Assembly: GCA_000934665.2 (NCBI GenBank)
Contig: KZ537962.1
Location: 62,001-126,000, forward strand
Length of the DNA: 64,000 nucleotides
Direction: 5' to 3'
DNA from: Catajapyx aquilonaris
Taxonomy: Eukaryota
In this document: piece after piece, positions 1 to 64,000 of the stretch
Position numbering within the stretch: the first letter of the stretch is position 1
Layout of the letters: every line of letters begins with the position of its first letter
Program-made: the position numbers and the translations under genes
Notes under the pieces: generated by a model
Database searches by the model: none
What the model was told of the DNA's origin: nothing
The model's input: the letters and a program-made list of their open reading frames with translations, nothing else

Positions 1-196
1 TTTCGTCTGAAACTGTTTGTGAATTTCAAGAACTTGAATGTTGCAAAGTAGAGCAAAAATATGGCACAAAATATAGCATCGACAATGTCCTTGGTATGGA
101 CTCGCCAACTCTCTCAAAAAATTACAGAATTTAAAAAATAACAATAACAAAAAGTCAACAAAAAAACAAAACAAAAAATATCGATCAAGTGCGGAG

Positions 197-221
197 GGTC
201 ACGTGATCAGGACACGTGACC
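197..221. promoter_or_regulatory. Paired CACGTG E-boxes (CLEAR/USF-type) just upstream of the NOMO ATG
   Basis: GGTCACGTG (197-205) and CACGTGACC (213-221) form a perfect 9-bp inverted repeat with a 7-bp spacer, ending 11 nt before the ATG at 233. Confidence 0.55.
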
Positions 222-232
222 GTCCAGCAAAG

Positions 233-3200
233 ATGGCGGCGTCCGAGTCGGCGAGTGCGGCCAGGATGCACCGCATTTTGCTTCTCCTCCTGGCCATAAC
301 CGCAGCCAGTGTGGGTCCCACTGGAGCCGACGACATCCTGGGCTGCGGGGGATTCGTCAAGAGCGACATTGACCTCGATTTCGTACGGGTCGAGATCAAA
401 CTGTAAGAACAACGCCGACACTCTTTTTTGCGGGTAGTGTTTCGGAGGGAATCGCAACTGTTCTATCCATTCGCAAGTCTGGGCCTTTTAAATAGGCCTA
501 CCCGTTGGCTGAGGCCAAAAATAACGAGAACCACTCGCATTGTTGGGATGGTGTATATGTCCCTGATACATGATGTGATTAGAATTTGTGATTGCGTAAT
601 TCACCATGAGGTAGTTATTTTCGGATCATTATGTTGTTGCCCCTCCCCCCAATGCTCCAGTTGCTTTTAGTAACACAGTATAATTCATTCCAGGTTCACC
701 AAACAGGGGAGTCTGAAGTACCAGACTGACTGTGCCCCAAACAACGGCTACTATTTCCTTCCTCTGTATGACAAAGGCGAGTACATCCTTCGCGTGTCCC
801 CTCCGGATGGATGGACCTTTGATCCTGCGGAGGTCCCTCTCAAAATAGATGGCTCCACTGACCCCTGCAGTAGGGGACAGGACGTCAATTTTGTCTTTCG
901 GGGATTCTCTATGACTGGACAAGTCCTCAGCCATGGTCTGGACTCAGGCCCAGAAGGTGTGCCAGTATTTTTGATGCAGAAGGGTGCCACACTAGCAAAG
1001 ACAACAACCGGACCTGATGGCCAGTACAGCTTTGAAAAGATCATGCCTGGATCCTATGAGGTCAGGGTAGATCCACCTACTGGCTGGAAGATGATGCGGG
1101 CCAAGGCAGATGTGCACGTAAAGCGTGACAATGGGAAGGCAGTGGACCCCATTGTTGTTGCTGGATACGAAGTGTCTGGTCAAGTCGCTAGTGACGATGA
1201 ACCTGTACAAGGAGTGCAGTTTGTGTTGTTTAGCACTGATGGCCATGACCGCAAAGTGGATGGATGCAACAAAGCTCTTTTGACTGGATTCGTGCCTCCT
1301 AAAGACAAAGGAAAGCTGCTGTGCCACGTGTCTTCGAAAGCATCTGGCACCTTCACCTTTCCATCTGTTCCACCTGGAAGCTACAGGATCATACCATTCT
1401 ACAATTCTGAGCACATACGATTTGATGTGGCACCAACTGAGGTGGACTTTCAGGTCACCCATCATACTATTGACCTGCCCAGCAAGTTTCAGGTATGTGG
1501 TTTGATGCGAAAAATTGTTCAATTAATGCAACCATTGTGTAGGGATGTATCAAAGGTTACTTTATTCCTAGGTTACCACAGTTGCTGCTGCCCCTGTTTC
1601 AGAAATTCAGGTTTCTCTTTTCCCAGCTCTCAAACTTTGTACTGTAAGCGTGATTGGTCACAGAAAAACCTTATAACAGAAATGTGACTTCCAAGGTGAA
1701 ATTGAGCACTGCTTGATCCAATTGTGTGTATAAAAAGTCACCAGAAGCTTTGTGATATCTGTTGGCACCGAATTTGTGTGAAAATTTAATTTTGCCGAAC
1801 AGATTAGCTGTTTGTAACAGTAAACTACCATTTTCTGTATGACTAATATAACTTTGTTAATGTTATACTACACCATTAATTCTGGTGCCACTTCATTAAC
1901 ACACTCACTGCTGTTAAGCCTTTTGTTCAGAGTGTCTCTGGTCAAAAAGATTGCTACCAGCATAATCTTTTGCCATAATAATAAGTCTAAAATGTTGGTG
2001 TGAGAAATGTGGACGAGCAACTAGCAGTAGTTCTTGTGTTTGTTACTATATGACAACTAAAACTCTCCTGCAGTTGCTTTTGCATCATATCTGATAAGCT
2101 TATGCTTTTTCAGGTGAAAGGTTTTGCAGTGAGTGGCAAGGTGACATACTGTCAAGGATGCCGTGGAGTGCCTGGTGCTCGTATCTACCTGGATGGGAAG
2201 GAGGCTGCCCAAACAGACAAAGATGGCTTGTACCACTTGGAGAACATGCGTGCAGGGACCTACTCCCTTCTTGTACAACCGTCATCTGGTGATGTCCGCT
2301 TTGAAGAGACAAAAGTGAAGATTGCCCCAAGCAGTCCCTCCATACCTGGAGTAACTGCCTCACATTTTCAAGTATGTGGTGAGGTACAGGAAGAGTCATC
2401 AGTTCGGAGAAAGGTAGTACTGAAAGATGAGCTAGGCAATGAGAGATCAGCTGACGCAGAAAATGGTCGCTTTTGTTTGTTTGTGGCACCTGGGAAATAC
2501 GATGTGAGGGTTGCAGTGTCACCTCAAGAAGAGGCCCGTGGTGTGCGATTTTCACCAGTATCAGTTCGTCTGGAAGTGAAGGACCGGCCTGTTAACAGCA
2601 TACGATTTGGGCAGCTCAAAGCAGTCGTGCGTGGATCTGTCACATGTCTGGATGGTTGTACTGGTGTTAAAGTGACACTACATGGATCATCAGTGGAGGT
2701 GGATAAATCAGGACGGTTTGAATTTAAGGATGTGTTGCCTGGCAAGTACGAGGCAACTGTGCATAAGGACGATTGGTGCTGGGAGAAGGAAACAGTGCCA
2801 GTGACTGTTTCTTCAGCTGTCATTGACAACATCAACTTTCGCCAGAATGGTTTTGCCATTACACTGTCATCAACACACGACACACTGATTAAGTATGAGG
2901 CAAATGGCAAGTCTGGTGAGGCATCTGCTACCCCTGGAGGCACGCGAACATGCCTTCCACATCCTGGAATCTATCAGTTTGCTCCTGTTGGCTGTCACAC
3001 TTTTGCTGAGCCAGTCATCAAGTATGACACATCCGCCCCACGTCCAGTACGCTTCACTGCTATGGCTCACTTGGTGTCTGGTCATGTCTCAGCCACTGAA
3101 CAAGTGCCTGGCTTACACATATTGGTCAAGTCAGGTGGGCGAGAAGCTATTAAAGTTGATGCCAAACTTGACAAGGACCACATGTATCGTTTTGAGTTTT

Positions 3201-4895
3201 ATGCCAAGCCAAATGAGCAGCTGGAGTTTGTGCCAGTGGGAGACAAATTTTTGTTTGAGCCTGCCCGAATTGGGTTGACATCAAGGGATGAGTGCATGCC
3301 AAATGCTGTCCGCTTCCAGGCCAGAAGAGGGAAGTTTATATCTGGGCGTATCACACCAGCCTTGTCAGGTGTGACTGTGACCATAACAAGTGACGGGTTA
3401 GAAGAGCCTATTGTGATCCAGACTGATGCAGAGGGCAAGTATAGCGTTGGGCCACTCCGAGGAGAGTTCAAGTATAGGGTTGAGGCTGAGAAGAAGGGCT
3501 ATGTGTTGCAGAAGAGGGAGTCTGGACAAGACTTTAGTGCACAAAAGCTTGGAGAGGTGTCTGTTGCTGTGGTGGATGAAGCAGGCACACCTCTGCAAGG
3601 AGTGCTACTGTCTCTATCTGGTGGGAACAACTACAGGCAGAACAGCCAGACCAAGGCTGACGGACGAATGGTATTTGGATCCCTCAGTCCTGGGGATTAC
3701 TTCCTCAAGCCGATCCTTAAGGAGTACTTGTTTGAGCCTGGCTCTCAGATGCTCAAGGTAATATTTTGTGTAGCATTTAAGGGTTGTGGTTGTTATAAGA
3801 GAAGCATATTTTTAAATTTTCTTTTACCTTTCAGGTAATGGAAGTTGAATCAGTCGAAGTGAAGTTGGTTGGCAAGCGAGTGGCATTCAGCTGTTTGGGT
3901 ACCATTACTTCTGTGACTGGAGAGCCTGAACCTGGAGTGCTGCTGGAGGCAGTGGGTCAAGGAAAATGTGCCCACTACCAAGAGGAGGCATCTAGCGAGC
4001 AGGAGGGTGCCTTCCGAATCAGGGGATTGGTTCCAGGGTGCCAGTATTCCCTCCGTCTGAAGGAGACAGACTCCCCACAGCACGTAGAGAGACTGGCTCC
4101 TGCCCATTACAACCTGACTGTGCACTCGCAGGATGTGCATGGTGTACGCCTAGTGGCTTTTAGACCTTTCCTCCAGGTAGATGTTACTGGGAATGTGGAG
4201 ACCAGCCCAGAGTTCCTGAAGGGATTGCGTGTCAGGCTGTTCCAAGAGGGATCCCCAGATTCACCCTTGCACCTCATCAAGTTGGACCAGAGTCCCTTCT
4301 TTCTGTTCCCCCCTGTACCCTTGGACCACAAGACATACATAGTGCAGCTTGACTCATCCCTGCCTCGCAACCAGTACAGGTGAGTACATGGACATGGCAC
4401 TGAGATCAGCGTCTATTGCAGGTTATACAAAAAATTAATCAACTCCTAAACTGCTAGTTCTATTCAAGTACCAGCATGAGAGTTATATGAAGGACGTTTC
4501 AAAATAATTTATGTAAGTACTAAATAACTATGTGGACCTCTATTTACAATAGGTGGGAGATGCCAGAGACAAGCTTCAAGGCTAATTGGACATACAAGCA
4601 TGTGTCGCTCAAGTTTCAACCACAATTGAAGTCCCTAGACCAAGAACTTGGAAGGGGATCATACCTGACTTTGCCCTTGCTAGTCATGCTGGTTGTTCTG
4701 GGGGTGAACCACCAGAGATCTCTCAAAGCACTCCAGGAAGCTAGGAGAGCATTACAGGGAGTGCTGAATGGAGCAGCAGCAGCTGCTGCCACAGCAGCCT
4801 CAGCAGCCAGGAACGAGAGAGGGGGAGGAGAAGAGCCAGCTCCTGTGGTGGTGGAACCAGTTTCAAGGAGAAAAGTCAAGCCAAGGAAGACATAG
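233..4895 (+). CDS. NOMO: Nodal modulator (NOMO), BOS complex subunit; 5 exons, ~1166 aa
   Basis: Exons 233-402, 694-1492, 2114-3757, 3835-4379, 4553-4895; all GT-AG and in frame (3501 nt). Signal peptide, then DDILGCGGFVKSDIDLDFVRVEIKL/FTKQGSLKYQTDCAPNNGYYFLPLYDKGEY, characteristic of NOMO1-3. Repeated beta-sandwich segments, one C-terminal TM helix (YLTLPLLVMLVVLGV) and a basic tail. Confidence 0.96.
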
Positions 4896-5787
4896 TGCTG
4901 TGAATTGTCATGTTTTCTTGTGTGGACTTACGTTTGTTACTGAATTTGATTAAATCATTTTGTTAGATTTTGTTAGATTTCAATATTCCTTCCACCTTAA
5001 TTATAAAAATGATACACACTGTACTCCCGATTATATCCAGGCCATGATCCAGGTATTGAATGCATGGGTGTCGCCAGATAATCGGAAATTAATGTTGCGC
5101 CATACTGTACATTTAGTTTGGGAGCAACACTGCACTCTGACATTAGAAGTAATAATTATAGAGGGGATTATCTGTGCATACAGAATAAGTACATTGATTT
5201 GGAAATTCTAGTAAGGCCAGCCTCGTCATTTAGGCAGCATATGCACTGTAGCAACACTACTTGGCGCATAATTACCACAGAGCTCGTAATTCATATTATA
5301 ATTGGAAAGGGGGTCAAGTATCTGCATTGGCAAAGAGAAGTGTGAGGCTAGCCTTTTTTGTTGTCTTACAGAGCTGATTATGTACAGTAACCTTCATGAG
5401 AGCTTTCACTGCGTGGTACCGTAACTGTACTATTGTGTACAGTGCATTGGGATTATTCTGTTTCATCACAAATATCTTTTTGGGAAATGGCACGCTAATG
5501 TTGGTGGTGGACACTGGCGGGGAGGGATATAATTTTTGGATTTTGTATCAGAAAAGGAAAGAAAAGATTATGATAATATAGTAACATCCTGCTAATGTTA
5601 CGTGCTGAAATGCAGGGTCTAATAATAATGGGCCATTTGGCTACCATTCGTTGCTTGAGCACGACTTTAAAATTAACCAATTTTCCGCGTTGCGCATGGG
5701 GGAGGAGGGGAGACAGGGGAGAGGAAGGCGTGGTGGGGGAGGCCTTGGTGGCATGAGTAGCCCCTGGCATCGCGATGTTCCCAACGA

Positions 5788-5859
5788 TCCGGTATGGTCT
5801 AGTGGTTAGGATACCCGGCTCTCACCCGGGAGGCCCGGGTTCGGTTCCCGGTACCGGAA
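5788..5859 (+). tRNA. tRNA-Glu-CTC: tRNA-Glu, anticodon CTC (A58G variant)
   Basis: Acceptor stem TCCGGTA/TACCGGA; D arm with A-box TGGTCTAGTGG; anticodon stem CCCGG/CCGGG with CTC at 5821-5823; T stem CCGGG/CCCGG; discriminator A. The T-loop reads TTCGGTT instead of TTCGATT. Confidence 0.93.
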
Positions 5860-5860
5860 C

Positions 5861-5868
5861 TTTTTTTT
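5861..5868 (+). terminator. RNA polymerase III terminator (T-run)
   Basis: T8 immediately 3' of the tRNA. Confidence 0.8.
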
Positions 5869-8212
5869 CTTTATTTTTTTTCCTTCTTCTTTTTTGTATT
5901 ATTGTCATCGCCACTTTCTTTGCTCTATCCTGGTCCACCATTGATGTTTTAATGCTTTTGTAATTTTCTTAACTTTTTAAGTTTCAAGGCCAAAGTGAGT
6001 CCACTGTGTTGTAGCCCGCCTATACGTCGGAGTCGACTATAATAATAATTTACTCAACAGCATTACTCATTTTTCTCGTTCCCTACTGAACTGCTATAAA
6101 GGCTATACGTAGCTATTTTTAAAATAACCAGTTTCAGTTAACTGCAGGGTTTCTATACAGTGCACTAACCAGATATATATTCCAAATTCAGGATGCAAGT
6201 CACTGATGGCCTTATTAAAAGTCGCAGTTTGTTTATTACACTTTACAGGGATGATGTCTGTATTGAATTGCGGCGAAACCTATAATAGATTTTTAAATGT
6301 TTCATATTTTCAAACTGGTTACTAATCTATGTACTGTACTTCGAACATACCCCTCAAGCATTGATAACCCAACCTACCGGAATATTATCCGCCATGAAGC
6401 AATTGAGACAAAAGGTAGGATAATAAAAAGTGCTTCCCATAAAGGCATAACCTCAACAACGCAACACTTCCATTCATAAATCGATTTTTGCCAGGAAAAA
6501 GGATGCCTTCCAGGAAGTATCACACCACCTTCTGGTATATTGTTGCCTCATTATAGAAAATCGAAATGCATTTATCTCGATGACTAAGCAACCCTATACG
6601 GAAAGGTGACCGACATAATCAAAAATAAGCGCGGAGAAAGTTGTACACCTTACACATGCGAGACAGATACTTGATCCCTATAATGATCTCGGATCATCGC
6701 TGAAGTATGAAATGTAGGAATCTAGCACACGATTCAAGACTATTACGTGTAAAAGAAGGTGGCGGGAAAAACAACGCCATCCTTTTTAATTGTAGCACCC
6801 TTTTTGGGTGAGAATCCCCATAAGAAAAGGATACCGTAAGAAGAGGCTCATGCTTCTGCATCGTGTGTGTGTTCCTTCTTCCGTGTCAAAAAGGACATGG
6901 GTCACCATCGGGATACGCATTATCCGTGGCATGAATGGAGTCCTTCTCGCCTTTTGTAAGTTTGCCTGTCAGTTGGCCCGGAAAAAAGGGGGTCTTCACC
7001 TCTTAGTCCATTTTATTATGAAAAAACGGACACGATTTTTTTTTTTCTCTCCTCCAACCTTATGAAAGATGGGAAAGGAAATTTCGTGAAAGCTGAAGGA
7101 GGTCTGTCCACTTCCCCTGGAAGAAGCAACAGCCACTGGAGAAGGTTCCGTCTCCTCCATTGGTGGGGGACCTTGTGTCGGTGGGGCATGACGTCAAGGA
7201 CTCATTTGCATGGGGATCCTTTGGTTCTTTTCGCGGATTCCAAGCAGTTTGACCTGTCAAGTGGAAGGGTGAAGGTTCACATCCGCTACTGTGTCTAAAA
7301 GAAGGGTTAGTATGTATTCTGTTTGGTGGTAAAGGTTACGGGCATTTAGTTCCGAACGTGCTCCATTGTACTCGTATCTACGATGTGTATACAGATAAGT
7401 ATGTAAACAATGGAAGTTCAGAACTGAACGCTTTGGTTTACTAGAATTTTGGAGATATCTAGTAATTTTCATGCGAGATAATTACTGTAATACAGTGAGT
7501 TCTCATGTCATTCTGAGATTTTTTGCACTCTTGACCTATCCACAATCGGAGTTTTTTTTATTCGTGTATGGTGAAAGCAAAAGTGGAACTTGCCATCTGA
7601 TTTCCGTTCAATCACAAAAAAAAATGTTTGATGTGGATTTATTCCAAAAGAAAATTAGGTATTGATTTTGTTAGAAACCACTCTCTCTTCGAAAGTTAGC
7701 GAAAAGTTAGTTATCATCACATGCGACTATTATTTAAAAATCGTTGCAATGATTTGTCATCAGGGATGCAGCATATTTGGAGAAAGCTCAGCCTCTCCCA
7801 CTTTTTGCGGTGTAAGTTCTTTTTCTCTGCACTTTTTCCAACGATTCACAACACGAATGATGTCCGCAGGGAATTTACAACAAGAGCATAGCAAGTCAAG
7901 CTTCTTGTGCGTTTGACATACCGCGCTTTCGCTTTTACATGTACTTGTCATTTACATGCCGGAATTTAACAAGTGCGAATCGGGTCATGAGGTATTTAAA
8001 ATACAATCATGCAATAAATGGGCACCGCATGACCCGTGTCCATACGTTATCGGATTTAGAATCCAATCAGGAAACACAGGCTTCCAAACATGAATACACG
8101 TGCCTGAAAAGTCATTATTACCTTACCTGATACCAGAGGATTATCCTTACGTTAGCAAAAAACAGCAGCAAAAAACTGGAAGACCATCTTTAGGTCGAGA
8201 ATGTGCGTAGCC

Positions 8213-8240
8213 TATAAAACGACCCCGAAATTCTTCCAGT
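8213..8240 (+). promoter_or_regulatory. Core promoter of gene A (TATA + Inr-like)
   Basis: TATAAAA at 8213-8219, CCAGT at 8236-8240, ATG at 8267. Confidence 0.55.
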
Positions 8241-8266
8241 GTGCGTGAAGACACGAATTTGAACAG

Positions 8267-9091
8267 ATGAGGGTCCTCCTGGTTCTTCTGCCTCTTTGGT
8301 GCTATGTGTCCACCACCAATGCAGCCACATACCTAAACATGGCCAGCCTGCCGTCAGTGCCCGTCAGAGAAATTAAGGAAGGCAACAACGGATTGGGCCA
8401 ATCATATGGTAAGTCCTTGACCTTGTGAACTCTCGGGAGCCTCTGAATTATTTAGGGGTCATTACAGCCCCTGCTTCATGGAAACGTCTTGCAGCCATGG
8501 TTCCAGCACTGGCGGACATCGTTGCTTACGGCCTGAACGTCCTATTCATGATGGCCATGGGAGGGGTGGCCCTGATGGCAGTTGGACCCATCATGGCCCT
8601 GGCAAGGTCCACCTCCTTGTTCTCCACCAAGAGTAGGATGGAAGGTGATGGCAACGATCTGGCTGAAAACGAATCCCTCATTACCAGAGTATGGAACGGG
8701 TGAGTTGGGTACATTGATGCTTCAGGCATTGTTTAGTACCGTTTGTACGTATCTTCAGGATGGATCTGGTGGAGAGCACTTTCAGTGCCCTGCGGGTGCG
8801 ATCGGATGGATGTCGTCGAAGAGTGGCCTGCGAGGTGGCCAAAGAGAGCGAGAAGAGTTTCTGGATGGGAATGGCACTGGGTTGGCTCAGGTGAGATTCC
8901 TAATTTCAATGTCAAAATGTATTTTAAATCTGTTCATTTATATATTTAACTTATTACGTTGTAGGAATCGACTGGAGAGGAAGGACAACTACAGGGACGC
9001 TGTAGAAGCAGGAATGAGAAAATCTGATTGCATCCAACAGTTTCCAGATTGCTCGTACACGTTTGCGGACACCATAAAACTTAGAGGATGA
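8267..9091 (+). CDS. Gene A: signal peptide + TM-like segment + DM4/DM12-like Cys domain, ~210 aa
   Basis: Exons 8267-8408, 8468-8699 (alternative in-phase acceptor at 8456), 8759-8890, 8965-9091; 633 nt in frame. MRVLLVLLPLWCYVSTTNA; hydrophobic IVAYGLNVLFMMAMGGVALMAVGPIMALA; DGCRRRVACEVA; YRDAVEAGMRKSDCIQQFPDCSY. Confidence 0.85.
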
Positions 9092-9691
9092 TAATTTAAA
9101 GATAGCTAAATCATTTCCTTAAAGTATTTAAAGATATTCAAATGAATCGGGTCGGTGCATTCCATTTCGACCTTTCATCCTTATGACTGTGAAATCAAGT
9201 TTTTTTAGCGTCACATTTTCGTGCAGTGTGTAGTGTTATGGACTGAAACTCCAATGACCGACTTTTCCGACTTTGACTAGACCAAATAGACAACTTGATG
9301 CCGCTGGCATTTTTTTTTTCAATGAATAGTACAATCCACAACCACAGAGTAGAACCTCAGGTTATTTTTAATGAACACCTTACATTGACAGACGTGGCAT
9401 TATTTCATAATATGCAATGGACCTCGTTTGTACATAGTAATATTAAACAATATTATGAGTTTTATGTTTATGTTTATGAGGAAAATAAATGAATTTTAAG
9501 CATATAGTGTGAATGCATATCAGTTTCATTATTTTTTGTCACATTCAGATTTTAGATTTAGGTTGTCATGAAATCCCATAATCCCAAACCAAACATATTC
9601 CTACACCAGCTGAGAACAAATCTGGCAACCACGTTTCCCACTGGAATTCATATATTTCCTCCCTGTCAGCAGACCAAAATTCAGTCCTGTA

Positions 9692-10875
9692 ATGGCCATG
9701 GTACTACTCCGTTATTGCTTGCTGCCTATCACTATTCTAGTTCTCCTACTCAGCCTCACCTCGTTGGTCAGTACACAAGACATTGACGAAGACGAAGAGC
9801 CACCTCGGAGATTTGTCCAACCTGTGAATGTCGGTCTGGATTTCACCTTGCCCTTTGACATCTCCAACACCCTGAGGACAGTACTGGGAGGTCCCGTGTC
9901 CGTCCTAGTGGCCATCGCCTTGGGACTGGTGCTTCTGATGGGCATCCTCAATGTGCCTCTTGGACTTATCCTCGGTTGGCGAGGCATAGGAAGAGGTGGT
10001 CGAAATTCTAGGTAGGCACTGACACAAGACAACATATTGCATATTTTGCATATTTTCATTTTGCAGATGCGAAGAAGTTCATTGGAGCCGATCCCTCGAA
10101 GATTTGCAATTTGAAGATGCGTTCTTGTTTTGGAAGGATAAATCAGAGGAGTGCAGACAAAAAGTAGTGTGCCACGCCCATTCAGTCTTGGTACAAGCAC
10201 CGGCCCTTTTTCAGACAGCATTTCGACTTGTTAGGTAAGTGGCATGCGACGCTTCTAGTTTCGTTTTCACTCCTTGCAATATTTGCCAGACAGATACAGT
10301 TTCACTTCCATTTTTTCCTCTTGTGTGATTGATGTGGGAACAGATTTTTTTTACCTGGTGTAGGTCACTTTCTGTGCATCTTTTTCATGTGGTGTAGAAA
10401 GCAGTTTTATTATTTTCTCTTTTTTTGTCAAAAATAATTATTACTATCACCTACCTCAATTTATTATTGTTGCTGGTACTGGCCATCAAAACAATATTGA
10501 AAGACCCAAGATGTGGGCTACTAGTGCATTAATTTAATCGACCTCATAATGTGACCTCTCCAACTTCACCATCACTGACCTCCTTATTGACCTGGAAAAA
10601 AAACCACTCTTACTCCTTTGACCCTTGCTTCCTCAAGTCCAAAGATCAGAAATGCTGCTGCCTACAAGGAGGCCATTGTGTTCGGCCTTCGAAGAGGAGA
10701 CTGCGAGAGGAGGTTCTGGCGATGTACCAAGTCGCTTATTGACCTCCTGCCCCAAGTCACCTGCTGGAAGAAGATTCTCCAACCGTTCACTGTCAAACTG
10801 TGGGAAAAGAAGAGAGTCGCCAAGACCAAGAGGAAGAGACATTCCAGGTCGTCCACAGATAGAAGCGAGCTGTGA
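9692..10875 (+). CDS. Gene B: signal peptide + TM + DM4/DM12-like Cys domain, ~241 aa
   Basis: Exons 9692-10011, 10067-10234, 10638-10875; 726 nt in frame, both introns phase 2. TCAGT Inr at 9681. Signal MAMVLLRYCLLPITILVLLLSLTSLVST; TM VSVLVAIALGLVLLMGILNVPLGLILG; EECRQKVVCHAH; YKEAIVFGLRRGDCERRFWRCTKSL; basic tail. Confidence 0.85.
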
Positions 10876-11733
10876 ACTGTACTGTAGTACACTTTCAATT
10901 ATTCCAGAGGTCATGAACTCCAGGTTGGCTGACCAGATGTGTTTACGGTTCGTTTTCATTTGAAGAGCGTGTCAATGGTAAATCATGTGTTTTGCACCTG
11001 TGACACCACCCGTTGCGCTATAACTTCTAAATAACTGGACCCCATGGAACGAAACCTGTCTTACCTCACTGTACCTTGAATTTATTTAAGACATGTCATC
11101 ATGGGGAGGAAAAACACTGATTATTTTTTTTCATCAAAACACTTTGCTGTAATTCCAGCGAATCACTGACCGTGAAATGAATGTTATTGTATTACTGTCG
11201 GAAAGGCGTTACGTGCAACTTCTGGTGGGCACTGGACCATCCCGCAGCCTACAGACGCATTAAAAGTCATTGAAATCATTAATTTCTATCCATGCTCAAA
11301 ATTTGACTCTCGAAAAGAATACTGGCATATAATTACCTGCATTGACGAAGCAATCAACTAATTATGAAAATTTCTAGAAATATTTTGATTACGTCAGTAG
11401 TAATTATATGTTGGTCGTGAGTGGTTATTGTTATAATAATATTATACCGCATACCATGAATTTCAAAGTTATAGCATCTATTCCTGGTTATATAGCCATG
11501 CTCCGCGCATTCACTGCACGACTGCACACTAAAACCTAATCAGTAATGAGAGTATGAGCTCCGAATAAACTTGCTCAACAAGTTGCTTGTGTGCACTTGT
11601 AATTTGGCGCTTCTCCAGCCAAACCTGCCTTGATAGAATTCTTGTAAAAACCCTACTTGTACGTACAACCTGAACAAAATAAACACGTGATTTTCAATTT
11701 CATATTCTATAGTTGGATTGCCTCTCGCTTACC

Positions 11734-11734
<1 letters not shown>

Positions 11735-11806
<72 letters not shown>
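11735..11806. repeat. (ATA)24 microsatellite
   Basis: Perfect trinucleotide run; it explains the poly-Ile and poly-Leu ORFs in the track. Confidence 0.98.
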
Positions 11807-11808
<2 letters not shown>

Positions 11809-13278
11809 GTTCCGGGGATCCCCGCCCCCTCCAGAGGGAGGCGCTGCTGACTGTCCAGTTTGAATGTGTTCAGTGCACACGTATATGTAAATGAATGTCC
11901 ATTTCTGGCCTCTGGGTGTGACACTAAATGATGCCAAAGTGAATTTCATATGCCATTTATTGTGAAATCTGACACTTTTAGTTTAGCAAGTTTCATCATG
12001 ACATGCTTCAGATGGTTTCATAACACTCTGTATGATTACAGATGATCTTGCAAAGCGTTACTTCACTTGAGGAGGTGTCTAAAATGCCTTTCATATTGGT
12101 TTTATGTTTTGTTGACAGAGCTCCACTTTCCTGTTGCACTGTGTGTATGTAATATAATTTGTGAATTAAGTTCAGTGGACGCATATGTGGACACTTTTCT
12201 GCCCAACTTTTCCAAGTTTTGCAAATGTTACACAATATGCAGTGCAACAGAAAAGTGGCGCCTGGCAAAATAAATACAAATCTTTGATTGGTCATTTTGG
12301 AATGCAGCTGTCCTATTCTGGAATTATGCCATCTGTAAGCAAATGAAAAGTGTAGTAGCCCATGTGTGATATTTTCAGTGACCTTAAATTCCTAATGAGG
12401 CTTATATCCCTCTCGTAACTCAAATGTCATATTTACATAATATTACTCTACCGATGCCAAGAGTTGCATAATTGAACAGAGTACTTGATTAAACATACAT
12501 TAATTACTCTTGCAGTTCTGTTAAATGATCTAATTGAAAGTTTGATTTTCATTTCTTATTGTATTTACAGTCACAAACTTCACATGACCAAAGTGTAAAA
12601 ATGTGGAAAGGGAGAAAGAGTTTTTGGGAACTCTGCAACCACAGTAATAACACCAAGATTAGTGCGTAATTATGGGCTGCCCCAGACCTGACCACCAGAA
12701 GAGATCAACAAAGGTATATGTATAAAATTATTACTTTAAATTATTGGGCACTGATGGTGGGCTGACAGGTAACTGGGTAATTAAGTCTGATGTCACAAAA
12801 ATATATTGCACTGATTTTGCAAGTAATTGCCATCACCTGCACAACTGCGATGGCCTTTGCATTGGTAATGCTTTCTAAGAGGTCTTGAAGGGAATCATTA
12901 TTGATATGACAATATGAAGTACAACATTACTGTGATAAAACAGCTTAAACATAAAAACCTCACGCAGTCAGAAGGTATTTACTAATGTTTACATGCGCGT
13001 ACAAGAAAATACAAAATGCAGAAATCATGATATGGTTATTGAATGTTGCACTGTTGCATGCACTACCATGAAAGAAATATTTAATAGTGATTTCAGAGCT
13101 TAAATCAAAAGTCACTGTCACATTTGAGAGGCATTCATTATGTGGGGTGTGATCAAAGTAGCCGTCCAAGGATTTCAGATTGCAATGCAACCTGTAGTTC
13201 ACAAGTGAATGCAAGGGTTTACAGTGTGTCTTCTACTGGCAGTAGTCGTCATGGGCCTCCCCCATGACGGTGCCTAGG

Positions 13279-15019
13279 TCAGCTGAGTAGTTCCTGCAGG
13301 CTGAGGGGGCAGTCTGGAAAGGTCTGCCTCCTGCAGAGGGAGTTGTTTGATGTGCCATGGGTGCCAAACAGCCACCTTTCTATCCATTTTGCCCTGTGAA
13401 AATGTAAACATACATTTAGAAGTGAAAAGGGTAACAGGGATCATTTCCCCCTTTTGGAGCATGATTCATTTACAGTATGTTTGTGTAGAGTTTAGAGACC
13501 AACAACTCACTGCACTCTGATGGTGTACTATACAACACTCGAATTTTATTGAAATGTTAATTTTGTGATATATCTGTGTAAAATATTTTTGGAAAGGGAA
13601 ACCTTTGGGCTACCTGAAGCAACTTATTGTGTAAGCCTATAACAATATAGTTGCTACATTTTCTTTATTTCTCTACTGAAGAGATAAATGGGAATTCTTC
13701 AAGCGAAATGTCACCACAGCATTCTGGACTGCAATTTGTATTTCTCTTAAATTTTATGACTCGTTGATTGATTATTATGTTGAGTGTCAATCCGGTTGGA
13801 ATCCCACATAATTATTGTAGCTAGCTACAATTATGTGGGAAACCTTTCTAGAATATAAATATTCACTGATGTTAGCTGATAAAAAATCATTAATGCCACT
13901 GCTGTCAAGAAAATGTCCTTCAACATTTTTTAATGTTGAAGGACATAACGACCTGTTGTACAGTGGCCTATTGTATTGCTCAAAAAGATTCATACAATTT
14001 TAATCTTTTTTGAGTGGTACAGTACACACCCGATCTATCATCATACAGTATTCGGTATGCTTGTTTTGTACCATAAAGTACGTATAAGGCCATAAAGTAC
14101 CCATAAAGTAGGTCTTTATGAGATTTTGAGATGCAAGGAATTAGATATTTTTTAAAAAAAAACTGCATATGCATGAAGTTAATGGGGGTATATAACCTTA
14201 GCAGTTCAAGGTCAGGAGTTTCCGTGTGTGAAAGTATCCCTACCGGAAAAGCTTGTCCATGACGTTGCCAAACTTGTATATAACCGGGTATCTGCGGTAC
14301 ACTTCGCACATAATCTGTTCTCTGCACTGAGGGCTCCACTCGTCGAAATGTTCGAGCGCCTCGATCAGGTCAGCCAGGTGGTGACCCGAAGACGAGTTGG
14401 CCATGAGGAGTACAGCCGCCAGACGACCCCCCCTGGCCGTGACCACCTCCGTCGGCGGGTTGGACAGGTACAGGTAAAGCACCACCACGGCCATCCCCAG
14501 GAAGCCCACCACTCCAACCAACAACCCCACAGTCACATAATTATTGAAGATGCTGTCCACCTTCTCTGTAGCCTCGGTGTCACTGGTGCCGCTTGCATCC
14601 GTCTTCTGTGTCGCACCTTCCGTCGCTTCCGGCTTGTAGTAGGCGAATTTGTACTGTACCACTGGCTCCGAAGTGTTCTTGGCCTGTTGGGTGGTGAGGG
14701 TGCTGGCCGTGGTGGACGCCTCTTCCTTCCGCGTCTGGTTCTGCTTGTTGAAGGGGTTGTAGTAGTAGTAGTTGCGGTACACCACGGAGCGACTCTTGAG
14801 GGCATTGGCGTCCAGAGGAGGCCTCGTCAGGGGCCGTCCGTGACGACGTTGCTGATTGTGTTGGCTGTGCTTACGTCGGTACAGGTTGTGATACCAGGTA
14901 CGTCCGCTCCTGGTTCCGTTGTCTCCTATGCCGGCGGAAGATGCCAAGATGCTTAGTAGCCAAATCGCCAGCACTGCGAGCCAGAAGAGCCGTTTCTTGC
15001 CCTTCGCTCCAAACATCAT
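13279..15019 (-). CDS. Gene C: signal peptide + Thr-rich region + TM + DM4/DM12-like Cys domain, ~296 aa
   Basis: Exons 15019-14244 (CAG acceptor directly before the ATG; donor CG|GTAGGG) and 13393-13279 (acceptor TTTTCACAG); 891 nt in frame. Signal LFWLAVLAIWLLSILASSA; TM YVTVGLLVGVVGFLGMAVVVLYLYLS; PQCREQIMCEVY; SLCRRQTFPDCPLSLQELL. An additional internal exon cannot be excluded. Confidence 0.75.
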
Positions 15020-18000
15020 CTGGAATGGACAGTGTAGATATTAAAGCAGATTCCTCAACCTATATTCAGAAAATGCATTTGGCCACAGTCCACTGCCAAT
15101 CAGCTCTTCCGGCAAATTGCCAGCTCCGGTATTGTTGCAGGAAGAGTTCTGATTGACCGTACTCGTTTTCCAACGGTGTGACAAAATATATATTTGGAAA
15201 CAAATTAGTAAATAAATTATATTAGCCAGGACGTCACCTCCAAAGTCGATGTTTTGGATCGTACTGTTGCGTTGCCAATATAAAGTACCGGTTGCTCCAG
15301 ACCACTTCGAATTCCGGTAATCTCCACGGGTCCTATTCGTGGAATAGCTTCGAAGGAACTCCGGACTCGTAGATGTCTCGGGTCTAAATGGACCGGAAAT
15401 TTGTGCAGCTGGAAGTGTCACTAAGGCTAGCTTAAGGGCACGAATAGCGGTTCACAGTGCCAACAGTTTGCGATAAGATTTCTTTGTGCTGCAGAAGACT
15501 CGCTGCAATACGACCGGAATCACCTGTCAAGTTATATAATCACTTTTCGGAAGTGTCAATTAGCCAAATGTTAGACCGAGGCAACACATGCATGTGTATT
15601 ATTCAGACTGTTACATGTGTGTATGCAATTAGTGGACATGTTATGATAATCTGCAGGATTTATGTGCACGGTCTTGATCTAATTGGAGGCTTTACGTGAC
15701 CTGCGTTTTTTTCTTTTCTTTCACCGTGACCTCTGCCTCGATGAATTTGGTTTGGGCTCTTTATGATGAATTCTAAAACGGTACTTTTTGGGGTCCTGGC
15801 ATTCTTTTCGGGATTACTAGGCTTTCAACCTAACAGGCATTTCAGACAGGTCGCACCTTTTCTCGGGACTGTTTTGTTCAAGGCGAACCCTCCTGATAGG
15901 ATCATTTGGGAGGTTGTCACGATTTCTCCTGTTTCGTTGGCATTGTATGGAATTCAGAGATTGCCTTTTTTTGACTGCGACGAGGAAGAGGATTTTTTTA
16001 AATGCACTTTACTAGCATATATCGTGACCACTGCTTTTTTTCCGCCAATGGTTTGATAAGCACGATTTGGCATTTGGGAAACCTGTTTGAAAAACGCAAA
16101 GATGCTTTTTATGCGAATTTGGCCTAACTAATAAAATGTAACAAAAACAGTTTGCTCTATTTACACTGCGATTACCTACCCCATACTCACCTTCGGAATT
16201 AGAATGCAAAGAATTCTTCAAAAGAGTTCAACGCGCTATTCTTCATGCACCTATACATTATACCTTCCTAATTACATAATTACAGCCGGCAATTACGTTA
16301 CCTCCCTGCACTGCAACGGCCGTGAACACGATTACTACCGAGATGGGAAAACATACAATTCCGTGAGATACACCCAGACAATTCCCCATCCCATCATTTA
16401 AAAAAGCCACGCTGCAGGCAACGCAATTTGCGCTGTCAGTCGATGATTAATTGATGTCCCATTACCAACATACCCTCTGATAGCATTATAGTACCTGTTA
16501 GTCCCCCGGATGTGCAGCAGCGCATCAAGTAAAAGCGGCTGCTCATTATATGATCCGAAATAAGAAAGTCAACATGTATGAAGCAATAGGAACAATACAG
16601 TGCATGCATGGTGGAGCTAGGGCGTGGTGTTTTTTTTTTTTTTTTTTTGGGGGGGGGGTAATAGCAGGTGTGGTTGTCTAGATGGGAAGGTAAAGAGGGC
16701 TGTGGAAATGGGAGCGATGCAGAGCGATCTGCTGCCACTGGCATATGAAGCGGTGCAGGGTAAAGGAGGCCAGAGGCGAATTGCGCACCCGATGAAAAAC
16801 CTCACCGACTGCTCCAGAAGCTGGGGCCATCGTGCTTGGTCGTAACTGCTCCGGCCATGCAGGTTGGAGACAAGGATAATCTCGTGACCTTTACCTGTTC
16901 ATCCATTACGACTGTATTAAGAGATATTAAGTATGACCTCTTGACCCGCATTATTAGACGTTTTTAGGTCAAATTATTTTTTTTCCCCATGAGCGAACGT
17001 GGCAGTTCGTCAGTTTTGACCAAAAATAGCGACTTACCTCCTGGGAGCCGTTGCTGTCCAGCTTCACATCCCAATCAGAATAGTGGACACCAGCTGTCCA
17101 TTGCACTCGCGTTACTCAAAAAATTCACAGTGGTCCTAGCAGCAGCAGGTTCCGGCCCGAGGACTCTTCTTCCTTCTCCACCCCCTTCTGATGAGGATTG
17201 AGTCTGAGACGCCGCCAACAGGAACCCATCCTGCTTTTCTGCAAAGTAGGACGGATCAGCCGCACAGGGGCTTCACCCACCTCCTCCTCTTCATTCCCCC
17301 CCTCCTTCTTCTTCAACAACTCCCCACCACCACACACACCACTGTTTCTACCGGTTATGCCGAGTCCCGAGACTGTCTCTTAGGGGCATGGGTGGGGCCA
17401 CTTGCCCTCCTCTAGCTTGGGACTCCCCTATCGCATCGGGGGGGAAATTTTGAAAGGAAAATGAAATGCCAGAAACCCGCTTGGTAGGGACCAATGTGGA
17501 GGACTTCCTGTGCGCGTGCAGGGGCAAACGTGCGGAAATGGTGACCATAAATTAGGTATCGCCTGGTTTCAGCATGCGTACCTTGAATGTCCTTTGCTTA
17601 CAGGAAGCACGCCCAGAATGAGAAGCTGTCACTGGGGTGGAATCAGAAGGAGGAGTTTGCATTGTTATTTTGTATATAGCCGTAAAAAATAACTGGAATG
17701 GAACGCATATGGTGGAATTAACATTGCGGAAATGTAGGTACGGTTTTTGTATTAATTGGGTGATTCCGGATTGGCACTTCCAGGTACAGTGTCATCATTT
17801 GCGGAATTGACTTTCTCCCAGAAGCTGTACAGGTGAGATGGAGGGCAAAGTAGGCGAGAACTGAATCAGTCTGAGGAATTCCCACCCACTCCCACGCATT
17901 TAACCCCTCTTTGATTTGCATAATGATGGTGCAGAGTGCAGTGGGGGATGTCTGGAAATGCCCATTCTTCTCGCGTCCCAATTCCCAAACGGCCTGGAAT

Positions 18001-21000
18001 TCTAGATCGGTTCAAGTCCATCGTATAAGTCGCAATAGTCGACCTCCTACTCAAATATTCCGACACACTCCGCGTGCGAAAATGGCGCAGATATTTCCGC
18101 TCGGAAGGACTCAGCACGGCTGGCCCATTACCCCAATGGCCTCAGCTTCATTAGCGGACACCAGGATCGTTACTATCAGACTCTCGGATATGATCTAAGG
18201 GGACCTGCTAAGATGGCTTGTGCTTGTTCCGGTGAAGCTTATGCAAACCATCCTGATTTCCAAGATAACGGCTCATCACCGTTAATCCAGGAAATGGGAG
18301 GAAGTGAGGCATACTGTCCGATTTTTTTTTCGGCTAGACCTGTGTATCAGGCCGATAGAACAACGGATTGGAAGAGCAGGCTTTTTGGCCAACAAGTCCA
18401 ACTCCTCATCTGCATATCAGTTATGCAGGTGAATGATGCACATTTGCATATGAGCTGTCACTATAAGGGGAACGTATGGTAGGCGTCAGGATCCATGCTG
18501 AACCAAGCTGCATATTGAACAGTTATCAGAACCTATTGTAAAATGACACTGATTTATAGCTACTGTACATCAGTTTACATTGCAATATATAGTCGTTTTA
18601 AAATTCCCCCAGCATTATTTGTGAAATGGATATGGGTCAAGATCTTGGCTGAGAAATTGAACCTGATGTTCTGCAGCAGTAACGAACTATTTGAACTACA
18701 GCTAGCCTGTTGGTGATAAGAGCATGTAGCAAGTATGTGCAACAGCTATGTAAATGGTGGGTGTTTAAATTGCATTTTCTCACAGCAGTGGGTTGTGTGA
18801 CAAGAGACGTTTAAAAGCTTACAAGTTTAGTCACAGGGCATGGTTATGGACATAGCGAAAGGTGAGATAATATCTTGATAATATCTTTGTAATAAAAACC
18901 TCACACTATTTTTATTAAAATGCGCGAATTTTAGGTGATGAAAAATTCAGACATTTCACTTACTCGGGAGTATTATAATAGTAAGTTATGGCGTGGTACC
19001 AAAATATACGCCTGTGGTCATTTATATCTCCGCTTGTAGTATTGTAGTGCTACTGTATAAGCAGGCCACTTTGGTATTATTTTTACAGGGAGATGATTAG
19101 CAATTCGGGGCTCGTACGCAAAACATAACTGTACTGCACGCAGGCCAAGTTCTGGCAACTCCCTTGCAGCAGACGATTCCGTGCCAGGCGCAGATTTTTG
19201 CGAATCCGCCATAATTGTTCGCGAATTGACTCTTGTCTAATTGGCTTGCGTTAAAATTTTTGTTGACGGAACATTAAGTACAAGTCAGTCACGAGCTGGC
19301 GAGCAAGATATCTGGTAGCACGTGGAGAGGAAACTCCGCATGAGTGCGTGCCACTTTGTCTGATGTGGTCAGCAGCCGGGAACTGACCTATAGCTCCGAG
19401 GAGGATCGGGCTGCATGACCACAACTCTTATGCGCACCTGGCAGACTTTAGGGGGACTCTTCTGTGGTGGTGGTGGTGGGGGAAAGGAGGAGAGGAGGGG
19501 CGTTTGGGTGGGGACTTCCTTACATACATTCACATATGGACCCCCAGGCGCACCATACCGGTCACGCATCGTGCCCTACACTCACTACACGGTTACGCGT
19601 GTATACGTACACGTCAGCCACTTCGAATTGGGACGCATTTGGTTATCGTGAGAAACTGTACTCTTCCCAGAGGCGGGACTCTTGTGTTTTTGTTTTCATC
19701 TCTACATGAGAAGAGATGACGTCGTCTGCAGGGTAGCCTAATTATTTAATATGGAAATGTCATGTGCATTCCATGAAATTGTGGAAAGAATTACACAGTT
19801 AACTTATTCACATTTCACGTTGAAGTAATGCAATGTGTAACAACCATATAGGGAAAGTGACTCAATAGGAGGCATGACACTGTACACATGAGTAAGGCTG
19901 CAAATCACTGTTGACTCATTTTAATGTCTCATCCACCCTCCAAAAAATGGCTGATAAATATCATGAGAATTCAAGTTTTTATTTGTACTCGACAATATAT
20001 TATACTGTGTAAGTTATATCCCTGAAGTTGAGATGGTTTTTGCAAATGCTTGAGCGGAATGATGACATCCAAATGACATGTCTGGCGTAATTCAATAAAG
20101 ATTCCAAAGGATGCGTGCAATTATTGTAGTTATTAGTCTGAATTTTGCAGTGACGCTTCATGCTCGTGACCAGCTTAAACATTTTGCTCGAGCTTTACCG
20201 AACATTTCGAGTAATATGAAACTGATTTCACCGTTATTGGGATAAGCGAATTTTTGCTGATATTTGTAGCTGACAGCATGCAAATCGACCTTTAAAACCC
20301 CTGTTGAACTTCATCCTTTCCTTCATAACGGTTCTGAAGTGGGTCACTGTCCACTGGTGCTGCTCCCCCGACTCCAGATTTAGCCCCTTGGATATACTCT
20401 TCCCGTTGATCAATTGGAGTTCTTCGGTTGCCTAATTGGACAGGATGAAAAAAGTCGCTCTCGCCTACACTCACAAATAACCAGCTCAACTGGATTTCAC
20501 ATAAAAATTAAGAATCTGATATGGAATCACACTAAATAGCAACATTCAGCTTGAAGCCGTCTCATCCAGAAAGCATTATTCCCTCGTTTTGTTATTTGTT
20601 ATTTGACAGCTGCTCCTTATAAGTAATCCATTTACAATTTTACATGAACGTTAATAATTCATATCCTCCCATATACCAATCAGCGAATGATTATGTTGTA
20701 TGATCATGTACTTGAAGTTTTGACTCTTTCACTGCAGAGATTAATATGCAAATGTCGTGTTGTTAATCGTTGAAAGGTTTTTTTTTCCATGATCCATGAT
20801 CTTGTGCACTTCATGTGCATTTCGATACGACTGCTTGCTCTCACATGACTTCCACCTACTCCTGTGCCAACCAGCACTGCTTGCACCACCTGTTGCTTCG
20901 GCATGCAACTACCTACAAATGGTTTCGTGTGTATCATGCAGAGGGGAGCACAATTCAGGATTACACAATATTACTGTTCAAGACAGTTTTCTCAAGATGT

Positions 21001-24000
21001 GCATAAAAATTTCACAAACTACAAATTTGCTAAATACGTAATAATTATTTATCATTAAGGTATTATTCATGTACTGTTTCAAACGGTGTTCGAGAAGTGT
21101 CACTTGTAACAATTCGTGAATCTGCGAAATAAAAGAAAGGTTGTATAGCTACTGGAACAGAAAGCTGATAGTGAGCTGGGTATGATTTTAAATATATTAA
21201 ACGCGTAAGAAATGTAAATGTATGCTGTAGTTTTATGCTGCTATTGTAAATAATTTCAAGTGGAAGTATTTTGCATTTTTCTGGTCCTTTACATAATTAT
21301 GTTTACTTATAAGTAAACTTATTTTAAGTGATAGTCACTCCATGAAAAAGATAATGTATTAATGTTTAGAATAACATACACCTACTGGCAGTATTACAAT
21401 ATTTTTACCTCATTTTTAAATGTACAGAACGGCTTGCACCACCACGAGTTCATATTATGCATTGCATAATTTTGCTGAAATATTGTTTTATATACCTAGC
21501 AAACCTTTGTGTTAGTTATTTAAAATGCGCACTATTGAGAAATGGTGTTATTTGGCTTGGGGCGAGTGATGATGGTTGCATTGCTTCAGGATATACGTCC
21601 TGTCGAAACATGTGTTACATAGAGTCCAGTAGGTGGCAGTAAAATATTTTAAGATACTGGCTCACCTATATGGTTTACTGTCATTTTACCGTGAGTATGG
21701 TAAATATATCATTAGTTAGTACTTATCAGTTTGCAATGATAAAATATTAACCACAGCTTTGACGGGTTGGTTTTGTACGTTGGGTTTATACGTATGCTTA
21801 GGGTCACATATTTTGAATGTAGACTTTTTATGTAGGGATCATTAAATAATGAACGAGTTCTCAATGCCATGACTGAATGAAAGGTAGGAAGGAGAAGGAG
21901 ATTATCTCACGCTATATTACGTACATGTAATGTATTGAAGTTTGAACATTTATTGTTATTATTACTGGTAGTACATTTTTATTCTTACTTTGCAATAACC
22001 CATTTTATTGGCCTTTTTTCTACAGCATAATTATATCAATTGTTTTAGTACCTGAATTTATCAAGTGTAAGTGTAACCGAGTCATATCATATCATACCCA
22101 ATGCAAGTGTCCGTAAATTCTTGCACCAGATGGCGTGCTGCAGATTGTATTGCCCTTATTTGGCTTTATTAAGTACACTGTTATTTCATGTGCTCAAATT
22201 GTGTTCACAATTTAAAAATCGTGAAATTTAATCACTAGTAACCGTGATCTTCTGATTGGTGAAGCGCCATGTCGCATATATACTTTTTTCCCTGTTCAGC
22301 AATTAGCACCTGTCAAGACCATCTTAGCGCCACAAACTCCATGATTAATGAACGAATCTCATCCGCCGAAACAGCAACGTAACCTCGAAAAGTCTAAGAA
22401 ATCCTCATCATCATCATCACGTAGACTGAACATGACCCAAACGACCCGATACGTGAGCCAGTTAGCAAAAATTCTAGCCGGGACCTTGCCCTTCCATCGT
22501 CCTGACCCAGAAAGAACTGTTTCTCACCTCTTACGCGGAAGACCTCGAGCTTTAAGGACCTTGGCATTGGGCATTCCACATATCAGCTGACCTCGTTTGA
22601 TACAGGCCTTTGCACGTGTTGTGCATCTGGGATGTTTTGATTGGCTGTTCAAGGAGGGTGGGAGCTGGCCAGAGTTCAGGTCGGTCCGTCCCAGCAACTG
22701 TAATTGTTACCTTTCAAGCAGGTTTGGCCGGATTTTTTCCAGGGGGGTGGGTGGGTGGAAACAGCGGAGTGTCTCCCTACCTGTTCAACCTACAAAAAAA
22801 TGGGAGAGGGGAGGTGTTGACGTGGTCCAGTTGATGGTAACCTGAGGGACTACTTTTTTATTGCATAATTATTCTGGTCGAGTTTGCCCCAGAAACGGGA
22901 GATGCACATTTTTGTAGGTGTGACCATAAGTAATGAGACAGATTGTTTAAATTACAATTGAGGTTTTATTATTGCGTTGTAGAGAAAGGAATAGCAAAAA
23001 AATACTAGAGGAGGTTTTCAGTTCTGTACAAATTTATTTCTGTGGTGGATCACATACTTCACATTGCAGTCACTTTCCAATATCATTCGGCGAGTGTACA
23101 ATAATTGGAGCATCACGAGAAACATCGGTAGTGATCCTATCCGCTAAATAATTATCAGGCACGTGCAAATTCTACATAAATAACCGCTTAATAAATATTA
23201 GGCTGAAAAAGATATTTAAAAAAAAAACAGATAACAAACTGTATTTCAGCAACAACCACACGGGCTTGGAATTGGCCTTGTTACGTAACATACTCTACCC
23301 TGAGAACAGACGTTATTAATAATTATTATAATATAATTACTGAATTAAAAAGGGGGACACGACACAGGAGACGAAGCATAGTTATTCGACATAGGTAAGC
23401 GTCAAGTTCGTCAGTCAGTTAGTCAGGTAGTATACGTCATAGTCTCATGTCGGCATGAAAAAACAACACAAATAGTCATAGGCAAAGTGACTTACTGGCT
23501 TTCAGTAACTGGAATCCGTCGTATGAAAATGAAAGAATCGGTCTGTTTTTTTTAAAGCTGTTGAAAATGTGTACCGTCTGTCACAAAGTTGAGTATAAGC
23601 ACCGTCAGAGGTCAGTGTCCGAGCCCGAAAAAAGGACCCGTTTGAAGTACATAAGGTAGACAAGTATGTGAGTCTCAGTCTCTTCGTAGTGTCCGCCACG
23701 AACCGCAGTCACGTGTGGTTCAAAGTCCGTCGGCATGTCAATCACAAGTCGAGTCATTTGTCAGGTGGAAAAAAAATAGCACGGCCAAATAAATAAAATG
23801 ACAATAAATATTATTTTCTTTGTATGTCCAGCCAGCCTGGAATCCGCGAGATTGGTCATGAAAATTACTAGAACAATATTTTAAAAAAAAACAAAAGAGT
23901 CATCCCTGCATGGAGAACCACCACTAACCGTCCTTTTTCCAGCCAGCAACACTCGCTCCCTTCTCCAACTCTGGCTGGATCCGCAAAATTATGATTTTTT

Positions 24001-24238
24001 TTTTTTTTCATTTAAAATCGTGTGTCCTGTCCATCATTGAGCAAAAGAGGGTTGTTGGGGGAGACTTAAAAAAATGGATAGGGGAAGTCTGTCGGACTGC
24101 CAAGGTTGACGTCAGCAGTGTGTCGTACGCTTCTTTTGGTTGTGAAAGTTGGGGGTGGGGGGGGGGGGGACAGAAAAAGATTGTTGAGGAGAGGTTTGGT
24201 CTGCTTGAGTCGACGGACCAAATTTTTGAATGACCTTC

Positions 24239-25180
24239 TTATTTCCTCAGGTGGTTGTTGGTCTGCTTGTTGTACTTCCGGAACAGCTCCTTGACGGAGA
24301 ATTGGCAGGTGGTGTACATCTCCCCGCAATCCTTCTGCATGCTGCGGCCCTTACGAGCAGCGTCGTTGTATTCGGTCACCAACTGGCGGATTGGATCAGG
24401 CATGCTGACTCCATCGAGGTATTCCAAATAGCTGCAAGTCGCAAGAGGTGTGTTAGCAGAAGTCAGTACGAACTAGAGAGACACTGTATGGGACGTACCT
24501 CATGGCGCGTGCCATCTTGCGTGCGGTGGGTCCCAGTTCGTCTTGGTTCTGGTGCAGCTCGCATACCAGGCGCTTCTGACAGTCCATGCGCTTCAGGTCG
24601 AACTTGCGGTAGATTTCCTCCATCATTGCGATCCAGTCGAGGATCTTCAGGTTGAAGTACGAGTCAGAGTCATCGAGGGACCTGGGGAAGACCAAAAACA
24701 GCTTTTGGTTAGAAAAGAAACTTACTTGTGGAGATGGAACAATGAAACAGTTTGGCCATGACTGTTCTCCAGCGCGATTCACGGTGCAACACACCTGTAC
24801 TGCCCGTAACTATAATATCCTCCTGGGCCATACGTATTTTCTTCCTTAAAAAGTGCTGTGCCTATGGCCGTGGCCGCGAAGAACAGGAAATATAGGGCTA
24901 CTGCTAGAGCACCCAAGAGTAGAACGAAGCCTATTCCGCCCAGAACCAGCGAGACGTTGTGGCTGCTGAAGATGGTGGACAAGGCGTTGTTGGCAGCGTT
25001 GGTGGTGGCACCAATGGCGCTGGCTGCTGACTGACCAGTGGTGACGATCAGGGTTCGGGAGTCCTTCTCTTCCGATGTCAAAGGGTCAACGCGACGTATC
25101 TCCTTATCTTCAGCCACCGATGCTCCAAAAGTCACGCCGAGGATGGCGATCACCACTACCAACAGAGGCTTGAAAGCCAT
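24239..25180 (-). CDS. Gene D: signal peptide + TM + DM4/DM12-like Cys domain, ~253 aa; exons 2-3 are the candidate constant exons
   Basis: Exons 25180-24795, 24681-24499, 24431-24239; 762 nt in frame, phase-2 introns. MAFKPLLVVVIAILGVTFGASVA; TM VSLVLGGIGFVLLLGALAVALYFLFFAA; MDCQKRLVCELHQ; EYNDAARKGRSMQKDCGEMYTTCQFS. TATA-like CATAAAAA at 25271-25264. Confidence 0.9.
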
Positions 25181-26999
25181 GTTCTTCAGCGCTTCCTAGT
25201 CTTCCTTCCGACTCAATTTTTAGCCCCGATGAGTCTGAGCTAACCCTGACCCTTCTCCAGGGGTTTTTATGTCTTTCTTTAGCCCCCCCTCCCCCCATCC
25301 TGAAACCCACCTTTGGGTGGGGGTCCTAAGAGCCACCTCCGCCCTTTCTTCCTCGCCACAATCCCTGACCTCCAAATACCTGCGATCCAATAGGAACCAG
25401 GATAGTTTCCCCTACTTATTAGCCCCTTTTTGAGACCGGACGCCTTATCTCTTGCACACATAACCCACTTAGGTGCTAATAACAAGTTAAAATTGAATCC
25501 CCACCCCCTGTGGACCAATTTTAATTTTTATGCAACTAGACCCATTGTCAGGGGATGTCGCGATGGGGGTCTCTCGAAGTAGACCTACACCCAAATGTCA
25601 CACCCACCTGCAACGACTCAGCCTCCAATAAGGTGGAAGGAAAGCGTATTCATATGCCGGATGCTAATTTCATAGGCATACACCTGTGAGGCCGATACAT
25701 CAGTTTAATGTAACACTATTTGCATTGTCCCCACCACACAAAAAAATGGGAGAAGGGCGTTGGAATGTATATAACTGTCGAGCCTAGTTCGCAATGTCTT
25801 GTCACCCGGAGATCAGTCCACACCCGATAAACGTAAGACACGAAAGCGGAACGGAAGCGGAAATGTCACAAGATCAAAGATGCTGAAAAAGCTACTCATC
25901 TTCGCTTTCGTTTTCGGTGCCCACTTTCGTTCGTAGTGACCGACCTCCTTTCATTGAGCGCGAAAGCTACCGGAGCTATTCACTTTTGCTCATCTCCATC
26001 AGTGTTATCCGCCATACCCTGAAGGAACATCTTGTTCCGAGTTGGTCACGTTTCCTTTTCGAGTATCCTACTGAGGGAAATAGTGGACCTTGAGGAGGTC
26101 AAGGGCGAGCTTGAGATGGTAAACAAGTGTAGCTTTGAGAGAGTGGAGGTACAACTAATGGATTTCTCTGGTTATATGCGGTTAAGTTTCCCTTTCGAGG
26201 GTGTAAGATTTTGATTGAAAAGGAAAATCTAGGCGATGCTTTCCAATAGTGCAAGTGCAAATTAGGAAAGCGGATTTGTAGCCGTAAAAGATGTTGGAAA
26301 CGGCACGCATGACACGACATGTCTTCTTGGAAGCGACAATTAATATTCAAAATAGGGAGGACCTGCTGTGGCTTAAGGAGGTCATAAGGTCTTTGTCCCA
26401 GCAACTGTCAAGACCGGTCTAAAACCCACTTCCCTGTCTACCTATCCCCTCTTTTTTTTCCTGATTCTCTTCCACCTTGAGGCCAAGGCCATGACCGCAA
26501 TCCTCAACCTTCCCCTTCTGCCGGTTTACAAAAAAAGGCAATGGCCCCACCCCCTCCAGGTGAACACAAAAAAACAACCCCCAGTACCTGTCATGAAAAC
26601 TGCCAGAAAGGCACAAATCAACCAAGTAGCAGTTATACAAGTGTTACTTTTCTTACGTAAAAATGGTCGGATAAAAAGGTACCGTTGGATCATCTTTTTC
26701 CTCTCGATCGTGACATGTGTTCGGCGCCATAAATTTTTGCGAACAAAAAAGTAGGAAAGAACGTGTTTGGAACGCCGAAGACACGCGGTAGATAATATTC
26801 CATTGTAACGGGTAAATCTGATGTCGGGCCATTCAGAACGGGGTATTACTAATGAGCTGGTTTAGCATAGCATTAAAAGTGTACCGGCGGGAATCCAAAC
26901 ACCGCGTAGCTTGAGGCGGTATGCGTGAAGATGCTGGTTGGGTTGCCTAACCCGCAGGATGGATGGAGTTTTACCTGTTCCCTTGAGAGCTAGTCTTAC

Positions 27000-27439
27000 C
27001 TCTTGTAGGCCTTGTGGCCATAATCTCCACCAGGAGAATGGTTGTAGAGGTAGCTGAGGTAGACCATGAGAGCCATAGCCGCAAAGATAAACGACATTCC
27101 GACCCCGAGGGAGGAATAATCCATCCCATAACCACCGCCGCCGCCGCCGCCACTAGGAGATTGGTACAAATGGTGCTCCTGGAAGTACTTGTGGTGGACG
27201 CTCCCCCCCTTCTTCTTGCTCCGACCCTCGCCTATCCGGGCCTGCTCCTCCTCGGCCGAGGCCAGGATCTTGCCCAACAGCCCCTGCCGGGGGTTCTCTG
27301 CCCCTTCGCCCTTGCTTCGGCCAGCCTCGTCGGAGGCTACCACCAGCCGGTCCTCCGTGCTGGTGGAGGCGGCCGAGCAGGCCACCACGACGACTAGGAG
27401 TCCCACCGCTCCGGCCAGCCACCAGCCACTCCGACTCAT
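27000..27439 (-). CDS. Exon E: signal peptide + GRSK motifs + His/Gly/Tyr-rich linker + TM; probable alternative first coding exon of the D locus
   Basis: MSRSGWWLAGAVGLLVVVVACSAA...GEGRSKKKGG...LGVGMSFIFAAMALMVYLSYLY...DYGHKAYK, ending in the strong phase-2 donor AG|GTAAGA (26999). A polypyrimidine tract + CAG acceptor lies 48 nt upstream of the ATG (27488). Confidence 0.8.
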
Positions 27440-27530
27440 GGCTTTTTATCTGACTCTACTCTGTGTACACCCTGAACCTCGAGGTTGCTGGAAAGAATAA
27501 AAAGGGAAAAAGCCATTTAGCTAGACCCAC

Positions 27531-27964
27531 CTGTACTTGTGGCCATAGTCGTAGTCGTGTCCGCCACCGCCGCTTCCGAAGGACAGATAAGCCATGTAGC
27601 AAATGAGGGCCATGGCGGCTATTATGAACGTGACCCCCGCGCCCATGCTGAGCATATCGCCGTCGACAGCGTACACGTGCTGGTATCCTCCGCCGCCGCC
27701 GCCTCCATGGTGGTGCGTGGGTGGTTCGTGGTAAAAGAACTCGTAGTGGGAGCCCCCCTTCTCCCCACCCTTTTTCTTTTTGCCGCGTTTGGAGCGACCC
27801 TCCTCCACTTCGGTGCTACGGACCGGCGCCGTGTCGGCGCCGTCGCCTTTGCTGCGTCCTTCTCCCACCGAGGCATTGTCGTTCTCCGTCGACGATGCCG
27901 CCGTCAGAGCCGTCGTTACCGCCAGCAGGAGGAGGAGCACCGCACTGATGCGCAGGGGCTTCAT
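27531..27964 (-). CDS. Exon F: paralog of exon E; probable alternative first coding exon of the D locus
   Basis: MKPLRISAVLLLLLAVTTALTAA...EEGRSKRGKKKKGG...MGAGVTFIIAAMALICYMAYLSF...DYGHKY, ending in the phase-2 donor AG|GTGGGT (27530). Clear similarity to E in the GRSK motifs, poly-Gly, TM and DYGHK tail. Confidence 0.8.
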
Positions 27965-29338
27965 TGTGAAGGTGCAGGTTCGAAGGGATGGTTGGACCGT
28001 GTAGATATATGGCAAGGGGGAAGATGGGTGGGAGGATTGACGATTCGCTTCCCTGTTCCCAGAGAGAGAAACCGTGACCTAGGTCAGACTCGCCTTCAGG
28101 CGTCAGGATGGAAGGAGGGAGGGAGGCAGGGGGCGGGGTATCTGCACGGAAGCGCCACATGAAGCGCCGAAGCAACCGCTATTACCTTGTTTTTTGTTTC
28201 CTTACCAGGTCGGCCACATGTCGGTTCTGACCTGGCAGGAAAACAACGAAGGAGCACGCAGCTACCCAAGACCCACTTCAAATGAAAAAGTTCACTCTCT
28301 AGACTATGTAAGGGTATAAGGAGAGTTATGATGATATTATTTTTTTTTGGACGGTGATTCCGTCTCGCCGGTACATCGCTCTCTCGGGGGCATCGTTTCA
28401 GCACAAGGAAACTCGGTAGCTGCGCTCTCCTCCTACAGTCTCGCAGTATTCAGACACAAGACGGCTGCTTCGGCACTTCACTAGCACTTCCGTGCAGATT
28501 TGCAAAGGGGGAGGTGTACAAGCATACACACTTTGGGGCTCAAAGGGTCGGGTGTTGTTAAGCCATGTATGAGAAGGGCTAATTAAAGCAATAGAGCCTA
28601 ACGATATTGTAGTTTTCCAGCAAGAGATAGAGGTAAACAATGTGTTAAATCTTACGGTTTGGGTGACTCCTGTGTTGGTTGGGCAACAATCTACACCACA
28701 GTGGAGTTCTGCTTTCGAGCTAATCTTGAAATTTACGTTTCTCCCTTTTATGTTCTTTTTTTTTCTCTTTGAAAACCCATTTGGTGTTAACGATCTTTTA
28801 AAAATTATTTGACCCGCGGTTTCTCACTTCAAAAAGATTCAATTTAAAACAATATTTTAAAAAAATACATGTGAATCTAAGGTGTAATTGTGGACAACGA
28901 ATTTGGCGTTGCAATTGAACATTAGCATGTGTAACTGCGAGTTTACCGCTTAAAAACGCACCTAGGTAATTCGTGTACACAATCTCACCTGCCAGAGCCA
29001 TCTGTAGTAGAAATTCCCGCCTTTGCCCCCGAATTTACACTTTGCATAATCATTATGCTGATCATCATCATGGCAATCACCAGCACGATTTTCTACTGTT
29101 TGATGGCGCTCCTCCTACCCTATACCGTCAAACGTAGCACAATCACAAAAAATGAACCAAGTATATAAAAAAAAGTAGAGGAAATCCAAGAAGCACATCA
29201 CACCAAGTTGCTAAACACGACAATAGCCTGAATACTGCGAGACTTGGTACTGAGAAGCCGTGGTCTTCAGACAACAAGTGAGTAGAATCCACACTGAAGT
29301 GGAGGTGGTTGCCTACCTTAGTCCGATTAGGGACTCAC

Positions 29339-29416
29339 TGAACTCCCAAAGTACACTTGACCGAGAGAACTGCGAAGGGCGAACTGGCTGGTCCTGAGCC
29401 AGTTCTGGCTTTTATA
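29339..29416 (-). promoter_or_regulatory. Distal TATA/Inr promoter and short non-coding first exon
   Basis: TATAAAA at 29416-29410; CCAGTT Inr with its A at 29385 (31 nt from the TATA start); ATG-free 47-nt exon ending in a GTGAGT donor at 29338. Confidence 0.6.
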
Positions 29417-32400
29417 TCTCGTCCCAGACTCACCTGAGATCCTAGTTCCTTAGGGTGCCCTGGATGGTCAAGGTTCCATGTCACTGTGGCAGGTCAAAGG
29501 ACGTTCCAAGAAGTATCCGTCGGGAGTGGGGCCGGTTTTCCGTAATTCTCGAGAAGAGGAGGGAGGTGGGGGATGATGGGGGAATGGGGTGGATCAGTGG
29601 GGGGATACGAGGCTGTTGGCTCCTTAGTGGCCCAGCCGCACCAGGTCATGGAAAGAAAACCTTGCCGCGGTGCTCATTTGCATATATCCCTCGCCAATAG
29701 TGAAAAGCCTGATGCTGGCATCATTCCAGACCATTTTTTCAGGAAAGGCCCTTCTCTATACTGCCTGTTTTTTTATTTTGGGTTTTTTGTTGTAATACGT
29801 TTACGTAGCGATAAAGTCTGCTCGGTGGAATCACCCGGGGGTAAAAAGTGTGAGCATTACAGGTTGGACAGGTAGGCACGTAACGCTAGTCACAATTGAA
29901 CCGCGCCAAATGACCTTAATTGACGGTGCTCGGAATCACGCAGGTTTACGAGAATGTGTCGTCTTGCACATATCCACTTCCTCTTGGAGGATCCCACCCC
30001 CNCCACCCTCCATACACATCCAGCCGCTTTCCATCAGACGCCTATCCTCGTTTTTCGGTGCCCTCCAGCTACCTTCAACCCTACTTTTTCAGTGTGACAT
30101 TTTCTGCTTGAATGGAGGATGCGGATTTTTTTTTTTTTTGAATGATGTCCCTTAAAGATTCGCAGTGTGTGTGTTTTTTTTGTTGAGTACGTAACTTACA
30201 TGGTGAGGGAGAGGGATTGTTCCAGTTTCGCCAAAACATGCGAACGTGAGTTTCAATTTTTCCTCTCCTCTCCACTTCCATCAGCGAAGGCGGCAATGGA
30301 GAGTTTGAACGAAAGCAAAATGTGTGGAGACCACAGACCCGACCGGATGATGACTCGGCCATTGACGCAATGCTGACCTGCAATGTACTATAGGCAGATT
30401 TCTTGGGTCTTTCATTTTTCTAATAGCGACGTGTTTCAGAATTTGCGAAAACCATTGTTTTGGTCACTGATTCATTATAGGTTTGCAGAACTGCTGTTGC
30501 TTTATTTAAACATCTTGATGAAAAAGAAATTATGATGCATTTGTTACACTTGTATGACATATAGGCTTCTATACAGTAGTAGCATCAAAGCAAATCAGAA
30601 CTGGTATATTTTTAAAATTAAAAACTTTGTTCAAGTTGGTGGAAATTATGCAGAGAGGTAAAAATGAAGAATTGATTACTGAAAAGCTGCATTTTCGACG
30701 TAAATGTATTAAATGTCGCGGATTTTGTAACCTTTCTGCACTAATTTTCAGTCATGTACTGTACGTCTGTACGGAGCATTTGGCCCAGAAGGACAGCAGA
30801 CGTTGATATGCGAAGGCATGCGTGAACAGGGTCACTTGTCGCCATCTGCAGCTGATGGAAAACCATAATTCTCCTCCATTTTTCCTCTGACCCTGATTTT
30901 TGTCACCCAGCGTTTTTTTAAAACAAGAAGGGATGGTGGCGTTACCACTCCAGAACCCTCCAAATTAAAATTCTTTACTTGCATAACACGTACATGTGCT
31001 TTAATGCCTACTTCATACGTACGTGCAGAATAAGAAAGAAACCTTCTATTCTTTTTGTAGTCACCCTTTACCTGCTAATGATACACCGAATGTCTAAATA
31101 ATATTTACAGAAGTTTTGTTAATATGTTCTGTGCTGTTTTTAAAATTGTAAACGAAGTACATCATGGGCAACGAATATACGCATAATTTGATACGTGTGT
31201 AAACATTTGGCACACAAAAAATGTATCATGCTCTGGAAACAGCTTAGCATGTGCTGTAGTGACCAAATACTCCGGTGTGTATTTAGGAACTGGCCGTAAA
31301 ATTAATTCCATGAACTGCCCTGTGTTTTAAAAAAAATCAGATATGGAATACGAGCACGCAAAGGTTCATTATAATTAATTCTTCCCACAAGTTATCCAGC
31401 CCATCTTTAAAATGTAAAAGATTCCTGTTACTTGTGCCAGGTGACCTATTGTTTTCCAACGACGATTATTACCGCAAGGTCTCATATCAAGTCCCGATCT
31501 GCACTCCTTGGCACTTGTGCATATGTTTGTCTGATAATAATTTGTGAGAATAAGGTAGTTTAGTAGGTTAATGACGGCTGCGATACACAGCCATTCATGT
31601 TAAGGCCAACAGGATGCTGGCGTGTAGTTTTGAATGGAAGCGGAGAAAGATGCGTCGGGGAAATGGGGCCTCAGCTTTCACTTCCGGCGTCTGTGCAGGT
31701 ACAGGGTCGGCGAACCCCAAGGTCTGGGTCACCCATCGACTGCCGGCTGGGGCCCTAAACCCTTAGCACGCTCACGTTCCTTCCTCTTTCAGTCACTCTA
31801 ATTGCGATCTCATATACCATGGAAGCGGATTTTCTTCAGCACCCACCGTGCGATCATTTTTTATAAGCGCAAACCGAATCAGACGGATGGAATCTGGAGC
31901 AAGTGCACCATATGTGTAGTCTGATCTACACTTGCAGAAATGGAAATCAGAGGGTGGAATATGGGGGAATAATTTAAAGGTCAAAAAGGGGGGTATGCTT
32001 GATAGAATAAGGGCTGAGATCCAACGTAGTAAAATTGCAATGAGAGCATCACTGGCCATATCAGTAACGTACAGTACGTACAGTACGTATAGTTTATTTG
32101 TGACTCATGAAAAAAATTGAATTGCTTCAGTTTTTTAAACCGTCGGGAACTTCGGCTCTTGTTCTGTGGAGTTGTTCAATTCTAGAGTGCATTTGGAACT
32201 TGATTGACTTGTCAAATGTAAAATACGCGTGGGTAATGCACTGAGCATGAAATGTGTTTGCTTTACTGGCACGCACAAACCAGTGAAATCCGCTACTTGA
32301 CACACCAGTATGCACCAACGCTTTTTTGGTTAAAACTATATGTTTGAATGTTATTTTTTGTTATAATGTACTACCTGGTGGTAATGCACCCTATACATAT

Positions 32401-35170
32401 TAGTTGTTTTTTAAAATCATATTTCTTGCCGTTGAAATTTGCACGTAAAGGCCTCTTTCCATTGGCTTAATATGCAGGGACAATCTAGAAATTTTTGACA
32501 AAATTTATGCAACCCAAATAGAGGCATAAAATAACGCTTCAAAATTTGACAACACTTCTCTTCCTCCATATACTACAGTAAGTTATGTCGTCACCCACAG
32601 CTGCTAATGTGGTTTGCCATTACGTTTCTGAAGAATATACAGTACTGTACTCAAAATAAGATTGTGACTAATATTTGAAGGCAAACTTTGCAAAATCTCT
32701 CTCGAGGATGTAAGAGATGTGACAGCACTTTGTAAAATAATTAAATTGATGTGCTGATCACTTGATACACCGCTTTCCTTCTCGTCAACATTGATTATAA
32801 GGCAGCAAAACCCCTCCTCCCTTTACAGTATATGGATGATCCTTAGCCTAGATGCCACGAAAACTTTTGCTTAGCTCATATTCATTGTGGATACATATCG
32901 TCGAAACATATCGTCGATGCCGGAGGGGTATATGATGTAAATATTTCTTTGTTATTTGGTATGTAGAAACAATTTTATTGTTCACCTTATGTGCTAGGCA
33001 TCATTATAATACTCTGTACTTAATATTTGGGAATATGTGTACCCCTCTAATTTAGTCTCCTGGAATTTTGTGTTGAAAAAGCCTAGTGCACTGATTAATC
33101 AGTACGCCCATTGTTGAAGGATGTAATGAGTTACTAAAGCACCCTTATCAATGTAGTTGATTGCAACACCGTAATTTACTGGGAATCCGGTGTGCTTTAA
33201 TAGAGGGCAATTCAGAGGGAATGCGGCATCTTGCAGCATGTTTTTTTTGTATTGAGGATTATCTCTTTTACTGGAACAACTAAAATGCAGGTTGTTGCAC
33301 TGCCTAAGCAGCCGGTTCAATAGCGTCTAGTATGAGAAAAAAGTATGAATTATTCACCCCGGCATCAACCAGTGTAAAGAGAAACAACATGTTGGAACCA
33401 ACAATCACGTAGCCCGGACAATCCTTCCAGCAACTGATGGCTGGTTTTTATGGATAACCACGTCTTTAACTGAGGATATATGCAATAGTGCACACCTATG
33501 TACTGTACAGTACAGCACCATGTTTGATGTCTGTTACGTCAAATAAACATACGACCATCTCATTTACCTTTCATTATTTTTGTATTTTATTATTGTTTTA
33601 AGAAACAGTAAGCTGAAGCATCAGCAGAAACCCGTTGCTTCTTTCCGCTGTAAGGAAGTGCCCGAAAGCCATTTCCCGAACCTTTCACTGCTTCAAATTT
33701 AATAAATACCGGTGCATATCGCCAATTTTTCTCTCCTAGCAGAGCGGCCCTGTAATTCAATCCAACGGAACCAACATGCCAAGCCGATTAAGCAAGTGAA
33801 TAACAAAGGACGATCACACAAAGAGGCCCACCAGTAAAAGTATTAGTGAGAGAGACCCAAGCGAGGTCATCAGCGGTAGTGACAATCAGCTAAGTCTCAG
33901 CAGGTGATTAGTAGAAATGAAGAATCGAGGGCGCGAATGGAGGTGGAAACGTCCTGGAGCTAGGTCCCCTGGCGGTCATCAGAAGGCAGCTGCGATGGCG
34001 GTGGCGAAGTCAGCGCGAATTGGGTTTCGCGGACGTTGGGTATGACCTCAACTTGCTCATCACCCAACTCTTCGTAGCTGCGTCCTGGACACGCCCTGGC
34101 AGCCTCGTTCGACACAACATCAGTGATGACTACTCGGTTCGCTCGCGTTGGCCGGACCCTATAGGGCTGGGTCGCGCCCTATGACCCTAGGCCGGGGTGG
34201 GTGGCATAGAAAAAGTGAGGTAAAAAGAGAGGATGGAACCGTTACATGATGAGGTTCAACTTTCTTCTTTCACTACGCCACGATTTTGTAGCGACCTCCT
34301 TACGGACTAGAGGGTACCAATTCAGCCTCGACGTCGCGGAATTGGTCCGACTTTTTTTTGCAGGGTTTGGAACAATATGGGGGATTAAGGGTGGGGAGGT
34401 TTCAGGACGGGTTTAATGACAGTGGTAGAGGGTTTTATCAAATTTAAATGACGAGAAAAGGGCTATGACCTGTTTTTGTCATGTTGATGTCATGCTGATT
34501 TTGTTTGAATGCCAGTATTGGTATCTGCCTGTATGAGCAGCACTGCCCATAATTAGTTTTTAATTTCCAGTGATTCTGCTATACAAGTATTAGGACTGTG
34601 GTACTTTAATATGCAGCAAGTTCATGATGAGTTGATGACAAATCGTCCATAATAAAATAATACTGTTTATGGAGTGGAATTGAGAAGCGTTTGAATCAGC
34701 GAGGGAACCACCCTCAATTCGAATATGAAAGGGCGGGACTCAACTCAAGGGAGGCACCACACTATAGAAGAGCCACTGATAATTATGCAAACACAAGTTT
34801 TACATTCGTTTGTTGATTTTCTAATGTGTAACTGGACTCAATTATCGCACGATCATGTTCCCAAGTGTAAAGCAAATGCTGCTGAATGTACTGTACGATA
34901 TGCTGTAAAAAGATGAATTTATTGCCTCGACATGCTGCAGTCGTGGTTAAAATGCGTTGTTGCTACTGTTATAGGCCTACATGTAATTAATTTACTTTGG
35001 CTACAGTGTGTACAAGAAAAGCAGTGCTGGGTCATCAAGCAAAATGCCACACGTTGAATTCCCCAACTGGCATCTCTCATTTCATCGAACCTTGTCTCTT
35101 TTAATAATAAAATCGATGTATCCGGCTGATATGGCTTCAGTTATGGTGCATCGCGGTGTAAGAATTATTG

Positions 35171-35532
35171 CACTGAAAAAACCGAAATGGTTACAGTAAC
35201 CAAAACTATTTGGTTGAGTGAGATTTGGTTGCTTTCACCAAAATCTTAGCTGAATTGAAAAAACAGAATTGGTTGAAGTATAACCAAAACATTTTGGTTG
35301 ACGGGTGTAGGGCCTATGCGATCGTTTCAACCAAAACCTTAGCTATACCACAACCAAATGTACACCATGTCAACAAAAATGTTGGTTACATCAACGAAAT
35401 ATTTTTGTAGAACGACAATCAAATGTTTTTGGTTACTTCAACCAAATTTTTAGCAGGTTCTATATTAACCTTCCTATTTGGTTGAATTAAACATGTTTTT
35501 GGTTTGTTCAACTATATTTTTTTTTTGAGATG
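35171..35532. mobile_element. Degenerate non-autonomous DNA-transposon-like element with internal AACCAAA/TTTGGTT repeats
   Basis: Starts CACTGAAAAAA and ends TTTTTTTTTTGAGATG (degenerate inverted termini); the interior is packed with alternating TTGGTT and AACCAA motifs. Confidence 0.5.
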
Positions 35533-35678
35533 TCATAGGCGAGGTCACTTCGTTCCCATCCGGTATGATTGTCCTCTCAAGGCTGTGATGCATTCGTGTA
35601 TGGCGGAGAAAATTTCCTCCTCTGCATGAAGTCTGGACAGAACCTTATCTGGATGTTCTATCACATAATAGGATACAA

Positions 35679-35849
35679 AGCATAGGTGTTGCTTCGTTTT
35701 GGTCGACACATATAGAGCAACTCTGATATCCCTTGCCGACCAATTTCTGGCTGGAATTCTCGCCGATTTTATCTCAGTGCCAGATATTGGTTGGCGAGGG
35801 TATCAGAGTTGGCTCTATGTGTCGACCAAAACGGAACAGCATCTATGCT
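35679..35849. repeat. ~70-bp-arm imperfect inverted repeat (hairpin or MITE)
   Basis: Arm 35679-35751 is the reverse complement of arm 35779-35849 apart from 7 substitutions and 3 small indels. Confidence 0.9.
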
Positions 35850-36007
35850 ATGCAATCAATACTATGATGGAATACAGAAGGCCCTGCTGCGGAAATTTTG
35901 CGTCTCTGTTCATGGCGTTGAGCGAACAAATTGTCTGTTATCAAACTAGTAGGTGAGGATATTACCTACATTATTGCCATGCAAGTTCTGGTGTATCCCC
36001 AGTGCTA

Positions 36008-36053
36008 AATGAATGAATGAATGAATGGATGAATGAATGAATGAATGAATGAA
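36008..36053. repeat. (GAAT)n microsatellite
   Basis: About 11 units with one GGAT interruption. Confidence 0.95.
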
Positions 36054-39000
36054 GTGAGGGCACTATATGGCTCCTACTTCTCTCCCTAACCATAATAAAG
36101 CCATACCCTATCTGAAATGGTAATGAATGTTCAATTGTGTGTAATTATTATAATATGACTTTTATATACTAACTGCTGAATAACTATGAGATTCGTCACA
36201 TCATCCGTTAGCAATGTTGTGCAATTTAGAAGATGAGCATGATATAGTAAGGTATTATAGTTTATCAACATAATTATGCTTGCGAAGGATACGACGATTA
36301 TAGTTAGCTGTCAGAGTTTGAAGAGGCTCTTCGAAAACGTCCTCACTACGGTTTTGTCATAAGCGATAGTTTTCCATGTGATCAATGCATTGGGTATTAT
36401 TTTGCTTCGTACAGTACTTGCAAAACCACTGCCGCGTAGAAGAGACCATTTATGGATTACTGTTACTTTTTCCTACCATGTTTGTTACGCATATTTGGTA
36501 GCGCTGCAATTTCCATAATAGTATGGGTATATTCCAACTAGAAAGTGAAATACGGTAATACTTCTCCGCTATTGAAGTAAATGATAAATTTTCTCAGCCA
36601 AGGCATTCTAAGAGCCGATGACAAATAAAATTACTCAATAAATCCTTAACAAACTACAAAAGTACATACACTATTCTGAATGTAGATCAAAATTGATTAC
36701 ATTGAGAGATGCACATGATACGCATCTTCATGCAGCAATCCTAGCTGGCTCACTTGTAATCAGGGTGTATCATACCAGCAGCAGGGTTTTCCCCTCAAAT
36801 TTTTCTCCCAGCTGAGTCCTGATTTTGACATCCTTTTGGTAACGTTCGTGAAGTGCGTGGACGTGCAGAAGCTATTGGTTTTCCGGAAGCGGATGAAATT
36901 CTCCCGGAATTCCTCCACCCTTTGCCACCCACTGCACCTCCTTTGAAGTAGGCGAACTACCTGGTCGAGTTATTAGCCTTGAGTATGAATGGTCGGCCAT
37001 ATCATTCTTTCAGACCCAGGCTTGTTCTACTTGCGGTTCTGACGATGTGGAACAGGATCATTCGAATTTGTAGAAGGAAAATGTGTATTTTTCTACAACC
37101 TCATTTTAATCCTGGAGATTCCGCGGTTCGATTCGGTCTTTTGTGGCGGAATGAGACATTCAGGTCAAGTTCCCATAGGAGGCGGCCTCTGAACTGAATG
37201 AGTCACCTTTAGACGACCTTCTTCGTGACCGCAAGACGCCTCATCAGGCCTTGACAATGAGTTTCTTACAACGATGATTCAATTGTGAATGGGTTGCCTT
37301 CCTTTATTCTGGTCCCAAAACGTTATATTCTTCTCATTTTATAACCCAAGCGCCACCGTTGTTGCAACGTTTACTGGACGTAACAGTCGGTTGACCTCTT
37401 CAACTAGGTCATAGCTGCAATATAATTGTTCGTTCAATGGATCGTGCTGCAAGAAAGACTGACGGATTGCACAAAATTATAGTGTGTGTAACACGGTGCA
37501 CATGGTTTATTTCTTGCCGGGGTTATTATTTGTCTGGTAAGAAAATAAGAACTCTTTTTTCAAGGCTTTGGGAACACTTCAAAAAAACTGAAACCATTTT
37601 CAAATGATACATCGACCATTTCCTGGATTTTATTGCCCAGTAAAACAGTGGAATCCTCATAAAAAGCTTTGTTCACAGTCCACTAAGAACCCTGAAGAGG
37701 AAATGTAGTCTGGTGCTGTAATTTCAAGATCAGTAGTTGGATGATTAACAATATTTTGAGACCCATTCGTACAAATATCACATAAAAAACGGTACCTGGA
37801 ATGTGATATAACTGGAAAACTAGTGCGGGGAATAGCTCGTTACGAAACTCATCATGAGCATGTAGAGCACAGGGTGGGACATTTGATGAGGTCAGCTTTA
37901 ATTTAATATTCGGTGTGAGACGTACTGTGAATGTCGTTAGTCCTAACTACGTAATGGTTAGAAGCGCGTGACACTAACGCCTCATATAATATTAACTTAC
38001 TGCCACACCTTCTTCCATATGGTAATTAATACCACGAGTTCATCAAAATGTCAAATAGCTAAATATTGCATACATTTTGTAAGTTTATGTCCAAATGACA
38101 CAGAGCGAAGAAAGTTGATGCTGCTTTGACTAGTGAGGATGAGAAAAAGGGCAGATAGCTGATGATAGGAGATTCAAAGTGGGGTAAAGCATAAGTGGCC
38201 TCCTTCGTGGAAGAAAGATGTGACTCCGGTGGCGTAGCCTATATATTTTGAAGGCCGAGATCCGGGCGAGCACCTGGTTGTGGGAAGAAAGGCAACGTGA
38301 TGCTGACGAAAACCTTGACCCTTCACCCAAGATGAAGATACTTGGACCGCTGTGCTGACCAAGGGTCACTCGAATCCTTTGCACCGGAGTAACCTTTGTG
38401 AGCAGGTGTAAGTGTGCCATCGATGAGTCTCCACAGAAAACCATGCAGTATTCCTTTCCATCACTCGTCGGATCCTTTTTACAGCTTCTTTCGAGTGGTC
38501 TTGCAGGGTTGGCTCCCTTTACACTTCCTGCTCTTCACGTTACTTTACCAACCGCTCCACATTTCGACGACCTAGTGATGAACGGGATTTGCTGGCAAAA
38601 TGGGGGAATATAGAAGGCACGTCGCCATGTTCCCACCGAGGGACATTGAGGCTTTTTCTGATCGCATTATTGGCGATGCGAATACGCCATTTTATTCCTG
38701 TCAGGCCTTAGGTCCGTAGTCTGACCTGACTTTAGAGGCAATTAGCATGCCACGAGCAACGTTTCAATCCCTTCCAACAGGTTTAAGGTGACCAAGTGCC
38801 ACCAACAAGGCTTCCTATTTGCTGCCAGCTAGGCTGTTTCCCTCCCTTCAACGCAACATTGGTTGGTTGGTCTTCATGTTGTAACGATATATGGTACCGT
38901 TTTAAAGCCTCCCTTTGGCTGATGTAACATTCCAAGAATGCAGTTTAACTTCCTAACAGCTACCTTGTCACTCATGGGTGCGCGTATGTTCAATGGTAAT

Positions 39001-42000
39001 CATAACATTTTGCAGACGTGGGACCACCATTTGGCAAGAGGTTGCGAAGTTTTTTGTGACGTCGAAATTACATTAGTTTTATACTTCGCTACTTGAATTT
39101 TTAACAACTTTGCATACAAAATGATTATTGTATCTTGTAATATGATGTGACATAATAATTTTTACTATTGATTGACTCCGTACCATTTTATTTTTCATGG
39201 ACCACACAGAGGTAATTTAGATATCATGAAGAATTATACTTAGTGTAACGGTTCATTAGACACGATTTATTCTATTTGAGTCATAGGCTACTCAGATATT
39301 TTCACGATGCGGATGAAAACACCGTTTACAGGAATTACGGGATGGTGAGGCAACCTGTTGTCCCACCTACTGGAACTTGGAGGTGAAGAAGCTGCGAGGA
39401 ATTTAGGTCGAAATATTCCTCATGCACTGTAGGTACTGGTGCTCACATCTTTGGTTTTACTGCAGTGGATTATTACTGCAAATTGTCATTAACTTACACT
39501 TACTGAAATAATAAAACGATTCGTCTTTCCCCAATGAATGAAATAGACAGCATGATGTGAATTATGCAAATATTTTCTTTTCCAGTACTTGTTTGGCATT
39601 TACTGGAGAATATTAATTATTCACATGTTGTGTACAACTTAGGCAGAATGCATAAATACTCTGAAATGTCTGGATGTCGCATGCACAACAGGCATTTGTA
39701 GAGGATCAGTTGAACTGGAATTTCAGCCGATTAGAGATAAATGGAACGAGTTGCATTTATTAGTCCACTACTTAATTTTAATGCTCGTCAAGAAAATGTG
39801 CGGAAGTACCGCAATGTAAAGTTTGTTGTTCCTGGAAGTGGGTTAGCGGAACTTGGAAGTAGATCGCATGGTCTGGGTAGTAAATCAAAGCATTGTTGTC
39901 TTATCGAATTTTATTGCATACACTTGATCTTTTGTTTCTCTCCTAAAGTTGAGCTGCAACACAAAGAAGTGCACCCAGTAAAAATGAAGCGATACCCATC
40001 TGTAGACATGCAGAAGTCGGTTTCCTTGAACTCTTCTCTCACGCACATGTAATGAATCGTGACAATCAGTAGAAACTTTCTTCCTTGGTCGAACTGGAAC
40101 AGAAGAAGTTGAAAATGAGCAATTCTAGTGAAGCACGTGGATGGACCTCAAAGGGGCGCATCCACCTGTGCCTCCAACACAGGTCATCCAGCCCTCAACC
40201 TACCATCCACCCTCCTCCCCATCTACCCATCTACCCCCCCTACAAGTGAAGCTACTTCCGGGTCGCAGACCTGTTTCGAGGGAATGAAGGACATTTTAGG
40301 TGATACACGCCATCAGATGCCACACCTTCCTATCGTTGTTCGGCATATACAGGGTGATTTTGGGCATGTTCTCACACTGGCTGCTGCTGCAGTAGGTCAA
40401 TCCACATTATTTGGATATTTAATTAGTCATTCAGTGCATTATAATAAATTTTTTGCACCAGTACATGTTTAAAAACCTAGTTTAGCACCGTTAGTACCAC
40501 TGACACCTAATGTGACCCAAGTTGGGTCTCAGAGTGTGATATAGGTGAGTCGTGTGACATAAAAAGGTATCAAAGAGGATGAAAATACCGTACGGTATTT
40601 AACATTTCCGCTTGAAGGACCTGACATGACATGCGCGGGTGATAACGTAGCACCTTGTTCTTGCCAGAGCATAAATATTGTAGGTAACTGCGACTTAGTA
40701 ACTACCTGCAGATAAGCTGCTCCAATTTACACGTAACGAAGGCCGGACCCCATTTTTATGGTCACGATTTAAGGGGAGTGTAAACTACCGAAAAACTTTG
40801 ATAGAATGCCTGGCACGTTTCCTTTTTCAGACAGACCATTTTGTTTTGTTCTACTTAGCAATGCACTTGAAAAATGAAGTTTCGGACCAATAATTTCCGT
40901 CTCTTCACGCCTGACTGCGTGTAAAAAAAAATGTGCGAGTGTGTGGATGAGACGCAAATGCGTGCCGCCACGTTCCCTACTGGGTTGTCCGTGACCTGAG
41001 GCCGACCGGTGAAGGAATTTGGGTTATCACGTTTGCCATCCGCCTGCCGAGGAAGTTGCATCACATTTTTGCAGCTCTGATTCAGCAACTTATACCTGAT
41101 AATTAAATACGTGCGTCAATGGCAAACATGGCAAGCATGTTTAAAATCTAGTGCCATTATATTATGATACACTGCACATCAGGATTTTAAATTGCAATGC
41201 TGTTAATGGACAGATTCCAACGAAGCTATAAATTATTGTGCTAATAATAAATTCAAATACTTTCGCTTAATAAGAAATGGTGATTTAAATAACACTGAAT
41301 GTTCCATACTTGGGCAGTAGTTTTTGCAGGTGGTTTTAGGACCACCATAAATCTCGGCAAACTGAAATGTCTCAACATAATGGAATGCCGGAGGTTACAG
41401 AAGCGAAAGTGCCATGGCCCCTGTGATGTCAGGAAACCACGAGAGTCACTACACAATCAGGATTTGAATGTATGAATCATGTAATTGCGTCTTGGTCCGC
41501 AGTTTTTTCTATATAGTTGCTCCAAAATGGCCCAAGAAGTTGGGTGATTTACTTGAAGCGTATACGGAACAGTCCCGTTGAGCAGGTTTTTGGCAGGGAA
41601 GTGGGAAGTATGTGGGTGTGTGGGGGAAAAAGAGGCCTAATTGCTGAGTTGTCCCACTAACCTTGCATCGGTACAAAAGAAATGAAGAATCGCTGGAGGA
41701 GAGAATATTATATAATTGTGGGAAACACAATCTGGCGCTTGGATGAGCTTTAATGATTCTTTCTTAATTATTGGTTGTGTGCGTTAGATTTCCAGTTGAA
41801 CAACCTGAGACACATGATCCACATCCGGGATACAAGGATATTTTTCTCAAGGAAGTTGTTCCAGGACCGATAAATTAAGGCCAGAATTGAGAACTGATGT
41901 TATGGCATCCGGGACAAAATATTGTCAATATGGCAGTGTCTTACTAGTTCCCAACTCTTGAGTAGAATCTGCGCGTGGGAATTACAAAAAAAAGAAGACG

Positions 42001-43923
42001 AAGAAGAAGAAGAATCTGGTGATACCCCCCAGGTGTTGGCCTTGGCCTCCACGCGCTGACAGGTTGTGATATAGCAACCCGAGGTCACACAGTTGTGGCT
42101 CCGGTAGGAGGGGAGATGAAGGCGGCAGGTCTTGAATGTAACGGTGCCCTCTCTTTTCCTTCAACCCTCCTCCCACGTACCTACCTACCTACCTGGCCCA
42201 CAGGGGTGGTGGTAAGCAAGCCCGCCATAGGGGCGATGGGGGTGGGTGGACGCCTATCTAGCCGGCTAGGTAACTACTAGCTAGCTGGATGGCCGCATTA
42301 TCCCAGGAGCTAACGGGACACTCTTCCTTCTGCAGCGCTGGGAACAATAATTGACGTACGAGGATGTCCTCCTGCGAACCCACTTATTTTCATTAGCGCC
42401 GGCCTGTGCTATCCACCATATTTTTTTAACTGTTTTAGTTTGTGAAAATGCAACAGAAAATAACAAATCTGGTGCGGTTATTATGCTCTTTATGGGAAAC
42501 TTGCACATTTTTGGCGATAAAATTGATGATTTTGCATGCCCTGATAGCGCTGTTTCGTAAGTTCGGGCTTGTTGTGGATTTCTAAGTCGAAATTATCCTA
42601 GTTGATTTTGACCATTTTGGCTTCATCACTGAGATAATAATTATAGTAGTTTGTTACTTGTTGAGTCTAGGGCTCATCCTGCAGGCCAGGCAACCTGTAA
42701 AACATTCATGTTGCATGGGTCACGTGGAGCTTAGCAAGCTATAGTTATGCCTTTATAGCCAAATTCAAGGAGCCAAATTCGAGACGAAGTGACCGCATAT
42801 AGTGCCATCTTGTATGCAGGTCGAGTACGCATGGTTGCAGAGCGCCAGGATAACCATGGCCGAAACGCCTTTATGACAGATAATTACGTATCTATATTGT
42901 GTTAGTGTTCGTCAGTAGTTTCCAGAATGTAAAGAGATGGGGCTGAACTACCACAGTCTGCACATCATCAACATATTCGCATGCTGTTTTCATTCTCATA
43001 CATTGTTTTGGATATTTATTAGTAAGCTTACAATGTTGTGGGCATACGAAAAACATAAAGATTGAGCGCTACATTATATTACACACCATGTCATAATAAT
43101 AATACCCTGTTTTCAAGGCCAATGAAGCCATAAAGTTATATGGACCTATTTTTTAAAATATTAAAAAGCTACTGCACTGCTTGTCGTCATATTATATCAT
43201 AGAAGTCAGAATAGGTGATTGTGCTGTAACAACGTTGTGCTTCTGACGTAATTTTTAATTCAGCAGGAAATATTATTGGAGTAGACTCAACAATTTACAG
43301 CATAAAAATGCTGATTGGTACATCTTTTATGAGTGCCATATTACAACTTATTTTTTACCAATAACTGTGAGCGCAGACCTACAGTCATGGAAGATCATGC
43401 TTACCATCATTTCTGCGACAAGTGATGCCTTACTCCATCTGGGAAGAGAGGAACGAAGTAGACCATTGCTGTGCTACTAACTACTGCCACCTAAATGATC
43501 CTGAAACATTCAGACTTTCGCTCTCTCTGTAGCATGCATGCAATGTTTGTACTTAATAATTGCTTTATAATTGTATTAATTACCCAATGATGACGGGATA
43601 CGAGAATTCCAGGAGAATTCCTTTTTTTGCAATAATAACTTAAAGACCTTATCAGTTTACAATTGAAATATATCTTAAACCGTTTTCTGCATGGGCTCTG
43701 CATACCGGTCATTATACCTAGTATACAATGTAAATTAGGTCAGGTGACTGAGGTAGATACATCAATGCAAGATACTCACACATAGTAAGGCGATAAGGGA
43801 CAGTTGTTGGGTCCAACACTATATGAAGTTCGGCTTTCTTTTATGTGGAAATAAATTAATGTGAACCGAAACCATCAGTTTACTGAATATCTTACACACT
43901 TGAGACGATGCAGTCTTGAGTGA

Positions 43924-46236
43924 CTACTTAGGATCTTGTTCAAATTCTTTTAAAATTTTCGCCCTACGCCTTTTCGTAGTGGCCCGTCCTTCCTCTTCTT
44001 CATCTTTGGATACTGAAACCATTTCATCAAATACATTGTTGGCAGAGTTCAGAAAGGTGTGAAGAGACACAGGGAGAAGGTTTATGGTCGGAAGCAACGA
44101 ATCCGGACTTTTCCCGAAAGGAAATTTAACAATATCGCGTATAAAACTAGGACGTTGTGTCGTTGTTGTAGTAGTCGTCGTCGTCGTCGTTGTCGTCGTT
44201 GTCGATGTGCTTGTGGCTTTTTTGTCATCATCGGGAAGGTCCATTCTCTTTAAATGTCCTGAAGTGCTATGGCTGTTTATTCCATCCTCTTCGTCCTTGT
44301 GAACGAAATCCATCCTCCGGTCAAAAAAGGGAGCGTCCAGGTCAAAGGTATCAAATGGATCCTTAGGATGCGGAAACAGATTTGGAAAAAACATAATACA
44401 GGCAGTGGATATGATGAATATGACCCCACCCACCATAAGAGAAGCCATGACTCCATTGGGGATGCCAGCCACTGCTCTATGAAACAAACTTTTTAAGTAG
44501 CTTGAAAGGGAATCGGTACCAAATAAGGCAGCAGCTGTAGGAAATGGATCTGGGTCAGCATAAAACAAGCTGTGGTCTTCGGGTCTGAAGAAGTCAGAAA
44601 AGTCCATCTGGGATGCAGCTGGCAGTGGTGGCATGGCTGAAGACATAGGCCTGTGAGGTGCTACTGCTGATGGCATTGGTCTCTGTGAGGCCATGGGATG
44701 TGGTAGGGGTGGAGGGATGTACGGAAGGAATGGCTCTCGTGTAGGTGGCCGTTGAAACGGATTCAGGACCCCTGGGTACGTTGGATCATTGGGGTAACTG
44801 GTAGGGTACTGTTGGTACATGACTGCTTTGGATTGGTATGGATGATTTCTGGGGTATGGAACAATGCCTGGTTGGTACACTGGGCCATTTTGGTACGCTG
44901 CAACAGGCTGCTGGTATGACGTTGTGGGTGGCTGGTAAGGAAAGCTGTTTTGGTACGTTACAGGTGGGTATGCAGGGCTTGGTCGGAAACTTGCGGGTGT
45001 AGGAGGCTGGTATGAATGATTGTTTGCGGTAGCAGGTGCACCAACAGAGTTTTGGGGGTAACTTGTGCTCAATGATCCATGCTGATCTATTGTTGTGTCT
45101 GGATCAGACCATCGCGCTGTGTCGGCGTGTTCCACTGAATAGTAATCCTGGTATCCTTCATTATAATCAACCGGATAATTGTGGGTGTACTCAATATGAT
45201 GCACGTTAGGATCGGTTCCTGATGGCTGAATAATTACACTTGGAGTCCTAGTAGAATGGAAGTTTCTGGGAATCCTGTCAGGTTCTTCTTCGACTGGAAC
45301 TTCATCCACTTGTACTTCCTCCATTTGAGCTTCCTCCACGGATATTGGATCACTGTTGGTCGGAGGTAACGTTGTCCACATTGGAGGCCTCATGTACCTG
45401 GTTCGGTTCATTCCTTTTTTGTCCGTATAAACCATTTTTAATAGGTGGACTAATGATGATGTGAGATTGAGCATTTGCGATTGTTGCTGGTAATTAAGTA
45501 CAGGACGCTCTTTGATATCTAAGCCAGTTATTACTTTTGCTGTGGCTGGATTCGCAATGATTGTTTTCCTGAGCACTTCTAGTTTACTAGGAATGGCCGA
45601 AGAGAGAACGTGGTCCGTGTCTGACGATGCCAGGTCCTGATCAACGACAGGCATCTTGACACCCATAATAGGCGGGCTTAAAGTGACTCCTCGATTATGC
45701 AAAATAGTTTTTAGCCTGTCATAGTTGATACTTCTGGAGCCATTATTCCGACGAGCCCATTTGAGGAGCCTCTTGGACAAACGACGTGTGAGGTTGGTAT
45801 AGTTCTTCCTGTGCTGGGAATGACCCACTGGCAGGACGATTGACACGAGTTCTTCCTGGTGTGTGGACGAACTGGATGGACTTGTCTGCCGCCGCCGCCT
45901 GCTATGCCCCACTGCGCCGTTAGTTGGCCGCCTTTCTGTGCTGCTGGTTGCTTCTTCAGGTGAATAAGGCTTGGTGTGATCGCAGAGTGGGGTTGGCCAA
46001 GGGTCCAGAGGGGATCCCAGCTGGTCCTCCACCGGAAGTCCGGTCGACATGGAAGCAGACAGTTGGTCATTTCTGGGGCTTTCTATCTGGGCCGGCTCGA
46101 GTCCACTGGAACCGCTGGTTGTTTCTCCACTTCTGAATGTCCTTGCTGAAGGCGTTGTCGGGTCATTTCGATTTATTACGGTGCACGATGAGGTGGAAAG
46201 TAGCAGCAGGAGTGATGCGACGGCGATGAATCTCAT
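43924..46236 (-). CDS. Uncharacterised ~770-aa signal-peptide, low-complexity (Ser/Thr, Tyr-Pro-Gln) single-TM protein
   Basis: Uninterrupted 2.3-kb ORF. The true start is inferred at ATG 46236 (MRFIAVASLLLLLSTSSC), 9 nt after a TTTTCAG acceptor (46246); candidate upstream UTR donor AG|GTAAGT at 46938. RRRR basic site, YQP/YP repeats, TM VMASLMVGGVIFIISTACIMFF, poly-Thr. Confidence 0.85.
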   Translation of the reverse strand: MRFIAVASLLLLLSTSSCTVINRNDPTTPSARTFRSGETTSGSSGLEPAQIESPRNDQLSASMSTGLPVEDQLGSPLDPWPTPLCDHTKPYSPEEATSSTERRPTNGAVGHSRRRRQTSPSSSSTHQEELVSIVLPVGHSQHRKNYTNLTRRLSKRLLKWARRNNGSRSINYDRLKTILHNRGVTLSPPIMGVKMPVVDQDLASSDTDHVLSSAIPSKLEVLRKTIIANPATAKVITGLDIKERPVLNYQQQSQMLNLTSSLVHLLKMVYTDKKGMNRTRYMRPPMWTTLPPTNSDPISVEEAQMEEVQVDEVPVEEEPDRIPRNFHSTRTPSVIIQPSGTDPNVHHIEYTHNYPVDYNEGYQDYYSVEHADTARWSDPDTTIDQHGSLSTSYPQNSVGAPATANNHSYQPPTPASFRPSPAYPPVTYQNSFPYQPPTTSYQQPVAAYQNGPVYQPGIVPYPRNHPYQSKAVMYQQYPTSYPNDPTYPGVLNPFQRPPTREPFLPYIPPPLPHPMASQRPMPSAVAPHRPMSSAMPPLPAASQMDFSDFFRPEDHSLFYADPDPFPTAAALFGTDSLSSYLKSLFHRAVAGIPNGVMASLMVGGVIFIISTACIMFFPNLFPHPKDPFDTFDLDAPFFDRRMDFVHKDEEDGINSHSTSGHLKRMDLPDDDKKATSTSTTTTTTTTTTTTTTTQRPSFIRDIVKFPFGKSPDSLLPTINLLPVSLHTFLNSANNVFDEMVSVSKDEEEEGRATTKRRRAKILKEFEQDPK

Positions 46237-48340
46237 TTCACGAATCTGAAAAGCAAATAAAAACAGTACTGTTGCCATCACACCTACTGCATAATATGAT
46301 ACACCTTGACCGTAAGCCAGAATTTCTGGTGCGGAAAGTGTCATGCTGTGGCGAATGGAATGAAGTAATATTTCCGTTGCGGTAGTTCCGAGATATTTTG
46401 GCCCGCACCGTACTGTACGTAGATGTACTAAATTAAGTGTGTCTTTATGATACAACGATATCTGTAAAAGGAATGTTGTGTGTTCCCCTAAACAAGCCTA
46501 GCGCTTGAGTACTGGGTAGCAAAATAAATAAAATTAAATAAATATTACTTATCCTTACTGGGATATAATTATGCCCAATTAAACGAGTATTACAATATGC
46601 CATTGTCGTAAGCTACCTTGATTTGAAAATATGTTTCATATAGCCTACATGCATTTTCAAATAAGATTCTTTTGAAACTATCGCGGCCAAAAAGATGAAG
46701 ATGTTTTATATTCTCAAATCAGTTCACTAGAAAACAAGTGCTACGTCGTAGAGTACTTGAAGGTTCTTACGTCAGTTATGTTATATTGGCATTATCACTG
46801 AAATTCTAGTGAAGTCGTTGGAGCCCCTTTATGGTGGATCTTTTTGACCGCCATTGTTAAATACAAGCACTCTATATGAGCATGTGAAATAGTGCGCTTT
46901 ATGTCACGAAATATTCGCCACATGACATGATTACTTACCTCTTAATGTGAAATTTTACATTTGGTTGAAATTATCTTGTCCGTGCAGATCACTTAATCAC
47001 ACACACGAAAACAGCAACATGATGTTTCATAGTCTCCTAAACTGCGTTTCGTCACTTCATATACGTAGTCCTACTCTGGATATATGAATTATAAGAAAAT
47101 AATTCGTAGGCACCAACTCCAGTATCTTCCTTCTTATGACTGACGGTTGAGCAAAGCTCTTGATGCTACTCGGTAAATGTGTCAGTTGTGGCAGAAAATT
47201 AACTGCTTTGCTCCATTACCCATGACTTCATATGGACCATGCAGGGTTACTTAATTTACGCACCAATAGCACATGTTACAAGCATGCAAGGAATTTGATT
47301 TTTTGTCTGATTTTTATTGAAAACTGGCTCACTAAGGTAATGGCAGCAATCAGTGTGAGAACCTTTTAGTTATCAGTGTACTTTATTGATTGTGGATTAT
47401 GTACATGTGGATTCTTATTGCAACTAGGGCTACTGAACACTGACATATGTTTACATGACATATTCTACAGAGGGAATGTTGAGTAAGAATTACTCACCAC
47501 CGTCATTTCCCGATCAAGGATGCCTGGATGTCATCCGTAATATCCTCTTCATCAAACCAGAACCGACGATGCCCAACCCAGTGCATAATAGCAAAGTAGT
47601 TTCGATCAACTGCTGGAAATGTTGTCGCGCGATCCACACCCTCAGACTATTCTTGCACCTGTGCGTGTCTTATGGAAGGACTGCCAGAACTCGGTTACTG
47701 TGTTCCTTCTTGGATAATCATCTGATGTGGAAAGTTCAAGTACAGAGCACACGGATAAGCAGCTGTTTTTATGCACGTTCCATTTTTGACGCTTTCTGAG
47801 TCAGTCTTTCCAACATGAAGGTCGAGCCCAGGACAATGACTGTTATGCAGAGGACAAGCACGCAATGTATTATGTGACATTGCGTTACTAACATATTTAC
47901 ATAATTGATGCCTTTATCACACACTGGATACTAATCACATAATTTAATGGAAACTTCTTTTTTTTTACATTAATGTTTCCCTGAGGTCTTCTGGTGGATG
48001 GTTCCAACAACAGCTAAAAGCTATAATTTACAAATGCGAATTGCCTATTGCATGTGAAGACTGCAATGTAGAACGATCGCGTCACATTTGATTGATTTGA
48101 AGGTATGAGAGCTTGCAGTTTGAAGATTGTGGGATGAATCCTTCTCAAACAAAAAATAGTTTATGGGACTGCAATATTTGTATGAGAAATCTGGCGTGAC
48201 ATTAGAAAGTACCACTTGAGGTGAGGACTATATTAAACAAAGTTTTTCCGACCAAAATGTAACTAATCGTTTTGCATTCCAGGTCTTCACGTGATTAAAA
48301 TACTGTAAGTGTCGTAAGGTACTCCACACATTGCAGATAT

Positions 48341-51300
48341 TCACAGCTGGGACGTTTCGTGCTTTGTGTGCGATGCTTCTCCTCCTCCTTCAGCAGTGCT
48401 AGTGTTTTCATATCTGCTGAAGTCGTTCACATTTGTAGTGTAGTCCTGTACGGAGCAATACACATGCACACTATGGCGTCTTCTTATGGATTTGTCATTA
48501 GATTTGAACTCGTCATCATTTCTTCTCAACCCTCCGTCTACCTGAACTGAGAAGTTTCTTTCTGCTGCCTTGCTGGTAAGGATAATGTCCGCTAATACGT
48601 TGTTAAGCTCTGGATCCTTCTTCACATCATTGCCTTTTTCTCCTTCTGCAGGAAGAGTGCTCTCTGCCTGAGCAGCACTCCTTTTCTTCTTCCTCAAATA
48701 ACACATGTTAAATGAGAAGTACATGACAGAAACAATAAATGCAATGATGGCAAATATGCGGTACGTTCCTCTAGGCCCCACGAACTTGATCAAGTATCCT
48801 CCAAGCAGACTCCCTGCTCCTCTGCCTGTTAATACAACGGGAGGAAAACATGTTCACAAAAGAAGCGAGAAAACGCAATGGAATACGGTAATGGTGTGAA
48901 TCTTACCCACGCCGTAGTACATGCCACCCATAATGCCCTGCACGCTGGCAGTAGTTCCGGGAGTGGATAGTGTGGCGGCGTAGGTGGTGGCGGCCGTCAG
49001 GGCCAAGGCGGCTGTCACAGCTTCCATTGCTTCGAATGGCAGGCACATCAGAGGAGTCGTGATGAACGAGTAGCCTGAATACGAGATGCCATTGTCAGCT
49101 GTCTGTAATTCACCAGGAGCTATACGTGTTCCGCATTACGTATGGTTTCTCTTACTGAGGTACCGTACAGTACTTTAAAATGATGCCCGTTTATGCCACA
49201 TCGAGCCAAAATACATATCTTCAAATTCATATGTTGCATATCTCAGTGCCAACAGCTCTTCGCTCACGGCTTTGGAATATACGTACAGTACATACAGTCA
49301 TACTGTCCGAGAAACAGTAAAGATATGCCTGCTAATGACAAAATGACAAGGAAGTCGTTTCGGGTGTGTTCTCTTCCATAAATCTTAGCAATTAATGCAT
49401 TAGAGTTGTTTCACCTAGCATACAATGACTGAACTTACCCTGTAATGCAGTTATACACTTATACTCGTACTAGAATGCGGTTATTATTGACAATGAAATC
49501 AAGCACACCGCCTGATTCTGAGCGTTTTCCATGCAAACCTATCCAAGGATATCACAGTGCATGTCAACGAGTTTTTACTGGCATTTCAGACACTAAATCC
49601 GTGCCTTTTGTCCTTCACTTCCACTTGTCCATCCCCCAGCATGCATTACATAAATCGCACATCTGATGTCCTGCTCCACGTTATACTGTAGCATATACTT
49701 CCGACATATTGCGTAACCCGTTACGGATGTCTCCCTCGTTAAATCTAGGCAAAGTTGACTCAATTTTTGCACCCCAAGTGGCATCCGGCGTGGACAAGGG
49801 GGCGGAACTGATTATTTCAGTTGCTTGCCCATGCGTGCGTGCAAGACTGGCTTATGTGGAGCGAAAACAAGCATGGAGTAACATATGTGAGACCTCTTTG
49901 TAACAGTTTCGCGTGTTGTCTCACCTGTCAGTCGGACTGTGAAGAATAGGAGACCCATACAGAGTACGTTCACGTGACCAACCCTGGCGATGATGGGTCC
50001 AGCCAGGTACAATAAGGGAATTCCTGTGCCTGCACCCACTGTTAGGGTCAGGCCCATCAGCAGTTTGGAGGCGCCCAGGTCTTCCAGGAACCAGAACAGG
50101 AAGGTCTCGATGTAGCCCCAGGTCATACCTGAAGATGACATACATGTATATAGTAAATGGAAATGTGTATGTACTAGGCAGGACGTACCAGTACAGAAGA
50201 TGGCGACTAAAAACACGACGATCTCGACATTTGAAAGCACGACCTTGAGGTTTTTCAGGACGTTTCTCTCAGGTTGTTTGAAGTCCAAGTTCATCGTGAG
50301 GGTAATGAACGATGCAACTGTATTCAGGGCTGCATACAGGAAAAATGCCGGTCTGCGAAGGATTAATAAAAAGCTTAATGAACGAAAATATCGCAGGGCA
50401 TATTTCAGTGTTCAGATTTGTCACGCGATTTTTAAATTACAGTGCAAGATGAGATATGTAACGAGAATGTGACTCATTTTTTTGGAAAAATTGTTCAGGT
50501 GCAGCCTGGAAAATTTCACAGTGAAATTCCTCGCGATTAAACACACCTGCAGTAGTACATTGTATGGAGGAATCTTAGTGAGAGAAACTCACTCAGCCAA
50601 TAGCAGCCAAAAAAAACCCACTCCTTTCAAGGGTGACAATTTCCTCACGTAATCCCCATTCGCTTAGGGCCAATTATTTCGCCGCCAAAACAGGCCACAA
50701 ATGTTTTTTTTAGACCTGTATTCACTGGTGTGATTCCGGATTGTTCCTCATTGAAGGATCTGGCATGCCCCAGAAGCACAGCTACCGGAACACATGCGGT
50801 ATATAAAATGTTTATGAATGACTGAGGATGCCTCATCATGGAAGTGAGGGAACTTCAAGAGGATTCCTCCTGCCTGTTTGGCATCTACAGACTTTCAGTG
50901 GCACCAAAAGCAAGCAGTGACCACAAGTTCCCAAGGATCTACTTTTCCTCATAAATACTGTATAAGTGGCATCAGACACCTGGTAGAGAAAAAATCATAC
51001 ATGAAGAAACCTTCCTAATTACCTAAAATCAGTATAGTCTTTTCCATCGCTGGCGTAGTCAATGAGCGCTCCTGATAATGGAGAGAAGACCATGCTGGCT
51101 ATCGAGGAATATATCCTCTGAAGTCCATAATCAGCATTCTGCTCCCGAAGAATGGACACCACAGCTCCCTCGAACATGACAAAGGACGTGGCGCTCAAGA
51201 AGCCCACTATCACTCGGAGCAACGTATACATCCAGAAGGTCAATGCAACATCATGCACCACTTCATGTCCTTTATTGCTGCACATACTCTGCCTGGGAGC

Positions 51301-54300
51301 CAGGATCAGGCACTGAGGGAAACATAGCCCCAGATTCTGACTGGAATTCTCCAGCATAATAGAGGCTGTCACCGACGGAAGTTCATTGGCGCACTTGACA
51401 TTGGTGTGGTTCTGGCCGAACTTGGTAGAAAAGGATAGGAGCAGGAACCTCGTGCCATTGCTGCTCGGAAACGGGTTGATGGTCATTTCCAGCTCGGCGT
51501 TGTTCTGGGTATTGTTCCACCAGCTTCCTTCTGGATTGCTCTTCCTGCTCAGCCCGCACGACTCCAGCGAAGAGTTTGCTTCGGCGCTGGCGGTGTCATT
51601 CTCCAGGCAGTGCATCTCCAGATACGGTCGGACAGGGAAATACACGAACGATTCGTCATCGGAGTAGATTTCGACAGGTGGAGCCTTGTTATCCCCCTCG
51701 CTGGGACCGATTATCTGGTAGGCGGTGTTGTTGTCCTCCATCTTTCGCACGTTATAAGAGACACCGTTGACTGTCTCGATCGACGGAAGGAGTTCGGATG
51801 AGCAAACGAAACCGCAAGATTGGACCACAGCTTTTGTCTTGTTGAATGTCTCGTGCAGATGGCAGGGATATGGATCATAGCTGCTGAGGATGAATCCGTC
51901 GTAGGTGCTGTGAGGGTGACATCCTAGCCACATCGTCTTGTTGCTGGGAAATGACTTCATTTCTCGAGCGAAGGGAATCAACAGGAGTAAGGCTGCCACA
52001 CCTGCTATTATTGCTGTCATGATGGTCAGGAGAATCTGAGAAATACATTGACAGAGATTAGGAAGTTAATGGGGACAATGAAGTTAGTCAGGAGTTCGCA
52101 GTTTTGCTAAGGGATGGTACATTTATTACATTACTTGTTATGCTGTAGGAGCCTATGACAATTTGTGTGAGTGTGTGATGGAATGCCATTTATCATTGCA
52201 GGAATAATGAGATAGTAAAAATACTTACGATTGTGTAAGCTGACAATATTGACACGCAATGTGTGCCGAACAAAAAACGAAGAAAACACATTGGCGACTT
52301 TTTTTGCACATAAAGTTTGAGTAGTTAACATGCGCCGTGAAATATTGCAATGGCATAATGTGACCATGAGTTTCAATCGTGTACACTCATTGCGTAACTA
52401 CCCTCAAACGGCTCAAAGCACTATTTATTTGCATAATGGCAAGAAGTTTGATACTTTTAACGCTTCTCATTGCGTCGAGTACTGTAGAATACATGGTTAT
52501 ATTTTTCATACATAGATAAGAATATAAATATTGCGCCATATACATAAATAACGTTCTCTGACTGCGCATGAAATCGAATAATATTATTGTTTTGGATTCC
52601 AGAGTCTTTCCGTCTTGTAACTTAAGTATTCTCCTAATTATTATGTAGCGAAGAGCTGGAGCAGTTTGTTTGGCAATGCTAAGCCCTGCATATCACATGC
52701 ACTGTATATGCGTGAGCTATCATGGGGTATTTTTTAAAGATTACGTAAGAATCGCCATTGCACGCTATGGGAATAAAGGCGCCTCTCCGGGTAAAACAGC
52801 GCAAGTTTAAGGTGTACAGAAGGCGGCTATACCGAATGTTTTGATGTATATACAGAGGACACGGGTCAGATCTTATTCTCTTACGCGCACACTTGTCCGT
52901 GAGAAATTTTTGTGGTAAATTTTTCTAAAGTTACGAATGTATGTTTTTATACAGTATTTCAAAATCAAAAAATTACCAAGGAATTGTGTGGGATTATTTC
53001 GTATGGGTTTACAAATTCTTACTGAAATCACGCTGAAATTATCGCAAGAAATGTGAGAAAATGTTGGAATATAATGTAATTAAATTTTTTCATTGCCTGA
53101 TGCAGTAATTGAAATTGCTTGTATCAAAAGCATCAATCTGAAACAATGACGACATTATTATCATTAAGGTGTTATCAGGCTAGGGATGGGGTGGGCTATA
53201 TTTTGAATGACCTGATGACAATATTTCAGGGGATTTTTTTTAAACCTGATATTTGCAGTAAATTTTGTGTATCACTTGAAATCCATGATGATTGCACTGT
53301 GCATGATTAACTGGCACGCACCATTGCCCAACATTATTGTCAGTGTTTTAGCAGGATATTTGTGGCCGACCTTCTGTGTGGGCTGCACTTTTGCACACGA
53401 AGATGCTCTTTTCCCACACTTTTTTCGTGATGACACCTTTCTTCTCTGATACTGATAGCACGCTTCATTGACGTACAAACAACAGTTCCCCTAATCATGC
53501 TTGCGTCGACATTAATCACTTTCTGTACTTGGTTTTTGTGATCGCCGCCATGCTTTTTGCAAAGTCCGACTATCACAATATTTGATTGAATATAGATAAT
53601 TATAGCAGTTTGTTACTGACTTATACTTATACTACAGTAGGTTACGAATTCGAAGGTCAGGAGGCTACTTAGTCGATTCGACATTATGATGTTGTGGAAT
53701 TGTAGATACCGGTTCCTCTTGTCACCGGATGAGAAGTGAAAATAAAAGTGTATCTAACTATAGTAGCGGATGTGCACTCGAAACTTTGCAAACATTGTAA
53801 AGAATTGTAGTTTCTGTTGTCGCAAAAGCATTATTTAAATTCTATACCTTCTCACATGAAGGTTGCACTGCTTCGAGGACATTATTTCGACATGTGCACT
53901 ATATAGATGCTCTTAAAAGACTGGCCTTCACACTGACCGATGTCGATAGTAAACAAAGCAATAACTGATTTACACAAAGTCATGACAGGCAAGGGTGATC
54001 TTCACAACCGGTGATGAAAAACCTGTTCAAACTGACTCAGAGGATGCAAATTTTCTGCAAATAAGGGGTGAATTACCTTGAAGTTGCCAATGCGGTCTGC
54101 AATGATTCCAGCTATGGGAGGCCCCAATATCGCCACTATGGGAATGAAGGTTGAGCTAATGCCTGTTTCTTCTGGGGTGATTCCTAATGCTCTCATGTGA
54201 ATGGTTATGTATGGGTAGAGGACGACAAAACCTGCGGACACAAAAATGTGTTTAGCAATTGGTTAGGAATTGTGGCAATGCATAGAAACATTATCTGGAG

Positions 54301-54491
54301 GAGGTACTTTACATGTTGGACTTTTGGAGAATGACTATTTGACATAACCTGAGAGGTCTTATGGAGTGCATTTTTGTGTTATGTGCAATTTTCCACTTAC
54401 TTGCTGCTTTGAAGAAATAGAGGAGCTTCAGTGGGAGAAGCTCCCGTTGTTTGAAGTCTTTGATGAGCCGGCGGAAAGGATGGAGACGCAT
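48341..54491 (-). CDS. MFSD6-like major facilitator superfamily transporter, ~759 aa
   Basis: Exons 54491-54401, 54231-54077, 52035-51023, 50352-50189, 50128-49925, 49074-48907, 48825-48341; 2280 nt in frame. Motifs LLPLKLLYFF, LYPYITIHMRALGIT, GIIADRIGNFK (MFS motif A), DYGLQRIY, WGYIETFLFWFLEDLGA, QGIMGGMYYGVGRGAGSLLGG. Large Cys/N-glycosylation-rich loop after TM3. Probable non-coding first exon ending near 57175. Confidence 0.92.
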
Positions 54492-56012
54492 GGTTGATGC
54501 TTGTAGTTCTGCTGCCTCAAATGCTTTGTCGGGTAGTTGCTCCTTTTATTGTTTTTGACCTGGGTAAAGTCAGATATGAATATAAATATGTCTTATGGAC
54601 ATTGCATTCGTAATTTGTATTAGTTGTTTAAGATAAGCAATTTGACACTGACACACTGACACTATAATATTTTCAATGAATCATTACGGTCACGTTTGTA
54701 ATCACAATGAGGCATGCTAGAAATTAATACAGAAGTTAGTCCTGAAATTAACATTTCAGACATTATGCTTATGCTATTATTCGCGCACTGTGCCATTATT
54801 CAAAAGGGAGCGCATGCAATTGTTCGCATGATTTAGGCCTAATGCAGAGATCTGCTATCTTACCAATAAGGCACAATTTTGCATGAATTATAAAATAATT
54901 GTGGTAACATTGCTGCAGCTTTATAAAACTTCTTTCAGAATAGGCTTTAAAATGAGCACCAGTTTAATTTTCCTGGGCGACTTGTAATTTTTTTTTAGAT
55001 GGAAACACCTCCAATATTCAATGACCTTGAACGTATGAATGTGCAAGGGCTACCTTGACAAACTGCAAGTAGTGGCATTGTATAACGGTAACACAAATGC
55101 TACTGCTGGCATAAAAAATTTGTTGTATATAATCCATATTCATATACATAACGGCTTGTTCTGTACGGAGTGGCCAGAGATGTAATAACATGAGTAAACC
55201 CAGCATGCATCAGCATTTTGCCACTAATAAGAACAAAGCAGTGACTTAGACACTCCATGGTCAGGTGAACAGAGCTAATTAAAGGTCATTCACAGTTCAT
55301 TGTGATAAATATCTTGCACATTTAACACTGCACGCACGATCGTAATCAATTGCAGCACTGGCACAGTGGCACGGCATTACTTCCTCTATAAGTTGACCCT
55401 ACAACATGAGATTAGATAATTCGGTTATGTTCACTATACACACAGTTCACATTGTCACCCAAGACGAGTAAGTGGAGGCTAATATTTTCTGCAGATTTGA
55501 TAGTGAATACTGCCTGTGAATTATTCTCAAACATTTTATTTTACTGCAGCAGTGCAGTATGGGTAGAGCGACGGGTAGAGCCTTGGTCTGCCTGACCTCC
55601 ACAGCATGGGACTGTGAAATTACTGTCATTGGCCTTTAGTGACGGAGGGTTTACATTTTTGTAATCCTTCCGTACGTTACAGTTTGACAGCAGCTTATTC
55701 ATTAGATAATATTGGTAGTGTCAGATAATAACTTAATGACAATGCTGTAATCATCTGGAAAGTTGAGCGATAGTACCATTTCGTAGAATGTTATTATGAA
55801 TGACTCTGTAAGTCCGAAATTCTTGTGAATATGTTCGAGAGCCTGAATAGTGCATAATAATTAGGAAAGTATGACCTATATTCTATAAAGCAGTGATGGA
55901 AAAATGCCGAACGTTATTTCATTGCAAGCCTTTTTCCACAGGATTTGGCCCTTGACGTAGTCTCATATGTGTCATTACGACGATATTTGATGCGCCTTGG
56001 GCTACATCGCTT

Positions 56013-56078
56013 TGAACTGGTTTTATAGCGGTTTTATAACCAATGTGAACTGGTTTTATAGCGGTTTTATAACCAATG
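56013..56078. repeat. Perfect 33-bp tandem duplication
   Basis: TGAACTGGTTTTATAGCGGTTTTATAACCAATG occurs twice (56013-56045 and 56046-56078). Confidence 0.95.
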
Positions 56079-59061
56079 TAAACACCCTTGCGACTCTCAT
56101 TCGTGATGGAGGCACGAATTTTTTTGCTCAATCCTTTGCAGACATGTACTGTACCGCACTCCTAATATTACATGCATCACTGGATCACGTAAATTACCTC
56201 CGATGACGTAGAACAATAATTATTTTGTACGTGATCTACGTATTAGTTACTTTCGTTTGATGTTGTTAATTCCCATATAATCTACGTCAGACGTTTACAC
56301 GTAGTAAATTAATCCGTAGATGATTCAGATTCAGGAAACCTTACAGGTTAACTAGTTTTCTAATCAGTGTACAATTTATTTCGATACCTACAACAACAAT
56401 ACCATCACGACATTTCCCTGTATTTGGAGTAGTCAGCGATGAAGGAGACCAAATATTAATAATTTATATTAAGGGGTGAATATCTCACATTCACATACGT
56501 ATATGTGTAATTATGTGAATAGTCGAATGTTGTAGTTATAAAATTAATGTAAGCAAAAATTTCATCGACAAGTTAACTATGGTGGAAATTGCCGGCGTGA
56601 CAAAGAATAAATGATTTAGTTCATTACGACTCACACATTTTGTGAACAAATTATTGTTCATAATAAACTAAATCATAAATTAGCGTTATTATTTCAATGG
56701 CGCAATGTTAAACGGATGAAGAAAGGAATTTGCATACTTCAATAATTTCGTCTCTACATTCCTATCTGTCAATATGGCATTAAGTCATTGTAATTTATTG
56801 TCACTATACTCCCAAGTAATGAATATTCATCAGATAATATTACCATTATAATAAACTTCGATTACGTTGAAGGAGCTGATTGTTATGACAATGCGAGACT
56901 TCAATGATCTCTTGGTACAGTTCTAGGCAATAAGCACCACGAGAATTTTTTCAAGAGAAAAGTGCAGTCCAGGTAAAAATGAACTGTCATCTTCACACGT
57001 GTGTTCACTGACAATTAATAGAACTAAATTATTCGAGCAAACAAATTCCTTCCCTGACAAGCATTACGTCAATGTCCTGAAAAGTCATGTGACATCCGTA
57101 TGTTAATTAATCTCGCGTCTCGCATCAGTTAATAATAATATCATACTACTATTAAAGCACAAGTCCAACTCACCTGTGACGATAGCAGCAGACATGTCCA
57201 CGAGCGTCACATGAGGAATTGGCAAAAAGAAGATGAGACGTGGATGGGTAGCAGCTTCTGAATGAGGATACATGTACTGGGTGAGTTCTGTAAAATGCTA
57301 TTCTGCCTCCCCCTCCCCAGTCCCCTTGCCTTTTTTTTCTTTATATTTTCTGTCTGACTATAGCATAGCAAAATGCACATCGTCATTTCAAGGGTGCGAA
57401 TAATCTAAGCACGGCATCCTCACAACCTTGATCGTGACTCGGCCGGGGATGCTGTACAATTCACCTGCTGTTCATATGGAATTGTATTTGGAAAAGGAAA
57501 ACATTGGTTTGCAGGATATTTGTTTCTTGCATATAATAATGTAAAATCCGGTTTTATAGGGAAGAGCGTTTTAGTAGTGGAGGTAAATATTTTCGGAAGC
57601 GGCGCATTGCATTCCTGTGTGGAAGGCGAGTATTTCTTAGGATTTCAAGTTTTCCAAACTATTGTATGAATGAAACAAAAGGCGATAGTGTCTTTCAGAA
57701 ATGAGCTACAACAATGTAATCTGTCCAGTGAAGTCACCCATTGTATGGTTTTGCTCAGATTATGTGACGCGAGAACTCTGTCTCATTTCATTAGACATAG
57801 TTTCATTATAATGAAGGGAATTAGTGATAATAAATTGATAGTAGGCTACATTATCGGAGTTACATACAGAATCTAACTAACACAAATCATACACATGTAA
57901 GTATGCGTCTCTCAAGATCTCTGTCATACTCTTATTTTTCTGGAATTTTTCTTCTCATTACCTTCGCCAATCCAGACAAATATTACTCCAGTGATATTTT
58001 TACATTATGTATTCATTGTAACAACTAGATAAAGTAATAGAGTGAAACCTGTCTATAACAGATCCCAAGAGCAGTAGAAACTTGCTAGGGAACTTTTGTT
58101 TACTGTGGTGAGTACAGAATATTTCCAGTGTATTTCTGTTGTGTTACAGGAACTTGCTGGCATAGACAATGTTTTGGGGAATGGATCGTCATCTCCATTA
58201 TGGACACATTATTTTTTATTGTACTATTCTCAGAATGTTGCACATCTTGAGTGAAAAGGACATATCATAATTTAGTGAGAATGCTGTTAACTCTACGAGA
58301 TACTGTGCATACAAAAGTTTGATATAATATATTTATCATAGGTAGAACTAACCCTATGCCTCATTTCACTTAATATGTTTCACATGTTCTTCTGGTCATC
58401 TTGACCTTGATGGCTTTGAGTCATTTAGCCAAGCATTTAGCAGTACCTGTAAAGGTGTTTCTAGGTCTTTAATATTGTTGTTGGAGATGAGAAAATTTGC
58501 AATTCACAATATCCTACACCTAAAAAGCAACAAGTTGCACCAATTAATACAAATCCCAACCATTAATTACAACCCACTATATTTGAGGCAAGTTCAAATA
58601 AGTAGTAGGCCAATGATTGTATCAAATATGACCTCATCAAGTGATCTGAACTTGCTGCTCACATCAGTTTTTACACAAATACCTTCCATTACGCAACAGT
58701 TGTAGATCTAAAAACCTCCTATCAGGCAGTGCTTAGTAACATGCGATTGTCAATATATCTGGAAAAACATGGGAGTGTGGAGACTAAGGGGAGCACTCGA
58801 CAATGATCATCTAGCAGGTTGAATTGCTGAGATTTTATGCCCACTGTTGGACTTGACATACGTAGGCCCCTACATCTATCCAAAAAGTGATGCTTCAAAC
58901 AACCTTCTAAAAAATACTCCAGTCTCAGGTCTGCTACAGAACTGTATGATGTCTTGAAGCTGATAATTTTTCGACGTACCTCATTATGTCAAAGAAAGAT
59001 TGATGCCACAGGCAAAGATGTAGCTGTAAAAGAGCAGGGCCAACCAAATCTATGGAATATG

Positions 59062-59316
59062 TGAGGGGCGTCAGATCAAAGGCAGCCGTCCATTTTTGGG
59101 GGGTGTAACACAAATACGTCCAGCAATAATGTATTTTAATGTCACTTGGTATTAATTGCACATTTGCGTATGTGGCTGAGCCGTGGCAACATCTGGACAC
59201 AAGAAGATTCAAGATTGTACCAGTGAAAGTTAAGTAATCAGCAGTTTTTGCTGATTTTACGACCAGTTTTTTTTATATTTAAATTTACTTAGCCGCCTTT
59301 GATCTGAGACACCTCA
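59062..59316. mobile_element. ~255-bp MITE-like element, probably Tc1/mariner-derived
   Basis: Terminal inverted repeats TGAGGGGCGTCAGATCAAAGGCAGC and GCCGCCTTTGATCTGAGACACCTCA; no coding capacity. Confidence 0.6.
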
Positions 59317-59928
59317 TGTAACACAGGCAACATTTTCACAACCAAAAATATTAATTGACACCCCTGAAACTATATTTAGCGTGAGTGCCCTTGCACAAAC
59401 ATTTCCACTTATTGCTTCAACATCCTCAATGAAAGGAAAATATGAGATGTTGTGCCACATCCGAGATTTTAATTCCTGTAATTCCTCACCCTGACCTCAA
59501 ACTATAAATATATTTTAAAGTTTGGAACACGAGAACCTTCAGGAGGAGTGTAATTTTCAAGCCTACTTGATCTTGTAATTCATACATCAATTCAGACTTA
59601 CCTGATTCCTGAAATTATGTAATTGTTTGCAAATTGAGAAGTACCAAATGAAGACTTGCACAAGAGGCCTCTTAATGAGCTGAGAGGCTTATTTACACCA
59701 ATGCTGGAATATATAAAAATTGCCACCTCATTGGTCTTAATTTGTGATATTCAATTATATAAATCAGGGGGTCAGAGAATCCCTTCAATTACTACTCAAC
59801 TAGTCAAATACTTGAATGTTTATTTGCCATCAGACTGTATATAAGAGTAATCTGATCACAGAGCCACGCTCTGAAGATGGAATGAGCCTTCATCTTGGAA
59901 TGACTAGACATTTTGCCTTAAACATTTC

Positions 59929-62900
59929 TCACTGCAACATCTTGAAAAAGTACTCCACCTGAAATTAAAAATAGGGTTTTAATGCAAATAACTGATTCTA
60001 TTTGCATGTTGGTTCACATCTGTGCTGGTGGAAATCTCAAACAGGTACAAGGAGCGGAAGGGCCAAAGGCACATTTTCTCATGTCACCTCCCCTCTTTTG
60101 TAGTCAGGGGTGGGGGGTGGGGAACAGAAACTTAACATATAAGCATATGCAACATTTTCACCAATGCAGATGTGAGCTGAAATCTGTTGCACACAGTATG
60201 AGGGGTGTTTGACAAATAGTGAGCCTACCTATGAAGGCTGGAGTTGTCCCGGGTGAATGGCACTTAAGCACTTCTTTAATTAGTCCTCCTGGACTGTGAT
60301 TGTACTTCTCCCAGCAGTGGTCCAGATTTTTATCCCTTTGTGGAAAAATTACTTGTCTTGGTCATCCACCATTTACGGGCAGAATCCATGTGGTTGTCGT
60401 CACTGTTGAAACGCTCTTCTTCCAGGTGTCCTACGAGTGTTGGGAACAGGTGATAGTCATATGGTGTCACCCAACAATTTGGTGCAATCAGACTATCACC
60501 TGTTCCCAACACTACTGAAAGAACAGGGTTTCAACAGTGATGCTGCCGTCATGGATGCTGTTCATAAATGGTGTGATGACCAAGACAAATCATTATTTCG
60601 CGAAGGGACAAAAAATCTGGACCACTGCTGGGAGAAGTCCAATCACAGTCCAGGAGGTCTAATTAAAGAAGTACTAAAGTGCCATTCAACTCCTTCATAG
60701 GTAGGCTTACTATTGATCAAACACCCCTCGTCGAATGTCATGGACACACTCACCTCCATCAGTCCATCTTCAGGCAAATCAGTGCAGTGTATGGCATTTT
60801 GTATCTTGTCCTTCCCATACTTTGCCCTCAGAGTATCAGGCCTCAGCTTCCTAGCAACATCCTGATGAGGAAAATCACAACCTTGCCTACTACTCTTTGT
60901 GTAATCACCTCTTTCACACAGCAAGGAATGAAAAGTGTCAGATACTCTAATTAAAATGTGAGATTGGGTATGATTCACCCTAGATTCACCTGGGAATCAA
61001 GTTCTAAACTCATGGGATTCACTGGATTATTTGATCAATATACTCATTCTGGGTTTTGATTTAAGGAAGATTAGAGGGAAGCCTAGGTTATTTCACACCT
61101 ACATGCCTGGTATTTACTTCATTACCTTAAAACAGTAATATCATGTAACTTTGCAATTGGAAATGGAGAAGACGACAGGAAAGAAACCAAAGGCTGGAAG
61201 ATTGATTTGTTGTGGTTCATTGGGAAAGCTCAGACAACTAATGACATGAGAAATGGGTGGAGATGGATAGGGAAAGAAGGGTTTTTGGACAGCAGATGGA
61301 GATGACAGAATCCGGTGAAGTCTCATGCAAATCCAGAAAGAATTTCATGTTAATCTTCCCACAGCAAAAAAGTCCTTTATCCAATCCCGAGATTGAACTT
61401 GGAATCTCCAGGTGCAGCTGTGCAATACAGAACACATATCACATATGATCAATCTTGACAATATAGTAATAATACTAATGCAGTGCGTGATTTTGATTAT
61501 GATATTCTATCTGTGATTTTTGATTGCAATTTGTGATTTGCTATTTTCAATGTGTGGCATGTGATATTTATGCAAACAACAATTTTCTATATGAAAATCC
61601 TGAAATCACCCATCCCTACCTCTAGGAGTGGAAGGCTGTGATGTCAGCCATTACACCATAGCCATGAAAGAGGGAGGAGAGGAGAGATGAAGGAGAAAAG
61701 AGGGGCGCCAATTGACAGGAGATATTTGGGGCAGTTAGCTTAAAGAGCTCCAGATAATTATGGTCACACTGTGACATAGGTGCAACTCTGAGTCACTTCC
61801 CACTGTGGCTGAGTCTAAAATGCGTGTGGGCACTCATTCAACTATTATAAGGCTTCCTCACTTGTATGGAGGAAAACAATGAGGATGCTTCTCTGATTCA
61901 CCTTTGTAAAGAAGTATAAATATTACACTAAAGAGTAACAACTTACCGGATCCATAGGACCCACGTAATCTCTAAATGCCAAAGGAGTACTTTCACATTC
62001 ACTTGTAATCTCAATGGCTACACAGGGTCCTGAACTTAGATGATTCGCCATGGACTGTAAAATCAGATATCAATTATTGTCACTCACTGTCTAAGTAGTA
62101 TAATAGGCAAATGATATTGATCTCTAAAACTAACGGTGTATTCCATGAGAACATCCTTGTACACCTCGTAGAATTCTGCTGCATCCACATGCTCCATATG
62201 GAACATCTGCAGTGCTGTCAGTTTGAAGCCCTTCATCTGTATGTCCCTCACGATTTGTCCCAAAAATTTATCTCTGATCACATGTGGTTTCAAAATGCAG
62301 CAGGTGCAGTTGGTGAAGCGAGCAGATGTTATGGGGGCCCGCATTTTAGCCTCCTTGGTGTCAGGGAAAAAGAACCGCAACTCCTAGAAATACAATGCAA
62401 AGTCATGCTCTGCAGTTCAGGGGCCATCCCTTTTTAGCTGGCCCACATGGTTATCCTACAGAAATCATGTGAGCCTGCTAAAATGCAGTGGCCACAGAAT
62501 CTATATCTTAAGTGAATTATAACGATCAATTATTATCAGTCTGCAAAACTACATGCTCTTTTCTCTTGTGCTTGGCAAGGTCAGTGATTATCATGCATAC
62601 ACCTTTTCAAGAGAAAATAAACCCATTTCTTTTTAACTGATTACTGATAATGATACAGAACAAGTGGTTGATTCTTGTCTTTCAATAATAGCAATAAACT
62701 AAACCTGCCACTTGTTCAGGATCCACCATTGATTGTGCATCCCACCATTAAGATCAGCAGCCTCAGGAAAGAGTCAACTTACCCTCAATGCAGCTTGTGG
62801 GCTGTCTGAGCCATGAGCTGCATTGCGTGTAGTATCGGCTCCAAACCTGGCCCGGACAGATTCAGGGGCCTCTTCCTTTGCCTTTAGTGAGTCTGTGGGC

Positions 62901-63953
62901 CCCAAGATATCCCTCCATATTTGCACTGCATTCTCCCTGACTAGTTCCAAGGCAAGGACTGGCCCAGATGTTAAATACTTGATCAGGTTGCTGTCAATAA
63001 TATTACATATCATTTCAAACCAAATTTCAACCCAACTTCATATCAAATCCCTTGCAACAACAATATTTGGTGAAGAAACATATTTTGTGGCTGAAGCCTG
63101 GCAAAGGAATGTGGGTAGTGATGTCGGTAGCATTTAATTGTCAGTGTCATTGTCGCCATTGTCACTTCAGCAGCCAAGTTACAATACTACTACTGTAACA
63201 ATATTTGCCAAGAGCAATACTTGCTTCTAAAGGTTTTTAACACTGCAGTAAGATGGAAGGCCCCAAACTGCTGGATTATTGTAGACTTTGCAGGCTCCCT
63301 GGGTACCCTCAATCCCCCCTGAACATTGTTACATCTCTGCAACTACGACAGCAACATTGTTGCTCCAAGCATATGGGAGTTTTGGAAGTGTAAAGTTGTA
63401 GGCGGATACAAACACCTTCATATGCTAGGGCACCAAACACTGCCATTCCCCTTCTTTCTTGTTTGGAATGATTTGGTTTCCATGAAAATGTCACCATACA
63501 AATTACTAAGTGCAAGACTCGATGTGCATCCTGGATCCCACACCCCAGTATGTAGCACCAATTCTTATTGATTATTCTCTCTCCATGACAGGGAAGTTTA
63601 CCAAACTGGCTGGCACTGCCCTCCTGCTCCCATCCCGATCCCTACAACTGACTTACAAGTGGCCATCCAAATAATAACATTCCTCATGAAATCTGCACAA
63701 ATCACCATCCGGGAACATAGGCCCATATTTCAGAAAGTCCTGCACCAAATTGGGAGTCTACAACAATCCAGCTCTTTCTCTGCTGCATTACCTGTAAAAG
63801 GGTTTGTCTCGATGCTCTATGTAGAACTCTCTTGCCATGTCTGCATTTAGAATGGCCATCTTTGCACGTGATACACGGAAGCCATGCAGATTCATCACAA
63901 CCAAGATCTCACCCATGTTATCCATTGCATCTGGCTTGATCATTGCAAAGGTC
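59929..63953 (-). CDS. NME7: Nucleoside diphosphate kinase 7 (two NDK domains); 5' part lies outside the window
   Basis: Exons 63953-63792, 62990-62783, 62383-62135, 62054-61947, 60861-60754, 59958-59929. Domain A: RTFAMIKPDA...SGPVLALEL...RNAAHGSDS. Domain B: CTCCILKPH...AAEFYEVYK...SGPCVAIEI...QNAIHCTDLPEDGLMEVEYFFKMLQ*. Confidence 0.95.
60199..60730. mobile_element. Palindromic mariner-derived element (two inverted transposase 3' ends) in the last NME7 intron
   Basis: Outer ends TGAGGGGTGTTTGA and TCAAACACCCCTCG (TA on the left flank). Both arms translate to decayed mariner C-termini (YDYHLFPTLVGHLEEERFNSDD...; SDYHLFPTL...GFNSDAAVMDAVHKWCDDQDKSLFREGTKNLDHCWEK). Perfect 23-bp inner IR at 60436-60458 / 60491-60513. 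Confidence 0.9.
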
Positions 63954-64000
63954 CTAGATGGGGTGGGAAGAGTAGTTATTTAACTTTACAAGTTCAATAT

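Follow-up and report, generated by a model that had tools for sequence, protein, structure and literature searches.

In UGT1A, the clustered protocadherins and chelicerate sDscam, about 10 to 100 variable exons are present, all driven by promoters of their own and lacking a 3' splice site. Dscam1, Mhc and alpha-tropomyosin (exons 2/3) contain clusters of mutually exclusive exons, in alpha-tropomyosin through steric exclusion. The former group places tandem 5' exons, coding for signal peptide, outer and transmembrane (TM) parts, before shared constant exons (for sDscam, PMC4835542), so that the outside is varied and the inside kept. In this study, we analysed a locus of similar layout in Catajapyx aquilonaris, within a window of 64,000 nt (contig KZ537962.1, positions 62,001 to 126,000; coordinates below are those of the window). 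The best explanation, and in our judgement a probable one, is that a single gene for a crustacean-type DM4/DM12 (fau-like) membrane protein can begin its coding sequence in any of three alternative exons, D1, E and F. Tandem N-terminal exons and one constant set are found here as in UGT1A, the protocadherins and sDscam; unlike those clusters, the locus has three variable exons, E carries a strong acceptor and the barnacle relatives use a common leader, so that motifs and relatives point neither to a promoter for each exon nor to acceptor-less exons. As in mutually exclusive clusters, E and F are homologous tandem exons, alike in size and equal in phase, lying between a common downstream exon and a candidate common upstream one; yet here, unlike in Dscam1, Mhc or alpha-tropomyosin, the alternative exons carry the start codon and signal peptide, and D1 seems to have a promoter of its own. 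A literature search found no published description of such a layout for the DM4/DM12 family. Within that search, the claim of an earlier note on this DNA that it is undescribed stands for print but not for databases, where RefSeq lists such isoforms in barnacles. Given that barnacle transcripts already display the layout, we regard the case as a good gene-structure call and not as a new principle. The exons of the locus are as follows.

24239 to 24431, minus strand: constant exon C2, with motif DC-GEMYTT-C and the stop codon; encodes the DM4/DM12 domain's second half.
24499 to 24681, minus strand: constant exon C1, with motif C-QKRLV-C; encodes the DM4/DM12 domain's first half; acceptor and donor both phase 2.
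24681, minus strand: C1 acceptor CCCCAG, with a CTAAC branch-point-like motif at -31.
24795 to 25180, minus strand: variable exon D1, 386 nt; donor CAG/GTGTGT, phase 2; 113-nt intron to C1; product parts are signal peptide, Ala/Thr/Asn-rich stretch, TM and Tyr/Gly tail.
27000 to 27439, minus strand: coding part of variable exon E, 440 nt; donor GAG/GTAAGA, phase 2; architecture as F.
27531 to 27964, minus strand: coding part of variable exon F, 434 nt; donor CAG/GTGGGT, phase 2; product parts are signal peptide, EGRSK-type basic low-complexity stretch, Gly7, TM and GHKY tail.

Re-reading of the sequence bore out the exon coordinates, open frames and AG/GT phase-2 ends of D1, E and F that the earlier note had given, as well as its observation that only one pair of Cys exons, C1/C2, is present downstream. 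In all three, the exon length is two bases over a multiple of 3, and the third base of the split codon is the first base of C1; the phase-2 donors would all join the single phase-2 acceptor of C1. Every variable exon codes for a hydrophobic segment at the N-terminus and, further on, a TM-like one, and would bring its own ATG, signal peptide and short outer segment, followed by a TM helix and a juxtamembrane tail rich in Tyr/Gly. Joined in script to C1 and C2, they give open frames of 253 (D1), 271 (E) and 269 aa (F), the latter two being the sizes noted earlier, and the predicted products would end in an identical C-terminal Cys domain of 124 residues. A window-wide scan for signal/TM-type ATG open reading frames returned ten: B, C, D1, E, F and five unrelated ones. 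In the window paralogs A and B the TM-to-Cys1 intron, read by hand, is also in phase 2. If spliced to C1, E and F would have introns of 2318 and 2849 nt; this is much longer than the seven introns of the family that were measured here, at 55-410 nt (one more, in paralog C, is of roughly 0.8 kb), and speaks against such splicing.

By sequence, the constant region is homologous to proteins with PF07841. The DM4/DM12 domain, as PMC12825958 describes it, spans ~115 aa close to the C-terminus and has four conserved cysteines; all four are present (C-x5-C in C1, C-x7-C in C2) and are invariant in an alignment of 24 homologue sequences. Scored as separate exons of an intron-split domain, C1 (18.9 bits, E 0.0026, profile positions 6-36) and C2 (15.9 bits, E 0.022, positions 61-86) fall below the PF07841 gathering score of 22 bits, whereas six homologues of the constant region reach 26.9-33.5 bits over positions 6-86. 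Such exon-level Pfam scans are insensitive, given that DM4_12 was matched in only one of six control open reading frames from paralogs A-C. The constant region matches 26 proteins, 23 with precomputed PF07841, and shares 51-57% identity with 25 of these 26 homologues; in BLASTP against one barnacle homologue, P0017, C1 gives 67% identity (E 3e-26) and C2 48% (E 3e-18). The ESM Atlas cluster nearest to P0017 is that of Drosophila fau ("Protein anoxia up-regulated"), a lead resting on the cluster score (0.91; 200/256 features; 91% of members with PF07841).

The barnacle homologues provide the closest parallel. As proposed for the window, they have two to three alternative N-terminal exons (signal peptide, short outer part, TM, Gly/Ser/Tyr tail), and their junction to the constant exon lies at the window's residue, in phase 2, with C1 starting G-TCN. 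RefSeq lists isoforms for Pollicipes pollicipes LOC119102165 (X1, X2) and Amphibalanus amphitrite LOC122385256 (X1, X3, X4). Among these and three further Amphibalanus proteins the C-termini are identical over 121-124 aa in ten of ten pairs, and the N-terminal parts share 29-46% identity. The variable exons fall into three distinct types with a common DPRFLF-N-x-S/T motif, which recur across loci and species (identity 0.45-0.64 within a type, 0.28-0.46 between the types of one locus), and in every relative found a Cys domain follows such a signal/TM exon. Among the cDNA-like barnacle contigs L001-L012, three variable exons are joined to a near-identical constant region (constant CDS + 3'UTR), with pairwise identities of 99.8% (L001/L002, 969 nt), 99.9% (L003/L006, 1011 nt) and 99.3% (L003/L007, 1024 nt). 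Divergence between the contigs sets in precisely where C1 starts, and their variable-exon-to-C1 junctions are phase 2 in six of six, at the same site as in the window. A 42-nt leader is common to L003 and L007 (100% identity), so that two variable exons use a single 5' leader; each of the three has an acceptor, 8-30 nt ahead of its ATG. In L009 a first variable exon is unspliced, with its own acceptor and a GC/GTACGT donor; downstream follow 548 nt (intron and the 5'UTR portion of the next exon) and then a second variable exon spliced to C1. For C. aquilonaris itself, we infer the junctions of D1, E and F with C1, the leader and the promoters. Window E and F differ from the barnacle types in their EGRSK repeats, their His-rich character and Gly7 before the TM, and have no detectable counterpart there; the use of E and F is argued by analogy and not by orthology, as the likeness to the barnacle types is at TM level only.

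E and F arose by an old duplication and have been under purifying selection. They share 48% identity (phmmer E 4e-16), with 0.62, 0.63 and 0.35 at codon positions 1, 2 and 3; pS is 0.73 (saturated) and pN 0.385. With this likeness between E and F the D1/E/F pattern is not due to chance, and saturated synonymous sites, with identity at positions 1-2 far above that at position 3, mark E and F as old, constrained coding exons. That they are dead relics of duplicated first exons would fit the failure to find homologues outside the window (0 matches at E<=0.001 among 1.84 billion representatives), but sits so poorly with this bias, with intact frames of 146 and 144 codons despite saturation, and with a GC3 of 0.76-0.77, like that of the constant exons (GC of the E-to-D1 interval, 0.47), that we give it almost no credence. 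Only slightly less remote is splicing of E and F to Cys exons of their own, too diverged for our scans or outside the window. The window has four Cys1-type exons (A, B, C, D) versus six signal/TM exons, and local HMMs found no further Cys1-type exon in 25181-27000 or elsewhere in the window. In leave-one-out runs over 3185 open reading frames, the omitted Cys1 exon was the best non-training one in four of four; for Cys2 the omitted exon was recovered in two of three, and this miss, together with the insensitivity of the Pfam scans, is what speaks for such exons. The Cys2 model also found, at 13282-13440, the previously missed Cys2 exon of paralog C. HMMs built from the 26 homologues matched only C1 (E 3e-28) and C2 (E 4e-21) in the window, and profile scans gave no minus-strand candidate between 15040 and 27000 except these two; private exons would have to lie beyond the entire D gene, and the lack of a C-x5-C exon between E and D1, first noted by eye, is upheld. 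E and F might also be stand-alone small genes, or one bicistronic transcript, with the donors unused. The read-through frames of D1, E and F stop 1-4 codons past the donor, for E and F at 1 and 3 codons, so that signal-peptide/TM proteins of 147 aa lacking a Cys domain are formally possible, and ATTAAA motifs at 25709 and 25525 mark where an E/F transcript could end ahead of D1. Yet no AATAAA or ATTAAA follows F or E before 25709, and the F stop is 82 nt from the E ATG, which leaves no room for a 3' end of F's own; moreover, the exons end where the family has its conserved phase-2 intron, and the relatives consistently have the Cys domain behind such an exon. We consider this reading improbable. 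Overall, the proposal of the earlier note, at least three isoforms differing in ectodomain and TM with one Cys domain, appears well supported, if indirectly, by the lack of private Cys exons, the selection on E and F, and the barnacle genes and contigs, which have this very architecture with the junction at the same residue and phase.

How the three exons would be fed into transcripts depends on the following upstream elements.

29409 to 29416, minus strand: TATAAAAG box, candidate upstream promoter by motif scan, of putative function.
29385, minus strand: A of a CCAGTT initiator-like motif, 31 nt downstream of the TATAAAAG box, by motif scan.
29317 to 29385, minus strand: candidate non-coding leader exon, 69 nt, ending AAG/GTAGGC, proposed by analogy with the shared leader of L003 and L007.
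28140 to 28500, minus strand: foldback of ~360 nt in the putative leader-to-F intron, MFE -163 kcal/mol, z -10.8.
27965 to 28052, minus strand: candidate 5'UTR part of exon F, acceptor tttctctctctgggaacAG/G, moderate (11/16 pyrimidines); 0 ATG in 88 nt.
27440 to 27487, minus strand: putative 5'UTR part of exon E, acceptor tttccctttttattctttccAG/C, 15/16 pyrimidines, strongest in the block.
25236 to 25271, minus strand: candidate promoter of D1's own, CATAAAAAC and then TCAGAC ~34 nt downstream, putative, by motifs.

The same products would arise if D1, E and F were all genuine first exons driven by separate promoters, the cap-proximal donor being spliced to C1 as in UGT1A, the protocadherins and sDscam; for the locus as a whole we find this unlikely. 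It agrees with D1, where a TATA/Inr-like pair lies upstream and no pyrimidine-rich acceptor was found between the candidate promoter and the ATG, and the principle exists in arthropod sDscam (PMC4835542). For F there is a weak TATA-like ATATATC at 28010, an alternative to its acceptor. E fits poorly: its sole TATA-like motif lies 11 nt before the ATG and is unusable, because a start ~30 nt downstream would land inside the coding sequence, and the strongest acceptor of the block is its own. The barnacle variable exons, with acceptors just before the ATG in three of three and two on one leader, also speak against it. By motifs, then, an own promoter is present for D1, weak for F and not usable for E, and the single promoter per variable exon proposed in the earlier note finds no support at E. 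We instead suggest that D1 would be a genuine first exon under a TATA/Inr-like promoter of its own, and that E and F would be internal exons fed by the common non-coding leader at 29317-29385, itself driven by the TATA/Inr pair at 29416/29385. Feeding of E and F by a leader is suggested by the relatives, where two variable exons share a leader and have their own acceptors, and by the strength of the E acceptor. The candidate leader has no ATG, versus 17 in the 1264 nt from leader to F acceptor, and leader and UTR pieces together have none in 205 nt; an in-frame TAA lies 3 codons ahead of the E ATG. Nonetheless, both promoters and the leader exon are candidates proposed from motifs, and the F acceptor is mediocre. 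The E acceptor lies 43 nt past the F donor and 48 nt before the E ATG. This 43-nt spacing, below the smallest of the seven measured family introns (55 nt) and far from the roughly 540 nt in L009, is probably too short for splicing and would then enforce exclusivity as in steric exclusion, while double inclusion would give a premature stop (the F-to-E frame ends after 161 residues); F and E would thus not be joinable, and the choice between them mutually exclusive. This scheme as a whole, D1 from its own promoter and E and F mutually exclusive from a leader, is about as probable as its negation.

A broader reading, speculative and in our view rather doubtful, is that fau-like DM4/DM12 proteins of Catajapyx and barnacles, and possibly of further groups, swap modules through a small, ancient hybrid system that combines the protocadherin solution with that of Dscam. 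One exon would have its own promoter, two would be mutually exclusive from a common leader, sterically, through the short donor-to-acceptor spacing, and the choice might be steered by long-range RNA pairing in the putative leader intron: a perfect 17-nt inverted repeat pairs 28437-28453, inside the foldback, with 29228-29244, and the foldback itself is matched in folding by 0 of 100 shuffles. With its three exons in ~5 kb, the locus is a compact test case for the mutual exclusivity of alternative ATG-bearing exons. It also matters for annotation, since callers naive to such exons, or based on open reading frames, would list E and F as single-exon orphans, losing two of the three products; the barnacle data offer a guide for modelling such loci. 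DM4/DM12 is an arthropod family without known function. That the outer/TM half is swapped and the Cys domain kept, with types conserved across barnacle loci and species, suggests that specificity for partner, compartment or tissue resides in the N-terminal module, with the Cys domain as a common effector. If the hybrid reading were true, cells could vary the outer/TM module that they display while the cytoplasmic Cys domain stays the same.

Three candidate variable exons and one constant pair make up this minus-strand locus, and all the coordinates that the earlier note had assigned to them held when 24000-29600 was read and checked by script. D1, E and F each encode a signal peptide and a transmembrane segment (TM), and C1 and C2 carry the two Cys halves (Cys1 and Cys2) of a DM4/DM12 domain (PF07841); slashes mark exon ends.

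25180-24795, minus strand: variable exon D1, 386 nt, ATG start, length mod 3 = 2, end CAG/GTGTGT
27439-27000, minus strand: variable exon E, 440 nt, ATG start, length mod 3 = 2, end GAG/GTAAGA
27964-27531, minus strand: variable exon F, 434 nt, ATG start, length mod 3 = 2, end CAG/GTGGGT
24681-24499, minus strand: constant exon C1, preceded by ...CTTCCCCAG, its first base being the third base of the split codon
24431-24239, minus strand: constant exon C2, with TAA at its end

Joined by script to C1 and C2, the variable exons D1, E and F yield open frames of 253, 271 and 269 aa, respectively. Ten ATG ORFs that combine an N-terminal hydrophobic and a second TM-like segment came out of a whole-window scan (B, C, D1, E, F, and five unrelated), and the window holds in total six signal/TM exons versus four Cys1 exons. 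The other DM4/DM12-like genes of the window are:

8267-9091, plus strand: paralog A, 4 coding exons, with its own Cys exons, and signal peptide and TM on two exons
9692-10875, plus strand: paralog B, 3 coding exons, with its own Cys exons
15019-14243 and about 13282-13440, minus strand: paralog C, with TM and first Cys half on one exon and the second Cys exon separate

An intron separates the TM and Cys1 exons in A, B, and the D1-C1-C2 gene (D), where by hand it was placed in phase 2, but is missing from paralog C; in the first Cys half A, B, and C share ~18-24% identity with D. The window also contains a NOMO-like gene (911-4895, plus strand) with multiple domains of NOMO and carboxypeptidase-regulatory-like type, an 806-aa ORF rich in Pro/Tyr/Thr and without Pfam match (43927-46344, minus strand), and an MFS_1-like transporter gene (49815-52020, minus strand). 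Within D1, an alternative, out-of-frame reading at 24957-24995 (minus strand), RCQQRLVHHLQQ, comes near the C-QQRLV-C-ELHQ of the relatives' constant exon, a resemblance probably due to chance (E-value 0.18-4 in a small search space). A 19-nt similarity to the tail of F at 23681-23699 was discarded, as no exon was present when the region was read.

Do E and F possess private Cys exons? Pfam applied to single exons is too insensitive to settle the question: scored alone against PF07841, C1 and C2 reached 18.9 and 15.9 bits at a cut-off of 22 bits, and the absence of DM4_12 matches in 61 minus-strand ORFs of 25113-29673 says little because just one of six control ORFs from paralogs A-C was itself matched. 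Nothing relevant was returned by Pfam for 45 plus-strand ORFs of the block (~24239-29416). Local HMMs were built from the Cys exons of the window's paralogs and run against all 3185 six-frame ORFs of at least 12 aa. The Cys1 model recovered the four known exons alone, its runner-up lying elsewhere (E-value 0.99), and the top new match of the Cys2 model (E-value 0.08) was the missing exon of paralog C. On leave-one-out, the omitted exon ranked as the top non-training ORF in 4/4 Cys1 and 2/3 Cys2 runs. HMMs derived from 26 external homologues matched only C1 (E-value 3e-28) and C2 (E-value 4e-21), with the next matches (E-values 0.17 and 0.81) both outside the E-D1 interval, and a DNA-level search of 25181-30000 for decayed versions of C1 with its intron and C2 gave only chance matches of 10-13 nt. 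Local HMM, homologue HMM, and DNA-level blanks therefore leave E and F without private Cys exons in the 27 kb downstream. The sole block ORF scored by the Cys2 local HMM (E-value 1.4-3.0) is a 13-aa frame, DCVHELPRCVFKR, between stop codons upstream of F (28946-28984, minus strand); it fits the DC-x6-C-x-F of the second Cys half and could be a relic of it, at a chance-level score. Rfam gave no match at E-value <=0.1 in 22000-31000.

The splicing of such exons can be followed in relatives. When metagenome_contigs was scanned with the alignment of homologues, 12 loci emerged. Seven of them present, without interruption, the entire CDS or, at the minimum, a full variable exon attached to C1, and two end in A-runs behind AATAAA; these contigs are cDNA-like. 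In a first set, L001 and L002 differ in their variable exons, yet 969 nt of constant CDS and 3'UTR are 99.8% identical between them, with the divergence set exactly at base 1 of C1. In L009 the L001-type exon is present unspliced, with ...cccgcag/ 9 nt before the ATG and GC/GTACGT at the 3' end; after a further 548 nt (intron and 5'UTR piece) comes a third exon type, which has ...catttcag/ 8 nt ahead of its ATG and is spliced to C1; L010 consists of intron and C1. In a second set, L003, L007, and L006 combine a single constant region (99.3-99.9% identity over ~1 kb) with three types of variable exon, and L011 and L012 show a 1467-nt intron from the third type to C1. A common 42-nt 5' leader, 100% identical, begins L003 and L007, which diverge after ...CCCAG, and in the third type of this set an acceptor rich in pyrimidines lies 11-30 nt ahead of the ATG. 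Variable-to-C1 junctions, placed from ATG and C1 positions, are in phase 2 in all six cases, with C1 beginning G-TCN as in the window. In the relatives, then, one shared constant pair receives alternative exons that each bring an ATG, and a single leader feeds two or more of these exons. Contigs with the third type (L002:1-1936, L006:1-874, L012:1-1400) retain 0.9-1.9 kb of unspliced upstream sequence. The first 1400 nt of L012 are unlike L011, the remainder being 99.4% identical, and this difference could be an intron insertion polymorphism or a mis-assembly.

The same arrangement is found among proteins. A profile of the four Cys1 exons retrieved one 216-aa protein (P0001), whose constant region in turn recovered 26 proteins at E-value <=0.001 among 39 candidates, 23 of them with PF07841; all the named ones come from two barnacles. 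C2 alone, queried against longer proteins, gave no candidate. The constant region of the window is 51-57% identical to 25 of the 26 and 42% to the other, and BLASTP of C1 and C2 against one homologue, P0017, gave E-values of 3e-26 and 3e-18. Identical C-termini with unrelated N-termini occur in isoforms X1 and X2 of Pollicipes LOC119102165, in X1, X3, and X4 of Amphibalanus LOC122385256, and in three other Amphibalanus proteins tied to a contig of the same length. The common suffix spans 121-124 aa in 10/10 pairs, with N-terminal parts 29-46% identical, and its start, S-(A/G)-(S)-DPY, aligns with R/SLDDSDSY of the window. Constant parts at least 95% identical were seen in 12 of the 325 pairs among the 26 proteins: seven with variable parts 29-46% identical, three that include a 136-aa model with a 17-residue N-terminus, and two others with variable-part identities of 0.33 (an unnamed pair) and 0.78. 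Across loci and species, variable exons of one type resemble each other more closely (0.45-0.64) than do the different types found at a single locus (0.28-0.46), so the multi-exon layout is older than the divergence between the two barnacle loci and species.

E and F share 48% protein identity (phmmer E-value about 1e-16), with pS saturated at 0.73, pN at 0.385 (130 aligned codons), and identities of 0.62, 0.63, and 0.35 at codon positions 1, 2, and 3. Their GC3 (0.76-0.77) is similar to that of the constant exons (0.78-0.82); GC between E and D1 is 0.47. By these sequence measures, E and F are real, old, and constrained exons. Dead relics are excluded, since two frames of ~145 codons have stayed intact despite such divergence. 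Could they instead be stand-alone transcripts? The frames stop 1 (E) and 3 (F) codons beyond the donor (4 in D1), and together with ATTAAA at 25709 and 25525 these read-through stops would permit it. Two further points count against E and F sharing the Cys exons of D: their introns to C1 would be unusually long for the DM4/DM12 family of the window, and they differ in type from the barnacle variable exons, an E+F profile having no homologue at E-value <=0.001 among 1.84 billion representatives. In the ESM Atlas, E scored 0.85 at best, against clusters without a name; the recognition value was low, and the match was set aside. The shared-Cys reading has on its side the empty search for private Cys exons and the splicing seen in relatives.

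How the exons would be chosen is suggested by a motif scan of the minus strand, which gave:

29416, minus strand: upstream promoter candidate TATAAAAG, with CCAGTT 31 nt downstream
29317, minus strand: 3' end (AAG/GTAGGC) of a candidate leader of 69 nt
28052, minus strand: moderate acceptor of F, 88 nt before the F ATG
27487, minus strand: acceptor of E, the strongest in the block (15/16 pyrimidines), 48 nt before the E ATG

From the F donor to the E acceptor there are only 43 nt, against 55-410 nt in seven measured family introns of the window, and F joined to E meets a stop after 161 residues. The leader and two UTR pieces (205 nt) contain no ATG, versus 17 in the 1264 nt between leader and F. 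D1 has CATAAAAAC, with TCAGAC ~34 nt downstream, and from that motif to the ATG there is no acceptor rich in pyrimidines; the single TATA-like motif of E lies 11 nt before its ATG. From acceptors, leader, TATA positions, and ATG counts we propose two promoters, with D1 as the true first exon of one and E and F as mutually exclusive internal exons that would be spliced off a shared leader. The earlier note had given each variable exon its own promoter, a version that agrees with the motif pair of D1 and is possible for F, but sits poorly with the strong acceptor of E and the position of its sole TATA-like motif.

A perfect consensus donor, CAG/GTGAGT, lies at 29434 (minus strand), 18 nt 5' of the TATA box at 29416, and might serve another exon farther upstream; no such exon was seen. 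A foldback of ~360 nt at 28140-28500 (minus strand as RNA), ~175-535 nt upstream of the F ATG, has a near-perfect basal stem of ~45 bp (MFE -163 kcal/mol, z -10.8; 0/100 shuffles fold as well) and no second copy in the window; candidates for it are a MITE-like insertion, a structured intron, and a hairpin RNA. The two arms of a 17-nt inverted repeat (28437-28453 and 29228-29244) match perfectly and stand 774 nt apart; we estimate ~0.001 such pairs by chance per 7 kb. One arm sits in the intron, 72-88 nt past the candidate leader, and the other within the foldback; the repeat could represent transposon ends or an RNA pairing that draws the leader donor near F and E. A search of the rest of the window for repeats of the two block intervals found a single 25-nt match.

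The earlier note had also regarded this architecture as perhaps undescribed for the family. We found no paper on it in the DM4/DM12, barnacle-locus, and anoxia up-regulated literature, but the layout is already visible in the RefSeq isoform lists of barnacles. PMC12825958 describes DM4_12 as a 115-aa motif of unknown function with four conserved cysteines. The homologue sequence profile had no significant match among PDB chains (best E-value 0.3-0.97), and the ESM Atlas cluster nearest to a barnacle homologue is named 'Protein anoxia up-regulated', a link that we take as a lead only. With the signal peptide and a single TM, a cytoplasmic position would be expected for the constant domain. In logic, the window layout resembles the protocadherin, UGT1A, and sDscam (PMC4835542) clusters; however, these are defined by a promoter per variable exon and by variable exons without acceptors, whereas in the window E and F have candidate acceptors and, judged from motifs, not every variable exon has a promoter. 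The layout would fit a small cluster of mutually exclusive exons at least as well.
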